A DNA stretch of 64,000 bases, taken from an uncultured virus (IMG/VR IMGVR_UViG_3300037067_013648) (Duplodnaviria > Heunggongvirae > Uroviricota > Caudoviricetes). The stretch is taken from IMG/VR virus record IMGVR_UViG_3300037067_013648; one strand, given 5' to 3'. Below the pieces are notes generated by a model, which was not told the origin of the DNA, made no database searches, and was given only the letters and a program-made list of their open reading frames with translations. This document shows positions 1 to 64,000 of this stretch, in pieces (position 1 is the first letter of the stretch; every line of letters starts with the position of its first letter). The position numbers were made by a program, and so were the translations under genes.

Positions 1-2
1 AC

Positions 3-77
3 TATGATGGAACAGGAAAATTCAAAAATGGTAAAGAGAAGCCGGAAGCTGGGCTTTCAAGCGCCACCAAGGAATAA
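3..77 (+). CDS. 3' end of an upstream head-module gene (partial)
   Basis: Open frame YDGTGKFKNGKEKPEAGLSSATKE* from the window edge; it contains the AAGGA RBS of the next gene. Confidence 0.5.
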   Translation, partial: YDGTGKFKNGKEKPEAGLSSATKE

Positions 78-80
78 GCC

Positions 81-722
81 ATGGCAATTGGTGAAATAAC
101 AAAAGGACAAATGATAAGGGATTACTTCCCATTAAAAGTAATCCAAAAAGATAACGTTATTGCCGAGTCGGCAACAGGTACTAAACGTAATGTAATGAGA
201 CTTACAAGTCTCGTACAAAAAGCTAATTATCCCAATGAAAATGGAAGAATATATCCATTTGATGTAATGAAAGAGAGTGTAGAATCTATACAGCCATCAA
301 TAAAAGAAAGAATGGTATTAGGTGAATTAGATCATCCAGATGATGCAAAAATTCATACCGAGAATGTTGCCATAATTCTTACTAAATTATGGATGGAAGA
401 CAAAAATGTATATGGTCAATTTGAGGTACTTGAAGGTATGCCTAAAGGCCAGATGGTCAAAGCATTAATAGAACAGGATGTTAGGGTATGTATTAGTAGC
501 CGTGGTACTGGTGATCTTGAATCATATTTAGCTGAAGATGGTAACGAATATAATAAAGTGTTACCGGGGTTTAGGTTTATTACGTTTGATGCAGTCAATG
601 AACCTAGCGTTAGGGACACAAAGCTTAATGTGATGGAGAGTAAACTTCATATAGCTAAGAATAAAAATAGAATTGAACTTGAGAAGAAGTTCTTAGCAGA
701 AACTAAATTAATTTTTAGATAG
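81..722 (+). CDS. gp21: Prohead (maturation) protease, T4 gp21-like
   Basis: Motifs NENGRIYP, LGELDHP, ISSRGTG and FDAVNEPS; sits upstream of scaffold and capsid genes. Confidence 0.93.
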   Translation: MAIGEITKGQMIRDYFPLKVIQKDNVIAESATGTKRNVMRLTSLVQKANYPNENGRIYPFDVMKESVESIQPSIKERMVLGELDHPDDAKIHTENVAIILTKLWMEDKNVYGQFEVLEGMPKGQMVKALIEQDVRVCISSRGTGDLESYLAEDGNEYNKVLPGFRFITFDAVNEPSVRDTKLNVMESKLHIAKNKNRIELEKKFLAETKLIFR

Positions 723-734
723 TATTTTAGTTAT

Positions 735-2441
735 GTGATTGGTAATTCTGAATTTATAGCTAGAGCTAAATTAATTCATGGTGATAAATATGATTATTCA
801 TTAGTTAATTATATTAATATAAGATCAAAGATTAAAATTATATGTAAATTACATGGTGAGTTTGAACAATTACCATGTAATCATTTAAGAGGGAGTGGCT
901 GTCCTGAATGTTCTAATAATATGCAGTTGAATACTATTTCTTTTATTGATAAAGCTAAACAGGTTCATGGTGATAAATATGATTATTCATTGGTAAATTA
1001 TAAAGGGTGTTTTAATAAGGTTAAAATTATATGTAAAATTCATGGTGAATTTGAACAAAGTTCAACACATCATTTAAGAGGATGTAATTGTCCTAAATGT
1101 TCAAATAATATGCAATTGAATACTATTTCTTTTATTGATAAAGCTAAACAGGTTCATGGTGATAAATATGATTATTCATTAGTAAATTATAAAGGGTGTT
1201 TTAATAAAATTAAAATTATATGTAAATTACATGGTGAATTTGAGCAGATTGCAGGTAATCATTTAAAAGGATGTAATTGTCCTAAATGTAATAGTAAAAC
1301 TTTAACAACTAATGAATTTATTATTAAAGCTAAACAGGTTCATGGTGATAGATATAATTATTCATTAGTAGATTATATTAATAGTAAAAAGAAGGTTAAA
1401 ATTATATGTAAAATTCATGGTGAATTTGAACAAGTACCATATGATCATTTGCAAGGATATGGATGCTTAAAATGTTGTCATGATAAAAATAAATCTAATA
1501 CTATTGATTTTATTAATAAGGTTAAAAAAGTTCATGGTGATAAATATGATTATTCATTAGTTAATTATATTAATAGTTCTATAAAAGTTAAAATTATTTG
1601 TAAATTACATGGTATTTTTGAACAATTACCTAATAATCATTTAAGTGCTGGAAATGGTTGCCCAAAATGTCCTAGTTTAATTTCAAAGCAACAACAAGAG
1701 ATAATTGATTATTTATTAAGCTTAAATATTAAATTTAATATTAATGATAGAAACACAATTAAGCCATATGAGTTAGATATTTATATTCCAGATAAAAAAT
1801 TAGCAATAGAATATAATGGAATATATTGGCATAGTGATAAATTTATAGATAAATATTATCACTATGAAAAAGCATTAATCTGTTTTAAAAAAGGAATTAA
1901 ATTAATTCAAATTTTTGAAGATGAATGGTTATTTAGAAATAAAATAATTAAATCAATTATTAATACTGAATTGAATATTGGATTAATTGTTAATAATAAT
2001 TATATAATTAAAGAACTGAATAATATTGAATTTAATAATTTTTATAAAGAAAATAGTTTTAATTATACAAATTGTGAAATAATGATTGGATTAATATATG
2101 AAAATAATTTAGTATGTGCTGCTGGATTTAATAAGCATAATATATATGATTATGAATGTTTTTTCTGTAATAAATTAAATGTTATTAGTTGCATTAATAA
2201 ATTACTTGAATATTTTATTAAAAAATATCAACCAAATTCTATTTTATCATCTATTGATGGTAAATATTTGAATTATAATCAATTGTTCCAGTTTGGATTT
2301 AAATTAATTGATATTACTGATCCTAAATGCTATGACGTTAAAGGTAAACATATTATAAGTAATATAAATATGATTAATAATGGATATAGGCATATATTTG
2401 ATGCAGGACATTGGAACTTTGTATGGCTGAAACAAATTTAA
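735..2441 (+). CDS. Free-standing homing endonuclease (Hef-like): tandem Zn-ribbon repeats, PD-(D/E)XK nuclease and GNAT-like tail
   Basis: Five repeats of AKxVHGDKYDYSLVNY..KIICKxHGEFEQ..HLxGxxCPKC, then ELDIYIPDKKLAIEYNGIYWHS. Confidence 0.85.
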   Translation: MIGNSEFIARAKLIHGDKYDYSLVNYINIRSKIKIICKLHGEFEQLPCNHLRGSGCPECSNNMQLNTISFIDKAKQVHGDKYDYSLVNYKGCFNKVKIICKIHGEFEQSSTHHLRGCNCPKCSNNMQLNTISFIDKAKQVHGDKYDYSLVNYKGCFNKIKIICKLHGEFEQIAGNHLKGCNCPKCNSKTLTTNEFIIKAKQVHGDRYNYSLVDYINSKKKVKIICKIHGEFEQVPYDHLQGYGCLKCCHDKNKSNTIDFINKVKKVHGDKYDYSLVNYINSSIKVKIICKLHGIFEQLPNNHLSAGNGCPKCPSLISKQQQEIIDYLLSLNIKFNINDRNTIKPYELDIYIPDKKLAIEYNGIYWHSDKFIDKYYHYEKALICFKKGIKLIQIFEDEWLFRNKIIKSIINTELNIGLIVNNNYIIKELNNIEFNNFYKENSFNYTNCEIMIGLIYENNLVCAAGFNKHNIYDYECFFCNKLNVISCINKLLEYFIKKYQPNSILSSIDGKYLNYNQLFQFGFKLIDITDPKCYDVKGKHIISNINMINNGYRHIFDAGHWNFVWLKQI

Positions 2442-2526
2442 TTTATGCTTTTGTCTTGTATTAACAATGATTATATAGTAATATATGAGAATATTGATAA
2501 GAAGAAACCATATATCATTGAAGTGA
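2428..2526 (+). repeat. Dispersed repeat copy A (promoter plus MLLSCINN leader); collapsed gene remnant
   Basis: Near-identical to 3928-4010 and 44606-44695 (aaatttaatttatgcttttgtcttgtattaac...gaaaccatatat). Confidence 0.9.
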
Positions 2527-2576
2527 TTTTTTTGTCAAATTTAAATCACCTACCTTACCATTTAAAGGAACTACAA

Positions 2577-3614
2577 ATGGACCGTGATTCAGTTCTTAAG
2601 GCTTTGAGAGAAGAGATTGAGGCTGTTGATAGTGCTGATGGAAAGGGTGTTGCTGCAAAAGAGCCAAAAGAGATGAAGACTCCGAGTGATGCTACTAAAT
2701 CTGAGAAAGTTAAGCTTGATGGTGGTGGTGGTACAGTTGGTGGTGATGGTGGTGGAGTAGAGAAGGGTGGCAAGGCTGCTGAAGGTGCTGATAAGCCGGC
2801 CATTGATAAAGCTGATGGTAAATCGGTTGCTTCTGCTAAAGTTGGTGAAGCTAAAGTTGGTGGTGGGACTGATGGTAAGGCTATGGAAAAGGCTGATGGT
2901 AAATCAGTTGCTTCTGCTTCAACTGGTAAGGCTAAGTTTGGTGGTGGGACTGATGGTAAGGCCATGGAAAAGGCTGATGGTAAGGGTGTTGCAGTTTCTA
3001 CTGTCAAAGCTAGTCCTGACCTTAAGGGAGACAATACTGTGGGCGAAAACATAATCCTTCCGCATGATGTTCTTGTTGAGATGAATGGTAAGAAGATGAC
3101 TCTTAAGGCTGGTACTAAAGTTACTGTTGTTAAAGAGGGTAAGAAGGATGAGGAGTGTGAGGAAGATGATAAGGAGTGTAAGGATAAGAAGGTTGTTAAG
3201 GAAGAGGAAGGTGATGTTCCTGAGTTTTTGAAAGATAAGGAAGAAGATACTGAAGTTGGTAAGGAGGAAGTTGGTAAAGAGGGTGAGGGTGCTGATGAGG
3301 GTGCTGAACTTCCTGAGTTTGGGTCAGAAGTTGATGGTGAAGTTAGTGGTGAAGATATTCCTGAAATAGTTGGTGCTGTTGATACTGCAGAAGGACCAGA
3401 AGAAATAGCTGGTACTGCTCTTGATCAGATAGTTAATTCACTTGATAGTCTTGCTGATGGTTTCCGTGAATTTGCTCAAGAAGAGAAAGCAGAGGAAGAG
3501 CATGGTGGTGAAGGTGGTGCTGAGGCTGCTGAAGAAAAGAAAGAAGAGATTGGCGATACTGAGTTCACAACTCAACTTGAATCAATAAACAAAAAAGCTA
3601 AACTTATTAAGTAA
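2577..3614 (+). CDS. Low-complexity prohead core/internal protein with KADGKxVA repeats and an acidic C-terminus
   Basis: Start re-assigned from 2445 to the ATG at 2577, which follows an AAGGAA RBS; four xxADGKxVA repeats; many (I/L/V)-x-E motifs; head-module context. Confidence 0.7.
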   Translation: MDRDSVLKALREEIEAVDSADGKGVAAKEPKEMKTPSDATKSEKVKLDGGGGTVGGDGGGVEKGGKAAEGADKPAIDKADGKSVASAKVGEAKVGGGTDGKAMEKADGKSVASASTGKAKFGGGTDGKAMEKADGKGVAVSTVKASPDLKGDNTVGENIILPHDVLVEMNGKKMTLKAGTKVTVVKEGKKDEECEEDDKECKDKKVVKEEEGDVPEFLKDKEEDTEVGKEEVGKEGEGADEGAELPEFGSEVDGEVSGEDIPEIVGAVDTAEGPEEIAGTALDQIVNSLDSLADGFREFAQEEKAEEEHGGEGGAEAAEEKKEEIGDTEFTTQLESINKKAKLIK

Positions 3615-3634
3615 TATAGTATACAATAAAATAA

Positions 3635-3676
3635 ATTGATCCCTGAGCTATTTAATGGTTCAGGGATCAATCGTTT
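3635..3676 (+). terminator. Intrinsic terminator
   Basis: Stem attgatccctga / tcagggatcaat followed by cgtttt. Confidence 0.8.
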
Positions 3677-3709
3677 TCAAAAATATAATATAAAAATGCT
3701 AGAAAATAT

Positions 3710-3919
3710 ATGACACTTGGCGACTCAGAATTTGCAAGAAAATTAGAAAAAATTAAAAGTACAACTGTAGGTAAAAATTATCCAGATAATAAGCCAAAAT
3801 CAGTAGAGCCAAAAGAAATAACAGATGAAGACTTGCCAGAAGTTATTGATGCAAGAACACCTGATAAAACTGATGATGGATTAGGAAAAGGATGGCGATC
3901 AATTAGACATGATGCATAA
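3710..3919 (+). CDS. Small hypothetical protein
   Basis: 69-aa ORF between the terminator and the next gene, preceded by an AAATATA motif. Confidence 0.6.
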   Translation: MTLGDSEFARKLEKIKSTTVGKNYPDNKPKSVEPKEITDEDLPEVIDARTPDKTDDGLGKGWRSIRHDA

Positions 3920-3938
3920 TATTTGGAAAATTTAATTT

Positions 3939-5024
3939 ATGCTTTTGTCTTGTATTAACAATAATTATATAGTAATATATGAGAATATTGAGAAAAAGAA
4001 ACCATATATTATCCAAACACTAACAGATGCAGGAATAAAAGACCAAAATATTATTAATTATCTTGTTAAGGCTGACCCAATAGCAGCTAAATCGGGTGGT
4101 AAGAAGACACCATTTATTAATTTAATACTCAAATGGTTAATCAATAATAAAATAAAACTTCCTGAGGATATTGATACTGTTAGTGAAGTATTAGGTAAAG
4201 CTAATGATTTAGTTAACAATAAAGGGGTTAAACTTGATATTAATAATTATGAATCACCAGGGGATTTAAGAAAAGATGTTAATGATAAATTAGGAGTGGT
4301 GGAGAAAGGGGCTTATGATTATCTTGAGTTAGTTAATCAGATTCCTGGTTATAAATTATATAAGGTTGACTCATGGGAGGAAGGTAAAGTAGCGTTTAAG
4401 GATAGTGGTTGGTGTGTTCAACGTAAGAATCATTTTAATAACTATAAGCCTCCTTATTTTATGGTGGTTACTAGTGATGATAAGCGTTATGCTTTAATGC
4501 ATAAAAATAGTAATAGTATTAAGGATGTTCATGATAATAGTTTAACAATTGATAAAGCTATTCCAATTAAGAAATTTATACTTGAATTGTGGCCAAAATT
4601 TGAATATAGTAATGATTTAATGTCAATTAATGATTTATGGCCTGATGCTATTAATGAGATAAAGAAGAATCCAGAATGGGCTTATACATATGCTGATGAA
4701 GTTATTAAGGGTAAATGGCCAGAAGGTGAAGAAGCTATTAAAAAAGATCCAGAATGGGCTTATTATTATGCTTGTCAGATTATTGGTGGTAAATGGCCAG
4801 AAGGTGAAGAAGCTATTAAAAGAGATCCAGTATATGCTTATAATTATGCTCGTGATATTATTAAGGATAAGTGGCCAGAGGCAGAAGAAACCATTAAAAA
4901 AGATTCACAATGGGCTTATAGGTATGCTCGTGATGTTATTAAGGGTAGGTGGCCAGAGGCCGAAGAAACTATAAAACAAGATCCAGTATGGTGGAATGAA
5001 TATACTAAATTTATTAAAAATTAG
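3939..5024 (+). CDS. Helical-repeat protein with four-plus 26-aa KxDPxWAYxYAxxxIKGxWPExEExI repeats and an N-terminal GWC..F..Y domain
   Basis: 78-bp coding repeats at about 4660-5000; the 5' end is dispersed-repeat copy B. Confidence 0.85.
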   Translation: MLLSCINNNYIVIYENIEKKKPYIIQTLTDAGIKDQNIINYLVKADPIAAKSGGKKTPFINLILKWLINNKIKLPEDIDTVSEVLGKANDLVNNKGVKLDINNYESPGDLRKDVNDKLGVVEKGAYDYLELVNQIPGYKLYKVDSWEEGKVAFKDSGWCVQRKNHFNNYKPPYFMVVTSDDKRYALMHKNSNSIKDVHDNSLTIDKAIPIKKFILELWPKFEYSNDLMSINDLWPDAINEIKKNPEWAYTYADEVIKGKWPEGEEAIKKDPEWAYYYACQIIGGKWPEGEEAIKRDPVYAYNYARDIIKDKWPEAEETIKKDSQWAYRYARDVIKGRWPEAEETIKQDPVWWNEYTKFIKN

Positions 5025-5649
5025 TTTTATACTTATATTGTTTAAAATAGTGTTCAATAAATAATTTTTTATCACTATTATTATCAAGATCTATTAATAT
5101 TTTATTATCAATTAAAAAATCAAATTTGTGAATACCAAGAAAGAAATTCTCTTCAAATATTATACCTAATTTATTTAACTTTAACTTTAAAGAATTATGA
5201 TCTTTATTATTAAAAATAACATTAATGTCCTTTTTATCTTTAGAAGTTAAAACCTTTAAACGATAATCATTATCTAACCATTTACCTTTAATTCTACCAG
5301 ATATTTTATTTCTATAATTTTTTAAACCCCATAATTTTTTAACCCTATTACTATTGTCAGATTTATTTTTGGAACTTTGATAATATTTTCTTAAAGATTT
5401 ACTGATTTTTTCAGCATTTTTAGCATTATTAATAGTAGCAATAATGCTCATTTTAGACTTAACAACTTCATCAGATAAAGATTTTAAAGAACGATCTCTA
5501 GATTCATTTTTAAACTTATTAGATTGAGTAGTATTTTTAATTTTACATAATCTGCAGACAAAATCGTTAATATCATTTTTGATAGCCCATCTAGGTAAAA
5601 ATTCATAAGTATTATTGCACTTCTTGCAAACTACTTTAATCTTAATCAT
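5014..5649 (-). CDS. Degenerate endonuclease-like protein (Zn ribbon, basic helical repeats, DUF559-like tail)
   Basis: CKKC...CRLC; KxKMS/KIS repeats; FEENFFLGIHKFDFLID. Confidence 0.5.
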   Translation of the reverse strand: MIKIKVVCKKCNNTYEFLPRWAIKNDINDFVCRLCKIKNTTQSNKFKNESRDRSLKSLSDEVVKSKMSIIATINNAKNAEKISKSLRKYYQSSKNKSDNSNRVKKLWGLKNYRNKISGRIKGKWLDNDYRLKVLTSKDKKDINVIFNNKDHNSLKLKLNKLGIIFEENFFLGIHKFDFLIDNKILIDLDNNSDKKLFIEHYFKQYKYKTNF

Positions 5650-6331
5650 TTTTCTGCTTTGTATTAATACTCATTGTCATTTGAAAATTAGCTAAAAACT
5701 CAGATGAATATTCTTCATTATCATCAAATTGTTTGTTTGGAATACTAACAACTTCTCCATTTAAAATATCAAAAGCTTTCCAAGGTGGGTCTTCATTACA
5801 TAAACCATCTAAGCCAGTATAAGCAATATGTTTAAAAGACATAATTTCATTATTCCAAGAAATATCGCTAATATCACGTGGTTTTTCGTATCTACCAGTA
5901 AAAATAGGATTTAATGGATCAGAAATAATATATGTTAAAATATCATATCCACAAGCCCAATAACAACCAGATACAGCTAAATAATTTTTACATGGGCTAA
6001 GATAAAAGCTAGCAGGGCACCAATTGTCAGGAGTTAACTTAACAGATTTACCACTAATTAAATCAAAAACCATTCCAGCCATATAAGTATCTGTAGGAGA
6101 TATTAAATAAATACTATTATTATTTAATATAGTTGCTGGAAACCTGCTATATTCATGATCAAAATGAGCTACAAGTTCATCTTTAAGAAAAATATCAACT
6201 TTACAAACTTCCCAGCATCCAGGTTTTGTTGACATAGTAGTACGAATAATTTTCACATCACCAATAATTTCTTCACTAGATTTAATAGGCTTATAATCTT
6301 TGAATTTGTCAGATTCATAATTGAATAGCAT
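5642..6331 (-). CDS. Hypothetical protein
   Basis: 229-aa ORF with AAGGAA RBS and an upstream GTATTTT motif. Confidence 0.7.
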   Translation of the reverse strand: MLFNYESDKFKDYKPIKSSEEIIGDVKIIRTTMSTKPGCWEVCKVDIFLKDELVAHFDHEYSRFPATILNNNSIYLISPTDTYMAGMVFDLISGKSVKLTPDNWCPASFYLSPCKNYLAVSGCYWACGYDILTYIISDPLNPIFTGRYEKPRDISDISWNNEIMSFKHIAYTGLDGLCNEDPPWKAFDILNGEVVSIPNKQFDDNEEYSSEFLANFQMTMSINTKQKND

Positions 6332-6394
6332 TTAGTTTCCTTGTTTGAAATTATTTACTTATAATAAAATACATAAATAATATTGTATAACTAC

Positions 6395-6472
6395 TTGTTA
6401 ATTAACAAAATTACAGTACATGGGTTAATTAACCTAATAATTACCCCAATTCCGTCACTAAATGACAAGGAA
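6395..6472 (+). promoter_or_regulatory. Twin GTTAATTAAC palindromes and an RBS-overlapping hairpin upstream of the scaffold/capsid genes
   Basis: ttgttaattaacaa at 6395-6408, ggttaattaacc at 6423-6434; ttcc-gtca-ctaaa-tgac-aa-ggaa at 6450-6472. Confidence 0.5.
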
Positions 6473-6479
6473 TCACACG

Positions 6480-7187
6480 ATGGACCTCACTAAAATAGAA
6501 GCAATCCTCAAGAAAATGGGGATATCAGAAGAAGCAATAAAAGAATTCACCAAAACCGTAACAGAACACTTCACATCAAAAGAAAAAGCCCTTAAAGAAG
6601 AATTCACTCAGCGTTTAAATAAAGCCAAACAAGTTTGCGTAGAAGAAGTAGAAACCCATAAAGCAGCCCTCTCAAGAGGAATCCAGCGCTTCCTTGAAGC
6701 TAAAGTCTCCTCAATTGAAAAAGCTGCCACAAAGAAACATGCTATTGAAGAGTCAGAAGCCACTACCAAACTCAAGCAGCTAAAAGCATTACTTGAGGGA
6801 ATAAATGTAGATGGCGCAGAAAGCAAACAAGCTCTTCAGGCTGCGAAGGAACAGACCACCGCTGTCGAAAAGCAATTAGCAGAATCACGCGAAGCACTGC
6901 AACGCGAAAAAGCTAAATCAGCTAAACTCTCAGAAATAGCTGAAAAGAGTATGGCACGTCAAACCGCCATGGAGAGTAAAGTCTCAACTCTCGTAAAGCA
7001 AATCGAAGAGAGCAAAACAGCAGGTCAAAAGCAAGAAAAAACCCTTGCTGAAGAGAAGAAAGTCTCAGAAAAGCCCAAAACCACCATACAGGAAAACAAG
7101 CAGCAAGTAGCTGCCAAACCTGTACAGAAGCAGCAAATAGAATCGACCAACGAAATCGATGATATAGCTGCCACCATAGAAGAATAA
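6480..7187 (+). CDS. Prohead core scaffolding protein (T4 gp22-like position)
   Basis: Coiled-coil E/K/A-rich protein directly upstream of the capsid gene; AAGGAA RBS before the ATG at 6480. Confidence 0.8.
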   Translation: MDLTKIEAILKKMGISEEAIKEFTKTVTEHFTSKEKALKEEFTQRLNKAKQVCVEEVETHKAALSRGIQRFLEAKVSSIEKAATKKHAIEESEATTKLKQLKALLEGINVDGAESKQALQAAKEQTTAVEKQLAESREALQREKAKSAKLSEIAEKSMARQTAMESKVSTLVKQIEESKTAGQKQEKTLAEEKKVSEKPKTTIQENKQQVAAKPVQKQQIESTNEIDDIAATIEE

Positions 7188-7212
7188 CCAATCCAACCTG
7201 GGAGATATACAC

Positions 7213-8706
7213 GTGAACAAGCGCCAAGAAATCCTCTTAACCGAGGCCAAGAGAAACGATCAGGTCCGCCGTTGGGCCAAAGTCCTCAACAAGATGCCAG
7301 AAGTCAAGTCCAATCGCAAGATGGGCCTGATGGCTGCCATCATGGAAAACCAGTACGCCCACATGAAGGGCGGAAAAGGTGTCCTGTTTGAGGATGCTAC
7401 AACCACCAACAACATTGCCGACTTCACCCGCTTCGCCCTCCCCCTGCTCCGCAAGAGCTACCCCAAGCTGATAGCTGACAACCTCGTTGGCGTTCAGCCC
7501 ATGAGCCAGCCAGCCTCACTCATATTCTACGTGCGCTACCGCTACGGCATCAGCAAAGGTCAGACCGTTGCTGGTACGCAGATCATGCGTCAGAATACCT
7601 CGCAGGCTTACGCTCGTCAGAATGGTTGGGCGCTCGATCCTTACTACTCGTCACAGACGGTTAAGGATGAGAACCTCACCATCGCTGGAAGCGTAATCAG
7701 CGGGCAACTTGCCCATAAGCCGGTTCTGTCAGGCACAGTAGTGGTTAACGTCCACGCTGCTGATACCAACTCATGCGACACCCCGACCCCCCTGCTCCAG
7801 GTAAGCTTCGATTCGAAGGGCAACCCTGATAACGTGTTGATTGGAGACGTAACTGGACTTGCGGTTGATACCACAACCACAGGTGCCACATTCTTCAACC
7901 ATGATACCGCTCAGGTAATTGTAACCCTCTCGGGTGGAACCCTGCCAACTGGCGCGTTCGGTACTGTCGATTACGAGTTCGACCTGGAAAATAACCCGTT
8001 CCAGCCCGAAGTCACCCTGTCAATCGACAGCGATTCAGTTTCGGCCATAACCCGCAAACTGAAGACCTCGTGGAGCCTTGAGGCTGCTCAGGATTTCAAG
8101 TTTGTGCACAACATGGACGCTGAAGCTACCCTGACCGACCTCATGGGTGATGAAATCGTCGCTGAAATTGATCGTGAAATCATCAACGACCTGATCATCG
8201 CTTCAAGCATCCGTGCGACCCACAACTTCGCAACGGCTGCTGGTGCCTCGGTGAACTTCATCGACCGCAACATCGCCCTGCTGTACAAGACCCTGGAAGT
8301 GGCCAACGTCATCCACCGTACCACCCTCCGTGGTCCGGCCAACTGGATGGTTACATCGGCTGATATTTCCAGCAAGTTCGAACAACTGAACGACTTCCGT
8401 GGTTCAGATGTTCTCGCCACCGATGGAATCGACATTGGGATAACCAATGCTGGTACCATACAGGGTAAACTGAAGCTGTACAAAGATCCGCTCTTCCCAA
8501 ACTGCAAAATTTTACTTGGTTTCAAGGGTAACAGTGCATTGGATAGTGGTTACTTCTATGCTCCTTATATCCCACTGCTCAGCACTCCAATTGTACTTGA
8601 TCCGAATAGCTACACCCCATCGAAGGGTGTGATGACTCGTTATGGCAAGAAGCTGATCGAGGACGGTGGGTTATACTATGGTACCATTAACGTTTCAAAC
8701 TTATAA
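7213..8706 (+). CDS. gp23: Major capsid protein, T4 gp23-like
   Basis: LIADNLVGVQPMSQP, RKLKTSWSLEAAQD, EIVAEIDREII, GYFYAPYIPL, KGVMTRYG; GGAG RBS with GTG start. Confidence 0.97.
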   Translation: MNKRQEILLTEAKRNDQVRRWAKVLNKMPEVKSNRKMGLMAAIMENQYAHMKGGKGVLFEDATTTNNIADFTRFALPLLRKSYPKLIADNLVGVQPMSQPASLIFYVRYRYGISKGQTVAGTQIMRQNTSQAYARQNGWALDPYYSSQTVKDENLTIAGSVISGQLAHKPVLSGTVVVNVHAADTNSCDTPTPLLQVSFDSKGNPDNVLIGDVTGLAVDTTTTGATFFNHDTAQVIVTLSGGTLPTGAFGTVDYEFDLENNPFQPEVTLSIDSDSVSAITRKLKTSWSLEAAQDFKFVHNMDAEATLTDLMGDEIVAEIDREIINDLIIASSIRATHNFATAAGASVNFIDRNIALLYKTLEVANVIHRTTLRGPANWMVTSADISSKFEQLNDFRGSDVLATDGIDIGITNAGTIQGKLKLYKDPLFPNCKILLGFKGNSALDSGYFYAPYIPLLSTPIVLDPNSYTPSKGVMTRYGKKLIEDGGLYYGTINVSNL

Positions 8707-8719
8707 GACGTATAAAAAT

Positions 8720-8884
8720 TACGAGAAATGCTTCTCGTACGATTCTCCCGGTGATATTTCACCGGGAGAATTTGTTTTAAATATGTTTATATAAAATTGT
8801 AAATATATTTAAAACAAATTAAAAGTATATTTACTTTTAGTTAGTTGTACTTTTAATTTATAATTTATTTAAAGTACAACTAAC
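8720..8884. repeat. Five abutting inverted repeats; the second (8742-8771) is the likely capsid-gene terminator
   Basis: Arm pairs 8720-27/8732-39, 8742-54/8759-71, 8769-84/8805-20, 8820-27/8832-39 and 8840-53/8871-84. Confidence 0.9.
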
Positions 8885-8981
8885 GATTTACTATTTGATA
8901 TTTTTTGTTAATGTGTTTATAATTTTATAATTGATATAAAATAATAATATATTATACATAAACTGCAAAATTGTAAATGTA

Positions 8982-9009
8982 TTGACAAAAATAAATGATT
9001 TGATATAAT
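8982..9009 (+). promoter_or_regulatory. Consensus sigma-70 promoter with extended -10; leaderless start at 9016
   Basis: TTGACA-16 bp-TATAAT with TG at 9001-9002; ATG follows 6 nt after the -10 element. Confidence 0.85.
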
Positions 9010-9015
9010 AATATT

Positions 9016-9948
9016 ATGATAGATTGGGAAAAAACTTTTGTTAAGTTTGGTAAAACTATTGATAATATTACAAAGACTGATAAAGTTGTTTTTGTTTGTA
9101 ATAATTGTAATAGTAGTTATGATCTTTCGTATAAAACTATTAAAGAAAGAACTAGATATAATACATCAAAATGTAGATTTTGTGCAAATAAAACATTGAC
9201 CGATGAGGAAAGAGCTACTAGAAATTATGTTAGAGATTGTAGGTTACGTCGATCACCAGAAAAAAAGAGATGGTGTAATCGATATATATTTAGATCTTGG
9301 AAATCATTTTTAAATAATAAAATTATATCTTCGTTTCATGAAGATATAAATAAAAATCGTGATTTTAATATAAACTATGATTTTGTTAATGATTTATTGA
9401 TTAAACAGAATTATAAATGTGCATTAACAGGTGTTGATTTAGTACATGAGCAAACATTATTTGCTGCATCGATTGATAGAATTGATAATTTGATTGGTCA
9501 TACTATTGGTAATGTTCAAATTGTTTGTCGTGGTATTAATCTTGCTAAAAATAAGGGGTCAAATGATGATATAAAGTTATTTTTAAGGTGTTTATGTGAA
9601 AAAGAGATATTTGTACCACAAAAGTTTTCACGTGATTATTTGTCATCTATTGTTAGGAATTCTATTGGTAGAGATAGTAAGAAAAATAATATTTGTACTT
9701 TAACAACTGATCAAATAATTGATTTATACAATAAACAGGATGGTAAATGTAAATTGACTAATTTGCCATTAGCTTGTTATAAACATCCATGTTTTAGTTG
9801 TTCAATAGATAGAATTGATAATAAATTTGGACATAATATTGATAATATTCAATTAGTATTGAAATGTATTAATATTGCTAAGTCGTTATTTTCTAATGAA
9901 CAGACATTGCTTTGGCTTAAACAAATAAAGGATAATTACCATGAATGA
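9016..9948 (+). CDS. HNH-type endonuclease with two tandem nuclease domains
   Basis: Two copies of KCxLTxxxL...SIDRIDNxxGHxxxNxQxVxxxINxAK. Confidence 0.8.
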   Translation: MIDWEKTFVKFGKTIDNITKTDKVVFVCNNCNSSYDLSYKTIKERTRYNTSKCRFCANKTLTDEERATRNYVRDCRLRRSPEKKRWCNRYIFRSWKSFLNNKIISSFHEDINKNRDFNINYDFVNDLLIKQNYKCALTGVDLVHEQTLFAASIDRIDNLIGHTIGNVQIVCRGINLAKNKGSNDDIKLFLRCLCEKEIFVPQKFSRDYLSSIVRNSIGRDSKKNNICTLTTDQIIDLYNKQDGKCKLTNLPLACYKHPCFSCSIDRIDNKFGHNIDNIQLVLKCINIAKSLFSNEQTLLWLKQIKDNYHE

Positions 9949-11275
9949 AATGATTGAAGATTATAAAATTATGAGTTTAAGAGAAATGTCTAAAAAGTAT
10001 AACGTATCTGCAATGACTATTAGAAAAAGACTAAAGAAATTAAATATTGATACAAGCTATAATTTATCGATGCGTCCACCAGAATTAGATAATATCGATT
10101 ATCTTGAAAATAAGTTTAAAAATAATATCTCATATAAAGAATTAGCTAATGAATTAAAAGTTAGTAAAAATACAGTTATTGCTGCTGTTTGTCGTTGTTT
10201 AAAGGTTAGAGAGTTTATTTTTATTGGATATGATGAATTATGTAAGCTGCGTAAGAATAATTTAATAGTCGATATTGCTAATTTGTTTGATTCTACATTG
10301 CAAGTAGTGGTTTATAATTTGAAATATTATAATTTAGAAATTAAAAGTAATGAACGGCAATTAGATGATAATTTACCTGGAATTTATTATTCTGATTGGA
10401 AAAAAGAATTTAATGATTATGAATTATGTTTTAAATGGCTTATTAAGAATGGATTCAAACATGTTGAATATTCTAATAAAGTACTAATTGATGCTATTGA
10501 TGATATTAAAAATGCAGAACCAAATTTGAATACTAGTAATGGTCCAAGGAGTGCTTCATTGTTAATAAAGCACTTTTCTGACCATTTTTATTATTCCACA
10601 CATGATCAATATAATACTGTTTCATCAGCTTGGGAAATTGGTAATCAAAGTGTTTTAAAAAATGCATTAAAAATGATATGGAATAAGGATAAGAAATGTA
10701 ATATTTATACTTTAGTTAGAACTATAGCTAAACATTTTAAAGATTTTACAACTGTTTCAATATTTAAGCCATGGGTTGCTTCGTATATTTATAATACATA
10801 TCTGCCTAATGGAGGGATTGTTGTTGATCCATGTATGGGATGGGGCGGCAGATTATTAGGATGTCTGAATAAAAATATTGAATATATTGGATACGATTTT
10901 AATATTAATTCTGTAGATTCTAATAAAAAATTATCTAAATTTATCAAATTTGATAAATGTGAATTTATTTATGCTGATTCTTCTATTGTTGATTTTAAAC
11001 AAGGTGATTTATTGTTTACATCTCCGCCTTATGATGATACTGAATTATATTATGGTATTGATTCGTGTAAAACTGTTACTGAACCTATTTATAATAATAT
11101 TTTTAATAAATTTAATGGTATTATTGCTTTAAATGTTCCATTGAGACATGAAGAGTTATGTAAATCTATTGGTAATAAATATAATTATAAATTATTTGAT
11201 AAACATGAAATGAAGACTAATTCTTTTATGGGTCGTGAAAAGACTTATGAACCTATTTTGGTTTTTAAGAAGTAA
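9941..11275 (+). CDS. HTH-repeat plus amino (N4-C/N6-A) DNA methyltransferase
   Basis: SAM-binding DPCMGWGGRLLG, catalytic FTSPPY, N-terminal HTHs. Confidence 0.8.
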   Translation: MNEMIEDYKIMSLREMSKKYNVSAMTIRKRLKKLNIDTSYNLSMRPPELDNIDYLENKFKNNISYKELANELKVSKNTVIAAVCRCLKVREFIFIGYDELCKLRKNNLIVDIANLFDSTLQVVVYNLKYYNLEIKSNERQLDDNLPGIYYSDWKKEFNDYELCFKWLIKNGFKHVEYSNKVLIDAIDDIKNAEPNLNTSNGPRSASLLIKHFSDHFYYSTHDQYNTVSSAWEIGNQSVLKNALKMIWNKDKKCNIYTLVRTIAKHFKDFTTVSIFKPWVASYIYNTYLPNGGIVVDPCMGWGGRLLGCLNKNIEYIGYDFNINSVDSNKKLSKFIKFDKCEFIYADSSIVDFKQGDLLFTSPPYDDTELYYGIDSCKTVTEPIYNNIFNKFNGIIALNVPLRHEELCKSIGNKYNYKLFDKHEMKTNSFMGREKTYEPILVFKK

Positions 11276-11325
11276 TTTATGTATTTGAGATTTTATGAGT
11301 GAAACCTTTTAGTAAGGATAAATAG

Positions 11326-11625
11326 ATGGAATATGAATTAGTTGGAAAGGATGAGGCTAATAGTTTGGTGAATAATGTTTTGTTTCATGTTACTTCTTGT
11401 TTGATTGCACTTATTACGTTTGTTTTTCTTTTTTATACGCATAAAGGTGTTGTTTTTGTTGTTATTTCTGCTATTTTGTTTGTTTTTTCTTTTTTCTTTA
11501 CTGCTTGTAGGTTTAAGGTTGTTGAACGTAGGTTGGATGAGATTAAGGTTGATTTGACTAAAGAACGTGATAAGTTGGTTGCTGATAGGAAGGTTTTAAG
11601 TGATAGTTTATTGGATGATTACTAG
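11326..11625 (+). CDS. Small two-TM membrane protein
   Basis: Two hydrophobic segments and a charged C-terminus; AAGGA RBS. Confidence 0.65.
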   Translation: MEYELVGKDEANSLVNNVLFHVTSCLIALITFVFLFYTHKGVVFVVISAILFVFSFFFTACRFKVVERRLDEIKVDLTKERDKLVADRKVLSDSLLDDY

Positions 11626-11673
11626 GTATTTATTTGGCTGTTTTTGTTTTTACAAAGTATCAAGGAGTTATAT

Positions 11674-12444
11674 ATGATTACTTTGCTTAAGCTTCGTGGT
11701 GATCAGGAGTGTTCTTATCGTTTGGGTTTTGATAAGAAGTCTGAGAGTGAGTTGTCTAATGTTTGTTGTGTTGAGGTTTATAATATTGCTTGGGCTGCTA
11801 TTAAGAGTATGGTTGAGGTTTGGAATTATGTTGATAGGGTTCCTCATTATGATGAGTTGCATGCTATTTGGTATGGTGAGAAGTTGAATTCTCCTTTTAG
11901 GACTTGTGATAGGTTTTTTGATATTGCTAGGGTTGCTAAGGCTAAGATTCGTAAGTTTTATGTTGATTATTTGGGTAGAGAGCCTAATCATGATGAGTTG
12001 ATGGGTGCGTTTAGACAGGCTTTTATTGATCCTGATTTTCATTTTAATTGGAAGATTAAGGATCGTAAGAAGGATGGTAGTTGTACTAAACATTTTTTGA
12101 GGATTAATTATGATAATAGGGGTAGGAAGGATATGGTTAAGTTGTGTGATCGTGTTGAGATTGGTAGGTGTATGGTTTGTAATAAACCTGTTTTTGTTTA
12201 TGATAATAGCTTGATGTTGGTCAATGCTGGTGAGATTAGGTTGTTATTTGGTTTTGGTTCGCAGTTGGATAATCATTATGGTACTGGTTTTGTTCATGAT
12301 TTGTGTGCTGCTAGGTTGGATCAGAGGATTTTTAAGCATAGGTTGGATTGGGGGTATGATAATAGGTATAAGGTTGATTTGAAGCGTAGTAAGTTTGGTA
12401 ATATTAAGTTGGTTAAAACTGTTAATGAAGATAAAGGTTTATGA
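11674..12444 (+). CDS. Hypothetical protein
   Basis: AAGGAG RBS before the ATG at 11674; strongly G/T-ending codons. Confidence 0.7.
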   Translation: MITLLKLRGDQECSYRLGFDKKSESELSNVCCVEVYNIAWAAIKSMVEVWNYVDRVPHYDELHAIWYGEKLNSPFRTCDRFFDIARVAKAKIRKFYVDYLGREPNHDELMGAFRQAFIDPDFHFNWKIKDRKKDGSCTKHFLRINYDNRGRKDMVKLCDRVEIGRCMVCNKPVFVYDNSLMLVNAGEIRLLFGFGSQLDNHYGTGFVHDLCAARLDQRIFKHRLDWGYDNRYKVDLKRSKFGNIKLVKTVNEDKGL

Positions 12445-13076
12445 ATAAAAAAGATTTATTTGCTATGGCTGCGGCTTGTTTTGAAGGACAAGACTTTGAT
12501 TCAATTTTTGGGAGCGATCGTATTGATACTACTAATGATAAAGAATCTAAGTTAGCTGATGAGGTTCATAAAGAAATTATAATATGGTTGCGTAAGAAAG
12601 CTGGTATAATTAAGAAGATAAAACCGTTAAATATTAATTATGTTTTTATTAAAAGAACAAAAATTGATGGATATGATGATAATGGAAATCCAATAAATGA
12701 TGAGCAAATTGCTTATTATAATCATGTAGCTAAATTATGGCAAATTTATATTTTTGAAGGAAGAGTAGAACAATTCTTGTATGATAACAATAATAATCCG
12801 CCACAGATTGAATGTGTAAGGACTTTGAAGAGGCTTAGGGAGTGTAATCATACTATTGTGATTTATTCGTGTAGGTCTAATCCTGATTGTGTTAATGATT
12901 CTGTTGGTTCTACTCATGATATGGTTAATTATCTTAATGATTATGGGATTCCTTTTGACAGGGTTGAGTTTAATAAGCCGTTTTTTAATTTTTATATTGA
13001 TGATAGGGCTGTTGGTGTTCCTTTAACTAATGATCATTCTGTTGATTGGGTTAAGATTAATAAATTAATTGATTAA
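12441..13076 (+). CDS. HAD-superfamily-like protein lacking motif I
   Basis: HTIVIYSCR, GIPFD and KP..FYIDDRA are present, but there is no DxDGT. Confidence 0.55.
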   Translation: MNKKDLFAMAAACFEGQDFDSIFGSDRIDTTNDKESKLADEVHKEIIIWLRKKAGIIKKIKPLNINYVFIKRTKIDGYDDNGNPINDEQIAYYNHVAKLWQIYIFEGRVEQFLYDNNNNPPQIECVRTLKRLRECNHTIVIYSCRSNPDCVNDSVGSTHDMVNYLNDYGIPFDRVEFNKPFFNFYIDDRAVGVPLTNDHSVDWVKINKLID

Positions 13077-13111
13077 TAATTTTAGCAAATATATTGTTAG
13101 GAGAATAAGCC

Positions 13112-13561
13112 ATGGCTATCAGAAATTTTACTATGAATATTTCTGGTATAATTGCTAATAGTGATAATGTGGTTAAGAGTTTTGGTGTTTGGTTTGATTC
13201 TGCACAGAAAGCTTTACTTACTGGTAGCGCTGATGCTTTTGCTGATCTTTTTCCTAGTAAAGCTGCTATAGTTAGTCAGCTTTTAGCGCTTTTTAGCCCG
13301 GTTAGTGTTTCTTTTTCTAGTCTTCCTTCTTCTATTAATTCTGCTTCTTCATTTACTATGATTGTTTCTGGTAATGTTGCTTATGATGACAATACTGTTA
13401 AGTCATTTTCGTTTGAGGTTCAGGGTGATGATGGTGTTTATAAGCATATTTCTGATGGTAATGTTACTCTTGATGAGCTTGTAGCTGATTCTACTTTTAA
13501 TGCTGTTGTTACTGATATGCTTGATGATCTTATTGGTTCTGCTGTTACTATTACTGCTTAA
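13112..13561 (+). CDS. Probable virion protein with internal duplication
   Basis: FTMNISGIIANSDNVVKSF versus FTMIVSGNVAYDDNTVKSF; AAATATA motif and GGAG RBS. Confidence 0.6.
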   Translation: MAIRNFTMNISGIIANSDNVVKSFGVWFDSAQKALLTGSADAFADLFPSKAAIVSQLLALFSPVSVSFSSLPSSINSASSFTMIVSGNVAYDDNTVKSFSFEVQGDDGVYKHISDGNVTLDELVADSTFNAVVTDMLDDLIGSAVTITA

Positions 13562-13588
13562 TTTTTGGTTTGTTGTAAAATATAATTT

Positions 13589-14317
13589 ATGATTACTAAG
13601 CAGGATATTGTTATTGAGAATAGTAGTGGTATTGATATTATTCCTGCTGGTACTGTAATTGAAGCTTATGGCAATAGATATGACAGTAGGTATAGTGGTC
13701 ATATTGATGATGCTTTGAAGATGGCTACTAATGATCAAATTGATTTTATTAAATCTTCATTAGTTGATGCTGGTGTTACTGAGGATTCTTTAAAAGATAT
13801 TATGGCTAAGCTTTCTGGACATGCTTCGATATATTCTTTCAGGGGCTTGAGCGAGTTAAGCTATCGTGCTGCTTCTAAAGTCATAGATCACATCAGAAAT
13901 AATACTCCTGCGTTCCGTAATGCACTTGGAGAAGCTGGTAATATTGCAAATGCTAAAAAAGAGTATAATGAATATATTAAGAATACTCCAATATGGATTA
14001 AGTTAGTTTCTGCTTATGGTAATGATTTTAAATATATTTTAGATATTATTGATAATAAGGGGTTTGAACAATTTATATCTAAAGTAAGACTGGATGCTAG
14101 GCCCAAAAATATTGATAAATATTTAGAGATGTCTGATAATATATCTCAGGTTCAATCATTTGATACTAACACAAATAATTTGAAAAAAGTACTTGATGAA
14201 TATGATAATAATCGTGAGTTGGCTAATAAACAGATGATTGGAATTAAATCTTTCTATAATACTTGGAATGAATTTAATAATAAAAAGAAAGAATTATATA
14301 ATAAAACATTTAAATAA
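13589..14317 (+). CDS. Hypothetical protein with an N-terminal DIVIE..AGT motif
   Basis: 242-aa ORF; AAATATA 11 nt before the ATG. Confidence 0.7.
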   Translation: MITKQDIVIENSSGIDIIPAGTVIEAYGNRYDSRYSGHIDDALKMATNDQIDFIKSSLVDAGVTEDSLKDIMAKLSGHASIYSFRGLSELSYRAASKVIDHIRNNTPAFRNALGEAGNIANAKKEYNEYIKNTPIWIKLVSAYGNDFKYILDIIDNKGFEQFISKVRLDARPKNIDKYLEMSDNISQVQSFDTNTNNLKKVLDEYDNNRELANKQMIGIKSFYNTWNEFNNKKKELYNKTFK

Positions 14318-14335
14318 CATATATTATGTATTTAA

Positions 14336-14794
14336 TTGTCAATGACAGATTATTCTTTATTCACTACTGCTGAGCTTATTAATGAGCTTAATAAATATAC
14401 TAGTGCTTTTGCGTTAATTTATCTTAATCATGATGAGGATATAGGTCCTAAATCTATTAGGACTAATGTTAATTGTAGGGAGTCTGCTAGGTTACAAATT
14501 GCTGGCTTGACTGCTAAAATTTATAACTGGATGTCTAATGAAATGAGGGATAGAATAAAATCTTCTGATCAACCAAAATTAGAGCAATTTAATAAGCAAG
14601 ATCAATTTGAAGTACAGTCTAATTCTGATGGTAAGGAAATTTTGAGTGCTCTTAAGAATAGGACTGAGGCTGGTGTTGCTGCTATAGTTTTTCATCAAGA
14701 TTATGAGATATTTTATAAAAGTTGGGAGAAATCAAAGGGTCAATCTTATGGATTAATTCATGAATTGTATGAAAGGATAATAAATGAAACGTGA
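14336..14794 (+). CDS. Hypothetical protein with weak internal duplication
   Basis: ELINELNKYTSAFALI versus EILSALKNRTEAGVAAI. Confidence 0.65.
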   Translation: MSMTDYSLFTTAELINELNKYTSAFALIYLNHDEDIGPKSIRTNVNCRESARLQIAGLTAKIYNWMSNEMRDRIKSSDQPKLEQFNKQDQFEVQSNSDGKEILSALKNRTEAGVAAIVFHQDYEIFYKSWEKSKGQSYGLIHELYERIINET

Positions 14795-15536
14795 TATAGT
14801 TAAAGTTAATCAAAATGATGTTTCAGTGATTAATGACATTGATGTTGATAAACCAAAATCATTTATTGAGATATTAGAAGAAGAATCTGATAAGATTGGT
14901 GGAAAATACTTATCTATATTATATCCTAAATTCATGTTATCGGCTTATAATCGTGTTTATAGTATGAGATGGCCTATTGATGAGGGTAATCCAGAATCGT
15001 TTATAGATCAGCATTTATCTGAATGGATTAGAAAATTATCTTATAAAGATATTTATATGAATATGTTGATTAATTGTGTTAAATCAGATGATATTTTAAT
15101 GAAGATTTTATGTTTAAGGATGAATTATGCTTTAACAATTGGCAAGGAAAGTGTTTCTGGTGAGGTTAAGATTTTTAGGAATAAGTCTGGACATTTGCTC
15201 TTTAATGAGTCATTTAAAACTGTTGGTGATAGTGTTGTTTATGATGGTGACCTTGATTCTTCTTTTCTTAGCGATGAGGAAATAGAAGAATGGGCTAATA
15301 AGTTTTATTCTTCAAGTGAAACTGTTTCTTCTTCTAAGACTGGTTTACCGGAACATGTTTTATATAAAATTAATGAGATGTTATCACAATTTGGTTATGA
15401 TATAAATACTGATTTAAATTCTGTTTATAATGAGTTGAGTAATTTAAATAAGATATATATTGAAGAGGGTATTGTTGCTAGAGTTGCATTTTTGGTTATT
15501 ATTAGTTCTATTGGTGAACAAAGGTATATAAAATAA
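14784..15536 (+). CDS. Hypothetical protein
   Basis: 250-aa ORF overlapping the upstream stop; AAGGA RBS. Confidence 0.7.
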   Translation: MKRDIVKVNQNDVSVINDIDVDKPKSFIEILEEESDKIGGKYLSILYPKFMLSAYNRVYSMRWPIDEGNPESFIDQHLSEWIRKLSYKDIYMNMLINCVKSDDILMKILCLRMNYALTIGKESVSGEVKIFRNKSGHLLFNESFKTVGDSVVYDGDLDSSFLSDEEIEEWANKFYSSSETVSSSKTGLPEHVLYKINEMLSQFGYDINTDLNSVYNELSNLNKIYIEEGIVARVAFLVIISSIGEQRYIK

Positions 15537-15537
15537 T

Positions 15538-15930
15538 ATGAAAGTAAATGATATTATTACAATTATTGCTGGAAATGAAAATATTCCTGAGGCTATTATT
15601 GGTAAATCTGGTTTTATTGAGGAAGATGCTGGCTTTATTAATGGTTCTCATAATTATGTTGTAGTTATTGTTGATAATGATGGTACTCCTATTGGTAATG
15701 GTCCTGTTCCTGAGTCTTGTCTTAAGTTGACTGATGATAAGATGGCTATTGATGCTGTTAATTTATTTAATGATAAGTTAAAGAATATTATTGATAATAC
15801 TAAGTCTAAGGTTGTTGATATTAATGCTGGTCTTAATGAATTATCTAAGAAATATAATATTCCTGCTGATAAAATTAGGGAAATATATACTGATGTTTAT
15901 AAGTTGACTAAAGGTATTTTAGATTCTTAA
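15538..15930 (+). CDS. Hypothetical protein
   Basis: 130-aa ORF packed in the operon. Confidence 0.65.
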   Translation: MKVNDIITIIAGNENIPEAIIGKSGFIEEDAGFINGSHNYVVVIVDNDGTPIGNGPVPESCLKLTDDKMAIDAVNLFNDKLKNIIDNTKSKVVDINAGLNELSKKYNIPADKIREIYTDVYKLTKGILDS

Positions 15931-15945
15931 CCAAGGAATTAACAT

Positions 15946-16143
15946 ATGGCACATGGTCATGTACATACTTATGAGTTTGGTGATAAAACTAAACTACAGA
16001 TTTTTAATCTTCAATTTATGAATAAGGATGAGGTTTTGCTTATCAAGAATTCTCTTGATAAGGTTATGCCTAAGGATAGGAATGATGTGTATAATGTTCT
16101 TATTAAGACTGTTAATAATATGTTAGATAATTCTAATATTTAA
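15946..16143 (+). CDS. Small hypothetical protein
   Basis: AAGGAA RBS; 65 aa. Confidence 0.6.
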   Translation: MAHGHVHTYEFGDKTKLQIFNLQFMNKDEVLLIKNSLDKVMPKDRNDVYNVLIKTVNNMLDNSNI

Positions 16144-16148
16144 TTTGT

Positions 16149-16179
16149 ATATTAACGATTATGAAAATCCTGTTAAAAA
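16149..16179 (+). promoter_or_regulatory. ATATTAA-N15-TGTTAWAAA promoter (also at 16779, 18548, 20216, 25374)
   Basis: The same bipartite motif with an exact 15-bp gap occurs upstream of five genes. Confidence 0.75.
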
Positions 16180-16239
16180 ATGGTATCAGCAACTCCGCTG
16201 ATGTCATAATAATGAGACTATAACCTTAAGGAGGTAACT

Positions 16240-16710
16240 ATGTCTCTTGAGAATGGGTGTGTATACAAGGGTATTGTTAAGAGCTTCGGTACTAATCGAG
16301 GCTTTGGCTTTATCCAGGCTGATGGATGCGTTGATGATGATGACAACGTATTCGTTCACCAGACTGATATCGTTATGGATGGGTACAGGTGTCTGTATCC
16401 TAACGAGGAAGTCGAATTCACTCTTGAAATTACTAGCAGTAATGAGTATAAGGCTCGTTATGTTCGGTTGCTGAGTGAACGGAATGAAAATGATCATCGT
16501 CAGAGGGGTGATCACCAGAATCGTGACAATGGACATCGCGATCAGGGGCCTCGTAAGCCGCTGGTTGATGCTGGACAACGTGCTCTGGTTCGGATTGAGC
16601 GTCTTGAAGCTCAATTCAAGAAGCTGATTGAAACTCTGTCACATGATCGTGATGGTGTGATTCTTGAGGCTGCTGATATTAGTGATATTTATTCTGCTGC
16701 CAGCAAGTAA
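16240..16710 (+). CDS. Cold-shock domain protein with a C-terminal extension
   Basis: GIVKSFGTNRGFGFI (RNP1) and NVFVHQTDI (RNP2); AAGGAGG RBS. Confidence 0.92.
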   Translation: MSLENGCVYKGIVKSFGTNRGFGFIQADGCVDDDDNVFVHQTDIVMDGYRCLYPNEEVEFTLEITSSNEYKARYVRLLSERNENDHRQRGDHQNRDNGHRDQGPRKPLVDAGQRALVRIERLEAQFKKLIETLSHDRDGVILEAADISDIYSAASK

Positions 16711-16736
16711 TATTACTAATTCCCCTCGCGTGTGAC

Positions 16737-16775
16737 GTTGTGCCGTAGCCATAATGGTTACGGCACAACTGTTTT
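16737..16775 (+). terminator. Intrinsic terminator
   Basis: Stem gttgtgccgtagcca / tggttacggcacaac followed by tgtttt. Confidence 0.8.
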
Positions 16776-16826
16776 AATATATTAAAAATTACTTTATTAT
16801 TGTTATAAACATATGGAGATTTTACT

Positions 16827-17783
16827 ATGATTAATCACAACAATGTGTGCCTTTTCATTCGTGGTATCTATAGCGTTCAAAAGCTTAGGATACAGATTGG
16901 GAATAGGATTTGTGCACAGTTTAAGGCTAAGCTTGGTCAAGCTCCTGGTACGTCTGAGGATGATCTTGATGATGATAGTGTTAAAATTCTTGATCAACTT
17001 CGTACTGAATTTAAGAAAATCACTGATGGTGTAAAGAATGTGAAGCTTGCCACTTTTAAGTCTAGTCCGCTTATTTCCGACTATACTGAATTTTGTCTTT
17101 TGCAACAGTATCTTGAACTTGAAGAGAGCGAGGAACGGCATCTTAAGAATGTAGAAAAGATGCTGGTTGAATATCCTATTTGGAATGAATTCTTGAGTAA
17201 GATTCCTGGATGTGGTCCTAAGATGGGTGGTATTATAATTAGTGAAATTGATATTAAGATAGCTAAGTATCCTAGTAGTTTATGGCAATATGCTGGTCTT
17301 GGGGTTGAGCCTGATGGTGCTGGTACCAGTCGTAGGAAAGAACATCTTAAGGTAATTCCTTATACTGATAAGGATGGTAATCCTGCTACTAGGGTTGGTA
17401 TTAGGTTTAATCCTTTTTTGAAGACTAAGCTTATTGGTGTTCTTGGTCCTTGTATTCTTAAGTCTGGTACCAAGAAGGTAAAGGTCGATGACAAAACTAA
17501 GATCTTAGACCTTGAGAATAGCTCGTCATATGTAAAGATTTATCTTAATTATAAAAATCGTCTTGAGAATCATTCTCAATATGGTGTTGCTTTTGATAGT
17601 ACTATTAAGGGAAATAAGGCTCATCGCCATAATATGGCTATTAGGTATATGATTAAGAGGTTTTTGGTTGATTTATATAATGTTTGGCGTAAGCTTGAGA
17701 ATCTTCCAGTTGCTCCTGAATATGGTGAGGCTAAACTTGGCCATATTCATGGCGCTGGTCCATCATTTAGTGCACAAGGATAA
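16827..17783 (+). CDS. IS110/IS116 C-terminal (Nop-like) domain protein without a RuvC DEDD domain; TasA-like
   Basis: FLSKIPGCGPKMGGIIISEID, SSLWQYAGL, FNPFLKTKL, HRHNMAIRYMIKRFLVDLY; coiled-coil N-terminus. Confidence 0.75.
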   Translation: MINHNNVCLFIRGIYSVQKLRIQIGNRICAQFKAKLGQAPGTSEDDLDDDSVKILDQLRTEFKKITDGVKNVKLATFKSSPLISDYTEFCLLQQYLELEESEERHLKNVEKMLVEYPIWNEFLSKIPGCGPKMGGIIISEIDIKIAKYPSSLWQYAGLGVEPDGAGTSRRKEHLKVIPYTDKDGNPATRVGIRFNPFLKTKLIGVLGPCILKSGTKKVKVDDKTKILDLENSSSYVKIYLNYKNRLENHSQYGVAFDSTIKGNKAHRHNMAIRYMIKRFLVDLYNVWRKLENLPVAPEYGEAKLGHIHGAGPSFSAQG

Positions 17784-17786
17784 CTT

Positions 17787-18074
17787 ATGAAATATATCTG
17801 CAATACATGTGGTAAGGGGTGTAAGAATGCTCGTAAGGGGTGGTCTTGCGCTTCTAAAGACAAGAATAGTAGCCCAGAATTTCTTAAAATTAGACGTACA
17901 AAGAAATTAAAGACTGTGAGAAAAGGTTGGATGCATATACATGCTGGTATTCCATATAGTGGTTTGTTTGATTTAAAGACGAAATGTTTAGCTGATATTT
18001 ATTATAAATCTAATAATAATGTTTTGTCTCGTGCTCGTCGTGCTACTATCACTACCATAATAACTTGGGATTGA
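17787..18074 (+). CDS. Small basic Cys-containing protein
   Basis: 95-aa ORF with AAGGA RBS. Confidence 0.6.
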   Translation: MKYICNTCGKGCKNARKGWSCASKDKNSSPEFLKIRRTKKLKTVRKGWMHIHAGIPYSGLFDLKTKCLADIYYKSNNNVLSRARRATITTIITWD

Positions 18075-18075
18075 T

Positions 18076-18339
18076 ATGATTAAGCATACTCATTGGTTGT
18101 ATGGTTTTGGTCCTGATAAAGAGGTTAAATTTAATACACCTATTAAAGTTGAAGATGATTGTGTAAAGTGTTTACACAATAAAGTGTGTAATCGTAGTAT
18201 GGACAAGAGATGTGAGAATTATGAATTTGGAAGTAGTTCTGATCTTAATTGTTGTCAGTCTTGTACTCATAAATATACTAGGTATGATAAGGATAAGATT
18301 CCTTGTTTTAAGTGTAATGATTTTTTACCAAGTATTTAA
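18076..18339 (+). CDS. Small Cys-rich protein
   Basis: CVKCLHNKVC, CCQSC and CFKC motifs. Confidence 0.6.
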   Translation: MIKHTHWLYGFGPDKEVKFNTPIKVEDDCVKCLHNKVCNRSMDKRCENYEFGSSSDLNCCQSCTHKYTRYDKDKIPCFKCNDFLPSI

Positions 18340-18356
18340 ATAAATTAGGAGATGTT

Positions 18357-18548
18357 ATGATTACTTGGTTGTTAGCTAAATTATATGGTGATTAATCATT
18401 AAAGGCTTTATTACGGTTACGTGCTGAAAATCGTAATCTTGAACGAGAAAATTAATATCTTCGTAAGAAACTTAAAGATAGAAGTGAAACTATGCAACAA
18501 ATTGTAAGGTTAGCAAAAGAAAATTGTGATGATATTTTGTTTTATTAA
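18357..18548 (+). pseudogene. Small gene interrupted by two in-frame TAA codons
   Basis: AGGAG RBS; MITWLLAKLYGD*SLKALLRLRAENRNLEREN*YLRKKLKDRSETMQQIVRLAKENCDDILFY*. Confidence 0.65.
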
Positions 18549-18597
18549 TATTAACTGATGTTTTAGTCTTGTTATAAATAAATTAAGGAGACATATT

Positions 18598-18762
18598 ATG
18601 TACATTTTCGAAGTTCGTTATCGTGAGTATAGTGGTGCTTCGCCTAAGACTACTGAGGTTGAGGCTCATGATATCGAGAATGCTAGGAAGATGGTCAAGG
18701 AAAGTGTTGGATATGATTGTATTATTGAGAGCAGTAAGCGGATAAGTGACTCGACTGGTTAA
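18598..18762 (+). CDS. 54-aa hypothetical protein (not in the ORF track)
   Basis: Promoter motif plus AAGGAG RBS; MYIFEVRYREYSGASPKTTEVEAHDIENARKMV... Confidence 0.75.
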   Translation: MYIFEVRYREYSGASPKTTEVEAHDIENARKMVKESVGYDCIIESSKRISDSTG

Positions 18763-18763
18763 T

Positions 18764-19195
18764 ATGAAATTGTCTTCTCTTAATCGTTTACGTACTAAGG
18801 ATGAAAATCGTTGGTTAAAAGTTAATTCTTGTTTAATAAAAGAGAATAAAAGTTTTGATACTTTTGGGGTTAGTCGATATTTAATGGAGATGAGTATAAG
18901 TGACAAAAGAGAGGTATATAGTTTATTAATTATATTAATATCACATAAACTTAAAAGTAAATATCAGAGTAAGAAAAAGAGTCGTAGCTGGGATACATCT
19001 ATATTTATTTCTGCAACAGAATTAGAAAATATATTTAAAAGCAGTAAAACTCTTTATAACTATACCATTGACAATTTTAATGATATTTATACTAAATCAG
19101 TGAAAAAAGCGGTTATTGAAACTGGTTTATCAATTAATGATTTTCCATCAAAATGCGAGTGGACTATTAATGAATTACTGGATACTGATTTATGA
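18764..19195 (+). CDS. DUF29-family protein
   Basis: DKREVYSLLIILISHKLKSKYQ..KSRSW...AVIETGL..DFPSKCEWTINELL. Confidence 0.8.
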   Translation: MKLSSLNRLRTKDENRWLKVNSCLIKENKSFDTFGVSRYLMEMSISDKREVYSLLIILISHKLKSKYQSKKKSRSWDTSIFISATELENIFKSSKTLYNYTIDNFNDIYTKSVKKAVIETGLSINDFPSKCEWTINELLDTDL

Positions 19196-19632
19196 AATTT
19201 TCAACTATTTATCGTCTTCGTACCAAGGATGAAAATCGTTGGTTAGTTGTAAATGCTAAATTAATAAAAGAAAATAAAAAGTTTGATGTTAATGGTATTA
19301 GCAGATATTTATATGATATTAGTATTAGGAATGAAATAGAAGTTTACAGTTTGCTAGCTACAATAATTGCATATAGACTTAAAAATAAATATCAAAGTAA
19401 AAAGAAAAATTGTAATTTATCTGTAACTCAATATATTATTAAATTAAAATCTTTAATTACAGATAAATCATTATATAATTATATGATTAACAATTTTGAT
19501 AATATATATAATCATATAATTAAGGAAGCTTCTGTTGGTATGAATGTGCCTATTGAAAAATTTCCGATTAAATGTAAATGGTCTATTAGTGAATTATTAA
19601 TTTACAAAGATCTGTTAAAAAATAGTAAATGA
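19192..19632 (+). CDS. DUF29-family protein (diverged tandem paralog)
   Basis: Shares RLRTKDENRWL, EVYSLL, KYQSKKK and FPxKCxWxIxELL with the upstream gene. Confidence 0.75.
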   Translation: MKFSTIYRLRTKDENRWLVVNAKLIKENKKFDVNGISRYLYDISIRNEIEVYSLLATIIAYRLKNKYQSKKKNCNLSVTQYIIKLKSLITDKSLYNYMINNFDNIYNHIIKEASVGMNVPIEKFPIKCKWSISELLIYKDLLKNSK

Positions 19633-20210
19633 AAGAATATCGTAAAATATTTTTGGAATTAGCTCGTAATAGAGGACCAAAGTATAAAGGTTCCTTAAAA
19701 TTTAAAGATATTCTTGAAAGTAAATTATTAACAGAATCAATTTTTGATATTCTTAAAAATATTAAATCACCATATGCTATAATAGGTGGTCATGCAGTTG
19801 CTATTCATGGATACCCTCGTCTTACTGATGATTTAGATATACTTGTTAATAATCAAGATATTAACAAAATAATGAAAGATCTTAAGTTAATTTATATTGG
19901 ACCATTAAATATTGGTGGTATTACAGCTAAAACAAAGTTTGGAACTATTATAGATTTAGTTTCTTTAAATAAATCATGGGTTAGCGATGCAATTAATAGT
20001 GCTAGAAAAACTAAATATGGTATGGTGGTTTCTCGTCCATATTTAATGTTATTAAAAATGGAAGCATCGCGTGATATCCAGGATGATACTGATATTACCA
20101 AAATATTAAAGTTAATGAATGATAAAGAAATTATTGATTCTAAAAATCTTATTAAAGAATATTTACCAGATATGATTGATGATTTTAATAAAATGATAGA
20201 ATTATCGTAA
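19629..20210 (+). CDS. Pol-beta-superfamily nucleotidyltransferase (AbiEii/DUF6036-like)
   Basis: YAIIGGHAVAIHGYPRLTDDLDILV and LLKMEASRDIQDDTDI. Confidence 0.8.
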   Translation: MKEYRKIFLELARNRGPKYKGSLKFKDILESKLLTESIFDILKNIKSPYAIIGGHAVAIHGYPRLTDDLDILVNNQDINKIMKDLKLIYIGPLNIGGITAKTKFGTIIDLVSLNKSWVSDAINSARKTKYGMVVSRPYLMLLKMEASRDIQDDTDITKILKLMNDKEIIDSKNLIKEYLPDMIDDFNKMIELS

Positions 20211-20265
20211 CTTAAATATTAATAATTTACAAAGATCTGTTAAAAAATAATATAGGAGATATACA

Positions 20266-20793
20266 ATGATTAAGATTCTTACTATTCTTGCCATTTCTAC
20301 TGTGGGTTTTGCTGCCGATCAGCTTCCGCCTAGCACTTCGAATGCTGTTAAGGTATTCGATAATGAAATAGCTAAGGCTAAGGTTGAATATGATAAGCGT
20401 GAGGACGCTGCAAAGAAGGTACTTATTACGGCTCTAAAGAAAATTCAGGATACCGAGACTAAGGCTGGAAACCTTGAAAACGCTCTTGCTATCAAGAAGC
20501 GGATTGAAGAACTGACGCCAAAGGCTAGTGAATTAATGGGTGAAAATACTGATAAGATAATTATTGGCAAATGGAAAAAGGTTGATAATAATGAGATTAT
20601 CATCATTAACCAAGATGGTACTGGTAAAAGGAATAATGATAATATCAACTGGTCATTTAATGAAAATTCTAATGCGTATATAATTTCCTATCCTGATCAT
20701 CCAGATTGGACTGATAACATTGAATTAAAAAATAATGAAGTTGTAATGTCATTCAAATCTGGCGGATCAGTTAAATTAATAAAGACTAAATAA
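20266..20793 (+). CDS. Exported protein with a signal peptide
   Basis: MIKILTILAISTVGFA leader; TKAGNLENALAIKKRIEEL helix. Confidence 0.75.
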   Translation: MIKILTILAISTVGFAADQLPPSTSNAVKVFDNEIAKAKVEYDKREDAAKKVLITALKKIQDTETKAGNLENALAIKKRIEELTPKASELMGENTDKIIIGKWKKVDNNEIIIINQDGTGKRNNDNINWSFNENSNAYIISYPDHPDWTDNIELKNNEVVMSFKSGGSVKLIKTK

Positions 20794-20819
20794 TTAATAT
20801 ACTAGATAAATATAATAAG

Positions 20820-21650
20820 TTGATATCAGATTCTAGACAGTGTAAAAGCTGTCTAGAATTTTGTTTTTATACTGCTGCATTTGGAGAAAAATACGAAAAA
20901 TTAGCACAGGTTTTAGGTTATAGTATGAATAAATTTGGTTTAACATTAAATGTATTCACTAATGCTAAAAAATTAAACTATTGTAATATTATAAAGATTG
21001 ATGAATTTATTAATGATGGATATCATTTTAAAATTCATTATTTAAAAACAATAAGTAAACTAATAAGTTCAAAATATTATATATGGATAGATTGTGATTG
21101 TTATTTTTTCAAAAATCCACTTGACTACATTTATAAATTTGAAAATTTTGATTTTGTTTTTTTTCCAGAAATTAATCTTTTATTAAATAAAATTAATAAA
21201 TGGTCTGGTGTTTTCATACAAGACATGATAAAAATTTGCGATATTATTAAAGTTAAACCATTATTATATAATTGTAACGGTGGATTATTTATAATAAGTA
21301 ATTTATATGTTAATGACTTTTTTGATAAAATAATGAAAATAAAAGCATTAGGTGGTAAAAAATGGACAGATGAGCATTCATATTCAATAATGATGGCTAG
21401 TAATTATAGTAAAGATGATTATAATAATACATTATATTTTTCTAATTTAAATTTATTTTTTTGTGATACATTAAAAATATCTAATAAATTTATGAAAAAT
21501 AATATAAATAATAAAATTTCTTGTTATGAAACAGTTAATTTTTTTAATAAGAATGAATTTTATAAATTAAATGAATGTCCATGTATTATTCATTTTTTAT
21601 TTGATGAAACGATATTATTAAATGAATATAATAAATTATTCAATAAATGA
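20820..21650 (+). CDS. GT-A fold glycosyltransferase
   Basis: YIWIDCD (DxD), NGGLF, WTDE and IIHF. Confidence 0.7.
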   Translation: MISDSRQCKSCLEFCFYTAAFGEKYEKLAQVLGYSMNKFGLTLNVFTNAKKLNYCNIIKIDEFINDGYHFKIHYLKTISKLISSKYYIWIDCDCYFFKNPLDYIYKFENFDFVFFPEINLLLNKINKWSGVFIQDMIKICDIIKVKPLLYNCNGGLFIISNLYVNDFFDKIMKIKALGGKKWTDEHSYSIMMASNYSKDDYNNTLYFSNLNLFFCDTLKISNKFMKNNINNKISCYETVNFFNKNEFYKLNECPCIIHFLFDETILLNEYNKLFNK

Positions 21651-22292
21651 AGGATTGTACCTATATTTTGACTTGATATTTTTATATTGTATATCTGTAT
21701 TAAAATTAGTAGATTGTTTAACAAAACTTATTGAAGTTGAATAAGAAATAAATTGGCTATTCATATAAAATTTGTCAATTACTAGATTATTATTTTTTGA
21801 TAAATTTAAAATTTTATCAACTGATTTATTATTAATTATATAAAAATGGGTTCCAAATGGTGCCGCTTTTAACCATTTAATATTATTATTTTTCCTAAAA
21901 GTATTATAAAAAAATAATAAATCGTATTCCTTTGGAATTATTTTAATAAAATCAGCAATTTTATTAAAATAATTTGCTATGATTATATCATCTTCAATAA
22001 TTAAAAATGGACTTTTGCTATTATGATTGTTTTCTATTATAGTCAAATGTGATTCAGCACATCCTCTTGCTCCAATTGATTCATATTTTCCTTTATCTTT
22101 AAAAATTAATCCAGGAAATCTTGTATATTTTATATTTACTTTATTTAATTCTTTTATTGAGTGGCTTAAACGATCAATTCTTGAATCTAAATTTATTAAA
22201 TATGCATTATTAAATAAATCAAACTTTAAATAATTATTGTTTTTTGAAATTTGATTATTAATTTTTTCTAAGTATTTTAATGTTTTATTCAT
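21636..22292 (-). CDS. Glycosyltransferase family 25-like
   Basis: AYLINLDSRIDR, GARGCAESHL and LIIEDD. Confidence 0.85.
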   Translation of the reverse strand: MNKTLKYLEKINNQISKNNNYLKFDLFNNAYLINLDSRIDRLSHSIKELNKVNIKYTRFPGLIFKDKGKYESIGARGCAESHLTIIENNHNSKSPFLIIEDDIIIANYFNKIADFIKIIPKEYDLLFFYNTFRKNNNIKWLKAAPFGTHFYIINNKSVDKILNLSKNNNLVIDKFYMNSQFISYSTSISFVKQSTNFNTDIQYKNIKSKYRYNPSFIE

Positions 22293-22998
22293 GAAACATC
22301 TTTTTTATTCTTGACATTTTTTCTTTTATATCTTGACCACAAAAATGATATATTGATCCATCTGGCTTAGTGTTAAACATCCATTTTTCTGAACTTATTA
22401 AATTTTTAATTTCATGATATTTATAATTACCAACTATTAATAATTTATTTAATGACGATTGATCTTCATATTTACCATTAATTAAATTCCTCCATTTTTC
22501 AAAAATATTAATTTTTGTTATTAAAACTCCTGAATTTATAGCATATTTATCACTGTATTTTGTTATTTCTTCATTATTCATTTTTTGAGTAAACCAAAAT
22601 TTATATTTATTTCTACATTGACCTATTTTAATAGTTTGTACTGAGACACCAATATCATTATTATTTATATCCCATATTTTATAAAAATTTTTTAATGGTA
22701 TTGCATCAGCATCTAAATACATTATTTTATCATAATCATTTATATTTATATATTTATCTATAAATGCACGGCCAATAGTTGGATCACCATTATATTTAAA
22801 TAATCTTATATTTGGTATGTGTATATCATGATCTGTTAAAAGCACAATATCATCATTATAATATTTTTTAAGTTCATTTATATTTATTTTAATGATATCT
22901 AAATATCTTCCAGTTGCACAATAGTATACTAATTTTTTTTCAATTTTATTTCCAATTTTTTTATTAATATTTTGTATATAATTTAATGTAAAATTCAT
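22285..22998 (-). CDS. GT8-like glycosyltransferase
   Basis: IMYLDAD, INSGV, EDQSSLN and IYHFCG. Confidence 0.75.
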   Translation of the reverse strand: MNFTLNYIQNINKKIGNKIEKKLVYYCATGRYLDIIKININELKKYYNDDIVLLTDHDIHIPNIRLFKYNGDPTIGRAFIDKYININDYDKIMYLDADAIPLKNFYKIWDINNNDIGVSVQTIKIGQCRNKYKFWFTQKMNNEEITKYSDKYAINSGVLITKINIFEKWRNLINGKYEDQSSLNKLLIVGNYKYHEIKNLISSEKWMFNTKPDGSIYHFCGQDIKEKMSRIKKMFHE

Positions 22999-23057
22999 AT
23001 ATAATATATTTACTGTACTATTAAAATTTGTTATAAACTAGTAGATAGGGAGGGTTT

Positions 23058-23234
23058 ATGAAAATAGATCTTACCAGTGATTTTACTAATAAAGATATGG
23101 AAAATATTATTAAATTAGCTAATGGTGAAGCTGAAAATGAAGCTGAATTAATTGAATCTTATAATAAATTCATAAATTGTTTTGGACCAAAAACTATACA
23201 GAAACAATCTGAATATATTAATATTTTAAATTGA
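23058..23234 (+). CDS. 58-aa hypothetical protein (not in the ORF track)
   Basis: TGTTATAAA motif and GGGAGG RBS; MKIDLTSDFTNKDMENIIKLANG... Confidence 0.65.
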   Translation: MKIDLTSDFTNKDMENIIKLANGEAENEAELIESYNKFINCFGPKTIQKQSEYINILN

Positions 23235-23867
23235 TACTAATCTTCCGCTTACTGCTTTTTTATTTTCAAATGCTTTAGATATTCCAATCTTTTTAGCTTT
23301 GTAATTATTTTGGTCGTATGGATTTAATTTATACCATTTATTCTTTTCATCAATTAATTCAGTAGCTAATTGATTAAAATCAGTATTAAGTATTAATGTT
23401 GATAATTTAGAAGCTGCAACATGTATTTCATCATAATTACGTGAATCATATTCAATATTAATTAATTCAAAATAATTATTATCGTCTATATAATCAACTG
23501 AAAATGTTATACCATACTTATTTTTAATAGCCAATAATTTCCTAAGTTCTGGTCTTTTACTGCATAATTTTTCTATTTGCAATCTTGCTTTACCTTCATA
23601 TGAATACCTATGGTATATTAAGTTATGATCTAAACAGATATGTTGTCTATCATTTTGTTGAATCCAAGTATCACATACGCTAAAATAATTAACAGGAATT
23701 TCAAAATAATTATGTATTGATCTTTCTAAAGTTGTTAATTTATATCCATCTTTATCAAAATAATTTAAGTGTTCATATAATAATAAGTCTGTTGGTATTT
23801 CTTCTGATATTGTTATGTTTTCAATAAAATTAGTTTTGTGGAACTTGAAGATATTTTGTCCAAACAT
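23226..23867 (-). CDS. Hypothetical phage protein
   Basis: 213 aa; AGGAG RBS; GTATTTT motif upstream. Confidence 0.7.
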   Translation of the reverse strand: MFGQNIFKFHKTNFIENITISEEIPTDLLLYEHLNYFDKDGYKLTTLERSIHNYFEIPVNYFSVCDTWIQQNDRQHICLDHNLIYHRYSYEGKARLQIEKLCSKRPELRKLLAIKNKYGITFSVDYIDDNNYFELINIEYDSRNYDEIHVAASKLSTLILNTDFNQLATELIDEKNKWYKLNPYDQNNYKAKKIGISKAFENKKAVSGRLVSI

Positions 23868-23909
23868 TTTATTCTCCTATATATAAAATACATAGAAAAT
23901 ATATAATAT

Positions 23910-24647
23910 ATGGATTCAGTATTTGTTAGTAATAATGGTAGAATGCGAGTAGCTGATAAATTATTGTATAGATATAAAACTAAAATTTCTAAATCTACTG
24001 GTGAACCTGCTCCAAAGATTGTTACTAATGTTTTCAGTTTTTCTGCTTATGGACTTGGTGATCAATGTAGATTAGTTAACTATTTAATTAAACAAAAATG
24101 TAATAATAGCATTATAATAGTAAGAAGACCATTATTAAATGGTATTATTTATAAATTGTTTGACCATAATAATAGTAATAATATATTTTTTGCTAATCAT
24201 GGATACAGTGGTAAGATGATATATTTGAAACATGTTAATATAGGTAAATATGAAAAACTTACTAATTGTTGGAAAGAGAATAATTCTAAGAGAATTTTTA
24301 TTCAATTAGATGGTGCACATTCTAATGCTAATAATAAGAATTGTTCTAATGATGATATATTAAGATTTTATCATTGTTTTAGAGAATATGAAATAATTGA
24401 TGTTAATAAAATTAATGATATTAATAAGTGTGTTGAACTGATGTCTAAATCAAGATTATTTATTGGTATAGAAAGTGGTTGGTCACATATTGCTCATAGT
24501 TCTGGCATACCATGTATTATTTTAAAAAATAATCAAGTTAATAAGAAATTTGTTAATTATCATATTGGTAATAATTTTACATTGTATAAAAATATAAATG
24601 ATTTAATATTGAATTTTGATATTAACAAATATAAACCTAATTATTAA
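23910..24647 (+). CDS. GT9 (heptosyltransferase)-like GT-B glycosyltransferase
   Basis: GLGD and LFIGIESGWSHIAHSSGIPCIIL. Confidence 0.75.
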   Translation: MDSVFVSNNGRMRVADKLLYRYKTKISKSTGEPAPKIVTNVFSFSAYGLGDQCRLVNYLIKQKCNNSIIIVRRPLLNGIIYKLFDHNNSNNIFFANHGYSGKMIYLKHVNIGKYEKLTNCWKENNSKRIFIQLDGAHSNANNKNCSNDDILRFYHCFREYEIIDVNKINDINKCVELMSKSRLFIGIESGWSHIAHSSGIPCIILKNNQVNKKFVNYHIGNNFTLYKNINDLILNFDINKYKPNY

Positions 24648-24673
24648 TAAATTGGTTTAAACAAAAATAAATT

Positions 24674-25357
24674 ATGAAATTATCATTAATAAATGAATCT
24701 ATATTAAACACTAAATCTAAAGAAGATATTTTAAAAATTGGTGAAGAAAAAATTATTAAAATTTTAATTCCATCTATTAAAAGTATTGCTAAAAAATATG
24801 AAAATGCAGCAGCAAGTTTTGATGAATTAGTATCTGAAGGAATGTCATCAATATCTCAAGCTATTGAAAATTTTAAAGATGGCCAAATGGCATTTTCAAA
24901 TTATATTTATTATTATATTTCTTCTGCTATTAAGAGATTTTCTAATAAATCATCTGTTGTTAGTGATATGCCTCAAACTGAAGATGGTAAAAATGTTGGA
25001 TATAATGTTAGTAAAATTCAACATCTTCATGGTGTAAATCCAGAAATAGTTGATGATTCAAGTGAAAAAACAAATACAACTATGTTAGTTAATAAAGCTT
25101 TAAATAGAGCTTTTAAACTTGGTGATATTTCTGAAAAAGAATTAATGATAATACAACTTTTGTTTGGAATTAGGAATGGTAAAAGTGCAGAACCAAAGAC
25201 TCCTAAAGAAATTGCTGATGCGGTTGGAGTTAGTATGGTTAGAATTTCTCAAATTAAAACTAAAGCATTAGAAGCTATTAAAAATCTATATGGATCATTT
25301 GAAAATATGAAAAATATACATGAAGCTTTATATAAAGTAATTATGAAAATAATATAA
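24674..25357 (+). CDS. Phage sigma-70-family sigma factor (regions 2 and 4)
   Basis: SIAKKY..FDELVSEG..AIENF..FSNYIYYYI (region 2); LLFGI..KTPKEIADAVGVSMVRISQIKTKAL (region 4 HTH). Confidence 0.88.
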   Translation: MKLSLINESILNTKSKEDILKIGEEKIIKILIPSIKSIAKKYENAAASFDELVSEGMSSISQAIENFKDGQMAFSNYIYYYISSAIKRFSNKSSVVSDMPQTEDGKNVGYNVSKIQHLHGVNPEIVDDSSEKTNTTMLVNKALNRAFKLGDISEKELMIIQLLFGIRNGKSAEPKTPKEIADAVGVSMVRISQIKTKALEAIKNLYGSFENMKNIHEALYKVIMKII

Positions 25358-25419
25358 ATATAGGCTAAGTAATATATTAATATTATATGTAAATTTGTTA
25401 TAAAAATATAGGTAATAAT

Positions 25420-25818
25420 ATGCTATTCTGTGCTCATAACGATATTGAGACTGGAATTAAGATACTTGTTGATAATAATAGTCTTGAAGTAATTGTCTGT
25501 GATAGTACTAATAAATATAGTAATTCATATGAATCGGCTATTTCTGATAAAGTACTATATGGATTTATTAATAATCAATTAGTTTTAATTAATATCGAAG
25601 ATAATACTGTGGAATGGCTTCTTTGTCACAGGCAGACAATTGAAGTGGCCAACTATGACAGAAATATTGCTAATAAATGCAGACTTAAGTCTGATAATTT
25701 TCCTAATAATACCAATAAATTAGAAATTAGAAAATTAGAAGCAAGGCTTAAAGAACATGGATATACCAATGCCAAATTGAATGATATGTATGACATTGCT
25801 ATCAAATATACAGAATGA
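25420..25818 (+). CDS. Hypothetical protein
   Basis: Promoter motif upstream; shares LKEHGxTN with the next gene. Confidence 0.65.
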   Translation: MLFCAHNDIETGIKILVDNNSLEVIVCDSTNKYSNSYESAISDKVLYGFINNQLVLINIEDNTVEWLLCHRQTIEVANYDRNIANKCRLKSDNFPNNTNKLEIRKLEARLKEHGYTNAKLNDMYDIAIKYTE

Positions 25819-26699
25819 GATTACTAGTATTATTTGAAGGATCTTTTGAAAATAAAGGTATAATTACTGGACTTGAAAAGAATTTAAAAGAACATGGTTG
25901 GACTAATACCATGTTTAATAAAGCCTATGAACAAGCACATGAATTAACAAAAAAACAAAATAAACAACAAGATTCTAAAGGTGGCCTTAAACCAATGTTT
26001 GGCCAATCAGTTCAATCTTTAGGATTAACTAAAACTGCTAGTGATTATTATAAAGAAATATTACAAAACAATTGGGATAAAATAGATAATGATAAATTAT
26101 CAAATGATAAAGGTGATGAAATAACTGATGCTGATATTGAAGGACACATTCCAGCAGAACATACAACTGATATAGTTTCTGAACCAAAAACTAAATCCGT
26201 AAAAGATGAATCTGTAATAGACGCTCTACAATTACTAGCTAAAAATCTTGGACCACTTGGTAAAGATAAAACATTAGTAATTGCAGCAAGATTTGGAATT
26301 GACAGAGAATTAATAGAAGGTGCAGGACTTGGATCATTACCACCAAATTATAATGATGAAGATGTTTGGAATTTATTAAGTATATCCAAAGATAAAAGAA
26401 CTGGTAAACCAATCAAATTCGTAGATAGTACTTGGCAACCATTTTATATTGATGCAGTTGATAGTTTACAAGATTTGCCAAATGATGTAAGAGAACATAT
26501 TGTTGAAATGCTAACTTCAGATGATCCAAAAGAAACTACCTATCCAGTAAAAAATGATAATTCAATGATGGATGATCCAACCATTAATAAAAATATTAAA
26601 AAAGTATATGAAGCCAAATTAATCAAAGACTTAGTAATAGAATCAAATGACAGTATAAATATTATTGAAGCCGGAACAATAATATTAATAACAAAATAA
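25815..26699 (+). CDS. Probable internal head protein
   Basis: MRLLVLFE leader; C-terminal DLVIE..AGT motif. Confidence 0.6.
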   Translation: MRLLVLFEGSFENKGIITGLEKNLKEHGWTNTMFNKAYEQAHELTKKQNKQQDSKGGLKPMFGQSVQSLGLTKTASDYYKEILQNNWDKIDNDKLSNDKGDEITDADIEGHIPAEHTTDIVSEPKTKSVKDESVIDALQLLAKNLGPLGKDKTLVIAARFGIDRELIEGAGLGSLPPNYNDEDVWNLLSISKDKRTGKPIKFVDSTWQPFYIDAVDSLQDLPNDVREHIVEMLTSDDPKETTYPVKNDNSMMDDPTINKNIKKVYEAKLIKDLVIESNDSINIIEAGTIILITK

Positions 26700-26705
26700 T
26701 CTAAA

Positions 26706-27059
26706 ATGAAATTATCATTTATAAACGAATCAATTGATATAACTGGTAAACTAGACCAGTTAATTAATAAATTCGAAAAATTAAGGACAACTGATTCTGA
26801 AAATAATTTAAATTATAAACTAATAATAGAAATATTAGAACAAATAACAACATTAGAAGACTTAAAAAAACAAATAAAATTGATGGCTAGTAATCTAAAA
26901 GATGAACGAACAGAATTAATTAAACTAAAATCAAAACTGGATCCAGAGGCTAACTTCCAAAAAGAAACCTATAATAATAGATATGAATCATTTAAAAAAT
27001 CAATGGATATATATAATAGTATAATTGAATATGGAAAAATTATGAAATGGTGGAATTAA
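26706..27059 (+). CDS. Probable internal head protein (coiled coil)
   Basis: MKLSFINES leader. Confidence 0.6.
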   Translation: MKLSFINESIDITGKLDQLINKFEKLRTTDSENNLNYKLIIEILEQITTLEDLKKQIKLMASNLKDERTELIKLKSKLDPEANFQKETYNNRYESFKKSMDIYNSIIEYGKIMKWWN

Positions 27060-27619
27060 AATTTTGGTACTTCAATAGTATAGTCTTTTAATTCTTTATC
27101 AATTTCAGTAGACCAAATATTATGCTTCTCCTGGGCAATACGCCGATCTTCGGCTGCCTTAGCCTCTATTTCAGCAATCTCCCTTAAACTTAATTTCCTT
27201 AAACTTGAACCTGAATTTCCGATACGGTATTCAGTACTGTTAATATCTAGGATTGCCATATAAATAGAAAAAATTAATGAGAGAATAGTTAAAATAATCA
27301 TAAAAGCTGTAAAATCAGCACCCCATCTAGGTATATCATTAATATTAAGAATAAATAAAGTTATAAACATACAAGGAAGACCATGTGCAAAATATGATAT
27401 AAATCCGATAAAACTAATAAACCCATCACCACATGGTGACATCATAGTCCAAAAATTAGCACGAACATCTTTATCAACTTTCTTCCATTTATTATACTTA
27501 ATAGGACAAATAATAAATAATTGTGTTAATATACCATATATAATAGTAGCAATTAAAAGTATTATCATAACATCTGAACTATTTTTATTGTCTGAATCTT
27601 TTTTATTATCTTCTGACAT
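27056..27619 (-). CDS. Multi-TM membrane protein
   Basis: Three hydrophobic segments; AAGGAA RBS. Confidence 0.7.
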   Translation of the reverse strand: MSEDNKKDSDNKNSSDVMIILLIATIIYGILTQLFIICPIKYNKWKKVDKDVRANFWTMMSPCGDGFISFIGFISYFAHGLPCMFITLFILNINDIPRWGADFTAFMIILTILSLIFSIYMAILDINSTEYRIGNSGSSLRKLSLREIAEIEAKAAEDRRIAQEKHNIWSTEIDKELKDYTIEVPKF

Positions 27620-27676
27620 ATATTTATTCCTTATTAATTTTTAACAGATAAATAATTCTGGTTAAATATAATTCAG

Positions 27677-30600
27677 ATGTCTGCACTATTACTTCAAATT
27701 AATTTGGATCTTCAAGCAGGATCATCTTTAAATATATTGAATACTATAGAATCTAGTGTTGATAAAATAGTTGGTAAATTACAACAGTTTAGTAATTTTT
27801 TTAAAGGTAATCCTATAAATGTAGTAACACCACAACAATTAGATATTGTTAATAATTTAGCAAATACTATTAAACTTGTTGATAATATAGGATTATCAAT
27901 TAATAATAATAATATAGAAGAAGTAGCACGTAGAAAACAATTATTAGATATGCATATAGCTCAGGCCAATATTTTAAAGAAAAGTGTCGAAACTGTCCAA
28001 GGTTTAAATGATGCTTTTAAGAAACAACAAGGATATAATGAACAATTTGAAGATTTTCATGATAAATCTAAAAAGTATTATGAAAAGAATAAAAAAGATT
28101 TAAATTTTATTTTGAAACATAAAGTTAGTATGATTAATTTAACTAAATCAGAAGTTAAAGAATTTAACAGTTTTGTAAAGTCTCTAAAGCTTGCTGCTGA
28201 ATTGGGTGGTGTACACGTTAAACAGCTTGGCGAAGCCGGTAAAAATGCTAAAGAATTATATCATGCAATGTCTAATGTTGAAGTAAATATTGTTAATCAA
28301 GTATCGTTATGGAATCAAATTAGCAATGCTGTAAGAAAAATAATTGGAATTATTCCTGGTATTGGAATATTAATAGCTGTTTTAGATAATCCATTATCTG
28401 TTATAAAGCAATCACTTGAAGAAATGAAAGATTTATGGGCTAAAAATAATAAAGTATCAAATAATTTTTTATTTGGGGCAGAAGGACAATCTAATAGGCT
28501 TGGCCAATCATTATTTGAAACTATGCAAAATATCAGTAGCGCTGGTGGCGCTATGAGAGAAGAATTTAAAGAATTCGGTGTAGATATTGGCGATAATATT
28601 ATTACAATGGATCAGACTAGAAAAGCTGTTGATGCTGTATTAGCTTCAAGTCATAAAGGTATTATACAAAATAATAAACAACTTGGGATATATGCATCGT
28701 TAACTGCTCAAACTGCTAGAGCCACTGGTTTAGCTGATTCTGCTGTTGCTGATTTAATTTTAAAGTATAGTATGTTATCTGATACAATTGGCGGTATAAA
28801 AGATCCAAATATAAGAATGAAACAATCTGCTGTCCTTACTAACACTCTTGTTAATGTAACTGCTAAATATAGCTTTAGTGTTGAAGAAACTGCTACTGTT
28901 GTATCATTACTTAATAAAAATATGATGTTTTTAAATAAAAATTTTAAAGTTGATTCTGAATTAGCTAAATTAGGCATTACATCAGCTAGTGCATTTGCTG
29001 GAACTTTATCTGCTTTAGGTGATGCAGCTAAGAAAGCTGGACATGACTCAAGAGTAGCAATGGAGGCATTTTCGTCTGGTATTGAAGATCCATTAGGAAA
29101 TATTTTATTATTACAAGATGCTGTTAATAGTACTGATCCAACAGAACAAATGCTAGCAATGGGCAAAAATGCTGCAGATTGGGCAGCTATAATTGAAGAT
29201 AATCCAATGTTACGTGGACAAGCTAGACAAATGTTTGGTAAGAGTTATGAAGAACTTACAGCAATGAGAGATGCATATACAGAGCTTAATAAAACTGCTG
29301 CTAAAAATGCTGATGGTTCAATTGATATGATTGCATTACAGAAAAAATTAGCCGATGAACAGACAGCTAATGAAGCTAAAACTGCAGCAAATTCTGATGC
29401 CAATAATAAATTAACTGAAGCATTAGATAAACTAAGAATAATATTTGGTAGATTAGCTAGTGCAGTGCAACCATTTATTGATGGTCTTGCATATTTAATA
29501 AGTATTCCTGGTGCCCCTTATATTATTGCCTTAACAGGTGCATTTGCTGGTTTGTATACTGTTATTAAAATGGTTAGTACTATCAAATCACTTGGATCAA
29601 TATTTGGTGATGTAGCTGCTAAAGCTAAATCATTAACTACTAGTATAAAAGGTGGTGGAGGGACTGGTGCATTAGGTTCTTTTGCTACTGGAGTTAAAGA
29701 TTTTATTAATACTTTAGGAGAAATTAAAATAGTAGGAGCTATTAAAGCTGCTGCTTCTATAGCTATAGTTGGTGTTGGATTGGCTGCTGGTGTTGCTGCA
29801 CTTGGATTAGCAGCCAAATTGTTACCACCTGATAAAGCTGCACAATTAGCTGTAACTGTTGGTGGTATAGTTGCTGCTTCATGGATATTATCAAAAATGT
29901 CATCAGTAGGACCAAAGGCTATAGCTGGTGCGGCATTAGTAGCAGCAGTTGGAGTATCTTTGGCAATTGGTACTTGGGCATTAGGTAAAGCATCTGAAGG
30001 AATTACTTTAGAACAAACTGGTATCTTAGGGATAATAACTGGAGGGTTATTAATTGTAACTGGTCTATGTGCATTAATGGCACCTTTGGTACCACTTGCG
30101 ATTGTTGGTGCAGCAGGATTAGCTGTAGTTGGAGGATTATTAGCTGTTGGTATTTGGGCGATAGGTGAAGCTGTAAGTTCATTTGGTGAAGATACTATTG
30201 TTGCATTATCTAATCTTTTTGATGTTATTGCAAGTATTCCAGTTAGTGCAGGTTTGGCTTTATCTGGTATGGCATTGGGTCTTACAGCATTTGCAGCAGC
30301 ATTAACTGGTGGAGCTATATTCTCATTCTTTAGTGGTGGAATGGTTAATAATGCTATGGAAATGGCTACTGCAATGCAATTATTGTTAGACCCAATAATC
30401 AAACTTGGTAATATAGGTGATCAAGTATCTAAATCGTTTGTTTCTATAGCAGAAGGATTAAAAGTATTCGTTGAAGCTATAAATGATAGTTCAGGATGGT
30501 TCTCCTCATTCGAAGGTAAAGCTGAAAAAGTTGCATCTGCTATGCGTAAAATAGCAGCACCAATGAAAGATATGGCTGGTGGAGTTACAACAAATGTTAA

Positions 30601-30832
30601 TTCTGAAGAAATCAAGAAAGGATTAGCCTTAACTATAGAATCATCAAATAAGTCAAACAAAGAAATAGTAGATGAATTAAAAGAAATAAAGAAATTATTA
30701 GTTGGTAATACTGAAAAAGTCATTGCTGATAAGATTGATAAATCAATTGAAGTTCTTAATAAAATATTTAATGAAATGAGAATAGGTAGTGGATTTGGAT
30801 CAACCTCAGCAAATACTGATTATGCTGGGTAA
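27677..30832 (+). CDS. Tape measure protein
   Basis: 1051 aa, helical, with a long Ala/Gly/Leu hydrophobic tract; directly upstream of baseplate and tube genes. Confidence 0.8.
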   Translation: MSALLLQINLDLQAGSSLNILNTIESSVDKIVGKLQQFSNFFKGNPINVVTPQQLDIVNNLANTIKLVDNIGLSINNNNIEEVARRKQLLDMHIAQANILKKSVETVQGLNDAFKKQQGYNEQFEDFHDKSKKYYEKNKKDLNFILKHKVSMINLTKSEVKEFNSFVKSLKLAAELGGVHVKQLGEAGKNAKELYHAMSNVEVNIVNQVSLWNQISNAVRKIIGIIPGIGILIAVLDNPLSVIKQSLEEMKDLWAKNNKVSNNFLFGAEGQSNRLGQSLFETMQNISSAGGAMREEFKEFGVDIGDNIITMDQTRKAVDAVLASSHKGIIQNNKQLGIYASLTAQTARATGLADSAVADLILKYSMLSDTIGGIKDPNIRMKQSAVLTNTLVNVTAKYSFSVEETATVVSLLNKNMMFLNKNFKVDSELAKLGITSASAFAGTLSALGDAAKKAGHDSRVAMEAFSSGIEDPLGNILLLQDAVNSTDPTEQMLAMGKNAADWAAIIEDNPMLRGQARQMFGKSYEELTAMRDAYTELNKTAAKNADGSIDMIALQKKLADEQTANEAKTAANSDANNKLTEALDKLRIIFGRLASAVQPFIDGLAYLISIPGAPYIIALTGAFAGLYTVIKMVSTIKSLGSIFGDVAAKAKSLTTSIKGGGGTGALGSFATGVKDFINTLGEIKIVGAIKAAASIAIVGVGLAAGVAALGLAAKLLPPDKAAQLAVTVGGIVAASWILSKMSSVGPKAIAGAALVAAVGVSLAIGTWALGKASEGITLEQTGILGIITGGLLIVTGLCALMAPLVPLAIVGAAGLAVVGGLLAVGIWAIGEAVSSFGEDTIVALSNLFDVIASIPVSAGLALSGMALGLTAFAAALTGGAIFSFFSGGMVNNAMEMATAMQLLLDPIIKLGNIGDQVSKSFVSIAEGLKVFVEAINDSSGWFSSFEGKAEKVASAMRKIAAPMKDMAGGVTTNVNSEEIKKGLALTIESSNKSNKEIVDELKEIKKLLVGNTEKVIADKIDKSIEVLNKIFNEMRIGSGFGSTSANTDYAG

Positions 30833-30841
30833 ATATAATAT

Positions 30842-31408
30842 ATGGCTTTTATACTTGCTGAAATAGATCAAGATGCCATATCAAAAGTCAATATAACAGG
30901 TGATCCATCAGGATTTAACCTTGATAGTAGCAATATTCAATTTCCTCCAATTATAACTAAAGATAGTAAAAGTGCATCTTGGCAAACTCATGAAGCACAA
31001 TCATATGAGCCAATAGCATTCTTTAAAAGTGGCAACCCAAGAGAAATAGGATTAGAATTTCAATGGGTAATAGGTGGAGAGTGGACACCAGATAAAGTGC
31101 ATACAACCATAAGTAAAGTAAAAGGATATTTTTATACTGCATATAAAGGAAGCGCATTAAAAGAATACCCAGCAGTAATAATAACTAATTTATATAATAT
31201 AATAACTCAAAAAACAACTTGGAGAATGGATAGTGTAAACATAACTTATAGTCCAGAATTAATAAAACTTGATGGCGCATGGTACCCATTACATGTAAAA
31301 ATGGCAATGAATTTATTATCAGCAACAAGACTGGCTGGAGAATCAGATAAAACACCAATGCAAAAAATAACAAAGCTAGAATCAAAACCAGAATTAGGAT
31401 GGTATTAA
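30842..31408 (+). CDS. Tail-tube initiator / baseplate protein
   Basis: DSKSASWQT...EPIAFFKSGNPREIGLEF...MDSVNITYS pattern of contractile-tail tube-like proteins; synteny. Confidence 0.65.
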   Translation: MAFILAEIDQDAISKVNITGDPSGFNLDSSNIQFPPIITKDSKSASWQTHEAQSYEPIAFFKSGNPREIGLEFQWVIGGEWTPDKVHTTISKVKGYFYTAYKGSALKEYPAVIITNLYNIITQKTTWRMDSVNITYSPELIKLDGAWYPLHVKMAMNLLSATRLAGESDKTPMQKITKLESKPELGWY

Positions 31409-31410
31409 TT

Positions 31411-31716
31411 ATGCCATTAAGTTATAGTAGATTTAAATATACACCACTAGTAAAAACTAGAAATGGTTCAGAAACATATGGGTTAATGTCAGGATTTGAT
31501 GCACTAAAAAACATGACAGGAGAACAGTATGAAAACTGGACAGTAACAAATCAATATGAAGGACGACCAGATTTAATAGCAAATTCATTTTATCACTTGT
31601 CATATTATGACTTCGTAATAATAATAGCAAATAGACCAAAAAATCCATTGAACTGGCCAAAAACAGGAGACATCATAAAAATACCTAATATAGATTTTGT
31701 AAGGACATTAATCTAA
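31411..31716 (+). CDS. Baseplate wedge protein, gp53/LysM-like
   Basis: YEGRPDLIANSFY...IIIAN...GDIIKIP. Confidence 0.8.
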   Translation: MPLSYSRFKYTPLVKTRNGSETYGLMSGFDALKNMTGEQYENWTVTNQYEGRPDLIANSFYHLSYYDFVIIIANRPKNPLNWPKTGDIIKIPNIDFVRTLI

Positions 31717-32213
31717 TGCCAGGATTTAAAATATCAGATGAAGATGGTAATGGACCAAATTCAAAAGAAGAAACATTTCGTGACCACAGATTCATATTAG
31801 ACACATTTCTTGGAAATCCAGGAAATCAACCACCATTTAACCTATTAAAAAACGTAGACTTACCAGAAAGACTAATAGAAGAATTACAAATAAAAACACC
31901 AGGAGCAACATATAATTTTTCAAAACAATTAGGATTTGGAAATGTAAAATTCATATTTTATATCCCAAATGGATTAATAGAAAAATTAGAAGAATTATTT
32001 GATAAAATAGGAAATAGTAAAACTGGCATACAAAATTTTAATAATTATATGAGCGAAATAGGATTAAGAATGGTCCATCCAGATGGAGATAAAGCATTCC
32101 TATTTAAAAACGCATACATAAGTAACATAACATATGGACAACTATCATACGGATCATCAGAAATAAAACAAGCAACAGTAACAGTAAGATTCTCATGGTA
32201 TGAGGTATCATAA
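31716..32213 (+). CDS. Tail tube-like protein (gp19/gp54 family)
   Basis: VDLPER...FLFKNAYISNITYGQLSYGSSEIKQATVTVRF. Confidence 0.75.
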   Translation: MPGFKISDEDGNGPNSKEETFRDHRFILDTFLGNPGNQPPFNLLKNVDLPERLIEELQIKTPGATYNFSKQLGFGNVKFIFYIPNGLIEKLEELFDKIGNSKTGIQNFNNYMSEIGLRMVHPDGDKAFLFKNAYISNITYGQLSYGSSEIKQATVTVRFSWYEVS

Positions 32214-32215
32214 CT

Positions 32216-33454
32216 ATGGAACAAGCAGGAGCAGATGTAGAACTAATAATAAACATAGAAGATGGAGAAGATTTAAGTAACTATGTCAATAGATTCCAAT
32301 GGAAATCATTAATAAACGGAGGATACTCAATATATGCAATGTTCAACGACCCACACCTAGCAAAATTCCAAGAAATAGCAAACGAAAAATACCTAAAAGA
32401 CGCAAGAAAAAAACCAACCAAAGTAAAATGGAAACTAAAATGGAGAATAAGTGGAGATGAAACAGAAGAAAGAATAGCATACATAACCGACTTAGACGCC
32501 AACACACCAGAAGGAGGACAAACCTCCGGATACTTCCAATTCATAGCAATAGACCCACCAACATGGTACCTCAACTGGGGAGACGCCAAAGGAAAAGTAT
32601 ACAAAGGAAAAGTATCAGAAGTAATCAAAAAAATAGTATCAGACTACGCACCAGGAATAACAGTACAAGTAAGCGAAACAACCGACAATAAAGAAAACAA
32701 ATGGTGGATGATGCGACAAGACCCAAAATCATTCATAATGTCACTAGTAGACTGGTCATCATCAATAACAAACCAAAAAACACAATGGGTAATAGCAAGC
32801 GTAGACGAAAAAATAATAATAAAAGAACAAGCAGAATTACCAAACGGATCATTCGGAGACTACACAGTAAACTCAAACGCACCAGGAGCACAAAACGTAA
32901 TATCATGGAAAATGTTAGAAAACAACTACCTAACAAACATACAAACCGTAATATCAACATCAGGAATAAGCGCAGTATCAGGACTATACTGCGATAGAAA
33001 CAACGACATAACCAAAGACAAAGTAAAAATAAACGACTCAAGAACAAACAACAAACTAAACGTAAACCTACAACAAGACCAAAGCTTCACAAAACCAACC
33101 GACGAAAGCCGTGGTTGGACACACATAATGGCAATACCAGAACACAGCGCAGGAGAAATAGGGATAAAATATCAAGAATATATCGATGGGCGAGCACGAG
33201 CAATGTTCCTAAATATGTTAGGAGGATTAAACAGAATAAAACTAAAAGTAATAGGAAATCACAAAATACATGACAGTAGTAACTTAGGAGGATATACAGT
33301 AAATCTGACATGGGTAGATGTAAATGGAGCACCATATAGTGCGAACGGCAAATGGCTTGTATACGGGTTTGAGCATACAATGTTTCCGGGGTTATGGACT
33401 ACAGACATATATTTATATAGGAACGATTATGATGCATCTGCTCAAAAGCGTTAA
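32216..33454 (+). CDS. Baseplate hub protein (gp27/GpD-like)
   Basis: YKGKVSEVIKKIV, KVIGN and GKWLVYGFEH; synteny. Confidence 0.65.
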   Translation: MEQAGADVELIINIEDGEDLSNYVNRFQWKSLINGGYSIYAMFNDPHLAKFQEIANEKYLKDARKKPTKVKWKLKWRISGDETEERIAYITDLDANTPEGGQTSGYFQFIAIDPPTWYLNWGDAKGKVYKGKVSEVIKKIVSDYAPGITVQVSETTDNKENKWWMMRQDPKSFIMSLVDWSSSITNQKTQWVIASVDEKIIIKEQAELPNGSFGDYTVNSNAPGAQNVISWKMLENNYLTNIQTVISTSGISAVSGLYCDRNNDITKDKVKINDSRTNNKLNVNLQQDQSFTKPTDESRGWTHIMAIPEHSAGEIGIKYQEYIDGRARAMFLNMLGGLNRIKLKVIGNHKIHDSSNLGGYTVNLTWVDVNGAPYSANGKWLVYGFEHTMFPGLWTTDIYLYRNDYDASAQKR

Positions 33455-33466
33455 GTATTTTAATAA

Positions 33467-34453
33467 TTGATGGCTAGTATAAGAACTTATGAAAAATGTG
33501 GTTTTTCATCAGAAAAAGAATTAGCTGATTATATAAAATTACAAAATGAATTAGGTAAAGATTTACGTCAATTGCAAAATGAATTACATATTGGGTATTC
33601 ATCAATACGTAGAACTATTAATAAATTTAAAATAAAAACAATTGTAGGACATGGATACTTAAATCATGGATTTAAAACTGAACAAGAATTTATTGATCAT
33701 TTAAATAAATTATATAAAACAAATACTATGCCAGAAATAGCTATAAAATTAGGTGTAAGTACAAATACAGTACAAAATCATTATTTTCCAAAATTTAAAA
33801 TAAAGAAAAGAAAATTTAATGAATCATTATTTTTAAAAACAAAACCAGCTAATCTTACAAAAATTGAATCAGAAATAATAAATGGAATGCTTCTTGGAGA
33901 TGGTAGTTTATATATTAATAAAAAATTTAAATTTAAAAATGCAGTTTTATTATATACATGTCACTACGTTGAAGTTTTAGATGATATAAGATATAATTTA
34001 TTGAAAAAACTTGGATGGCATTTTAAAATAGTTTCACGTTTTGATAAGAGAACTAATAAAATATATACTAATTATACTATATGTTCACGATCTTTCCCAG
34101 AATTAACTGAATTAAAAAAGAAATGGTATCCTAATGGTATAAAAATTATTCCAAAAAATATAATATTAACACCAGAAACATGTTACTGGTGGTATCTTGG
34201 TGACGGATCATCAGGAAATAGCAGCCTAATACTTTGTACAAATGGATTTACTGAAAAAGATGTAAAATTCATAGCTAATAAAATACCTGTCGAATGTGCT
34301 GTATATACAACTCAAGGTCCAATGATTAATATTATAAAAAGAAAAGAAAGAAGAAAATTTTTAGACTTTATCGGACCATGCAGACATAAATGTTATTCAA
34401 AAAGATGGATAATTAATGATAAATATATGAAACCAGATAAAAATTTTAATTAA
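33467..34453 (+). CDS. Free-standing LAGLIDADG homing endonuclease with N-terminal HTHs
   Basis: IINGMLLGDGSL and WWYLGDGS..LCTNGFT. Confidence 0.9.
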   Translation: MMASIRTYEKCGFSSEKELADYIKLQNELGKDLRQLQNELHIGYSSIRRTINKFKIKTIVGHGYLNHGFKTEQEFIDHLNKLYKTNTMPEIAIKLGVSTNTVQNHYFPKFKIKKRKFNESLFLKTKPANLTKIESEIINGMLLGDGSLYINKKFKFKNAVLLYTCHYVEVLDDIRYNLLKKLGWHFKIVSRFDKRTNKIYTNYTICSRSFPELTELKKKWYPNGIKIIPKNIILTPETCYWWYLGDGSSGNSSLILCTNGFTEKDVKFIANKIPVECAVYTTQGPMINIIKRKERRKFLDFIGPCRHKCYSKRWIINDKYMKPDKNFN

Positions 34454-34495
34454 TTCTTTGTGTACCAACTAAATTAAGAATTGGTACACAAAGAA
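34454..34495. terminator. 15-bp perfect inverted repeat (terminator or DNA hairpin)
   Basis: ttctttgtgtaccaa-N12-ttggtacacaaagaa. Confidence 0.7.
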
Positions 34496-34729
34496 ATTTA
34501 GTCATTATAATCCAATTATTTTTCTGAATTCATTTTCATTATCAATACTGTTGAATTTTTTAATAAAAGATTGACATTTTTCATAATTGTTTTTATTTAA
34601 TAATATTTCAACTGAATTTATATACTACTGCAATTATTTTTGAATGCAGAATGTACTACACTATGGGCTGCAGCCTGCATTACACCGTATGTTAATATAT
34701 TTATTAATATTATTAATAACTTATAAAAA

Positions 34730-36556
34730 TTGATAATGGTTCGTTACACCACTGAAGAATTCATTAAAAAAGCCAAATTAATACATGGAGATAAGTACGA
34801 CTACTCGTTAGTAAATTATACTAATTGTTATACTAAAGTTAAAATAATATGTAAAATTCATGGAGAATTTGAACAAATACCTAGTGATCATTTATCAGGG
34901 AAAGGATGCAATAAATGTTATGGAAGTGTTAAATCAACAACTGAAGAATTTACCAGAAAAGCTAAATTAGTACATGGTGATAAATATAATTATTCATTAG
35001 TAAACTATACAGGAAATAAAATAAAAGTTAAAATAATATGTAAAAAACATGGAGAATTTGAACAATCTCCAGCTAAACATTTGGCTGGACAAAATTGTAT
35101 AAAATGCATTAATGAAAAATCAAGTAAGAAATATTCTTCTACTATTGAAGAGTTTATACAAAAAGCTAAATTGGTACATGGTGATAAATATGATTATTCA
35201 TTAGTAAACTATGTAGGATCAGTAATTAAAGTTAAAATTATTTGTCCAATTCATGGAAAATTTGAACAAAGACCAGATAAACATTTGTATGGTCAAGGAT
35301 GCCAAGAATGCTATGGTAAGAAAAAATTTACATTAAATAAATTTATAGAAAAAGCTAAATTAATTCATGGTGATAAATATAATTATTCAAAAGTTGAATA
35401 TAAAAATATTTTTATAAAAATAAAAATTATATGTCCTATTCATGGCGAATTTGAACAAGCTCCAGTTAATCATTTAAAAGGTTATGGATGTGTTAAATGT
35501 TCACCATATGCAAAATTGACTAATTTTGTTGATAGAGCTAAACTAATACATGGTAATAAATATAATTATTCATTAGTAAATTATGTAAATAATAAAACAA
35601 AAGTTAGAATTATATGTCCAATTCATGGAGAATTTAAACAAAAACCTTACCATCATTTAAATAAATTTGGATGTCAAAAATGTTTTTATGATAATGATGT
35701 TTCTGTTGCTCATCATGAAATAATTGATTATTTAAAACAATTTAAAATTAATAATATTTTAATTAATGATCATGAACTTATAAAACCTAATGAATTAGAT
35801 ATTTATTTGCCTGATACTAATGTCGCAATAGAATATAATGGGGTTTATTACCATAGTTATAATAAATTAGAATCATTTAAAGAAAAATACAAGCATTATA
35901 ATAAAACATCAAATTGTTTTGATAAAGGAATTAAATTAATACAAATTTTTGAAAATGAATGGCTGGAAAAGCAAGAAATAGTAAAATCGATATTATTATA
36001 TAAAATTAATAATTATAATGATAAAATTTATGCTAAAAATTGTGAAATAAAATTATTGAATAATAAAGAATTTAATGATTTTTGTAGTCAAAATCATATT
36101 AAAGGAAAAATAAATTCAGTTTATAAATATGGTTTATTATATAATAATAAAATAGTTCAAATAATTGGGTTTAATAAGTGTAATAAATATGATTATGAAT
36201 GCGTTAGGTTGTGTTCTAGTTTAAGAACATTAGTAGTTGGTGGTGTTAGTAAATTATTAAAATATTTTATTAATAATATAAAGCCAAAATCTATTATATC
36301 ATATGTAGACAGACGTTATTTTGATGGGAATGTTTATAAAAAATTAGGTTTTGAATTAGTTGAAATAACTGATCCTGAATATTTTTATGTTAAAAATAAA
36401 AATTTGTTTTTGTGTCGACAATTTCAAAAGAATAAACTTAAAAATAAATTGAAAGAATTTAATAGTAATTTATCTGAAGCTCAGAATATGTTTAATAATA
36501 ATTATAGAAGAATTTGGGATGCTGGATATTTGAAGTTTGTTTTAAAAATTTATTAA
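34730..36556 (+). CDS. Hef-like homing endonuclease (paralog of 735..2441)
   Basis: Five HGDKYxYS Zn-ribbon repeats; ELDIYLPDTNVAIEYNGVYYHS; C-terminal ISYVDRRYFDGNVYKKLGF. Confidence 0.85.
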   Translation: MIMVRYTTEEFIKKAKLIHGDKYDYSLVNYTNCYTKVKIICKIHGEFEQIPSDHLSGKGCNKCYGSVKSTTEEFTRKAKLVHGDKYNYSLVNYTGNKIKVKIICKKHGEFEQSPAKHLAGQNCIKCINEKSSKKYSSTIEEFIQKAKLVHGDKYDYSLVNYVGSVIKVKIICPIHGKFEQRPDKHLYGQGCQECYGKKKFTLNKFIEKAKLIHGDKYNYSKVEYKNIFIKIKIICPIHGEFEQAPVNHLKGYGCVKCSPYAKLTNFVDRAKLIHGNKYNYSLVNYVNNKTKVRIICPIHGEFKQKPYHHLNKFGCQKCFYDNDVSVAHHEIIDYLKQFKINNILINDHELIKPNELDIYLPDTNVAIEYNGVYYHSYNKLESFKEKYKHYNKTSNCFDKGIKLIQIFENEWLEKQEIVKSILLYKINNYNDKIYAKNCEIKLLNNKEFNDFCSQNHIKGKINSVYKYGLLYNNKIVQIIGFNKCNKYDYECVRLCSSLRTLVVGGVSKLLKYFINNIKPKSIISYVDRRYFDGNVYKKLGFELVEITDPEYFYVKNKNLFLCRQFQKNKLKNKLKEFNSNLSEAQNMFNNNYRRIWDAGYLKFVLKIY

Positions 36557-36610
36557 AAGCAAATAATTTCAAGCAAAAATATTGTATAACACCTGATAAA
36601 GGAACCTCCC

Positions 36611-37039
36611 ATGGCCGATCAACCAGCTAATGCCTCAATCTCAGTACGTCGTACAGTTCGTACACGTGTTGATGTCCCGCGCAACGCTTCAATCAAGCAA
36701 ATGGCTCAGCGGCTTGGTACCGAAGTGGTAATAGCGCCAGGTGAAGAAATCGATGCATTCTATGCATTGGCTACTGATGTTGCGGCTGCGATAGCGTCGG
36801 GAACACCTGGTCCGAATCCGGCTTGGAGATATGGGATGCCTGTTGTGCTTGAGACTCGTGAACGGGCTAGTGTTGCCGACGTCTACGCTGGCGTGGCTAG
36901 TCTCTCGTTCCCTGTTCAGATTGTTGGTACTAAGCATGATCGTTTCATCCAGAAGGATGATTCGCATCTTACTGACGATATTCAGGGTGAGGTTCGGGCT
37001 ATTGCTCCTCTTCCTCGGGGTCTTTTCCGCGCTATTTAA
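36611..37039 (+). CDS. Highly expressed probable virion protein
   Basis: GC-rich codons like the capsid gene; AAGGAA RBS; own terminator. Confidence 0.65.
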   Translation: MADQPANASISVRRTVRTRVDVPRNASIKQMAQRLGTEVVIAPGEEIDAFYALATDVAAAIASGTPGPNPAWRYGMPVVLETRERASVADVYAGVASLSFPVQIVGTKHDRFIQKDDSHLTDDIQGEVRAIAPLPRGLFRAI

Positions 37040-37065
37040 GTTTGTTGTTTGTTAGTGGTTTGTTG

Positions 37066-37102
37066 GCAGTACCGCTGGGGATTCTCAGCGGTACTGCTGT
37101 TT
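37066..37102 (+). terminator. Intrinsic terminator
   Basis: Stem gcagtaccgctg / cagcggtactgc followed by tgttt. Confidence 0.8.
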
Positions 37103-37128
37103 GAGAAAATATAAATGGGGATTTACAC

Positions 37129-37653
37129 ATGACTGTGCTTTCTACTGGTGTTTTAAGTCAGAGTCCTATTACTAATCCTAATATGTTTATTCCTTATGTT
37201 GCTGTTTTGGAGGTTAAGTTTCCTTTTGGGTATGGTAATCGTTGGGAGCGTAATAATGAGATTGAGAAGATTGCTAATGCTGCTGAGCGGAGTTTGCAGG
37301 CTTATTTAGCTGCTAATGGTTATGTTGATGAGGCTTCTAGTCCTGTTAAGTTTACTGTTGCGTTTGGTAATTTTGTCGCTAAGTTGACTATTAATGGTAA
37401 TGTTAATCGTTCTAGGGATGTTATTCCTAAGAAGCCTACTGAGGATGTGACGGTTCTTAATGCTGGTCAGGGTGTTACTGGTTATGGTTGTGTTACTGCT
37501 TCTAATAGGGTTGAGGATCCTTTTATTGTTCGTTTTGCTACTGATTTGTTTAATTCTTTGGAGTCTATTATTGCTGATGCTGATGTTATTAGTATTGAGG
37601 TTGCTGGTATTAGGTTTGGGAAGAATGGTAGGAGTTTTAATGCATTAGTTTGA
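37129..37653 (+). CDS. Hypothetical (probably structural) protein
   Basis: 174 aa; AAATATA motif upstream. Confidence 0.65.
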   Translation: MTVLSTGVLSQSPITNPNMFIPYVAVLEVKFPFGYGNRWERNNEIEKIANAAERSLQAYLAANGYVDEASSPVKFTVAFGNFVAKLTINGNVNRSRDVIPKKPTEDVTVLNAGQGVTGYGCVTASNRVEDPFIVRFATDLFNSLESIIADADVISIEVAGIRFGKNGRSFNALV

Positions 37654-37671
37654 TTTTTGTATTTTATTTTT

Positions 37672-38628
37672 ATGGATAAGTTTTCATTTACGGAAGTCCA
37701 TCGCCACTTTGGCGGGTCGATTTCTCCTTATACTGTTAGCAAGGTTTCTGGTATTCCGTTAGAGTTGGTTAGGAAGCAGATGGTTTTTGGTGTTGGTGAT
37801 AGGTGTGATTATTCTTCGTTTTTTAGGAAGTTTCATGTTTTGGATAATATTGAGTGGGATTATGTTAGGATTTCGTTGACTATTCAGGATGTGGTTTGGG
37901 GGTTGAAGAGGGAGGGTATTAAATATGCTGAGATTAAGTTTTCTATTAATAAGTATTTGAAGTTTATTAAAACTTCTATTAATGAGTTTGTTTTGTGGTT
38001 TGTTAATGAGTTTGATATTTATTCTTCTTATGTTGGGGTTACTGTTGATTTGATTTTGTCTTTGAAGCATGATATGGATAGGAAGAGTCAGGTTGATATT
38101 GGTAATTTGGTTAAGAATGATTTGATTGCTGAGTGTATTGCTGGTATTGATATTGTTGGTGATGAGAGGAAGTTTGATGTTGATTTTTATAAGCCGATTT
38201 TTGATTTATGGCATTCTGCTGGTAGGGTTTGTATGGCTCATGTTGGCGAGATTGATAAGCCTCAGCATGTTATTGATGCTATTAATATTTTGAAGGTTGA
38301 TAGGGTTTGTCATGGTATTGCTGTAGCTGGTGATAAGGAGATTGCTAAGATTTCTAGGGATAGGTTAATTTCTTTTGATGTGTGTATTTCTAGTAATTTT
38401 TGTACTGGTGTTGCTAAGCGTGGTAAGCATCCTGTTAAGGAGATGTTGAGGAATGGGTTTATTATTAATATTGGGACTGATGATCCTACTACGTTTAATT
38501 CTAATATTTGTAATGAGTTTAGGTTGTTGAAGTCTGAGTCTGGTTTGAGTGATGGTGATATTGCTTTGATTAGGGATAATACTATTAATTTTTCTGCTCA
38601 GGAGATTATTAAGAGGAAGTTGAGATGA
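37672..38628 (+). CDS. add: Adenosine/AMP deaminase-family metallohydrolase
   Basis: EVHRHFGGS (HxH), GIDIVGDE, AHVGE, RVCHG and GTDDP. Confidence 0.9.
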   Translation: MDKFSFTEVHRHFGGSISPYTVSKVSGIPLELVRKQMVFGVGDRCDYSSFFRKFHVLDNIEWDYVRISLTIQDVVWGLKREGIKYAEIKFSINKYLKFIKTSINEFVLWFVNEFDIYSSYVGVTVDLILSLKHDMDRKSQVDIGNLVKNDLIAECIAGIDIVGDERKFDVDFYKPIFDLWHSAGRVCMAHVGEIDKPQHVIDAINILKVDRVCHGIAVAGDKEIAKISRDRLISFDVCISSNFCTGVAKRGKHPVKEMLRNGFIINIGTDDPTTFNSNICNEFRLLKSESGLSDGDIALIRDNTINFSAQEIIKRKLR

Positions 38629-38792
38629 TTGATACTAGTAATAATTTAGTTAATACGTCTAATGTTGTTTTGAATGATGTAATGTATTTTGATTTACGAA
38701 AGGATGATGGTTATTATGTATGTAATATTAATATTGAGAAGCTTAAAGAGATGAAGATTAGGAAACGTATACGTAAATTATTTAATAGTTAA
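38625..38792 (+). CDS. 55-aa hypothetical protein
   Basis: ATGA overlap with the deaminase stop; fills the gap before the next gene. Confidence 0.45.
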   Translation: MIDTSNNLVNTSNVVLNDVMYFDLRKDDGYYVCNINIEKLKEMKIRKRIRKLFNS

Positions 38793-38821
38793 TATATGCA
38801 AAAGGAAAATTTAAAGGGTAA

Positions 38822-39598
38822 ATGAAAATATCGTCGTTAAGTGTTATTAATGAAGGGTACGGAAGAGTTTACAATTCTAAATATTCTAATTATAATGTTG
38901 ATCCACAACCAAATGTATTAGCTTTAGGTAGGTGGGTTAATCACAAAAATACTAGACTTCTTTGCGGGATTAATCTAAGATATTTGTCTGATGATCAAAT
39001 TGTTGATCTTCAAAAGAATTTGCAATATATTTTGTCTGATCGTAATTTACGTCGTCGTGTTCGTCGTCTTCGTAAGGTACTTCCTCAAGTTTTCGATCGG
39101 GCATACAGGACTTATAATCAAGATCATATTACCATAATTGCTCCTGACACTCTTAAGTTTTATAGGGAACCTGTTCCTAAGACTGTTAAGGTTCCTGTTA
39201 CTAAGGCTGTTGAACCTAAGCCTTTTAATAAGATTAGTGGTTCTGAGGTTGGTGAAAAGGAAAAGGATGATTTTAAGAATAAGGGTCTTGAGGCTCCTGA
39301 GAAGTTTGATGATGTTGATGATATTGATCAGATTAAGAAGGATGATAGTAGTCTTAATTTGAATGCTGATGAGCCTTCTCCTGATGAGAAGGAGGTTCTT
39401 CATAAGTCTGCTAAGGGTGTTGAATTGAAGAATAAGGATGAGGTTAAGGATATTGATAAGAATAAGGATGATAAGAAAGTTAAAGATACTTCTGAGGTTA
39501 AGAAGGATAGTAATTTTGGTAAGTCTTCTGTTGATGTTGATGATCTTGATTATGAGGAGGGTGAAGAGGAGCAGGATTCTGGTATTCAAAATAAATAG
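38822..39598 (+). CDS. DNA end-protector-like (T4 gp2-like) protein with an acidic tail
   Basis: DPQPNVL..LLCGINLRYL..RAYRTY; MKISSLSVINE leader. Confidence 0.55.
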   Translation: MKISSLSVINEGYGRVYNSKYSNYNVDPQPNVLALGRWVNHKNTRLLCGINLRYLSDDQIVDLQKNLQYILSDRNLRRRVRRLRKVLPQVFDRAYRTYNQDHITIIAPDTLKFYREPVPKTVKVPVTKAVEPKPFNKISGSEVGEKEKDDFKNKGLEAPEKFDDVDDIDQIKKDDSSLNLNADEPSPDEKEVLHKSAKGVELKNKDEVKDIDKNKDDKKVKDTSEVKKDSNFGKSSVDVDDLDYEEGEEEQDSGIQNK

Positions 39599-39610
39599 TA
39601 TTTTAGTTTT

Positions 39611-40306
39611 GTGATTATTAATATTAAATATCAGTCTGGTGATGACACGCTTGATACTTGTAATATTGATAGTATTAGGAGATTTTTTGATAATCATAAG
39701 GATTATAATTTTTATGAACTTGTTTTGAAATATGGTATTAAGCCTTCTACTTTAAAAGGTATTAGAGCTAAGGCTGGTATTAAATCTGATACTAAGCAAT
39801 CTAATTTTTTAAGGTCACATAAACCTAAGACTAGTGAGAGGGTATTACCTAGTGTTACTGATCGTGCTATTTGGGATAATAAAGAGTGGTTAACTGAAAC
39901 TAATAAAAAATATGGTATTGTAGCTATTGCTAAGATTACTGGTAAGTATGTTTGGGATATTCAGAGAAGATTTAAGAAATATAATATTAGGGCAATACCT
40001 TTAGCTGAACGATTAAAAAAGAACAAATATGATACTGATGAATGGATAAATGATTCTTATTTTGTTAAGAATCTTCAAATTGAAACTATGGCTAAAATTG
40101 CTGGTGTCAGTATATATACTATATATGACTGGCTTGTTGCTAGAAATATTTATCCTAGGGATTTGCATACTAGTAATGCATATAGAAATTGGTGTATTAA
40201 ATCTGCAAAGAAATTAGAAGAATATAATAAAAAGTATGGAACAAAGTTACAGAGTATTAGAGAAATTCCTGACTCGGGATCAGAACATTTTGAAGATAAG
40301 GCGTAG
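39611..40306 (+). CDS. Multi-HTH DNA-binding protein
   Basis: Repeated helix-turn-helix segments (IAKITG, MAKIAGVS). Confidence 0.6.
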   Translation: MIINIKYQSGDDTLDTCNIDSIRRFFDNHKDYNFYELVLKYGIKPSTLKGIRAKAGIKSDTKQSNFLRSHKPKTSERVLPSVTDRAIWDNKEWLTETNKKYGIVAIAKITGKYVWDIQRRFKKYNIRAIPLAERLKKNKYDTDEWINDSYFVKNLQIETMAKIAGVSIYTIYDWLVARNIYPRDLHTSNAYRNWCIKSAKKLEEYNKKYGTKLQSIREIPDSGSEHFEDKA

Positions 40307-41372
40307 CTATAATGGTTTTGTAATTGTTAGAGATGATAAGACAAGAGAGTTTATTAATATTGATAGGATTTTATATGGTACTAGGGTTAAGAAGAGTAAA
40401 AGTCGTGTTATTTGGTTGGCTCCTGATGTTAAATGGTGGGATCAACTTTATGATGGTAAGATTTTAGCTAAATATTATGAATATCCTGTTAGTGAATTAG
40501 AATTTAATAATGACGATTATTTTGCTTTATATAAATGGTCTTTTAAAGAGTTTAATAAGTTGAAGTTTTTTGATAAATATAATTTTATTCATGAATTATA
40601 TAATTTTGTAAAAAAACATGCTTATAAGGTTTTTAAATATCCTGATGATGTTTTGAGGTTTGATTTTCAATTGGCGGTTGAGGATAATATTAAATTGTTA
40701 GCACATGATGGTTATATATTTCCTAGATATAAGAATCATGGTAATTTATTATTTAAGAATTTTTTTCCTTATCAGGCTTATAATTTTAGTGGTATGGCTT
40801 TAAATAATAGAAATAATTTTAATTTTTTATTACTTAAAGCTATTTATAGGATTATTGATAATAACATTCAAAAGGATTTCAATTATGAATTAATTATGGA
40901 TAGTCTTGCTAAATTAAAATATTCACATGGTAAATTGCATGTTTTTAGACCTACTTGTTTATACAGAGCTATTATTAATGATCTTGATTTAAATGGTAAA
41001 TCTTTTTTTGATTTTGATCCTAGATGTGGTGAAAAGTTTTTAGCATCTGTTATTCAAGGATGTCAATACTATTTTAGACCTACATATCCATTTGATTTAT
41101 ATTATAAAAAGTTTGCTGATTTTTTAAATTATGAAGATATTAGTGAATATAATGAATCTACTAGGTATGATTTTTCTATAGTTGATTTTGATTTTAAGTT
41201 TAGTATGTCTAAATTTGAATATTATATGAATAATCATTTTAAAAATATTGACACTAATATAATTTATGTTAATCATAAGTTTGTTAATATTGTTGAAAAG
41301 AAATACCCACCACATAGGAAAATACCTATAAAGATTTATAGTAATGCTTGTTATTTCTTTGTTTATAATTAA
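40236..41372 (+). CDS. Degenerate methyltransferase-like protein
   Basis: FRPTCLY..FDFDPRCGEKFLA parallels FKPWVA..VDPCMGWGGRLLG of 9941..11275; no SPPY. Confidence 0.5.
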   Translation: MEQSYRVLEKFLTRDQNILKIRRSYNGFVIVRDDKTREFINIDRILYGTRVKKSKSRVIWLAPDVKWWDQLYDGKILAKYYEYPVSELEFNNDDYFALYKWSFKEFNKLKFFDKYNFIHELYNFVKKHAYKVFKYPDDVLRFDFQLAVEDNIKLLAHDGYIFPRYKNHGNLLFKNFFPYQAYNFSGMALNNRNNFNFLLLKAIYRIIDNNIQKDFNYELIMDSLAKLKYSHGKLHVFRPTCLYRAIINDLDLNGKSFFDFDPRCGEKFLASVIQGCQYYFRPTYPFDLYYKKFADFLNYEDISEYNESTRYDFSIVDFDFKFSMSKFEYYMNNHFKNIDTNIIYVNHKFVNIVEKKYPPHRKIPIKIYSNACYFFVYN

Positions 41373-41385
41373 TCAAATTTATTGT

Positions 41386-41622
41386 ATGAGCTTCAGTGAA
41401 ATTACTATTTATAGGACTTTACCAGTGGTTGGTGGGTTTATTAAAATTATTGATGATAATAATAATCTTCCTAAGCTTGTTCTTTCTGAAGTTCCATATT
41501 CTGAATTAAAGTTTGGTGTTACTTCTAAATTGGATTTTATTGAGTTTCCTGGAGTTGTAGCTAATGATGATAATGTTGATTATCAAGGTGTTGTTCGTGA
41601 TTTAGCTATTGCTAAGCTTTGA
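41386..41622 (+). CDS. Small hypothetical protein
   Basis: AAATTTA 11 nt before the ATG at 41386. Confidence 0.55.
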   Translation: MSFSEITIYRTLPVVGGFIKIIDDNNNLPKLVLSEVPYSELKFGVTSKLDFIEFPGVVANDDNVDYQGVVRDLAIAKL

Positions 41623-41662
41623 ATTTTTATTATTTGTAAATAATTATAATAAAACTTAAAGT

Positions 41663-41899
41663 ATGAGTTTTTTAGATGATTTGTTTTCTAAACGTGGTCA
41701 ACCATCTATTGGTGGGTTATCGTTTAATTTTATACCTATGTTGATTCCTGGTAGTTCTCAAGTTCCTATTAGTTTTTATGAAATTGATCCGTTAACATCA
41801 AGAACTGAACATTATTATAATGCTAGAAATAATGCTTTATATCGTAGGAAGTTTCTTTCTGAGTATTATGCTATTTGGGAACAGATTTCTTTTACTTAA
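41663..41899 (+). CDS. Small hypothetical protein
   Basis: 78-aa ORF. Confidence 0.55.
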   Translation: MSFLDDLFSKRGQPSIGGLSFNFIPMLIPGSSQVPISFYEIDPLTSRTEHYYNARNNALYRRKFLSEYYAIWEQISFT

Positions 41900-41926
41900 C
41901 TCAAATATACTAAGAGGAAGCATTAA

Positions 41927-44608
41927 ATGTCAATAACCATTGGAGTACCGAGCAAAGACGAACTTGTTGATAGAGAATATGTTGAAGTGCCAGGGGCAGA
42001 TGGTAATGTACATGGTTTTCAATATGATGCTGAGACTAATACTTTATTTGCGAAGGAATCACAGGTAGTTATACCATCTTTTCATGGTATAACTCACGTT
42101 GTTGATGATCCTATTCCTGAGGCTACTCCTTGGCTTCGTGGTTTAATTAGTGCTGCTGACAAGGCTAAGCTTGATAGTTTAACACAGACTAGACTTGGTG
42201 TACTTGGTTTCATGGGAAGTGGGATGCCCGATGATGGTGGATACATGAGTGGTGACATTATTCTTGCTGCTGGTAGTGAATTTATTAGTATTGAACGTGT
42301 TGGTAATATTATTCGTTTTACTGCTGATACACCTATCCCCCTTTCGTGCGGGTGTGAATCTTGCGCTCAGATTTATTGGATTCAGGATGAGTCTGATACT
42401 AGGTCTGTTAGACCACCTAGTTGCAATGGTATTATGCCTGGAGTTAATTCATATGGTGAGCTTAAGATTTTTGCTTATCCTAGGGATCGATTGTTTAATG
42501 CTAATAATCCTGATGATTATTATGATGATAAGAATTTAGTTCCAACTCTTCAGTTTAAGCGTTATGTTAATGGTAACATTCAGAATCTTGCTGAATTACA
42601 GATGGTTTTGCGTCGTAATAGTAATCAGACTACTAATGTTGGTTGGTCTATGACTCCTGGACCTGCTGAGGTTCCTGAGTGTGTTTGGTATATGGGTTCT
42701 GATTCACAAGGTCGTCAGATTACTTTTGAGCTTTCAAGGGCTTCTGATCCTGCTCTTCTTGGTGGTTTGTTATATAATGGTCATAGTATTACTAAGCAGA
42801 TGGCTGTAGTTACTGGATATACTGCTAATATTTTATCAACTAATCAATATAATATTAAGTTGTGGTCGGTTAATGAAGCTAAGGCTGTTGGTGATGCTCT
42901 TGTTGCTACCAATGTTTGGAAGTATGATATTACTGGTACTACTCCGGTTTTGAGCACTGATAAGTTGGTTCAATTATTGGATGTTGGTACTTTAGTGGAA
43001 ATTTGGCAGTTTGAGATTTCTAATATTAATAATATTGTTACTTATTCTTATTATTTTAATCAGCGTCCAATGATTAATCCTGCTCATCTTTGGTCGTTGT
43101 CTAATGCTATTAGGTTTGGCGATTTATATGAACAGAGAGATGATGTTAATCAGCATCAGGGTTCTACTGGTTTTGGTACTGGTACTGATTTAACTGCACA
43201 TATTGATGATGTTAGTGATATTAAAGTTTATGAAAGATTTATGTGGGGCATAACTGGATTTGAAGATCCTTTACTGCTTGCTTATGATGGATTATATGAT
43301 ACATATGGTAATTATGAACCTAGTGGTGCTATTGTTAATGGTAGATATCAAGCTTTTGTTGATTATAGCATTCCTGGTTTAAGAGTTGAGAAGATTGTCA
43401 ATGATACTCGTGGTGATATTAATCATGATGGTAAAATAGATGATGCTGATCTTGCTCTTTTAATGACTTCAATGAATACTTCTATTGGTGATTCTGCATA
43501 TAATTCTGATGCTGATTTTAATCAGGATGGTGTTGTTGATGTTCGCGATTTAGCTATTTTTGGTACTAATTATAATATTTATGCTAAGCGTTATAGTGAT
43601 CAGCCGGTATTTATTTGGAACCGTACTAATCATAAGAATTTCTTACTTAAGACTAAGGTTGGTAGACCTCCTGATAGTGATTTCCCGCCTATTGATATTT
43701 TACTTAGTGCTCCGATAGATAGTTTAGATGATGTTTTTGTTAAGATAATTAAACGTGGAACTTATTTAACTGGTGTATTTGCTAATTTGCCATATGTTGT
43801 TGTTAATACTACTGATTTTAAATTATTGCCTCAAACTGGTACTTTAAGAGTTCTTACTGGTGTTTATCGTGATATTCTTTGGAAGTATAGTCATAAAGTG
43901 TTTGATGGTGATAAGGTTATATTAGTTGGTATTGATACTATGTTCCCATTTGATGAAGATTATCTTACTTCTACTTCTGGTACTGTTCCTGTTGTTGATA
44001 TTCCTACTAATTCTCTGATGTGTCAATTAGTTCATGCTGATTATACTTCTGCTGCTATAAGACTTGAATTTAGTATTAACTCTACTACTGGTTCTGAATC
44101 TGTTCAGTTACAATTTAAAGCTGGTAAGTTGAGTATGAAAACACCATATGATTTGGATAGATTAGCTCTTGATGGCAAGCCTTACCCTTATGATGATTTC
44201 GTTCGTGGTTTTGCTCCTGGTGAGTTTTCTGTAAGTAAGATTTATACTCAGGTTGGGTTTATTAGTGATGGTGTTGGTTCTAATACTAGTTCTGATGTTG
44301 ATGGGTTTAAAGTTTTTGATGGTGGATTACTACCAACTATTGTGAATGGTAGCACTGAAGCTTGGAATGATCTTATTATTATGGTACGTGATAATCAGCT
44401 TTGGGTTTGGTGGAATAATTTACTTATTTCACCTGATCCTATATTAACTAGCCAATTACCTACTCCTGTTGCTATTAATACTCAATATTGGCCTATTAGT
44501 AAATTACCGATTGGTAAAGTTGGCTTTAGGTTATGGCCTGGAGCTACTTTAAGAGATATTTCAGTTAATGATCAATTAGATTTCTTCAATGAATTTACGT
44601 TAGGTTGA
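41927..44608 (+). CDS. Large virion (fibre/baseplate-associated) protein with a dockerin-like domain
   Basis: IPEATPWLRGLISAADKAKLD fibre motif; GDINHDGKIDDADL...ADFNQDGVVDVRDL. Confidence 0.75.
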   Translation: MSITIGVPSKDELVDREYVEVPGADGNVHGFQYDAETNTLFAKESQVVIPSFHGITHVVDDPIPEATPWLRGLISAADKAKLDSLTQTRLGVLGFMGSGMPDDGGYMSGDIILAAGSEFISIERVGNIIRFTADTPIPLSCGCESCAQIYWIQDESDTRSVRPPSCNGIMPGVNSYGELKIFAYPRDRLFNANNPDDYYDDKNLVPTLQFKRYVNGNIQNLAELQMVLRRNSNQTTNVGWSMTPGPAEVPECVWYMGSDSQGRQITFELSRASDPALLGGLLYNGHSITKQMAVVTGYTANILSTNQYNIKLWSVNEAKAVGDALVATNVWKYDITGTTPVLSTDKLVQLLDVGTLVEIWQFEISNINNIVTYSYYFNQRPMINPAHLWSLSNAIRFGDLYEQRDDVNQHQGSTGFGTGTDLTAHIDDVSDIKVYERFMWGITGFEDPLLLAYDGLYDTYGNYEPSGAIVNGRYQAFVDYSIPGLRVEKIVNDTRGDINHDGKIDDADLALLMTSMNTSIGDSAYNSDADFNQDGVVDVRDLAIFGTNYNIYAKRYSDQPVFIWNRTNHKNFLLKTKVGRPPDSDFPPIDILLSAPIDSLDDVFVKIIKRGTYLTGVFANLPYVVVNTTDFKLLPQTGTLRVLTGVYRDILWKYSHKVFDGDKVILVGIDTMFPFDEDYLTSTSGTVPVVDIPTNSLMCQLVHADYTSAAIRLEFSINSTTGSESVQLQFKAGKLSMKTPYDLDRLALDGKPYPYDDFVRGFAPGEFSVSKIYTQVGFISDGVGSNTSSDVDGFKVFDGGLLPTIVNGSTEAWNDLIIMVRDNQLWVWWNNLLISPDPILTSQLPTPVAINTQYWPISKLPIGKVGFRLWPGATLRDISVNDQLDFFNEFTLG

Positions 44609-44749
44609 AACAAATTTAATTTATGCTTTTGTCTTGTATTAACTATAATTATATAGTAATATATGAGAATATTGAGAAAAAGAAACCATATATAATTAAA
44701 ACAAAATAAAAAATGTTGGAATGGATATAAAAATCATTTTTTGAAGTAA
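44606..44749 (+). pseudogene. Dispersed repeat copy C: internally deleted remnant of a 3939..5024 paralog
   Basis: 5' MLLSCINYNYIVIYENIEKKKPYI joined out of frame to LKQNKKCWNGYKNHFLK*, which resembles IKQDPVWWNEYTKFIKN*. Confidence 0.8.
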
Positions 44750-44757
44750 TTAGAATT

Positions 44758-45978
44758 ATGGATAATGATTGCACCAAACTTGGTGTAGATATTGATTCTT
44801 TTAAAAATAGTCAATTTTTATTTAGTGATTATAATTCTATTCCACCTATGTTTTTTACTAAACATTTTCAGGAAGTACCGTTTACTAATAGGTATAATGG
44901 TTGTTCTGCTTTTCTTATTGCTAGTGGTCCTAGTTTTAATGAGTTAGATAAATCTTTATTGACACGTTCTGGTATTTTGACTATGGGGCTTAATAATAGT
45001 CCATCAGTTTTTAGACCTAATTTATGGACTTGTGTTGATAATCCAGCTAGTTTTTTGCAATCTATTTGGAGAGATCCTAAAATTGAAAAAATAGTTCCAA
45101 TTTCTCATATTCATAAAAAATTATCTGATAGTACTGGTAATAAGATTATTGATACTAAAATTGAAGTTGGTGATTGTCCTAATGTTTTTTATTATAGGAG
45201 GAATGAGGTTTTTAATCCTTCAAGCTATCTTTTTGAGGATAAAATTAATTGGGGTAATCATTCTAAGATTGGTGGTGGTAGGTCTGTATTTTTAGCTGCT
45301 ACTAGAATTCTTTATCTTCTTGGTATTAAAAACCTTTATTTATTAGGTGCTGATTTTAATATGGATAAGTCTAAAGAATCTAAAGATGGTGGTAATTATA
45401 GTTTTCCTCAGGCTAGGTCTAATGGTAGTATTAATGGTAATAATAGTACATATAACAGCATGATGAAATGGTTTGGTCAAATGAAAGAAATATTTGATGA
45501 TGTTGGGTTTAAAGTTTTTAATTGTAATAAAAATAGCAGATTAACTGTTTTTCCATTTGTTAAATATGATGATGCTATTAATAATAGTCTTAAAAATTTT
45601 CCTGATGTTAATAATGAAAAAACTTCTGGTATGTATACTAGAGAAGCTGATGCTGAGAATGAGGTTAAGGTTGTTGAGGCTAAGAAAGTGGCTGCTCAAT
45701 TTAATGAAAACGATAGGATTAATATTAAAGCTAAATTAGATAATAAACGTACTGAACTTGAGGATGCTAAGAATAAAACTATGGCAGCACTTAAACTTGT
45801 TAATAAAGATATAATAACTAAAGATGATACTGCTAATTTTACTAAACCGTGGTTAAAAATTAAACCTGATGTTATATTTAATGATGTTTATAATTTAAGG
45901 ATGATTGAGGAAAAAATTAGAAAAGAATTCAAAATTTTAGAGGTTGAAAAGAATAGAGTTTGGGGGATAGTTAAGTGA
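44758..45978 (+). CDS. DUF115/Maf-like (MptE-like) putative sugar transferase
   Basis: AFLIASGPSF, TMGLNN and YLLGIKNLYLLGADF. Confidence 0.7.
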   Translation: MDNDCTKLGVDIDSFKNSQFLFSDYNSIPPMFFTKHFQEVPFTNRYNGCSAFLIASGPSFNELDKSLLTRSGILTMGLNNSPSVFRPNLWTCVDNPASFLQSIWRDPKIEKIVPISHIHKKLSDSTGNKIIDTKIEVGDCPNVFYYRRNEVFNPSSYLFEDKINWGNHSKIGGGRSVFLAATRILYLLGIKNLYLLGADFNMDKSKESKDGGNYSFPQARSNGSINGNNSTYNSMMKWFGQMKEIFDDVGFKVFNCNKNSRLTVFPFVKYDDAINNSLKNFPDVNNEKTSGMYTREADAENEVKVVEAKKVAAQFNENDRINIKAKLDNKRTELEDAKNKTMAALKLVNKDIITKDDTANFTKPWLKIKPDVIFNDVYNLRMIEEKIRKEFKILEVEKNRVWGIVK

Positions 45979-46637
45979 GTTATGTTGTAATAGGTGGTGG
46001 TCCGTATGCTAGCGAATTGCTATATTATATTAAACATATTGATTGTGGCAGGAATGGTGATTATCATATTGTTGCTAATGATTTTAATGATTTTGAATTT
46101 TTAAAAGAAAATAATATAAAGGTTACTATTCATAAAGATATTGATAAGTTTTTTAAAGATAATCAGTTTCCAAAATTTGTTTATTTTGGATCTGGTAAAT
46201 CTAATATCAGAATTAAAATGTTTAATGAAGTTAATAAATATTTTGATAACTTGATTGGTATTGGCAATCCTATCATTGTTGATTCTATTATTCATACTAA
46301 TAATATTGGTTTTGGTACTGTTTTTGCTCCTGGTTCTTTTGCTGCTCCTGGTTCTAAGATTGGTAACAATGTACTTGTTAATTATAATGCTGTTGTTAGT
46401 CATCATTCTATTATTGAAGATTTTGTTAGTGTTGGTCCAAATTCTTTTATTGGTGGTAAATGTATTGTTAAGCATGGAGCATATATTGGCGCTGGAGTAT
46501 GTATTAGAGAAAAAATTACTATAGGAGAGAATGCTATTATTGGAATGGGTGCAGTTGTTACGTCTGATGTTCCTGATGGAATTACTGTAGTTGGTATACC
46601 AGCTAAACAAATTTCTTTAAAAGGTGGATGGAAATGA
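45975..46637 (+). CDS. Sugar N-acetyltransferase (PglD/NeuD/PerB hexapeptide family)
   Basis: Left-handed beta-helix repeats; IGENAIIGMGAVVTSDVP..VVGIPAK. Confidence 0.9.
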   Translation: MSYVVIGGGPYASELLYYIKHIDCGRNGDYHIVANDFNDFEFLKENNIKVTIHKDIDKFFKDNQFPKFVYFGSGKSNIRIKMFNEVNKYFDNLIGIGNPIIVDSIIHTNNIGFGTVFAPGSFAAPGSKIGNNVLVNYNAVVSHHSIIEDFVSVGPNSFIGGKCIVKHGAYIGAGVCIREKITIGENAIIGMGAVVTSDVPDGITVVGIPAKQISLKGGWK

Positions 46638-47521
46638 GTATAGATAAAGCTAAGGATACTATTAATAAAGTTATTTCTTTTTATAAATGGTCAATTAATA
46701 ACACTATTTTTATTGAGGGGTTGAAAAATTTTGGTGATTGTTTGCATGTTAGTATGGTTGTCAATCAATATCGCAAGGTTTTTCCAGATAAGCATATTAT
46801 ATGGGGTGTTAGTGAGAAATATTTTGAACAGTTTGAATCATATACTGCTCATGTGGCTTGTGTTGTTTTTCCGCTTCCGCATGATATGTCTCCTGATGAT
46901 AGAAGGGAGTTAAAGAAATGGTCAGAGAGTCTTGGGTTTTATAAAGTTGTATTTCCTTGTGTTAGTGTTAGTGGTTGGAATAAAGGTGGTAGTATAATAG
47001 ATAATGTTTTAGCTAATGCCAATATTACTGAACTTAAAGTTCCAAGACGTCCAGTGTTTCCTCATGAAATTACTGATTATCAGTGGCATGATCAATTTAT
47101 TATTAATAATGGTCTTTTAAATAGGCCATATATCGCTCTTGAATATAATAGTTATACTTTATCTAAACCTCCACATAATGTTACTTGGTCTATTGATGTT
47201 TATAATCGGATGTTGTCTAAAATGGATATTCCAGTAGTATATATGGGTTCTAAGGATGATCCAAAATTAAATTATGGCTTTGATGCTCGTGGTTGTACTT
47301 GGAGACAAGCTAAAGTTATGATTCAAAGAGCTAAGTTAATGGTAGGATGTGGTAGTGGATTATCTGTAATATCTGCATGTGACGATATTAGTACCCCATT
47401 ACTTGAGATAAATATTGGTGACCCCATAAGCATGAAAAGCTGTTATGGCAAACAAAACGCGAAGTCAATACGTGCAACCTTGTGTGAAGAAGTCATTAAA
47501 GAAATCACAAAATACTTCTAA
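46628..47521 (+). CDS. GT9-like glycosyltransferase
   Basis: NFGD and LMVGCGSGLS; paralog of the next gene. Confidence 0.7.
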   Translation: MEMSIDKAKDTINKVISFYKWSINNTIFIEGLKNFGDCLHVSMVVNQYRKVFPDKHIIWGVSEKYFEQFESYTAHVACVVFPLPHDMSPDDRRELKKWSESLGFYKVVFPCVSVSGWNKGGSIIDNVLANANITELKVPRRPVFPHEITDYQWHDQFIINNGLLNRPYIALEYNSYTLSKPPHNVTWSIDVYNRMLSKMDIPVVYMGSKDDPKLNYGFDARGCTWRQAKVMIQRAKLMVGCGSGLSVISACDDISTPLLEINIGDPISMKSCYGKQNAKSIRATLCEEVIKEITKYF

Positions 47522-47522
47522 T

Positions 47523-48434
47523 ATGAATAATCATGCTTTATTAAGTAATGCGCTATCAACTGTTGATAGTGCTGTTGATTATCTTAGGAAGTCTAGTGGA
47601 TCTCCAAAAATATTAATTGAAATTTATGGTAATTTTGGCGATAGTACTAATTCTACCGCTATTATAAAGCATTATAAATTAAAATATCCAAATTCAAAAG
47701 CTGTTTTTTTAACAAAAAATAATTATCTTAATGCATATGAGTTAAATAAAGATTTTGATAAAATTTTTGGTTTACCAAATGGTTTGAATCCACAAGAAAG
47801 AATAAAAATTGGTCAATATATTGTCAATAATTTTAATGATATAGAATTTAAATTGTGTCCATCTGTTTTTCCATATAGTGAAGTTTGGAAATCACATATT
47901 TGGTCATATCCGGTTATTTCTCATCAATTTTTTTCAAATGCCAAAATTAATTTAAGTGAAATGCTTGGGGATAAGAAGTTAAATATTCCAGTTTCAGAAG
48001 ATGACAATAAGTTTGCTAGTGATTTTATTAATAATAGGAAATGTATAGCTTTAGAATATACGAGTTATTCACTTACTCCATTTTGGAGTATTAATGATTT
48101 TATAGTATTTTCTTCCATAATGAAGAATAATGGTTTTAGTCTTATTTCTTTTGCTGGCTCTAATGAAGGCATTATTCCTGGAACTATTGATGGTCGTGGT
48201 ATGACTTGGAGAAGGACTGCTGCTATAATTTCTAAATGTAGATATATGGTTGGCATTGGATCTGGCATAACTATGCTTGCTACTGCGGCAAGACCAACTC
48301 CAGCTATTATTGAACTTGGTGTATCTGACTCAATTTCAATGACTGCATGTGGATATGCTAATAGCCATGTTTTAAAATGTCCGCCGTCTGATGCTGCCGC
48401 ATACATTATGAATGCAGAAAGGAATGCACGATGA
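47523..48434 (+). CDS. GT9-like glycosyltransferase
   Basis: NFGD, IALEY, DGRGMTWR and YMVGIGSGIT. Confidence 0.7.
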   Translation: MNNHALLSNALSTVDSAVDYLRKSSGSPKILIEIYGNFGDSTNSTAIIKHYKLKYPNSKAVFLTKNNYLNAYELNKDFDKIFGLPNGLNPQERIKIGQYIVNNFNDIEFKLCPSVFPYSEVWKSHIWSYPVISHQFFSNAKINLSEMLGDKKLNIPVSEDDNKFASDFINNRKCIALEYTSYSLTPFWSINDFIVFSSIMKNNGFSLISFAGSNEGIIPGTIDGRGMTWRRTAAIISKCRYMVGIGSGITMLATAARPTPAIIELGVSDSISMTACGYANSHVLKCPPSDAAAYIMNAERNAR

Positions 48435-49375
48435 AAGTTGGAGTTCTTGGGTCTACTGGTTTTCTTGGACAAAATTTAGTATCTTTTTTGAATGCTAACA
48501 ATATAAATTATATATGTGGCTCTAGAAGATTGAATGGTGATGAAAAAGTTGATGCTACTAATATTGATAATATTAATAATTGGATAAGTAAAAACAATAT
48601 TACTCATATTACTAATTGTGCTGCTGAATGTGGCGGAATTGGATTTAATCAAAAAAATCCTTTTACATTATGGTATAACAATAATCTTATTAATAATAAT
48701 GTTATTATGGCATCAATTGCTAATAAGATTAAGAAATTGGTAATGCTTGGAACAGTTTGTTCTTATTCTAAGAATACACCAGTTCCATTTAAAGAAGAAT
48801 ATTTAATGTCATATGGTTTTCCAGAAGAGACTAACTCTGCTTATGGATTATCAAAATTAAATTCATTATTTGGCGCAAGAGCAGCATATGATCAATATGG
48901 TTTAAATGTTATAAATTTGATACCTGTTAATATGTATGGTCCATATGATCATTTTGATGATGAAAAGTCACATGTTATTCCTGCTATTATTAAAAAAATT
49001 GATAATGCTATAATTAATAATGATAAAAGTATTACTTTATGGGGTGATGGATCAGCTTCTAGAGAATTTTTACATGCCAAAGATTGTTCTGAAGCAATAT
49101 TAAAAGCGTTGGAATATGATAAAGTCTATACTGATTTTATTAATATTGGTACTGGAGAAGAAATAACTATTTATAATTTGGCTGAAATGATAGCTGAAAT
49201 AATGAATTATAATGGTGATATATTATGGAATGAAAATAATTTAAATGGGCAACCTAGAAGATGTTTAGATGTTAGTAGAATTAATAATTTGTTAGGATGG
49301 AAATCAAGTATAAATCTTTACCATGGATTAACCGAAACAATCAAATGGTACAAACAAAATAAGGGAAAATCATGA
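48431..49375 (+). CDS. fcl: GDP-L-fucose synthase (epimerase/reductase)
   Basis: GSTGFLG, AAECGGIG, YGLSK, NMYGPYDHF, SHVIPA, WGDGSASREFLH and GQPRR. Confidence 0.93.
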   Translation: MKVGVLGSTGFLGQNLVSFLNANNINYICGSRRLNGDEKVDATNIDNINNWISKNNITHITNCAAECGGIGFNQKNPFTLWYNNNLINNNVIMASIANKIKKLVMLGTVCSYSKNTPVPFKEEYLMSYGFPEETNSAYGLSKLNSLFGARAAYDQYGLNVINLIPVNMYGPYDHFDDEKSHVIPAIIKKIDNAIINNDKSITLWGDGSASREFLHAKDCSEAILKALEYDKVYTDFINIGTGEEITIYNLAEMIAEIMNYNGDILWNENNLNGQPRRCLDVSRINNLLGWKSSINLYHGLTETIKWYKQNKGKS

Positions 49376-49878
49376 ATTTAATATATGCTCCAGAAGTTGA
49401 TATTTTGTTAAAACAACAAGTAATTGAAAGTGAAGGTGAAGATTGTCCACGATTGCCTTATGCTAGATTAGGTGAAGATCTTGATACAGGTGATGTGAAA
49501 AAAATATGGATATTTCCAAATATAGAAAAGTCTTTTAATAGTATAATTATAAATGATAATTTATCAATTAAGCCATATAAATATTATGTTACTAGTGGTG
49601 AAGCTATTAGAAAAACTGATATATTAATATCTGATATTAAAGAAATAGTTAATCATACTATTAAACCAAATATTTTGGATAAAATTACTAGCTTGCTCAT
49701 TGATCTTGATGAATTTTATAATTTATTGTTAGCTACTAAAGGTCCGGCAAAATATCTTGAATTAACTAAGTGTGAAGACGGTATATATAATGGTAATATT
49801 TGTGCACGAAAGAATCCTAAAAAGAAAAAAGATGATAGTGCAAACACAACTGAGAGTGAAGGTGAAATAGATGACTAA
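49372..49878 (+). CDS. Hypothetical protein
   Basis: 168-aa ORF coupled to fcl. Confidence 0.65.
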   Translation: MNLIYAPEVDILLKQQVIESEGEDCPRLPYARLGEDLDTGDVKKIWIFPNIEKSFNSIIINDNLSIKPYKYYVTSGEAIRKTDILISDIKEIVNHTIKPNILDKITSLLIDLDEFYNLLLATKGPAKYLELTKCEDGIYNGNICARKNPKKKKDDSANTTESEGEIDD

Positions 49879-50095
49879 TGTATCGTTAGAATTAACAGAT
49901 GCTTCAACTAAGTTATTACTTAAAATGTTGAATAATATTCCAATGATGAATCGTGATGCAACTTGGAATCAATTATACAGAGATGTAAAAAGAATAGATA
50001 GTATATGGTCAAGAATAGAAAAAGAAATTAAATTAAATATTCAAGCTAAAGGTATGATTAAGCAGAAGCCTAAAATACAGTCTGATAAAATATAA
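49871..50095 (+). CDS. Small hypothetical protein
   Basis: 74-aa ORF. Confidence 0.55.
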   Translation: MTNVSLELTDASTKLLLKMLNNIPMMNRDATWNQLYRDVKRIDSIWSRIEKEIKLNIQAKGMIKQKPKIQSDKI

Positions 50096-50116
50096 TACAG
50101 AATACAGAGATAAAAC

Positions 50117-51850
50117 ATGCCAACCATTTCTCCTAGCCTTATTCCAACAGTAAATCCTGGATCGTTATTTAATTTGTTAACTACTAATAATAGTTTAGCT
50201 GTTAGATGGTTAACTCAGATTGATCCTCATTATTTTGACGTTTATAATAGACCAATGGCTGATATAGTTGTACGTCAATTAATTATAGCTAAATCGCTTG
50301 ATCAAGTTGGATTGAGACTTAGCCACCAAGGATTATTCCCATTTCTTATTAATCCTACTGTTGACGTTGGTACTAGTAAAATTTCCTTACCAATATCTTG
50401 GATATGGGATTGTCATCCATCATTAAAAGATACTTATAAATCATTAAGACTTGCTAGAATTATAAGGCTTGATGGTGAGAATAATCCGACTGGTAGTTCA
50501 GGTGGCACTAGTGGAACATATACTGGAACATTCAGATTAGTATTTACTGGAGAATCAGCTTCGTCAACAAGTGAAGTTGGATTATTTTATGCTGATTATA
50601 AAATTGACAGTACATTATCGTTTCAGATTATTAAAATAGTTCCTTGCACTACTTCTGAATTTAATCCTGCTATTCCTACTACTGAATATAGTACTATCAC
50701 TGGATATTTGATATTTAGAACTCTTGATCCTGATACTGAAGGTGATTTCATTAATTCGTTACCACCTACTATTGGATCATCTGGTATAATTCCGGCTATT
50801 TATGAAATATCTGATAGTGTTACTGGTGGAACTAGTGTTGAAGGTGATTATACTTATCCTTCTATTGTTCATGGTACTGGTATGTTAGTTGCAAGTGCTT
50901 ATAATTTAATACCAGCTATAGCTGTTGATTATTCTTCTATACTTAATACTATTGGATATCCTTGGCGTATTGATGTTAATCTTAATTCAACTGAATCATC
51001 TTCTTCTAGTGTCGTTTCTATTCCAATTGGATTATTTAGTCAATTTATGATGGCTGCTCCTGTTGGTGATAGAAATAGTAGTGTTGATGAAGAAGATTTT
51101 CCGGTATATTGCACTAGAATTCGTAGATTAGATGCTGAAGCTAACAAGATTCAGATGATATTTTCTACTTATAGCACTATACCTGGTGATACTAGCAAAC
51201 AACTTATTGAATTTGCTTCACTTACTTTAACTCGTAATAGTGTTCCTGGAACTATTGTTGAAATTACTCCTTTTAAGAACCTTAGAGATAATTCTTCATC
51301 TGATTGGCAAACATTTAATCAGAATTTTGGTTCTGGATATGTTATGTTGAGTGACTCATGGAGTACTGATAGTTCTATTAATGAATTCTTTGATACGTTC
51401 TTACAATTAATTAATGATCCTGCTGATAGATTATTCGAAGCTATACTTGGCGAATTTGCTTTACATCGTAGTCCAATGCAGATTCCAACTGTTGGTGAGT
51501 CTGCTGCGTTAGTTGGTTCTACTGCTCGTAGAGAGACACCTATTCATCCTTCTGATGCTAACAGATATGTAACTGAATCAGATATTGGAATTGGTGATAA
51601 AGTTGATTTCACTGCTGAAGGATTTGTTCCTAATACTGATATTGATCAGTATGGTTATACTGGATCATTGCTTTGTAGATCTGTAGTTTTAAGAGTAAAT
51701 TCTGCAAATGATGCTAATTTTAATTATGATACTGATATTTTGCCAAGGCTTAAAAAATTATTAGGTAGGGATCCAGTACAATCTGACGAATGGTTCGATG
51801 GCACTGTTTGGAAGAAGTTTGATAGTTTGAGTGGTACTTGGATTGGTTAA
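50117..51850 (+). CDS. Probable virion structural protein
   Basis: 577 aa, Ser/Thr/Gly-rich; AAATATA motif upstream. Confidence 0.65.
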   Translation: MPTISPSLIPTVNPGSLFNLLTTNNSLAVRWLTQIDPHYFDVYNRPMADIVVRQLIIAKSLDQVGLRLSHQGLFPFLINPTVDVGTSKISLPISWIWDCHPSLKDTYKSLRLARIIRLDGENNPTGSSGGTSGTYTGTFRLVFTGESASSTSEVGLFYADYKIDSTLSFQIIKIVPCTTSEFNPAIPTTEYSTITGYLIFRTLDPDTEGDFINSLPPTIGSSGIIPAIYEISDSVTGGTSVEGDYTYPSIVHGTGMLVASAYNLIPAIAVDYSSILNTIGYPWRIDVNLNSTESSSSSVVSIPIGLFSQFMMAAPVGDRNSSVDEEDFPVYCTRIRRLDAEANKIQMIFSTYSTIPGDTSKQLIEFASLTLTRNSVPGTIVEITPFKNLRDNSSSDWQTFNQNFGSGYVMLSDSWSTDSSINEFFDTFLQLINDPADRLFEAILGEFALHRSPMQIPTVGESAALVGSTARRETPIHPSDANRYVTESDIGIGDKVDFTAEGFVPNTDIDQYGYTGSLLCRSVVLRVNSANDANFNYDTDILPRLKKLLGRDPVQSDEWFDGTVWKKFDSLSGTWIG

Positions 51851-53219
51851 TAAATATATAATATTTGATGATAAAAATAAAAGAAATGAATTAATAATAA
51901 AATTATACAACGAAGGTAATGGTACATCAAAAATATCAAATATTGTTGGAATAACAAAAAGAAATGTTTCTAAAATATTAAAAAAGAATAATATTAATAT
52001 TAGAAATATACAACCAAAAACAATATTTGATATTGATAAATTTATAAAATTGTACAATAGTGGACTGACATTTACTAAAATAGCTGAAAGATTCAATACT
52101 ACAAGATCTACTGTTTCAAGATTAATAAAAAATAAAATTAATTTTATTCCTACACAAATTAGACTAGAAATATTAGATAATACAGAAAAAGAATTAATTA
52201 AAAATGAATATTTAAATAAAAAATCAATATATGAAATATCAGAAATTATTAAAAAACATCCAGAAATAATTAGACGTTATCTTAAAAGACAGAATTTAAT
52301 CAGATCATTTGAAGAACGTAAAAAATTGGCTTCTATAAAATTATCAAATAAATTATTTAAATCATCTCTGCACAAATATGTAGAAAAAATTTTAAATTAT
52401 TTAAATATAAAATATGAAAATGAATTTAATATTGATGGATGGTTATTTGATATATACATTCCTGAATTAAAAATACTAATAGAAATTCAAGGAGAATATT
52501 GGCATAAATTAAAGAATAGAATTCAACGAGATATTAAGAAAAGAAAAATAGCTAAAAGTAATGGATATATTATTAAATATTTTATGGAATCATACAAAGA
52601 TAGAAAAGAATTTAGTTTGAATTTATTAAAATATTGGACTAAAACTTCTAAAATAATTAATTTTAATTTTAAAGATATAAAAATCAAATTAGATAATAAT
52701 GGTTATGATTTAATAAATGAATTTCATTATTGTGGAAATTATAATAAGAAGGGGATATGTTTATGTGGTTTTGTTGGACAAGAATTGATTGCATCAGCAT
52801 TATTTTCTAGTCCAACAAAGCAAAATACTAATAAAATATTGGAATTGACTAGGTTTATTATTAATCCAAAATATCAAGTTAAAAATTTGGCATCATACTT
52901 TTTATCTAAATGTATTAAATATGTATTTAATAGTTTTAAAGATATCAAAAAATTAATATCTTTTACTGATCAAACATATGGATATGATGGGACTATTTAT
53001 AAAGCAACAAATTGGGTATTTGATGGATATACAAAGCCTGATTATTGGTATCAAACTAATTCTAGAAATATAATGCATAAAAAAGTTGTACGCAACAGAG
53101 CTAAAAATTCTGGGTTAAAAGAATCTAAATATGTTAAAATTAATAATTTAATAAAAGTTTTTGATTTACCAAAAATTAGATGGGTGTACAACAATATGTC
53201 AAATTTAAATTGTGAGTGA
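51831..53219 (+). CDS. HTH repeats, DUF559/Vsr-like nuclease and Mom-like GNAT domain fusion
   Basis: FDIYIPELKILIEIQGEYWH; LELTRF..NLASYFLS..LISFTD..GTIYKATNW. Confidence 0.75.
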   Translation: MVLGLVNKYIIFDDKNKRNELIIKLYNEGNGTSKISNIVGITKRNVSKILKKNNINIRNIQPKTIFDIDKFIKLYNSGLTFTKIAERFNTTRSTVSRLIKNKINFIPTQIRLEILDNTEKELIKNEYLNKKSIYEISEIIKKHPEIIRRYLKRQNLIRSFEERKKLASIKLSNKLFKSSLHKYVEKILNYLNIKYENEFNIDGWLFDIYIPELKILIEIQGEYWHKLKNRIQRDIKKRKIAKSNGYIIKYFMESYKDRKEFSLNLLKYWTKTSKIINFNFKDIKIKLDNNGYDLINEFHYCGNYNKKGICLCGFVGQELIASALFSSPTKQNTNKILELTRFIINPKYQVKNLASYFLSKCIKYVFNSFKDIKKLISFTDQTYGYDGTIYKATNWVFDGYTKPDYWYQTNSRNIMHKKVVRNRAKNSGLKESKYVKINNLIKVFDLPKIRWVYNNMSNLNCE

Positions 53220-54126
53220 TCCTCAGACTAATCTTCAAGATTACGTCCCGTTGCTGAAAGCATGGGGCGAATTACGTGATTTTGCTATATGGGGTATTAT
53301 AATACTTGGTATATTAATAGCTGTTTGTTTTATAATTTATATTTATAATCAATCTAAAAATACTAAAGCATCATTAGATTCTAAAAATCGTAGAGCTAAA
53401 GCTATTGCTGAATCTAATGATAGGTTAAGTGATAGTATAGAATCTTCAAAAGAAATGATTATTAAATTATCATCTGTTGTTAGTAATAATAAAAATATTA
53501 ATGAAGATATGATTTGGCCCGCTGTTAATATTATTAAGGATGAAATAAGCAAATTATCTAGTAAAGTAACTGGTACAATTGATCAACATGATGCTCTTAA
53601 TATTATAAGAATAGTTTTTCTTAAAGCTGTTTATTATGAAATTCGTGATCATATGAGTGATTTAATGTTTGTAAAAGAAGCAGATTTTAAGAATAGGGAA
53701 CAATATTTTGCTGATAAAGTTAGAACCAGTATTGGTGAAACATTAAGTAAGTATAAAAGCTTTTTATCTAATTTTAAATTAGATATTAATTATAATGTAT
53801 TTTTTAAGCTTGATTCAACTGAATCAAAAGAAAGATTTTTATTAGTTGATATTATATGGTCAGAAGTTAATGGATATTTAATATCGCAATTAAAACCTGA
53901 ACAGAAATATGAAGAAATATCATTGAAATTATTTAATATTATTAAAGATTATGTTAATACAATTATATCTGAAGAATTTGAATCTGGACAGTCAAGTGGT
54001 GCAAATAAGTTACACCAAGAATCAAGACATCAAGATAAATACCAATCATCAGAGTGGAATGTTACTAAATCATCTGCTAATCCTGTATTATTTAAATCTT
54101 CTGAATTGTTTAAAACTGATTTTTAA
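53212..54126 (+). CDS. Single-TM membrane protein
   Basis: FAIWGIIILGILIAVCFIIYIY followed by a coiled coil. Confidence 0.65.
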   Translation: MSDPQTNLQDYVPLLKAWGELRDFAIWGIIILGILIAVCFIIYIYNQSKNTKASLDSKNRRAKAIAESNDRLSDSIESSKEMIIKLSSVVSNNKNINEDMIWPAVNIIKDEISKLSSKVTGTIDQHDALNIIRIVFLKAVYYEIRDHMSDLMFVKEADFKNREQYFADKVRTSIGETLSKYKSFLSNFKLDINYNVFFKLDSTESKERFLLVDIIWSEVNGYLISQLKPEQKYEEISLKLFNIIKDYVNTIISEEFESGQSSGANKLHQESRHQDKYQSSEWNVTKSSANPVLFKSSELFKTDF

Positions 54127-54156
54127 TTTTCTTTTAATTTCAAATATATATAGAAT

Positions 54157-55995
54157 ATGAGTATTACAGAATTACCAGTTGTTCCATTTGATGGGATGAA
54201 TTTTATAGATGCTTGGAGACGTAAATGGGAATATAATTCTGAAACTGGTACTTGGTTATTTAAAGGATATCTTCCTAAGATTCCACTAGCTGATGAAAAT
54301 ACTATTGGATTACTTAGCTCTAATTTGAAAACATTGCTTGATTCTATTCCAGAAAAAGCTGGTGGATTTGGAATATTAACAAAGTTTTCATTTGGTAAAG
54401 TAATAGGAGATGGTTTAAATGGATTAATGACTGGTAATATTATTTTGAAATCTAATACTTTAGATATAAAATGTAGAGATCAAAATGGCAAATTAATAAC
54501 AAAAACATGTAATAATGTAGTTAGTTCTCCTGATGCTAATTTAATACCATCAATAGATATAAATTTTGGATCAGATTTTCTTGATACTTTGTGTATTGAA
54601 GTTCCTGGCGGTGCTGGTCCTAAAGGTTTAAAAGGATTAACTGGACCAGATGGAGAAGATGGATTTGGTGATGGCCCTCAAGGATTACAGGGTGACCCTG
54701 GTAAAGATGCTACTGGTATTTCTGAGGTTTCTGGTATTACTATTGAAATAGATGATTCTTTTTATGATACTGCTGTTGTTAATGTTGAACTTGATCAAAT
54801 TAATTCAATATTATCAGTTACTAAAGCTAAATTAGCTGTTCCAGACGATTCTACTCCTGCTGATAAATTGATTGTAATGCCTATAATTAGAACTCTTGAA
54901 TTTGGTGACGGTACTAATTATACTATAATTGCTCCTGCTGGTGAGAATCTTGGATTACCAGGTGATGTTGGTATTTTAGCATATCCTACTGATTTTGATC
55001 CAGAAGAACAAAATAGCGATGTTGAAATGTCAAGAAAATCTTTATCAAGTTTTATTGATAAAATTATAACAAAATATCAAATATTATATGATAAATATAT
55101 TATTGAATATGATAAAGAAATAAAAGATTTTATTTATAGCAAAGATGATGAAGCAAGAAAAGTTCTTGATACTTTAGTTGCTCAATTAGCTGCTAAACAA
55201 TTCAGTGAAACATTTGAATATTGTATGGGACTTGCTGATAATGGCGTTTGTGGTCAACAAATGCTTAAAGCAATGAATGAATTAGTAGTATCAGTGCAAT
55301 CAATAGAGAGACTTCTTGCCATTATTGCCTCTAATACTACACCTAGTGGTGATGTTACTGCTGAACCAGCATCAATATATGATTTAAATTCATTAAATTC
55401 TATACAATCAGAAATAAGTAATGTTATTAGTACTAAGACTAGTTTTGTTAATTTTGCTATATCATCTCAATCAACATATACTTCTGATATTTGTAATTAT
55501 GCTCCACAGATATTAGAAGCTAGTGGTGAAATAACATACAATGATGTATGTCCAGATATTCAGAGTCAATCTCTTGGTAATATTGAAGTAATTCCTGGTC
55601 ATAAATATAATATTAAGAATGGTATAGGTGGTACTGAACTTCCAAGTGGTGCATATATTGTACAATATACTGGTGGTGCTATATATGATAGTTCGCAGCA
55701 AGATTGTGGATATGTGGTTGGATCTGGTGGTGTAACTCGTGGTTTAGTACTTAATATTGAAACTGGTGGTATTATTAAGAAAATTCCAATGCCTATGTCT
55801 TCTCAGATATCTGATCCGCATGATAAAACTCAAGTAATAAATTCATATTTAACTGGTCCTATAACAGAAATGGCAATTGGTTCATTTGCTAGTGATGGTG
55901 ATAAAATGTGGTTAGAAGTAATAGTTGGAGATAATCAACATGCATCTGGTAGTATAAATGTTGCAGTAAGATACTGCGCAAGGTGTGCACAATGA
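54157..55995 (+). CDS. Collagen-repeat fibre protein
   Basis: GPKGLKGLTGPDGEDG...GPQGLQGDPGKD; IPLADENTIGLLS motif. Confidence 0.75.
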   Translation: MSITELPVVPFDGMNFIDAWRRKWEYNSETGTWLFKGYLPKIPLADENTIGLLSSNLKTLLDSIPEKAGGFGILTKFSFGKVIGDGLNGLMTGNIILKSNTLDIKCRDQNGKLITKTCNNVVSSPDANLIPSIDINFGSDFLDTLCIEVPGGAGPKGLKGLTGPDGEDGFGDGPQGLQGDPGKDATGISEVSGITIEIDDSFYDTAVVNVELDQINSILSVTKAKLAVPDDSTPADKLIVMPIIRTLEFGDGTNYTIIAPAGENLGLPGDVGILAYPTDFDPEEQNSDVEMSRKSLSSFIDKIITKYQILYDKYIIEYDKEIKDFIYSKDDEARKVLDTLVAQLAAKQFSETFEYCMGLADNGVCGQQMLKAMNELVVSVQSIERLLAIIASNTTPSGDVTAEPASIYDLNSLNSIQSEISNVISTKTSFVNFAISSQSTYTSDICNYAPQILEASGEITYNDVCPDIQSQSLGNIEVIPGHKYNIKNGIGGTELPSGAYIVQYTGGAIYDSSQQDCGYVVGSGGVTRGLVLNIETGGIIKKIPMPMSSQISDPHDKTQVINSYLTGPITEMAIGSFASDGDKMWLEVIVGDNQHASGSINVAVRYCARCAQ

Positions 55996-58799
55996 TAGAC
56001 TTTCCATCAAATCCAACTAATGGTGATGTATTCGAATATACATCTGGAATATACTATCAATATAATTCACAAACTAAATCATGGAAGAAGATTGTAGGTT
56101 TGTCATCAGTACCATTAGCTACACCTAATAATGATGGATTGATGTCTAAGGATGATTTTAAAAAATTACAATCATTAATGATACCACCACCACAGACAAC
56201 GCTTACTGCTGATGAATGTAATACGACATTTAAAGAAGGAATTATAAAGATAGAAAGTACTAATAATGATCTTAATATAGCTACAAGTTTGAACGTTTTA
56301 AATAATTCACAGTCTGAAAAAGTTGATTTTATTATTCATGAAAATACCTTTGGTATTGATTTTACTATTAATATTAATAGACTAATTGAAGAATTACAGA
56401 CAAGAGGAAAGATTAAATATCGTGCTGTTATTGGTCCTCAAGGAGATCAAGGAGATAGGGGTAAACCAGGACGTGATAGAATTGAAACAGGTCCACGTGG
56501 ATTGAAAGGTAAGGATGGTTCTAATGCACCATTTACGGGTACTCTTGTTCAAGATTTTTCTACTGTTGATCAAACTAAAATTAAAAAAGTAGTAGTTGAT
56601 ATTAAAAATGATCCTGATGATCCAAAAAAATTAATAGTAGTATTTGGTAATATTGGAAATCTTACAGCTTGTCCAAATAGGGTGCATTGGAAAAATAAGA
56701 ATACTCCATGGCTTGTTGCTGTTAAAGATAAAATTGGTCCATGTAAGTTCCCATCTGGATGTTATAAAAATGTTTGTGCATCAGATATTTATTATATTGA
56801 TACTACTACTATTCAGGAACAAATTAAAAATAGATTTATTGAATTATTAGCAGCAGTTAAACTTGATAAAGAAGTTACAGTTAAAAATTGGCTGAATGCA
56901 ATGATTGAGATGTTTAATAGTCAGAAACAGGCTTTATGTTGTGCAATAGAAGCTATAGATAGTAAACAGAGAAACCAGAATATTAGAGATTCTTGGTCGA
57001 TGGCTAGATATGCTGCTGCTCAATCAATGTATGCTTTTAAATTGACTAGTGATGATGATAAAAAATATCCATATTCTGAACAGCAACAAACACCATATGA
57101 TTTCTTATCTGGCTATTCTCCACAAAAAGGAAGTGCAGTATTTAATGGTACTGATCCAGATATTTTTAATTGTAGTGATTGTTTCTTAATTGTTGATTTA
57201 TTAGGATATAATATTGGTCAAACAAGACCTATATCTGTTGATTTACCTGCTGGAAGCTATATTTCAACAATAGTTCAATGTTGTTCTGATTTTGAAAATG
57301 TTGGTAGTTCTGGAAGATATTCAATAAAATTTGTTGATAAAGATGCCGATAACAATTCATATTATAATACATATATTTCAACAAATAAAGGGTATCTTGA
57401 TAGTGCTCAAGCTAATGCTGCATATACTGGCGAAAGCATGGCATTTAAGCATTATGGTGGAACTGTTTCATTTTTCCTTACACCACCACCGCCTAATAGC
57501 AGTCCAGTTAGTTTAAGTGGTGGTGTAAAACTTTGTATTCAACCAACTAAATGTTTTGAAGCATGTAAATCTGGCAATCCGACTGATATTACTGGTGTGA
57601 CAACTGTTACTGATCAAACTGCTGCTGAATTGCCAGCATCATATATTAGGGCATCACATGCTGAATTTTATGAACGTGGTTGGCGTATTGGTAAAGCATG
57701 TGCTGCACATACATCAATAATAGGAACTCAATTTATTGTTGTTTATAGAAGTATTGGTGCAGATGTTAGTTGTGGTGGTGGTGAATATCCAAATACACCA
57801 TTTATTAAATATTTTAATGATCAATTAGGTGAACAGGTTGCAGTTGCATGGCCGACAATTGATGGAGATGGGTTTTTCGGATTGCCAAGGGATGATGGTA
57901 ATATAAAGATTCAACTTGTTTATGATCAAGACTTATCAGATATGATAGTTAATAATATTAAGAATGATGTAGTGTTTAAGACTATAGGTGATCCAAAGAA
58001 TCATATTACAAAAGTAGTAGTTCCAATTCTTGAATCTGGATATACTGATGGTACTTCTGATCCATCAACTCCTGATGTATTAAAAGCTGGTATTAAATGG
58101 TCATTTAATACCACTGATCCTCTTAAACCAGTATCAATAATTGACGATAGTAAAGTTTGTCATACTGGTGATTGTATTAGTTCTGGTGGATCATACCAGA
58201 TAACTCAGGGGACTATGCAAGCTATTTCTGGACAATCATATTTTAATTGGATAATAAATTGGAATGTTGCTAAGAAATTATTAATATCATATGATGTATT
58301 CTTAACTAGTTCTAAATGTATATCTGCTTGGTATAAACATACTAGTGTTACTAATACTGATATAGAAATATATATGGGTCATACTGATAATACTTTGGCG
58401 TATAGTTATGGAAGTTATCTTATTAAGTTATACATAAGCGGTACAAAAGATAGTGATTCGGAGTGTCACGGTATAGTATTGGTGACACAGAAAGGTTCAG
58501 ATCAGGCTCCAGGTACCATTTCATTCCAATTTGCCCTTCCGAGATATATTCCTGCGGATTCTTGGACACATGTAGTGTTCAATAGAATATCAGATAGATA
58601 TATTAGTCTTTATATTAATGGTGAAAAAATTGGAACTATTGGACCAGTAGCAATAGGGACTGGTGAATACAAATGGGGTCCTGATTCTCATGGATTTAGA
58701 ATTACTACTAAATATTTTGATCAATTTAGATTATATAATGATAAATTAACTGATGATGATATTAGCAATTTATATTTAAGAGGAAGATCAGTAAATTAG
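55992..58799 (+). CDS. Collagen-repeat fibre protein with a C-terminal LamG/ConA domain
   Basis: FPSNPTNGD N-terminus; ATPNNDGLMSKDD; GPQGDQGDRGKPG; WTHVVF..LYINGE..FDQFRLYN. Confidence 0.8.
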   Translation: MIDFPSNPTNGDVFEYTSGIYYQYNSQTKSWKKIVGLSSVPLATPNNDGLMSKDDFKKLQSLMIPPPQTTLTADECNTTFKEGIIKIESTNNDLNIATSLNVLNNSQSEKVDFIIHENTFGIDFTININRLIEELQTRGKIKYRAVIGPQGDQGDRGKPGRDRIETGPRGLKGKDGSNAPFTGTLVQDFSTVDQTKIKKVVVDIKNDPDDPKKLIVVFGNIGNLTACPNRVHWKNKNTPWLVAVKDKIGPCKFPSGCYKNVCASDIYYIDTTTIQEQIKNRFIELLAAVKLDKEVTVKNWLNAMIEMFNSQKQALCCAIEAIDSKQRNQNIRDSWSMARYAAAQSMYAFKLTSDDDKKYPYSEQQQTPYDFLSGYSPQKGSAVFNGTDPDIFNCSDCFLIVDLLGYNIGQTRPISVDLPAGSYISTIVQCCSDFENVGSSGRYSIKFVDKDADNNSYYNTYISTNKGYLDSAQANAAYTGESMAFKHYGGTVSFFLTPPPPNSSPVSLSGGVKLCIQPTKCFEACKSGNPTDITGVTTVTDQTAAELPASYIRASHAEFYERGWRIGKACAAHTSIIGTQFIVVYRSIGADVSCGGGEYPNTPFIKYFNDQLGEQVAVAWPTIDGDGFFGLPRDDGNIKIQLVYDQDLSDMIVNNIKNDVVFKTIGDPKNHITKVVVPILESGYTDGTSDPSTPDVLKAGIKWSFNTTDPLKPVSIIDDSKVCHTGDCISSGGSYQITQGTMQAISGQSYFNWIINWNVAKKLLISYDVFLTSSKCISAWYKHTSVTNTDIEIYMGHTDNTLAYSYGSYLIKLYISGTKDSDSECHGIVLVTQKGSDQAPGTISFQFALPRYIPADSWTHVVFNRISDRYISLYINGEKIGTIGPVAIGTGEYKWGPDSHGFRITTKYFDQFRLYNDKLTDDDISNLYLRGRSVN

Positions 58800-58809
58800 T
58801 ATATAATAT

Positions 58810-59406
58810 ATGAAAATTGATATTACTAGATTTTGTGGATTATCACGTAGAGAAGATTTCCAAAATTGGTTAAAATCTATATCTATAGATTATTATAATG
58901 AATTAATAAATCATTTGAAACTTGGTAAATCTTGTGGTAGTAATAAATCTAAAATGGAAGAAATATATAGTAAATTAGAAAAAGACAATAAAGTTGAATT
59001 GATGATAAAATTTTTAAGTGATAAATATCCACATATATTAATATATGATAATAATTCTAAAAATAAGAATAGTTTAGTTAAAATAGAAAAAGAACCTAAG
59101 AAGATTGAAAAACTTAATTTAAGCTTAAATGAATTAAATTATCATAAAGTATTTCCAAAATATAAGCCAGGAATAATGTTGTTACCACATCAAATGATTT
59201 TAATAGATTATAACGAAAAAGCTTTAGAGAACAGAATTATTGAATTTATTAGAAATAAAATTCAAACTGATTATTTAATACTTAAAGGTCCAAAATTTTA
59301 TCATGGATATATTGAATATTTTGAAAGAAGATTCAATAGTGATGCTGTTAAATATCAAGTAAATAATAGACCTATATTTTTATACAAGAAAAATAATTTA
59401 AAATAA
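58810..59406 (+). CDS. Hypothetical protein
   Basis: 198-aa ORF. Confidence 0.6.
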   Translation: MKIDITRFCGLSRREDFQNWLKSISIDYYNELINHLKLGKSCGSNKSKMEEIYSKLEKDNKVELMIKFLSDKYPHILIYDNNSKNKNSLVKIEKEPKKIEKLNLSLNELNYHKVFPKYKPGIMLLPHQMILIDYNEKALENRIIEFIRNKIQTDYLILKGPKFYHGYIEYFERRFNSDAVKYQVNNRPIFLYKKNNLK

Positions 59407-60480
59407 TGATGAAGCTATTCTTTTTACTTCATTAAGATCTAGTCCTGGACCACCAGGAAGTGTAATACCTTGTTTCCATAATTTTACAGCTATTGGGAAA
59501 TCTTTGTCGTTAAAGTCAAAATGTCTCCATGGTGGCATTAATGGGATTGGCGGAAATACTGGTCTTGAATCATATCCTAATGAATTTAATATTTTAGATG
59601 CAGTATTATAATAATCATTATCATGTTCGTTTAATACTGAGAACATCCACCATGAATTATGACCTTTATTTGGTGTAATTTGATATTTTAAATGCTTTGG
59701 AATATTTTCTATGTATGTGTTGGCTATATCTGTTAATTTTTGTGAAGTTTGATTTATTCTTAAAAATTGTGAATTGACTAATGCTGCCTGCATTCCAGTA
59801 ATTCTATAATTATATCCTATATCACAGTGCCAGAATCTTTTTCCAGGTTCTTGGGCTTGTCCTCTTAATAATTTGCATCTATTTGCGATATTATCATCGT
59901 CTGTTAAAATAATACCACCCTCGGCCCCACTTAAAAGTTTATTCCCGTACATACTAAATACTGAAGTTTTTCCAAATTTTCCTATTTGTTTTTCGTCATA
60001 TTTTGATGTTAATGCTTCGCATCCATCCTCTATTATTATAAACCCATATTTATTTGACATTTCTGATAATCTATCCATATCAATTGGATTTCCATAATTA
60101 TGAACTGCTATTACTGCGTCAACTTTTGATACTTTACATTTATATTCTAATATATCTAAATCCATATTCCATGTTTTTTCATTTACATCTATGAATACTG
60201 GATATGATTTTACATATTCTACTGCGAATGCTACTGCTGCAAAGCAGCATGCTGGAATTGCTATATTTTTATTTTTTAAATTGGTACTTAATAATGCAAG
60301 GTGTAAAGCTGTGGTACCATTAGAACAGCTTATTGCATGTTTTCTATTTATTAGTGTCTTAAAATTATTTTCAAGTTTATCAACTTCTGGGCTTGCTTGT
60401 GTTATGAATTGTGAGGATACTACTTTATGAACTGCAATTGCATCATCTTCTGTAAATATTTGGTTATAGACTGGTATCAT
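59398..60480 (-). CDS. DegT/DnrJ/EryC1/StrS PLP aminotransferase (perosamine synthetase-like)
   Basis: SNGTTALHLAL, IIEDGCEA, SMYGNKLLSGAEGG and GYNYR. Confidence 0.92.
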   Translation of the reverse strand: MIPVYNQIFTEDDAIAVHKVVSSQFITQASPEVDKLENNFKTLINRKHAISCSNGTTALHLALLSTNLKNKNIAIPACCFAAVAFAVEYVKSYPVFIDVNEKTWNMDLDILEYKCKVSKVDAVIAVHNYGNPIDMDRLSEMSNKYGFIIIEDGCEALTSKYDEKQIGKFGKTSVFSMYGNKLLSGAEGGIILTDDDNIANRCKLLRGQAQEPGKRFWHCDIGYNYRITGMQAALVNSQFLRINQTSQKLTDIANTYIENIPKHLKYQITPNKGHNSWWMFSVLNEHDNDYYNTASKILNSLGYDSRPVFPPIPLMPPWRHFDFNDKDFPIAVKLWKQGITLPGGPGLDLNEVKRIASSLF

Positions 60481-61144
60481 GTTTAAATCCTTGAGTTCAG
60501 AAATAAATTTGTCACCATTTATTTATTTATACGATGTCAATACACTTAGAATTTTTGAATGTGCTAGTACAACATTATTTATGGTTAATACTAAATCAAA
60601 TGATTATGAAAAATCATATTTTATTATTAATAATAGAAAGCCATGTGAATATGATGTTGAATATATGAAGTTATTATATAATAATATTAATAATATAAAT
60701 TTTGACTCAATATTAATATCATATGTTGTTCAAGCTATAATAGAAAATCATGGCGATATAGCAGTTAGTTCTAAAGTTATATCAGAATATTATAGACATA
60801 TTTTTAAATGTGATATATCTGATGAGTATTTATTTGAGATTAATAGATATATTAGAAATGGATATAGTCGTTTATTTTGTAAAGATTTATATAATAATAA
60901 TAATGTATTACAATTAATGCATGTGGCTGCTGTTTTTGATAGTAATAATATATCAAAAAGTGACAATAGTATTAAATTTTTATTTAATAAAATATATAAA
61001 AGAAGCCCACTGTCTCAAGAAATAAATATAATAAAGTCTCTTGACTTAGACTCAGGAATTAAAGGAATAAGAAATGAAGTTATCAAATATCTCAAAGTAC
61101 GTGAAATTAATTTCAGAAGAAGATACTTTGGAAAAGTTAGATAA
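60479..61144 (+). CDS. Hypothetical protein (start uncertain)
   Basis: ORF filling the gap; divergent from the aminotransferase. Confidence 0.5.
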   Translation: MFKSLSSEINLSPFIYLYDVNTLRIFECASTTLFMVNTKSNDYEKSYFIINNRKPCEYDVEYMKLLYNNINNINFDSILISYVVQAIIENHGDIAVSSKVISEYYRHIFKCDISDEYLFEINRYIRNGYSRLFCKDLYNNNNVLQLMHVAAVFDSNNISKSDNSIKFLFNKIYKRSPLSQEINIIKSLDLDSGIKGIRNEVIKYLKVREINFRRRYFGKVR

Positions 61145-61493
61145 GAGTGCTAATACCGAATTAGAAGGAGAAGATGGTTTAGATTCTATAGTTAATAATA
61201 TTGAACCTAAGAAAGATAATTCTGCAATTGATAATTTAGATAATATTGATAATTTAGATAATAAACAAGAATTAAAAGATGATTATAATCCAAAATCTAA
61301 TGTTATTAATGATCCATCAAATAGATCAGGATATACTTTAAAGAATGTAGCTGATCAACTTGATGGGATTGTCAATAATTGGTTTGAATTTGCAATAAAT
61401 ATGAAACCTGATTCTAAAGAAAAGTTTTTAGCTCTTGGTGAAAGAGTTTCAGAAATATCAGATATTTTAAAGAAGGAATTCTCAAATGTCTGA
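61074..61493 (+). CDS. Acidic probable internal head protein
   Basis: MKLSNISKYVKLISE leader; AAGGAA RBS. Confidence 0.6.
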   Translation: MKLSNISKYVKLISEEDTLEKLDKSANTELEGEDGLDSIVNNIEPKKDNSAIDNLDNIDNLDNKQELKDDYNPKSNVINDPSNRSGYTLKNVADQLDGIVNNWFEFAINMKPDSKEKFLALGERVSEISDILKKEFSNV

Positions 61494-62130
61494 TTTTGAT
61501 CCATTTAAACCAATCGATTCTGAAGAGTTTAAAACTAATGATCTTCCGGATGACAAGCCTGAATCAACTTTAGAAAGTGACATAGAAACTGGAATGGATA
61601 GTGATGATATTGAAAATGAAATTGATGCTGAAGCATCACTTGATGATTTTGAATCAGAAGTTAATAAAATATCTGATGAAGATACTGATTTACCTGATGA
61701 ACCAAAATTACCAGAGCCGGTTGATATTAATTTAGAAAATGGTAATATTGAACCAGAAAAACAAATAAAATGGACAGTTGTGCCAACTGATAATAATGAA
61801 ATAAAATCTAAACATGTTGGTGGATTTACATTGAGAGCTAAGCCACTTAGTGCAAAGCAAGGTGAAAAGGTTAAATATATAGTTCAATTATTTAAAAATG
61901 AAAAAATTATAGAAAAGGGAGTTATATGGGTTGATTCTAATAAAGATCCTAGAACATATATTCAAAATGTATCTGATAGAATTTTAAATAAAGTTGGTCT
62001 TGTTTCTAATGAAACTGAGGAACCTGGATTACCAGAAGAACCTGGATTACCAGAAGAACCTGGATTGCCAGAAGAACCTGGATTACCAGAAGAGATTGAA
62101 AAACCTGGATTACCAGAAGAGCCAAAGTAA
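61486..62130 (+). CDS. Acidic protein with an EEPGLP tandem repeat
   Basis: AAGGAA RBS; 214 aa. Confidence 0.7.
   Translation: MSDFDPFKPIDSEEFKTNDLPDDKPESTLESDIETGMDSDDIENEIDAEASLDDFESEVNKISDEDTDLPDEPKLPEPVDINLENGNIEPEKQIKWTVVPTDNNEIKSKHVGGFTLRAKPLSAKQGEKVKYIVQLFKNEKIIEKGVIWVDSNKDPRTYIQNVSDRILNKVGLVSNETEEPGLPEEPGLPEEPGLPEEPGLPEEIEKPGLPEEPK
62017..62115 (+). repeat. 18-bp coding tandem repeat (four tandem units plus one)
   Basis: gaagaacctggattacca units at 62017, 62035, 62053, 62071 and 62098. Confidence 0.9.
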
Positions 62131-63342
62131 TTAATATTCTCCTGGTATTTCTACTAAATCACCCCATACATTTTTATTATTTTTAAAAAAATTGTAGTTT
62201 TGTGATCCAATTATTCCCCATATTACACTGTAATTTCTTTTATTTGGCATATTACATTCACCATCAGTTAAAATAAGATTGGCATTGGCTACTAAATTGT
62301 TTTCTTCAATATATTTTAAAACTGATTCAAAACAAGTTCCGCCACGACCAAGTATTTCAATTTTTTGCCAATCTCCTTTATGATAATTAGTGACTTTTTG
62401 AACCTTGCTATCAAATTCAATCAATGTTATTTTAAATTTTTGAGATATTGATTCAATTTCGCCAAATATTGTTTCTAACATTTTAGTATACATAGATGCG
62501 CTTACATCAACCATTATTGTTAATTTGCTTCCTCCATGTGATGAAGTTCCTTTTATACCAAACTTCATTCTTTTTCTATTAATCCTTGCATATGTTTTTC
62601 TTTTTTGTCCTATTGTTCTACCAAGTAAATTTCTTAAATAATGAATATAGTTAACTTTTGATACTTGTATTTGTTTAATATATTCTGATAAATGTCCAGG
62701 TGTACTACCTGCAGATTTTGATGCTGTTTTAACTATTTCTTTGATGGTTTGACGTGCTTCATCTTTTGATGCATCACTTTTTTTCCAAATATCATGATTA
62801 TCGTGTAACGATACATGAATTGTGTTACCGTTTGATAATTTTAATAACCAACCATTATTGCTATTTATTATTTTAGAGTTTTTAATTATCCATTCTGCTA
62901 CTTCTTCACTTGAATAATTAATAGTATTAAAAAATGATAAATCTATATTTTTCCATTTATCATCATTTGGATCAGGTATGAACATTCCACTGTCTGGAAG
63001 GTTTTCTATTGATTTACTAGTTTTACGTCCATTTATTAACATATCCTGAGATATGTTGTTTATTACATGATGTTTTTCACTTGATCCTATTGGCCTATAT
63101 AAATGCATTCTTACTATATGTTCAATTTCATGTCTTATTACTGCTATTAATTCATCTACAGATAATTTGTTGCACCAATCTTTATTGTAAAAGCAATTTA
63201 TTCTACCACCCCTTTTTATTGCTACTCCCATTGTTCCTACAGTTTCATCCTCGATCCAATCTATTCTATTAGAAAATACACCATACCATGGTTGTGTGAT
63301 TTGTATTTTACATCTTGCATTCATTAACTTATCTTCATTCAT
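62131..63342 (-). CDS. DUF2201-type metallopeptidase/VWA protein
   Basis: HEIEH (HExxH); VDVSASM, GRGGT and ILTDG (VWA MIDAS). Confidence 0.88.
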   Translation of the reverse strand: MNEDKLMNARCKIQITQPWYGVFSNRIDWIEDETVGTMGVAIKRGGRINCFYNKDWCNKLSVDELIAVIRHEIEHIVRMHLYRPIGSSEKHHVINNISQDMLINGRKTSKSIENLPDSGMFIPDPNDDKWKNIDLSFFNTINYSSEEVAEWIIKNSKIINSNNGWLLKLSNGNTIHVSLHDNHDIWKKSDASKDEARQTIKEIVKTASKSAGSTPGHLSEYIKQIQVSKVNYIHYLRNLLGRTIGQKRKTYARINRKRMKFGIKGTSSHGGSKLTIMVDVSASMYTKMLETIFGEIESISQKFKITLIEFDSKVQKVTNYHKGDWQKIEILGRGGTCFESVLKYIEENNLVANANLILTDGECNMPNKRNYSVIWGIIGSQNYNFFKNNKNVWGDLVEIPGEY

Positions 63343-63344
63343 AA

Positions 63345-64000
63345 TTAGCCTTTATTTAAACTTATTTCTTTACCCCATGAAGTTATTTGAACATCCTTTG
63401 CTAATTCTGGATCTTTAATAATGTTATCATACCAAATTCTTGGTTTAGATTGTTTACTTAATAATCTCTGAATTGAAGGATTTATTAGTGCTACACCCCT
63501 TAAGCTTGAATCAAGTTCGTTATTGGTAATGGCACGACAGAATCCAACTGCTAAATCTTTATAGTTATTGTTATTTATTAACCATTTACAGAATGATAAA
63601 GCATTTCTAATTTGTTGTTCAGTTGGATCTTTTATTGACGTAGCCATGTTAGCTACACCATACATAAGACCTTGAACTTCTTGACGTTGCATACTATGTA
63701 ATGATTTACTAACTCTGGTATTAATACCTTCATTCATTATATCTTTTGGATAAATATCTGATGACCATGATTTATACGCTTCAGCTATAGCGTTACCAAC
63801 TAATCCTTGTAATAATTCAGTTCTTATTTTATTTTTATTGATATCATCTTTAAATATAGTAGAATTTTTAATAGCTGTTTCTATTCGCAATACAAATTCC
63901 CATGATCTTGGATTTGGTTCAATAATTAATTCTTCTGCTCCATCTTCTGTTTGAATTAAATGTTCTATATTACCGGCACAAAATTGACTTATTTTGTCTG
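63345..64000 (-). CDS. MoxR/AAA_5 ATPase, C-terminal part (runs off the window)
   Basis: The frame stays open to the edge: ...LIIEPNPRSWEFVLRIETA...; adjacent to the VWA partner. Confidence 0.8.
   Translation of the reverse strand, partial: DKISQFCAGNIEHLIQTEDGAEELIIEPNPRSWEFVLRIETAIKNSTIFKDDINKNKIRTELLQGLVGNAIAEAYKSWSSDIYPKDIMNEGINTRVSKSLHSMQRQEVQGLMYGVANMATSIKDPTEQQIRNALSFCKWLINNNNYKDLAVGFCRAITNNELDSSLRGVALINPSIQRLLSKQSKPRIWYDNIIKDPELAKDVQITSWGKEISLNKG

What the first reader, a model, noticed from the sequence alone, without database searches (positions are those of the whole stretch)
30800..39600. Extreme mirror-image strand skew across same-strand genes: candidate replication origin interrupted by homing endonucleases
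Seen: + strand genes become progressively A/C-rich toward about 33.1 kb (33001-33060: A37 C13 G5 T5; codons ATA/GTA/GAC/AAA). After about 36.8 kb they are G/T-rich (37981-38040: T33 G15 A10 C2; codons ATT/GTT/GAT/AAG), decaying with distance. Both sides are transcribed the same way, so transcription cannot explain the flip. The two endonuclease genes in the middle lack the extreme bias and so look like recent insertions. Established: leading strands are keto (G+T) enriched. Inference: a bidirectional origin with unusually long-lived single-stranded DNA near initiation.
Basis: partly seen in the sequence, partly recalled or inferred. Interest (0 to 1): 0.7.

Follow-up and report, generated by a model that had tools for sequence, protein, structure and literature searches.

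The report
Origin-like strand-skew switch in a phage
In this uncultured T4-like phage the silent codon positions are almost all A/C on one side of a point and almost all G/T on the other, a mutational footprint that most likely marks a site where DNA copying starts in both directions and that was later split by mobile endonuclease genes.

Summary
Third codon positions of + strand genes rise smoothly from 43% to 93% A+C between 30.0 and 33.0 kb, then are 1-10% A+C at 37.2-38.7 kb. Fourfold sites reach 82-89% A versus 80-89% T. The bias is mutational and follows position, not genes. It crosses gene boundaries, changes inside genes, affects a non-coding spacer and a silent first-position Leu change, and slightly shifts amino acids. 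Three close relatives with the same gene order lack it. The same phage carries it in four studies. The flip is one of two large drops, at about 8.6 and 36.8 kb, in a sawtooth across the whole window. Two distant relatives show the same sawtooth; in one it runs unbroken across genes on both strands. The endonuclease genes are younger inserts in a variable slot. The polarity fits outward DNA synthesis from the switch, so an origin is the best reading, at about 0.5. No replication data could be obtained. Raw reads were not available.

The parts
30000..33100 (+). A/C-rich ('amino') arm. Third-position A+C climbs .43 -> .52 -> .59 -> .68 -> .84 -> .93 across the end of the tape-measure gene and four tail/baseplate genes (30842-31408, 31399-31716, 31716-32213, 32216-33454).
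   Evidence: Gene identities from PHROG tail-tube and baseplate hits and 279 homologues of the 412-aa protein.
33100..33454 (+). Graded loss of the bias inside the 3' end of gene 32216-33454: 18, 16, 14, 15, 11, 8 of 20 codons per block, then 4 of the last 13. It is also a divergence hot spot between strains.
   Evidence: In one search, 28 of the listed differences to the X5 strain lie in 33048-33695, against 48 differences in the whole 6.1-kb piece.
33467..34453 (+). LAGLIDADG homing endonuclease gene, unskewed (fourfold A .54, T .43).
   Evidence: PF03161 E = 9e-22 and phrog_11023. 71% identical to a copy at the same site in L001. Absent from L002.
34730..36556 (+). Second endonuclease gene, annotated as HNH/homing endonuclease (phrog_559), with five tandem repeats of about 63 aa at 34745-35683. 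Unskewed. Not found in L001 or L002.
   Evidence: phrog_559 E = 4e-147; repeats; no tblastn hit in 81 loci; paralogue at 735-2441, 51% identical; contig depth up to 158 in X2, so the family is multi-copy in the community.
36579..36590 (+). 12-mer ATATTGTATAAC, 21 nt upstream of gene 36611. Its only other exact copy in the window is at 6380-6391, upstream of the gene before the capsid gene. A possible promoter core.
   Evidence: 2 exact copies; the 26 hits allowing up to 2 mismatches are no more than chance. Role inferred.
36611..37039 (+). Conserved 142-aa gene of unknown function, 52% G+C. Third positions turn G/T-rich within it (10, 9, 8, 4, 8, 2, 3 A/C of 20 per block). The minimum of the cumulative skew lies at 36766.
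   Evidence: 80% identical to L001:12335-12760 and 74% to L002:1513-1938.
37040..37128 (+). Non-coding spacer. 37040-37066 is G/T only, with a single A. A 16-bp perfect hairpin follows at 37065-37100, then TATAAATG at 37110.
   Evidence: fold z = -4.4.
37129..38628 (+). G/T-rich ('keto') core: a 174-aa gene and an adenosine-deaminase-family gene. Third-position A+C is .01-.10.
   Evidence: PF00962 E = 6e-39.
38629..38821 (+). Small unskewed islet (A+C .37) at a place where L001 carries a different 316-aa gene.
38822..46637 (+). Keto plateau. Third-position A+C is .06-.33, returning to the background of .35-.45 from about 47 kb.
5014..18339 (.). Second switch of the same polarity. A+C is .60-.71 at 5.1-7.2 kb. 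Then come the capsid gene 7213-8706 (GC3 .62) with its terminator, an unskewed endonuclease cassette at 9016-11275, A+C of .01-.06 at 11.7-12.3 kb, and a patchy keto arm to 18.3 kb. The cumulative-skew minimum is at 8619.

Best explanation
The mirror-image bias is the footprint of a strand-asymmetric mutation pressure whose polarity flips in the slot between the baseplate gene 32216-33454 and the 142-aa gene 36611-37039. To the right of the flip the + strand has lost A and C (A->T, A->G, C->T). To the left the - strand has. That is what is expected if DNA synthesis starts here and runs outward both ways, leaving the + strand exposed or lagging on the right and the - strand on the left. In short, it is a fixed replication initiation site, possibly primed from a transcript as at T4 oriF and oriG.

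It is one of at least two such sites in the window, the other at about 8.6 kb. Between them the bias changes roughly linearly, like the skew 'N-domains' between fixed origins in human DNA. The 3.6 kb in the middle, two homing endonuclease genes plus short flanking tracts, is younger DNA that has not yet acquired the bias.

Shown: the bias, its mutational and positional nature, its polarity, the sawtooth, its absence in close relatives, its presence in two distant ones, and the youth of the insert. Inferred: that replication causes it, that single-stranded exposure is the chemistry, and that a promoter or R-loop does the priming.
For: 1. The bias sits at silent sites. Compared codon by codon with the unskewed relative L001, 81 of 104 fourfold T sites are A in the left arm and 68 of 135 twofold T sites are C. 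In the right arm 49 and 15 of 75 fourfold A sites are T and G, and 56 of 91 twofold A sites are G.
2. It is not codon selection. It rises smoothly over five genes and changes inside two genes. The spacer 37040-37066 is G/T only. Leu TTA->CTA, a silent first-position change, makes CTA 15 of 38 Leu codons against 3 of 262 in the background. Replacement sites shift the same way: left arm against right arm, A<->T p = .003 and A<->G p = .006. The 412-aa protein has the lowest share of F/V/G/W/C among 33 homologues, and the deaminase is +.125 towards those residues relative to L001.
3. It follows the DNA strand. In L059, + strand third positions are .03-.19 A+C without a break across - strand genes (Rad50-like AAA_23, Mre11-like Metallophos) and + strand genes (helicase, Toprim primase).
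4. In L012 the same A/C->G/T flip occurs within about 180 nt inside a ribonucleotide reductase gene with no insert at the flip.
5. Sawtooth: A+C rises with slope .026 per kb from 11.7 to 33.0 kb (r2 .75, Spearman .85) and .013 per kb from 37.2 to 64 kb (r2 .70). Detrended cumulative-skew minima lie at 8619 and 36766.
6. The polarity is the origin type. Break resection or a terminus would give the opposite order (inference from strand geometry).
7. T4 origins are a promoter plus an unwinding element that form an R-loop priming leading-strand synthesis, and three T4 origins coincide with shifts in strand composition (PMC3016281, passages). The linear skew between abrupt jumps is the pattern ascribed to gradients of fork polarity (PMC3320577, passages).
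Against: - No replication data. Every run that holds the phage is kept as contigs, so no coverage peak, read ends or nascent strands could be read.
- No iterons or other origin elements stand out. The repeats in 33.0-37.3 kb are the endonuclease's own protein repeats and low-complexity matches, and Rfam gave nothing.
- Close relatives with the same genes and the same promoter-like region upstream of the 142-aa gene show no skew step at all (L001 step -0.00; L083 flat at .37-.50). A conserved origin alone is therefore not enough, and something genome-wide changed in this lineage.
- The magnitude, near two-letter silent sites, is far beyond what I recall for replication skews in bacteria. This is recalled, not tested here.
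- The decay is not a clean line. There are dips at 24-25.8 and 27.6-30.3 kb and gene-sized patches at 11-18 kb.
- Within the window itself the genes on the - strand do not settle strand against coding orientation. That test rests on L059, a 37%-identity relative.
- Both large drops coincide with endonuclease cassettes, which an origin model does not predict.
Confidence: 0.5

Rival explanations
1. Recurrent breaks or nicks at the site, made by a homing endonuclease acting on its own genome or by another site-specific nuclease, prime recombination-dependent, bubble-migration DNA synthesis outward. The nascent strands stay single-stranded and mutate. The geometry is the same as for an origin, but the initiator is a DNA end rather than an origin.
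For: Both large drops in the window sit at endonuclease cassettes (9016-11275 and 33467-36556). In L012 a probable intein lies about 0.5 kb from the flip. In T4, double-strand breaks trigger replication by the recombination-dependent pathway (PMC3016281, passages). The predicted polarity of synthesis primed from a broken end matches what is seen (inference).
Against: An endonuclease-carrying genome is normally immune to its own enzyme, so a lineage is cut only at each gain. That is far too rarely to saturate silent sites over 3-10 kb (inference). L001 carries the LAGLIDADG gene at the same site with no skew. Endonuclease-like genes at 735-2441 and 51831-53219 have a weak mirrored flank or none. 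I recognised no endonuclease among the ORFs listed around L059's drop at 11.2-11.4 kb (these ORFs were read by eye, not all scanned against a family library). Simple resection of a break predicts the opposite polarity.
Confidence: 0.15
2. Transcription-associated mutagenesis. Divergent transcription or R-loops from the central region expose the non-template strand on each side, without any role for replication.
For: The G/T-rich arm starts just after a promoter-like motif, a short gene, a strong hairpin and a TATAAATG. Background + strand genes have a mild excess of T over A on the coding strand.
Against: In L059 the + strand is G/T-rich across - strand genes, where transcription would enrich the other strand. 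The capsid gene, expected to be the most transcribed, has no G/T excess (A+C .45-.62). The left arm would need strong antisense transcription through four structural genes, and only a 9-of-12 promoter-like match lies there. The L012 flip lies inside a gene.
Confidence: 0.1
3. Mosaic ancestry. The skewed blocks were imported from, or the unskewed ones replaced by, phages with a different genome-wide skew, or a block was inverted.
For: Phage mosaicism is evident. There are gene-sized patches at 11-18 kb, an unskewed islet at 38629-38821 and a variable slot.
Against: Gene order and orientation match L001 over 21 kb, at 38-80% protein identity. The left arm is a smooth ramp, not a block. No candidate donor appeared: the highest fourfold T or A among 680 genes of related loci is .72. 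An inversion would turn the genes to the other strand.
Confidence: 0.07
4. Selection on codons or on the mRNA. A/C-ending codons would be fully Watson-Crick decoded and G/T-ending ones wobble decoded, or the RNAs would be selected to be free of U or of A.
For: The A/C against G/T split coincides with the Watson-Crick against wobble classes of third positions (established decoding rules). The gene before the capsid gene is also A/C-rich.
Against: Boundaries do not follow genes. Non-coding DNA and replacement sites are affected. Ile ATA at 90% and Leu CTA are not favoured codons in known bacteria (recalled). Orthologues in L001 show no such preference (T 135, C 9 at twofold sites of the left-arm genes). 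L059 shows the pattern follows the strand and not the coding sense.
Confidence: 0.03

Closest known systems
Replication-associated strand compositional asymmetry, with a polarity switch at origins (bacterial chromosomes; leading strand rich in G and T)
   Same: G+T excess on one side and A+C excess on the other, with the sign changing at a point. It is strongest at silent sites and spills over into amino-acid usage.
   Different: The magnitude: third positions are 1-10% against 93% A+C. The scale: arms of 3-10 kb, not half a chromosome. The A<->T component outweighs G<->C. The trait is present in some lineages and absent in relatives with 80% protein identity. My figures for bacteria are recalled, not computed here.
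Skew N-domains of the human genome (abrupt jumps at fixed initiation zones, linear change between them; PMC3320577, passages read)
   Same: A sawtooth: a sharp switch of origin polarity, then a gradual, roughly linear return to the opposite sign before the next switch (r2 .70-.75 here).
   Different: Kilobases instead of megabases. The amplitude is near saturation instead of a few percent. The host is a phage with recombination-dependent replication. The profile is steeper next to the switch than a straight line.
Phage T4 R-loop origins oriF (uvsY) and oriG (34) (PMC3016281, passages read)
   Same: A T4-like phage (gp23 capsid, gp21 protease). Several origins per genome are known for T4. T4 origins are a promoter plus an unwinding element, can lie among structural genes, and some coincide with shifts in strand composition. 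Leading-strand synthesis starts first in the direction of transcription.
   Different: No sequence similarity is expected or was found. No MotA-type promoter was identified. No R-loop or replication was shown. The composition shifts in T4 also follow a change in transcription direction, which is absent here.
Gradient of strand bias in vertebrate mitochondrial DNA (strand-displacement replication)
   Same: The bias at fourfold sites grades with position, is ascribed to time spent single-stranded, and depletes the amino bases A and C on the exposed strand.
   Different: The mitochondrial gradient keeps one sign and is made of transitions. Here the sign reverses and A<->T transversions dominate at fourfold sites.
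Strand-coordinated mutation clusters at resected breaks or during break-induced replication (kataegis)
   Same: Strand-coordinated changes that switch strand at a point and decay with distance. Single-stranded DNA is the substrate.
   Different: Resection predicts the opposite order of strands. Clusters are sparse single events, not saturated evolutionary equilibria. The details of that literature are recalled, not read here.

Membership tests
Replication origin inferred from a strand-skew polarity switch | The sign of the skew changes from A/C-rich to G/T-rich in the 5'->3' direction of the reference strand | tested here: met
   Third-position A+C goes from .93 (32.4-33.0 kb) to .02 (37.2-37.5 kb). 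Cumulative-skew minima lie at 36766 and 8619.
Replication origin inferred from a strand-skew polarity switch | The skew is present at fourfold-degenerate and non-coding sites, so it is mutational and not selective | tested here: met
   Fourfold A .82-.89 against T .80-.89. G/T-only spacer at 37040-37066. Silent first-position Leu change.
Replication origin inferred from a strand-skew polarity switch | The skew follows the DNA strand regardless of gene orientation | tested here: inconclusive
   Met in the relative L059, where the skew is continuous over - and + strand genes verified by Pfam. Within the window the few - strand genes do not discriminate.
Replication origin inferred from a strand-skew polarity switch | Replication initiates at the switch (marker frequency, nascent strands, 2D gels) | not testable with these tools
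   All nine listed runs are kept as contigs. Contig depth cannot show coverage gradients or read ends.
Replication origin inferred from a strand-skew polarity switch | Origin sequence elements (iterons, initiator boxes, unwinding element) | tested here: inconclusive
   No iteron family was found apart from the endonuclease's protein repeats. The whole genome is 70% A+T, so an unwinding element cannot be singled out.
T4-type R-loop origin (oriF/oriG) | A promoter directly upstream of an unwinding element, with the transcript forming a persistent R-loop | tested here: inconclusive
   A promoter-like 12-mer at 36579 is shared with 6380. A hairpin and a G/T spacer lie downstream. The R-loop cannot be tested. 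The generic sigma-70 scan gave no more matches than shuffles.
Homing endonuclease genes as recent inserts | Endonuclease domain, and presence/absence polymorphism at the same site among relatives | tested here: met
   PF03161 E = 9e-22 and phrog_559 E = 4e-147. L002 has neither gene and L001 only the LAGLIDADG gene. Silent-site identity 44 of 70 against 175 of 393 in the flanks, p = .006.
Break-resection mutation cluster | The strand that ends 3' at the break is mutated, which predicts G/T-rich on the left and A/C-rich on the right | tested here: not met
   The observed order is the reverse. The prediction comes from strand geometry (inference).
Translational codon bias of an expression class | The bias respects gene boundaries, is confined to silent third positions and follows the coding strand | tested here: not met
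   Ramp over five genes and switches inside genes. Replacement-site and non-coding effects. Strand-following in L059.

The most novel reading that the evidence does not exclude
Some uncultured T4-like and jumbo phages replicate from several fixed initiation sites. Their mutation asymmetry between the two template strands would be about 20- to 50-fold, as inferred from the near-saturated third positions under a simple two-state model (inference, not a tool result). With that asymmetry, silent sites record fork direction at kilobase resolution. This would be a natural, sequence-only map of origins and termination zones, with mobile DNA visible as unskewed 'young' islands. The trait switches on and off between lineages that share 80% protein identity, which points to a single replication or repair function whose gain or loss causes it.
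Probability: 0.4. Interest if true: 0.85.

Novelty: new variant of a known kind. Interest (0 to 1): 0.75.

Why it matters
Replication origins of uncultured phages are essentially unknown, and even T4's are hard to define. If this sawtooth records fork direction, origins, termination zones and the relative age of mobile inserts could be read from sequence alone in these lineages. Comparing skewed genomes (this phage, L012, L059) with unskewed ones (L001, L083) could identify the replication or repair factor that normally keeps the two strands mutating alike.

The size of the effect also matters in practice. It distorts codon usage, protein composition and phylogenies, and it creates long spurious antisense reading frames in such genomes.

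My six literature searches found no description of kilobase-scale, near-saturated skew switches in phages. The library holds open-access papers only, so this is not proof of absence.

Tried and rejected
- Whole genome of the window: none is held. Earlier findings were not open.
- Megablast of 30800-39600 against GenBank phages: no match.
- Close-relative scan of viral contigs with the single protein: nothing. The alignment-based scans worked.
- tRNA scan: 0 genes. Rfam: 0 hits. So no intron or RNA explains the G+C-rich gene.
- Generic promoter and terminator scan: no more matches than in shuffles. TATAAATR: 46 matches against 44 expected.
- Coverage and ends: only Logan contigs were available, so depth, read starts and uncovered stretches say nothing.
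- Fetching the rest of L001's contig: not held.
- The huge-phage record LR756511.1, the best GenBank capsid match at 37%: 41 kb shows only the usual weak coding-strand skew.
- G002 (176 kb): weak and irregular, with one peak of .82. It cannot serve as a whole-genome example.
- - strand genes 5014-6331 as a strand test: rejected, because their coding strand simply has the usual excess of T over A.
- Bisulfite-like or base-calling artefact: rejected, because A as well as C is depleted, reading frames are intact and independent assemblies agree.
- Terminal-repeat or packaging-end reading of the 3.6-kb middle: set aside. There are at least two switches, and in T4-like genomes the packaging genes lie upstream of the head genes (recalled).
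- The adenosine deaminase gene as the cause: rejected, because L001 has the orthologue (68% identity) and no skew.
- Protein branch length of the 412-aa protein.12, the same as its relatives, so there is no accelerated protein evolution.

Full report
WHAT THE WINDOW IS. The window is 30% G+C and belongs to a T4-like myovirus. It encodes a gp23-type major capsid protein (7213-8706, PF07068 E = 4e-76), a gp21-type prohead protease (81-722), tail-tube-like and baseplate-like proteins (31399-32213) and a 1051-aa tape-measure-like protein. It has no tRNAs, no Rfam hits and no nucleotide match in GenBank phages. No whole genome is held. The protein table puts its own contig at 125,712 bp. The best GenBank capsid match is a 595-kb uncultured phage at 37% identity. 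A sigma-70-like gene (24674-25357) and a near-consensus sigma-70 promoter (TTGACA at 8982, TATAAT at 9004) suggest a bacterial host.

THE OBSERVATION.
- Fourfold sites are 65-89% A in the four + strand genes 30842-33454. They are 80-89% T in 37129-38628 and 73-86% T out to 46.6 kb. The two endonuclease genes are balanced.
- In 300-nt bins, third-position A+C climbs .43.52.56.59.63.68.72.84.93.90 between 30.0 and 33.0 kb, across five genes. It is about .5 over the endonuclease genes.12 at 36.9 kb and .01-.10 at 37.2-38.7 kb. It then holds near .2 until 46.5 kb and returns to the background of .35-.45.
- The two arms are base-for-base complements. The left arm is A .66-.69, C .21-.27, G .04-.09, T .01-.03. 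The right arm is T .62-.73, G .24-.36, C 0-.05, A .01-.05.
- Codon use is almost binary: Ile ATA 44 of 49 against ATT 49 of 49, and Lys AAA 46 of 46 against AAG 30 of 32.

IT IS REAL DNA. Runs from four studies (groundwater, landfill and an unlabelled metagenome) hold the stretch. Contigs from X2, X3 and X4 cover skewed parts with 0-2 differences. A slightly diverged strain in X5 carries the same arms.

MUTATION, NOT CODON CHOICE. The relative L001 has the same gene order over 21 kb, 38-80% protein identity, and no skew (fourfold A .29-.51, T .40-.56). It allows a codon-by-codon comparison.
- Left arm: T->A at 81 of 104 fourfold sites and T->C at 68 of 135 twofold sites.
- Right arm: A->T at 49 and A->G at 15 of 75 fourfold sites, and A->G at 56 of 91 twofold sites.
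So T is removed from the + strand on the left and A on the right.
- The silent first-position change TTA->CTA appears only in the left arm (CTA is 15 of 38 Leu codons there, against 3 of 262 in the background).
- The non-coding spacer 37040-37066 is G/T with a single A.
- Replacement positions shift the same way. The left arm differs from the right arm for A<->T (p = .003) and for A<->G (p = .006). Against the control region the shifts are modest (p = .002 to .46).
- The 412-aa protein has the lowest F/V/G/W/C share of 33 homologues. The deaminase is shifted by +.125 towards those residues.
- The protein's branch is not long (.12, like its relatives), so purifying selection holds the proteins.

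POSITION, NOT GENES. The ramp ignores gene boundaries. The bias fades over the last 350 nt of gene 32216-33454 and appears over the 430 nt of gene 36611-37039.

A LINEAGE TRAIT.
- Three close relatives, at 79-81% identity in the 412-aa protein, lack the skew: L001 (the same contig as L084), L002 and L083.
- Among 680 genes with at least 40 fourfold sites in related loci of 5 kb or more, the maxima are T .72 and A .725.
- Of 20 loci with full flanks that could be scored, the mean left-minus-right step at the homologous place is .002.
- Scanning 300-nt bins for A+C <= .12 or >= .85 found extreme bins in 4 of 67 metagenome or genome loci: L012 with 14, L059 with 16, L068 with 1 and L077 with 1. 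It found them in 2 of 68 viral loci: L111, which is the L012 region again, and L099 with 1.

WHAT THE DISTANT RELATIVES ADD.
- In L012 the A/C->G/T flip (16-18 of 20 codons down to 0-4 of 20) takes about 180 nt inside a ribonucleotide reductase gene, with nothing inserted at the flip.
- A probable intein 0.5 kb further on is unskewed, and the G/T bias resumes after it. The intein call rests on an Intein_splicing match below Pfam's cut-off.
- A second A/C peak (.89) follows 11 kb later. In the 43.7-kb record, peaks stand at 13.8, 24.6 and 35.4 kb.
- In L059 the + strand is .03-.19 A+C without interruption over - strand genes (AAA_23 Rad50-like, Metallophos Mre11-like) and the adjoining + strand genes (helicase, Toprim primase). 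It rises to .64, then drops to .09 at a convergent gene boundary, again in - strand genes.
- The proteins encoded on L059's - strand are visibly rich in T, P, K, Q, N and H.
- So the bias follows the DNA strand, not the coding or transcribed strand. This is the test the window itself cannot make.

THE FLIP IS PART OF A SAWTOOTH.
- Across the window, A+C at third positions rises roughly linearly from 11.7 to 33.0 kb (slope .026 per kb, r2 .75, Spearman .85, 35 bins). It rises again from 37.2 to 64 kb (slope .013 per kb, r2 .70, 43 bins).
- The detrended cumulative skew has minima at 8619 and 36766, plus a weak one at 473. Its maxima are at 4952, 20715 and 51851/58427.
- The second drop looks like the first: an A/C-leaning stretch (.60-.71), the capsid gene with its terminator, an unskewed endonuclease cassette (9016-11275), a graded edge, then .01-.06 at 11.7-12.3 kb.
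- There are departures from the line. Dips occur at 24-25.8 and 27.6-30.3 kb, and gene-sized patches at 11-18 kb. Genes on the - strand sit about .1 above their + strand neighbours, a small coding-strand component.

THE MIDDLE IS YOUNG.
- The slot between the baseplate gene and the 142-aa gene is variable. L002 has a 124-aa ORF there, L001 the LAGLIDADG gene, and the window both endonuclease genes.
- LAGLIDADG silent sites match L001 at 44 of 70, against 175 of 393 in the flanks (p = .006).
- Against the X5 strain, differences pile up at both edges. 28 listed differences fall in 33048-33695, and 35 in the 940 nt of 36827-37766, against 0 in the 2,393 nt of 38803-41195. The second endonuclease gene differs in structure between the strains.
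- Repeated homing with co-conversion tracts of variable length would give exactly such graded, unskewed edges (inference). The small islet 38629-38821 also lies at a place where L001 differs.

MECHANISM.
- The amino bases A and C are the ones lost from single-stranded DNA, by deamination, by depurination followed by insertion of A, and by alkylation at ring nitrogens. This is established chemistry, recalled here.
- The + strand has lost them on the right and the - strand on the left. A strand displaced or left as lagging template by synthesis running outward from the switch gives that order. A replication terminus, or 5'->3' resection at a break, gives the reverse.
- In a two-state model the equilibrium A+C share is linear in the fraction of rightward forks. 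The profile can then be read as fork polarity: about 1 just right of the switch, about .8 to 46 kb, about .55-.65 beyond, and about 0 just left of it (inference).
- The short left arm and long right arm fit leftward forks meeting the rightward transcription of nearly all genes head-on (inference).
- The steep part next to the switch may instead reflect a delayed start of lagging-strand synthesis. This would match T4, where an R-loop primes the leading strand first (PMC3016281, passages).
- A promoter-like 12-mer found only at 6380 and 36579, each upstream of the unit where a drop occurs, together with the hairpin at 37065-37100, is compatible with that. It proves nothing.
- The sawtooth is the shape described for human skew N-domains and ascribed to gradients of fork polarity (PMC3320577, passages). 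For huge phages, only genome-wide GC skew of the bacterial kind has been reported (PMC7162821, passages).

WHAT REMAINS OPEN.
- Whether replication, rather than another strand-specific process starting at fixed sites, is the cause.
- Why close relatives with the same genes lack the trait.
- Why both drops coincide with endonuclease cassettes. Endonuclease-like DNA covers roughly 14% of the window, so two coincidences have a crude chance of about .02. That is my estimate, from n = 2.
- Whether the roughly 11-kb spacing in L012's record means anything.
The break-primed rival shares the geometry but needs the genome to be cut every generation. L001 argues against a simple link to the endonucleases. 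I could not read coverage or read ends, because every run is stored as contigs.

VERDICT. The origin reading is the best available, at about 0.5, but is unproven. It is a new and extreme variant of a known kind of signal.

Noticed in passing
window 7213-8706: The major capsid gene is 52% G+C with GC3 .62 (C3 up to .50) in a genome whose usual GC3 is about .1. This may be strong codon selection in the most expressed gene, or foreign origin. It masks the strand skew at the first switch.
   Followed up: partly
window 6380-6391 and 36579-36590: The exact 12-mer ATATTGTATAAC occurs only twice, each time in the intergenic region upstream of the unit where a skew drop lies. L002 has a similar AAAAATATTATAGAC before its 142-aa gene. 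It may be a phage-specific promoter.
   Followed up: partly
window 33043-33056 and 37040-37053: A perfect 14-nt inverted repeat (an A/C-only run and its G/T-only complement) brackets the unskewed middle, 3,983 nt after the end of the first arm. It may be chance, given the two-letter composition.
   Followed up: no
window 8982-9009 and 8740-8775: A near-consensus sigma-70 promoter (TTGACA, 16 nt, TATAAT) drives the endonuclease cassette 9016-11275, directly after the capsid gene's strong terminator hairpin.
   Followed up: no
window 735-2441, 34730-36556, 51831-53219: Three members of one endonuclease-like family (phrog_559). The first two are 51% identical, with 4-5 tandem repeats of about 63 aa of the DUF723/zinc-ribbon kind. 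The third carries a Mom-like C-terminal domain. Contig depth over 34.8-35.5 kb reaches 158 in X2, so the family is abundant in those communities.
   Followed up: partly
L059 482-3890 and 11478-14539 (- strand genes): The mutation pressure is strong enough to reshape proteins. The - strand products are rich in T, P, K, Q, N, H and I. Long stretches of the + strand, such as 11260-11560, are almost pure G/T, including non-coding DNA.
   Followed up: partly
G001 (record of L111/L012), 13.8, 24.6 and 35.4 kb: A/C peaks recur about 10.8 kb apart in the 43.7-kb record of a phage whose larger contig is 355 kb. If each marks an initiation site, the genome would hold some thirty.
   Followed up: no
L012 6815-7800: A probable intein in the ribonucleotide reductase gene (weak Intein_splicing match, with a Cys at the junction) is unskewed inside a strongly G/T-rich host gene. 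This second case supports reading mobile elements as 'young' islands.
   Followed up: partly
window 29518-30402, 32733-33047, 37759-38070 and 39047-39697 (- strand), and others: The two-letter composition removes stop codons, so long spurious ORFs of up to 294 aa open on the opposite strand and in other frames. Gene callers could be misled in such genomes.
   Followed up: no
protein P0041; locus L081: One homologue of the 412-aa protein is filed under a Nitrososphaerales archaeon MAG, and one locus under a Nitrospirales bacterium MAG. These are probably binned phage contigs, and the host remains unknown.
   Followed up: no
window 41927-44608, 44758-49375, 59398-60480: An 893-aa protein with a dockerin-type repeat, followed by sugar-modifying genes (sialyltransferase-like, hexapeptide transferase, epimerase, DegT aminotransferase). 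This may be a glycan or DNA-modification module.
   Followed up: no
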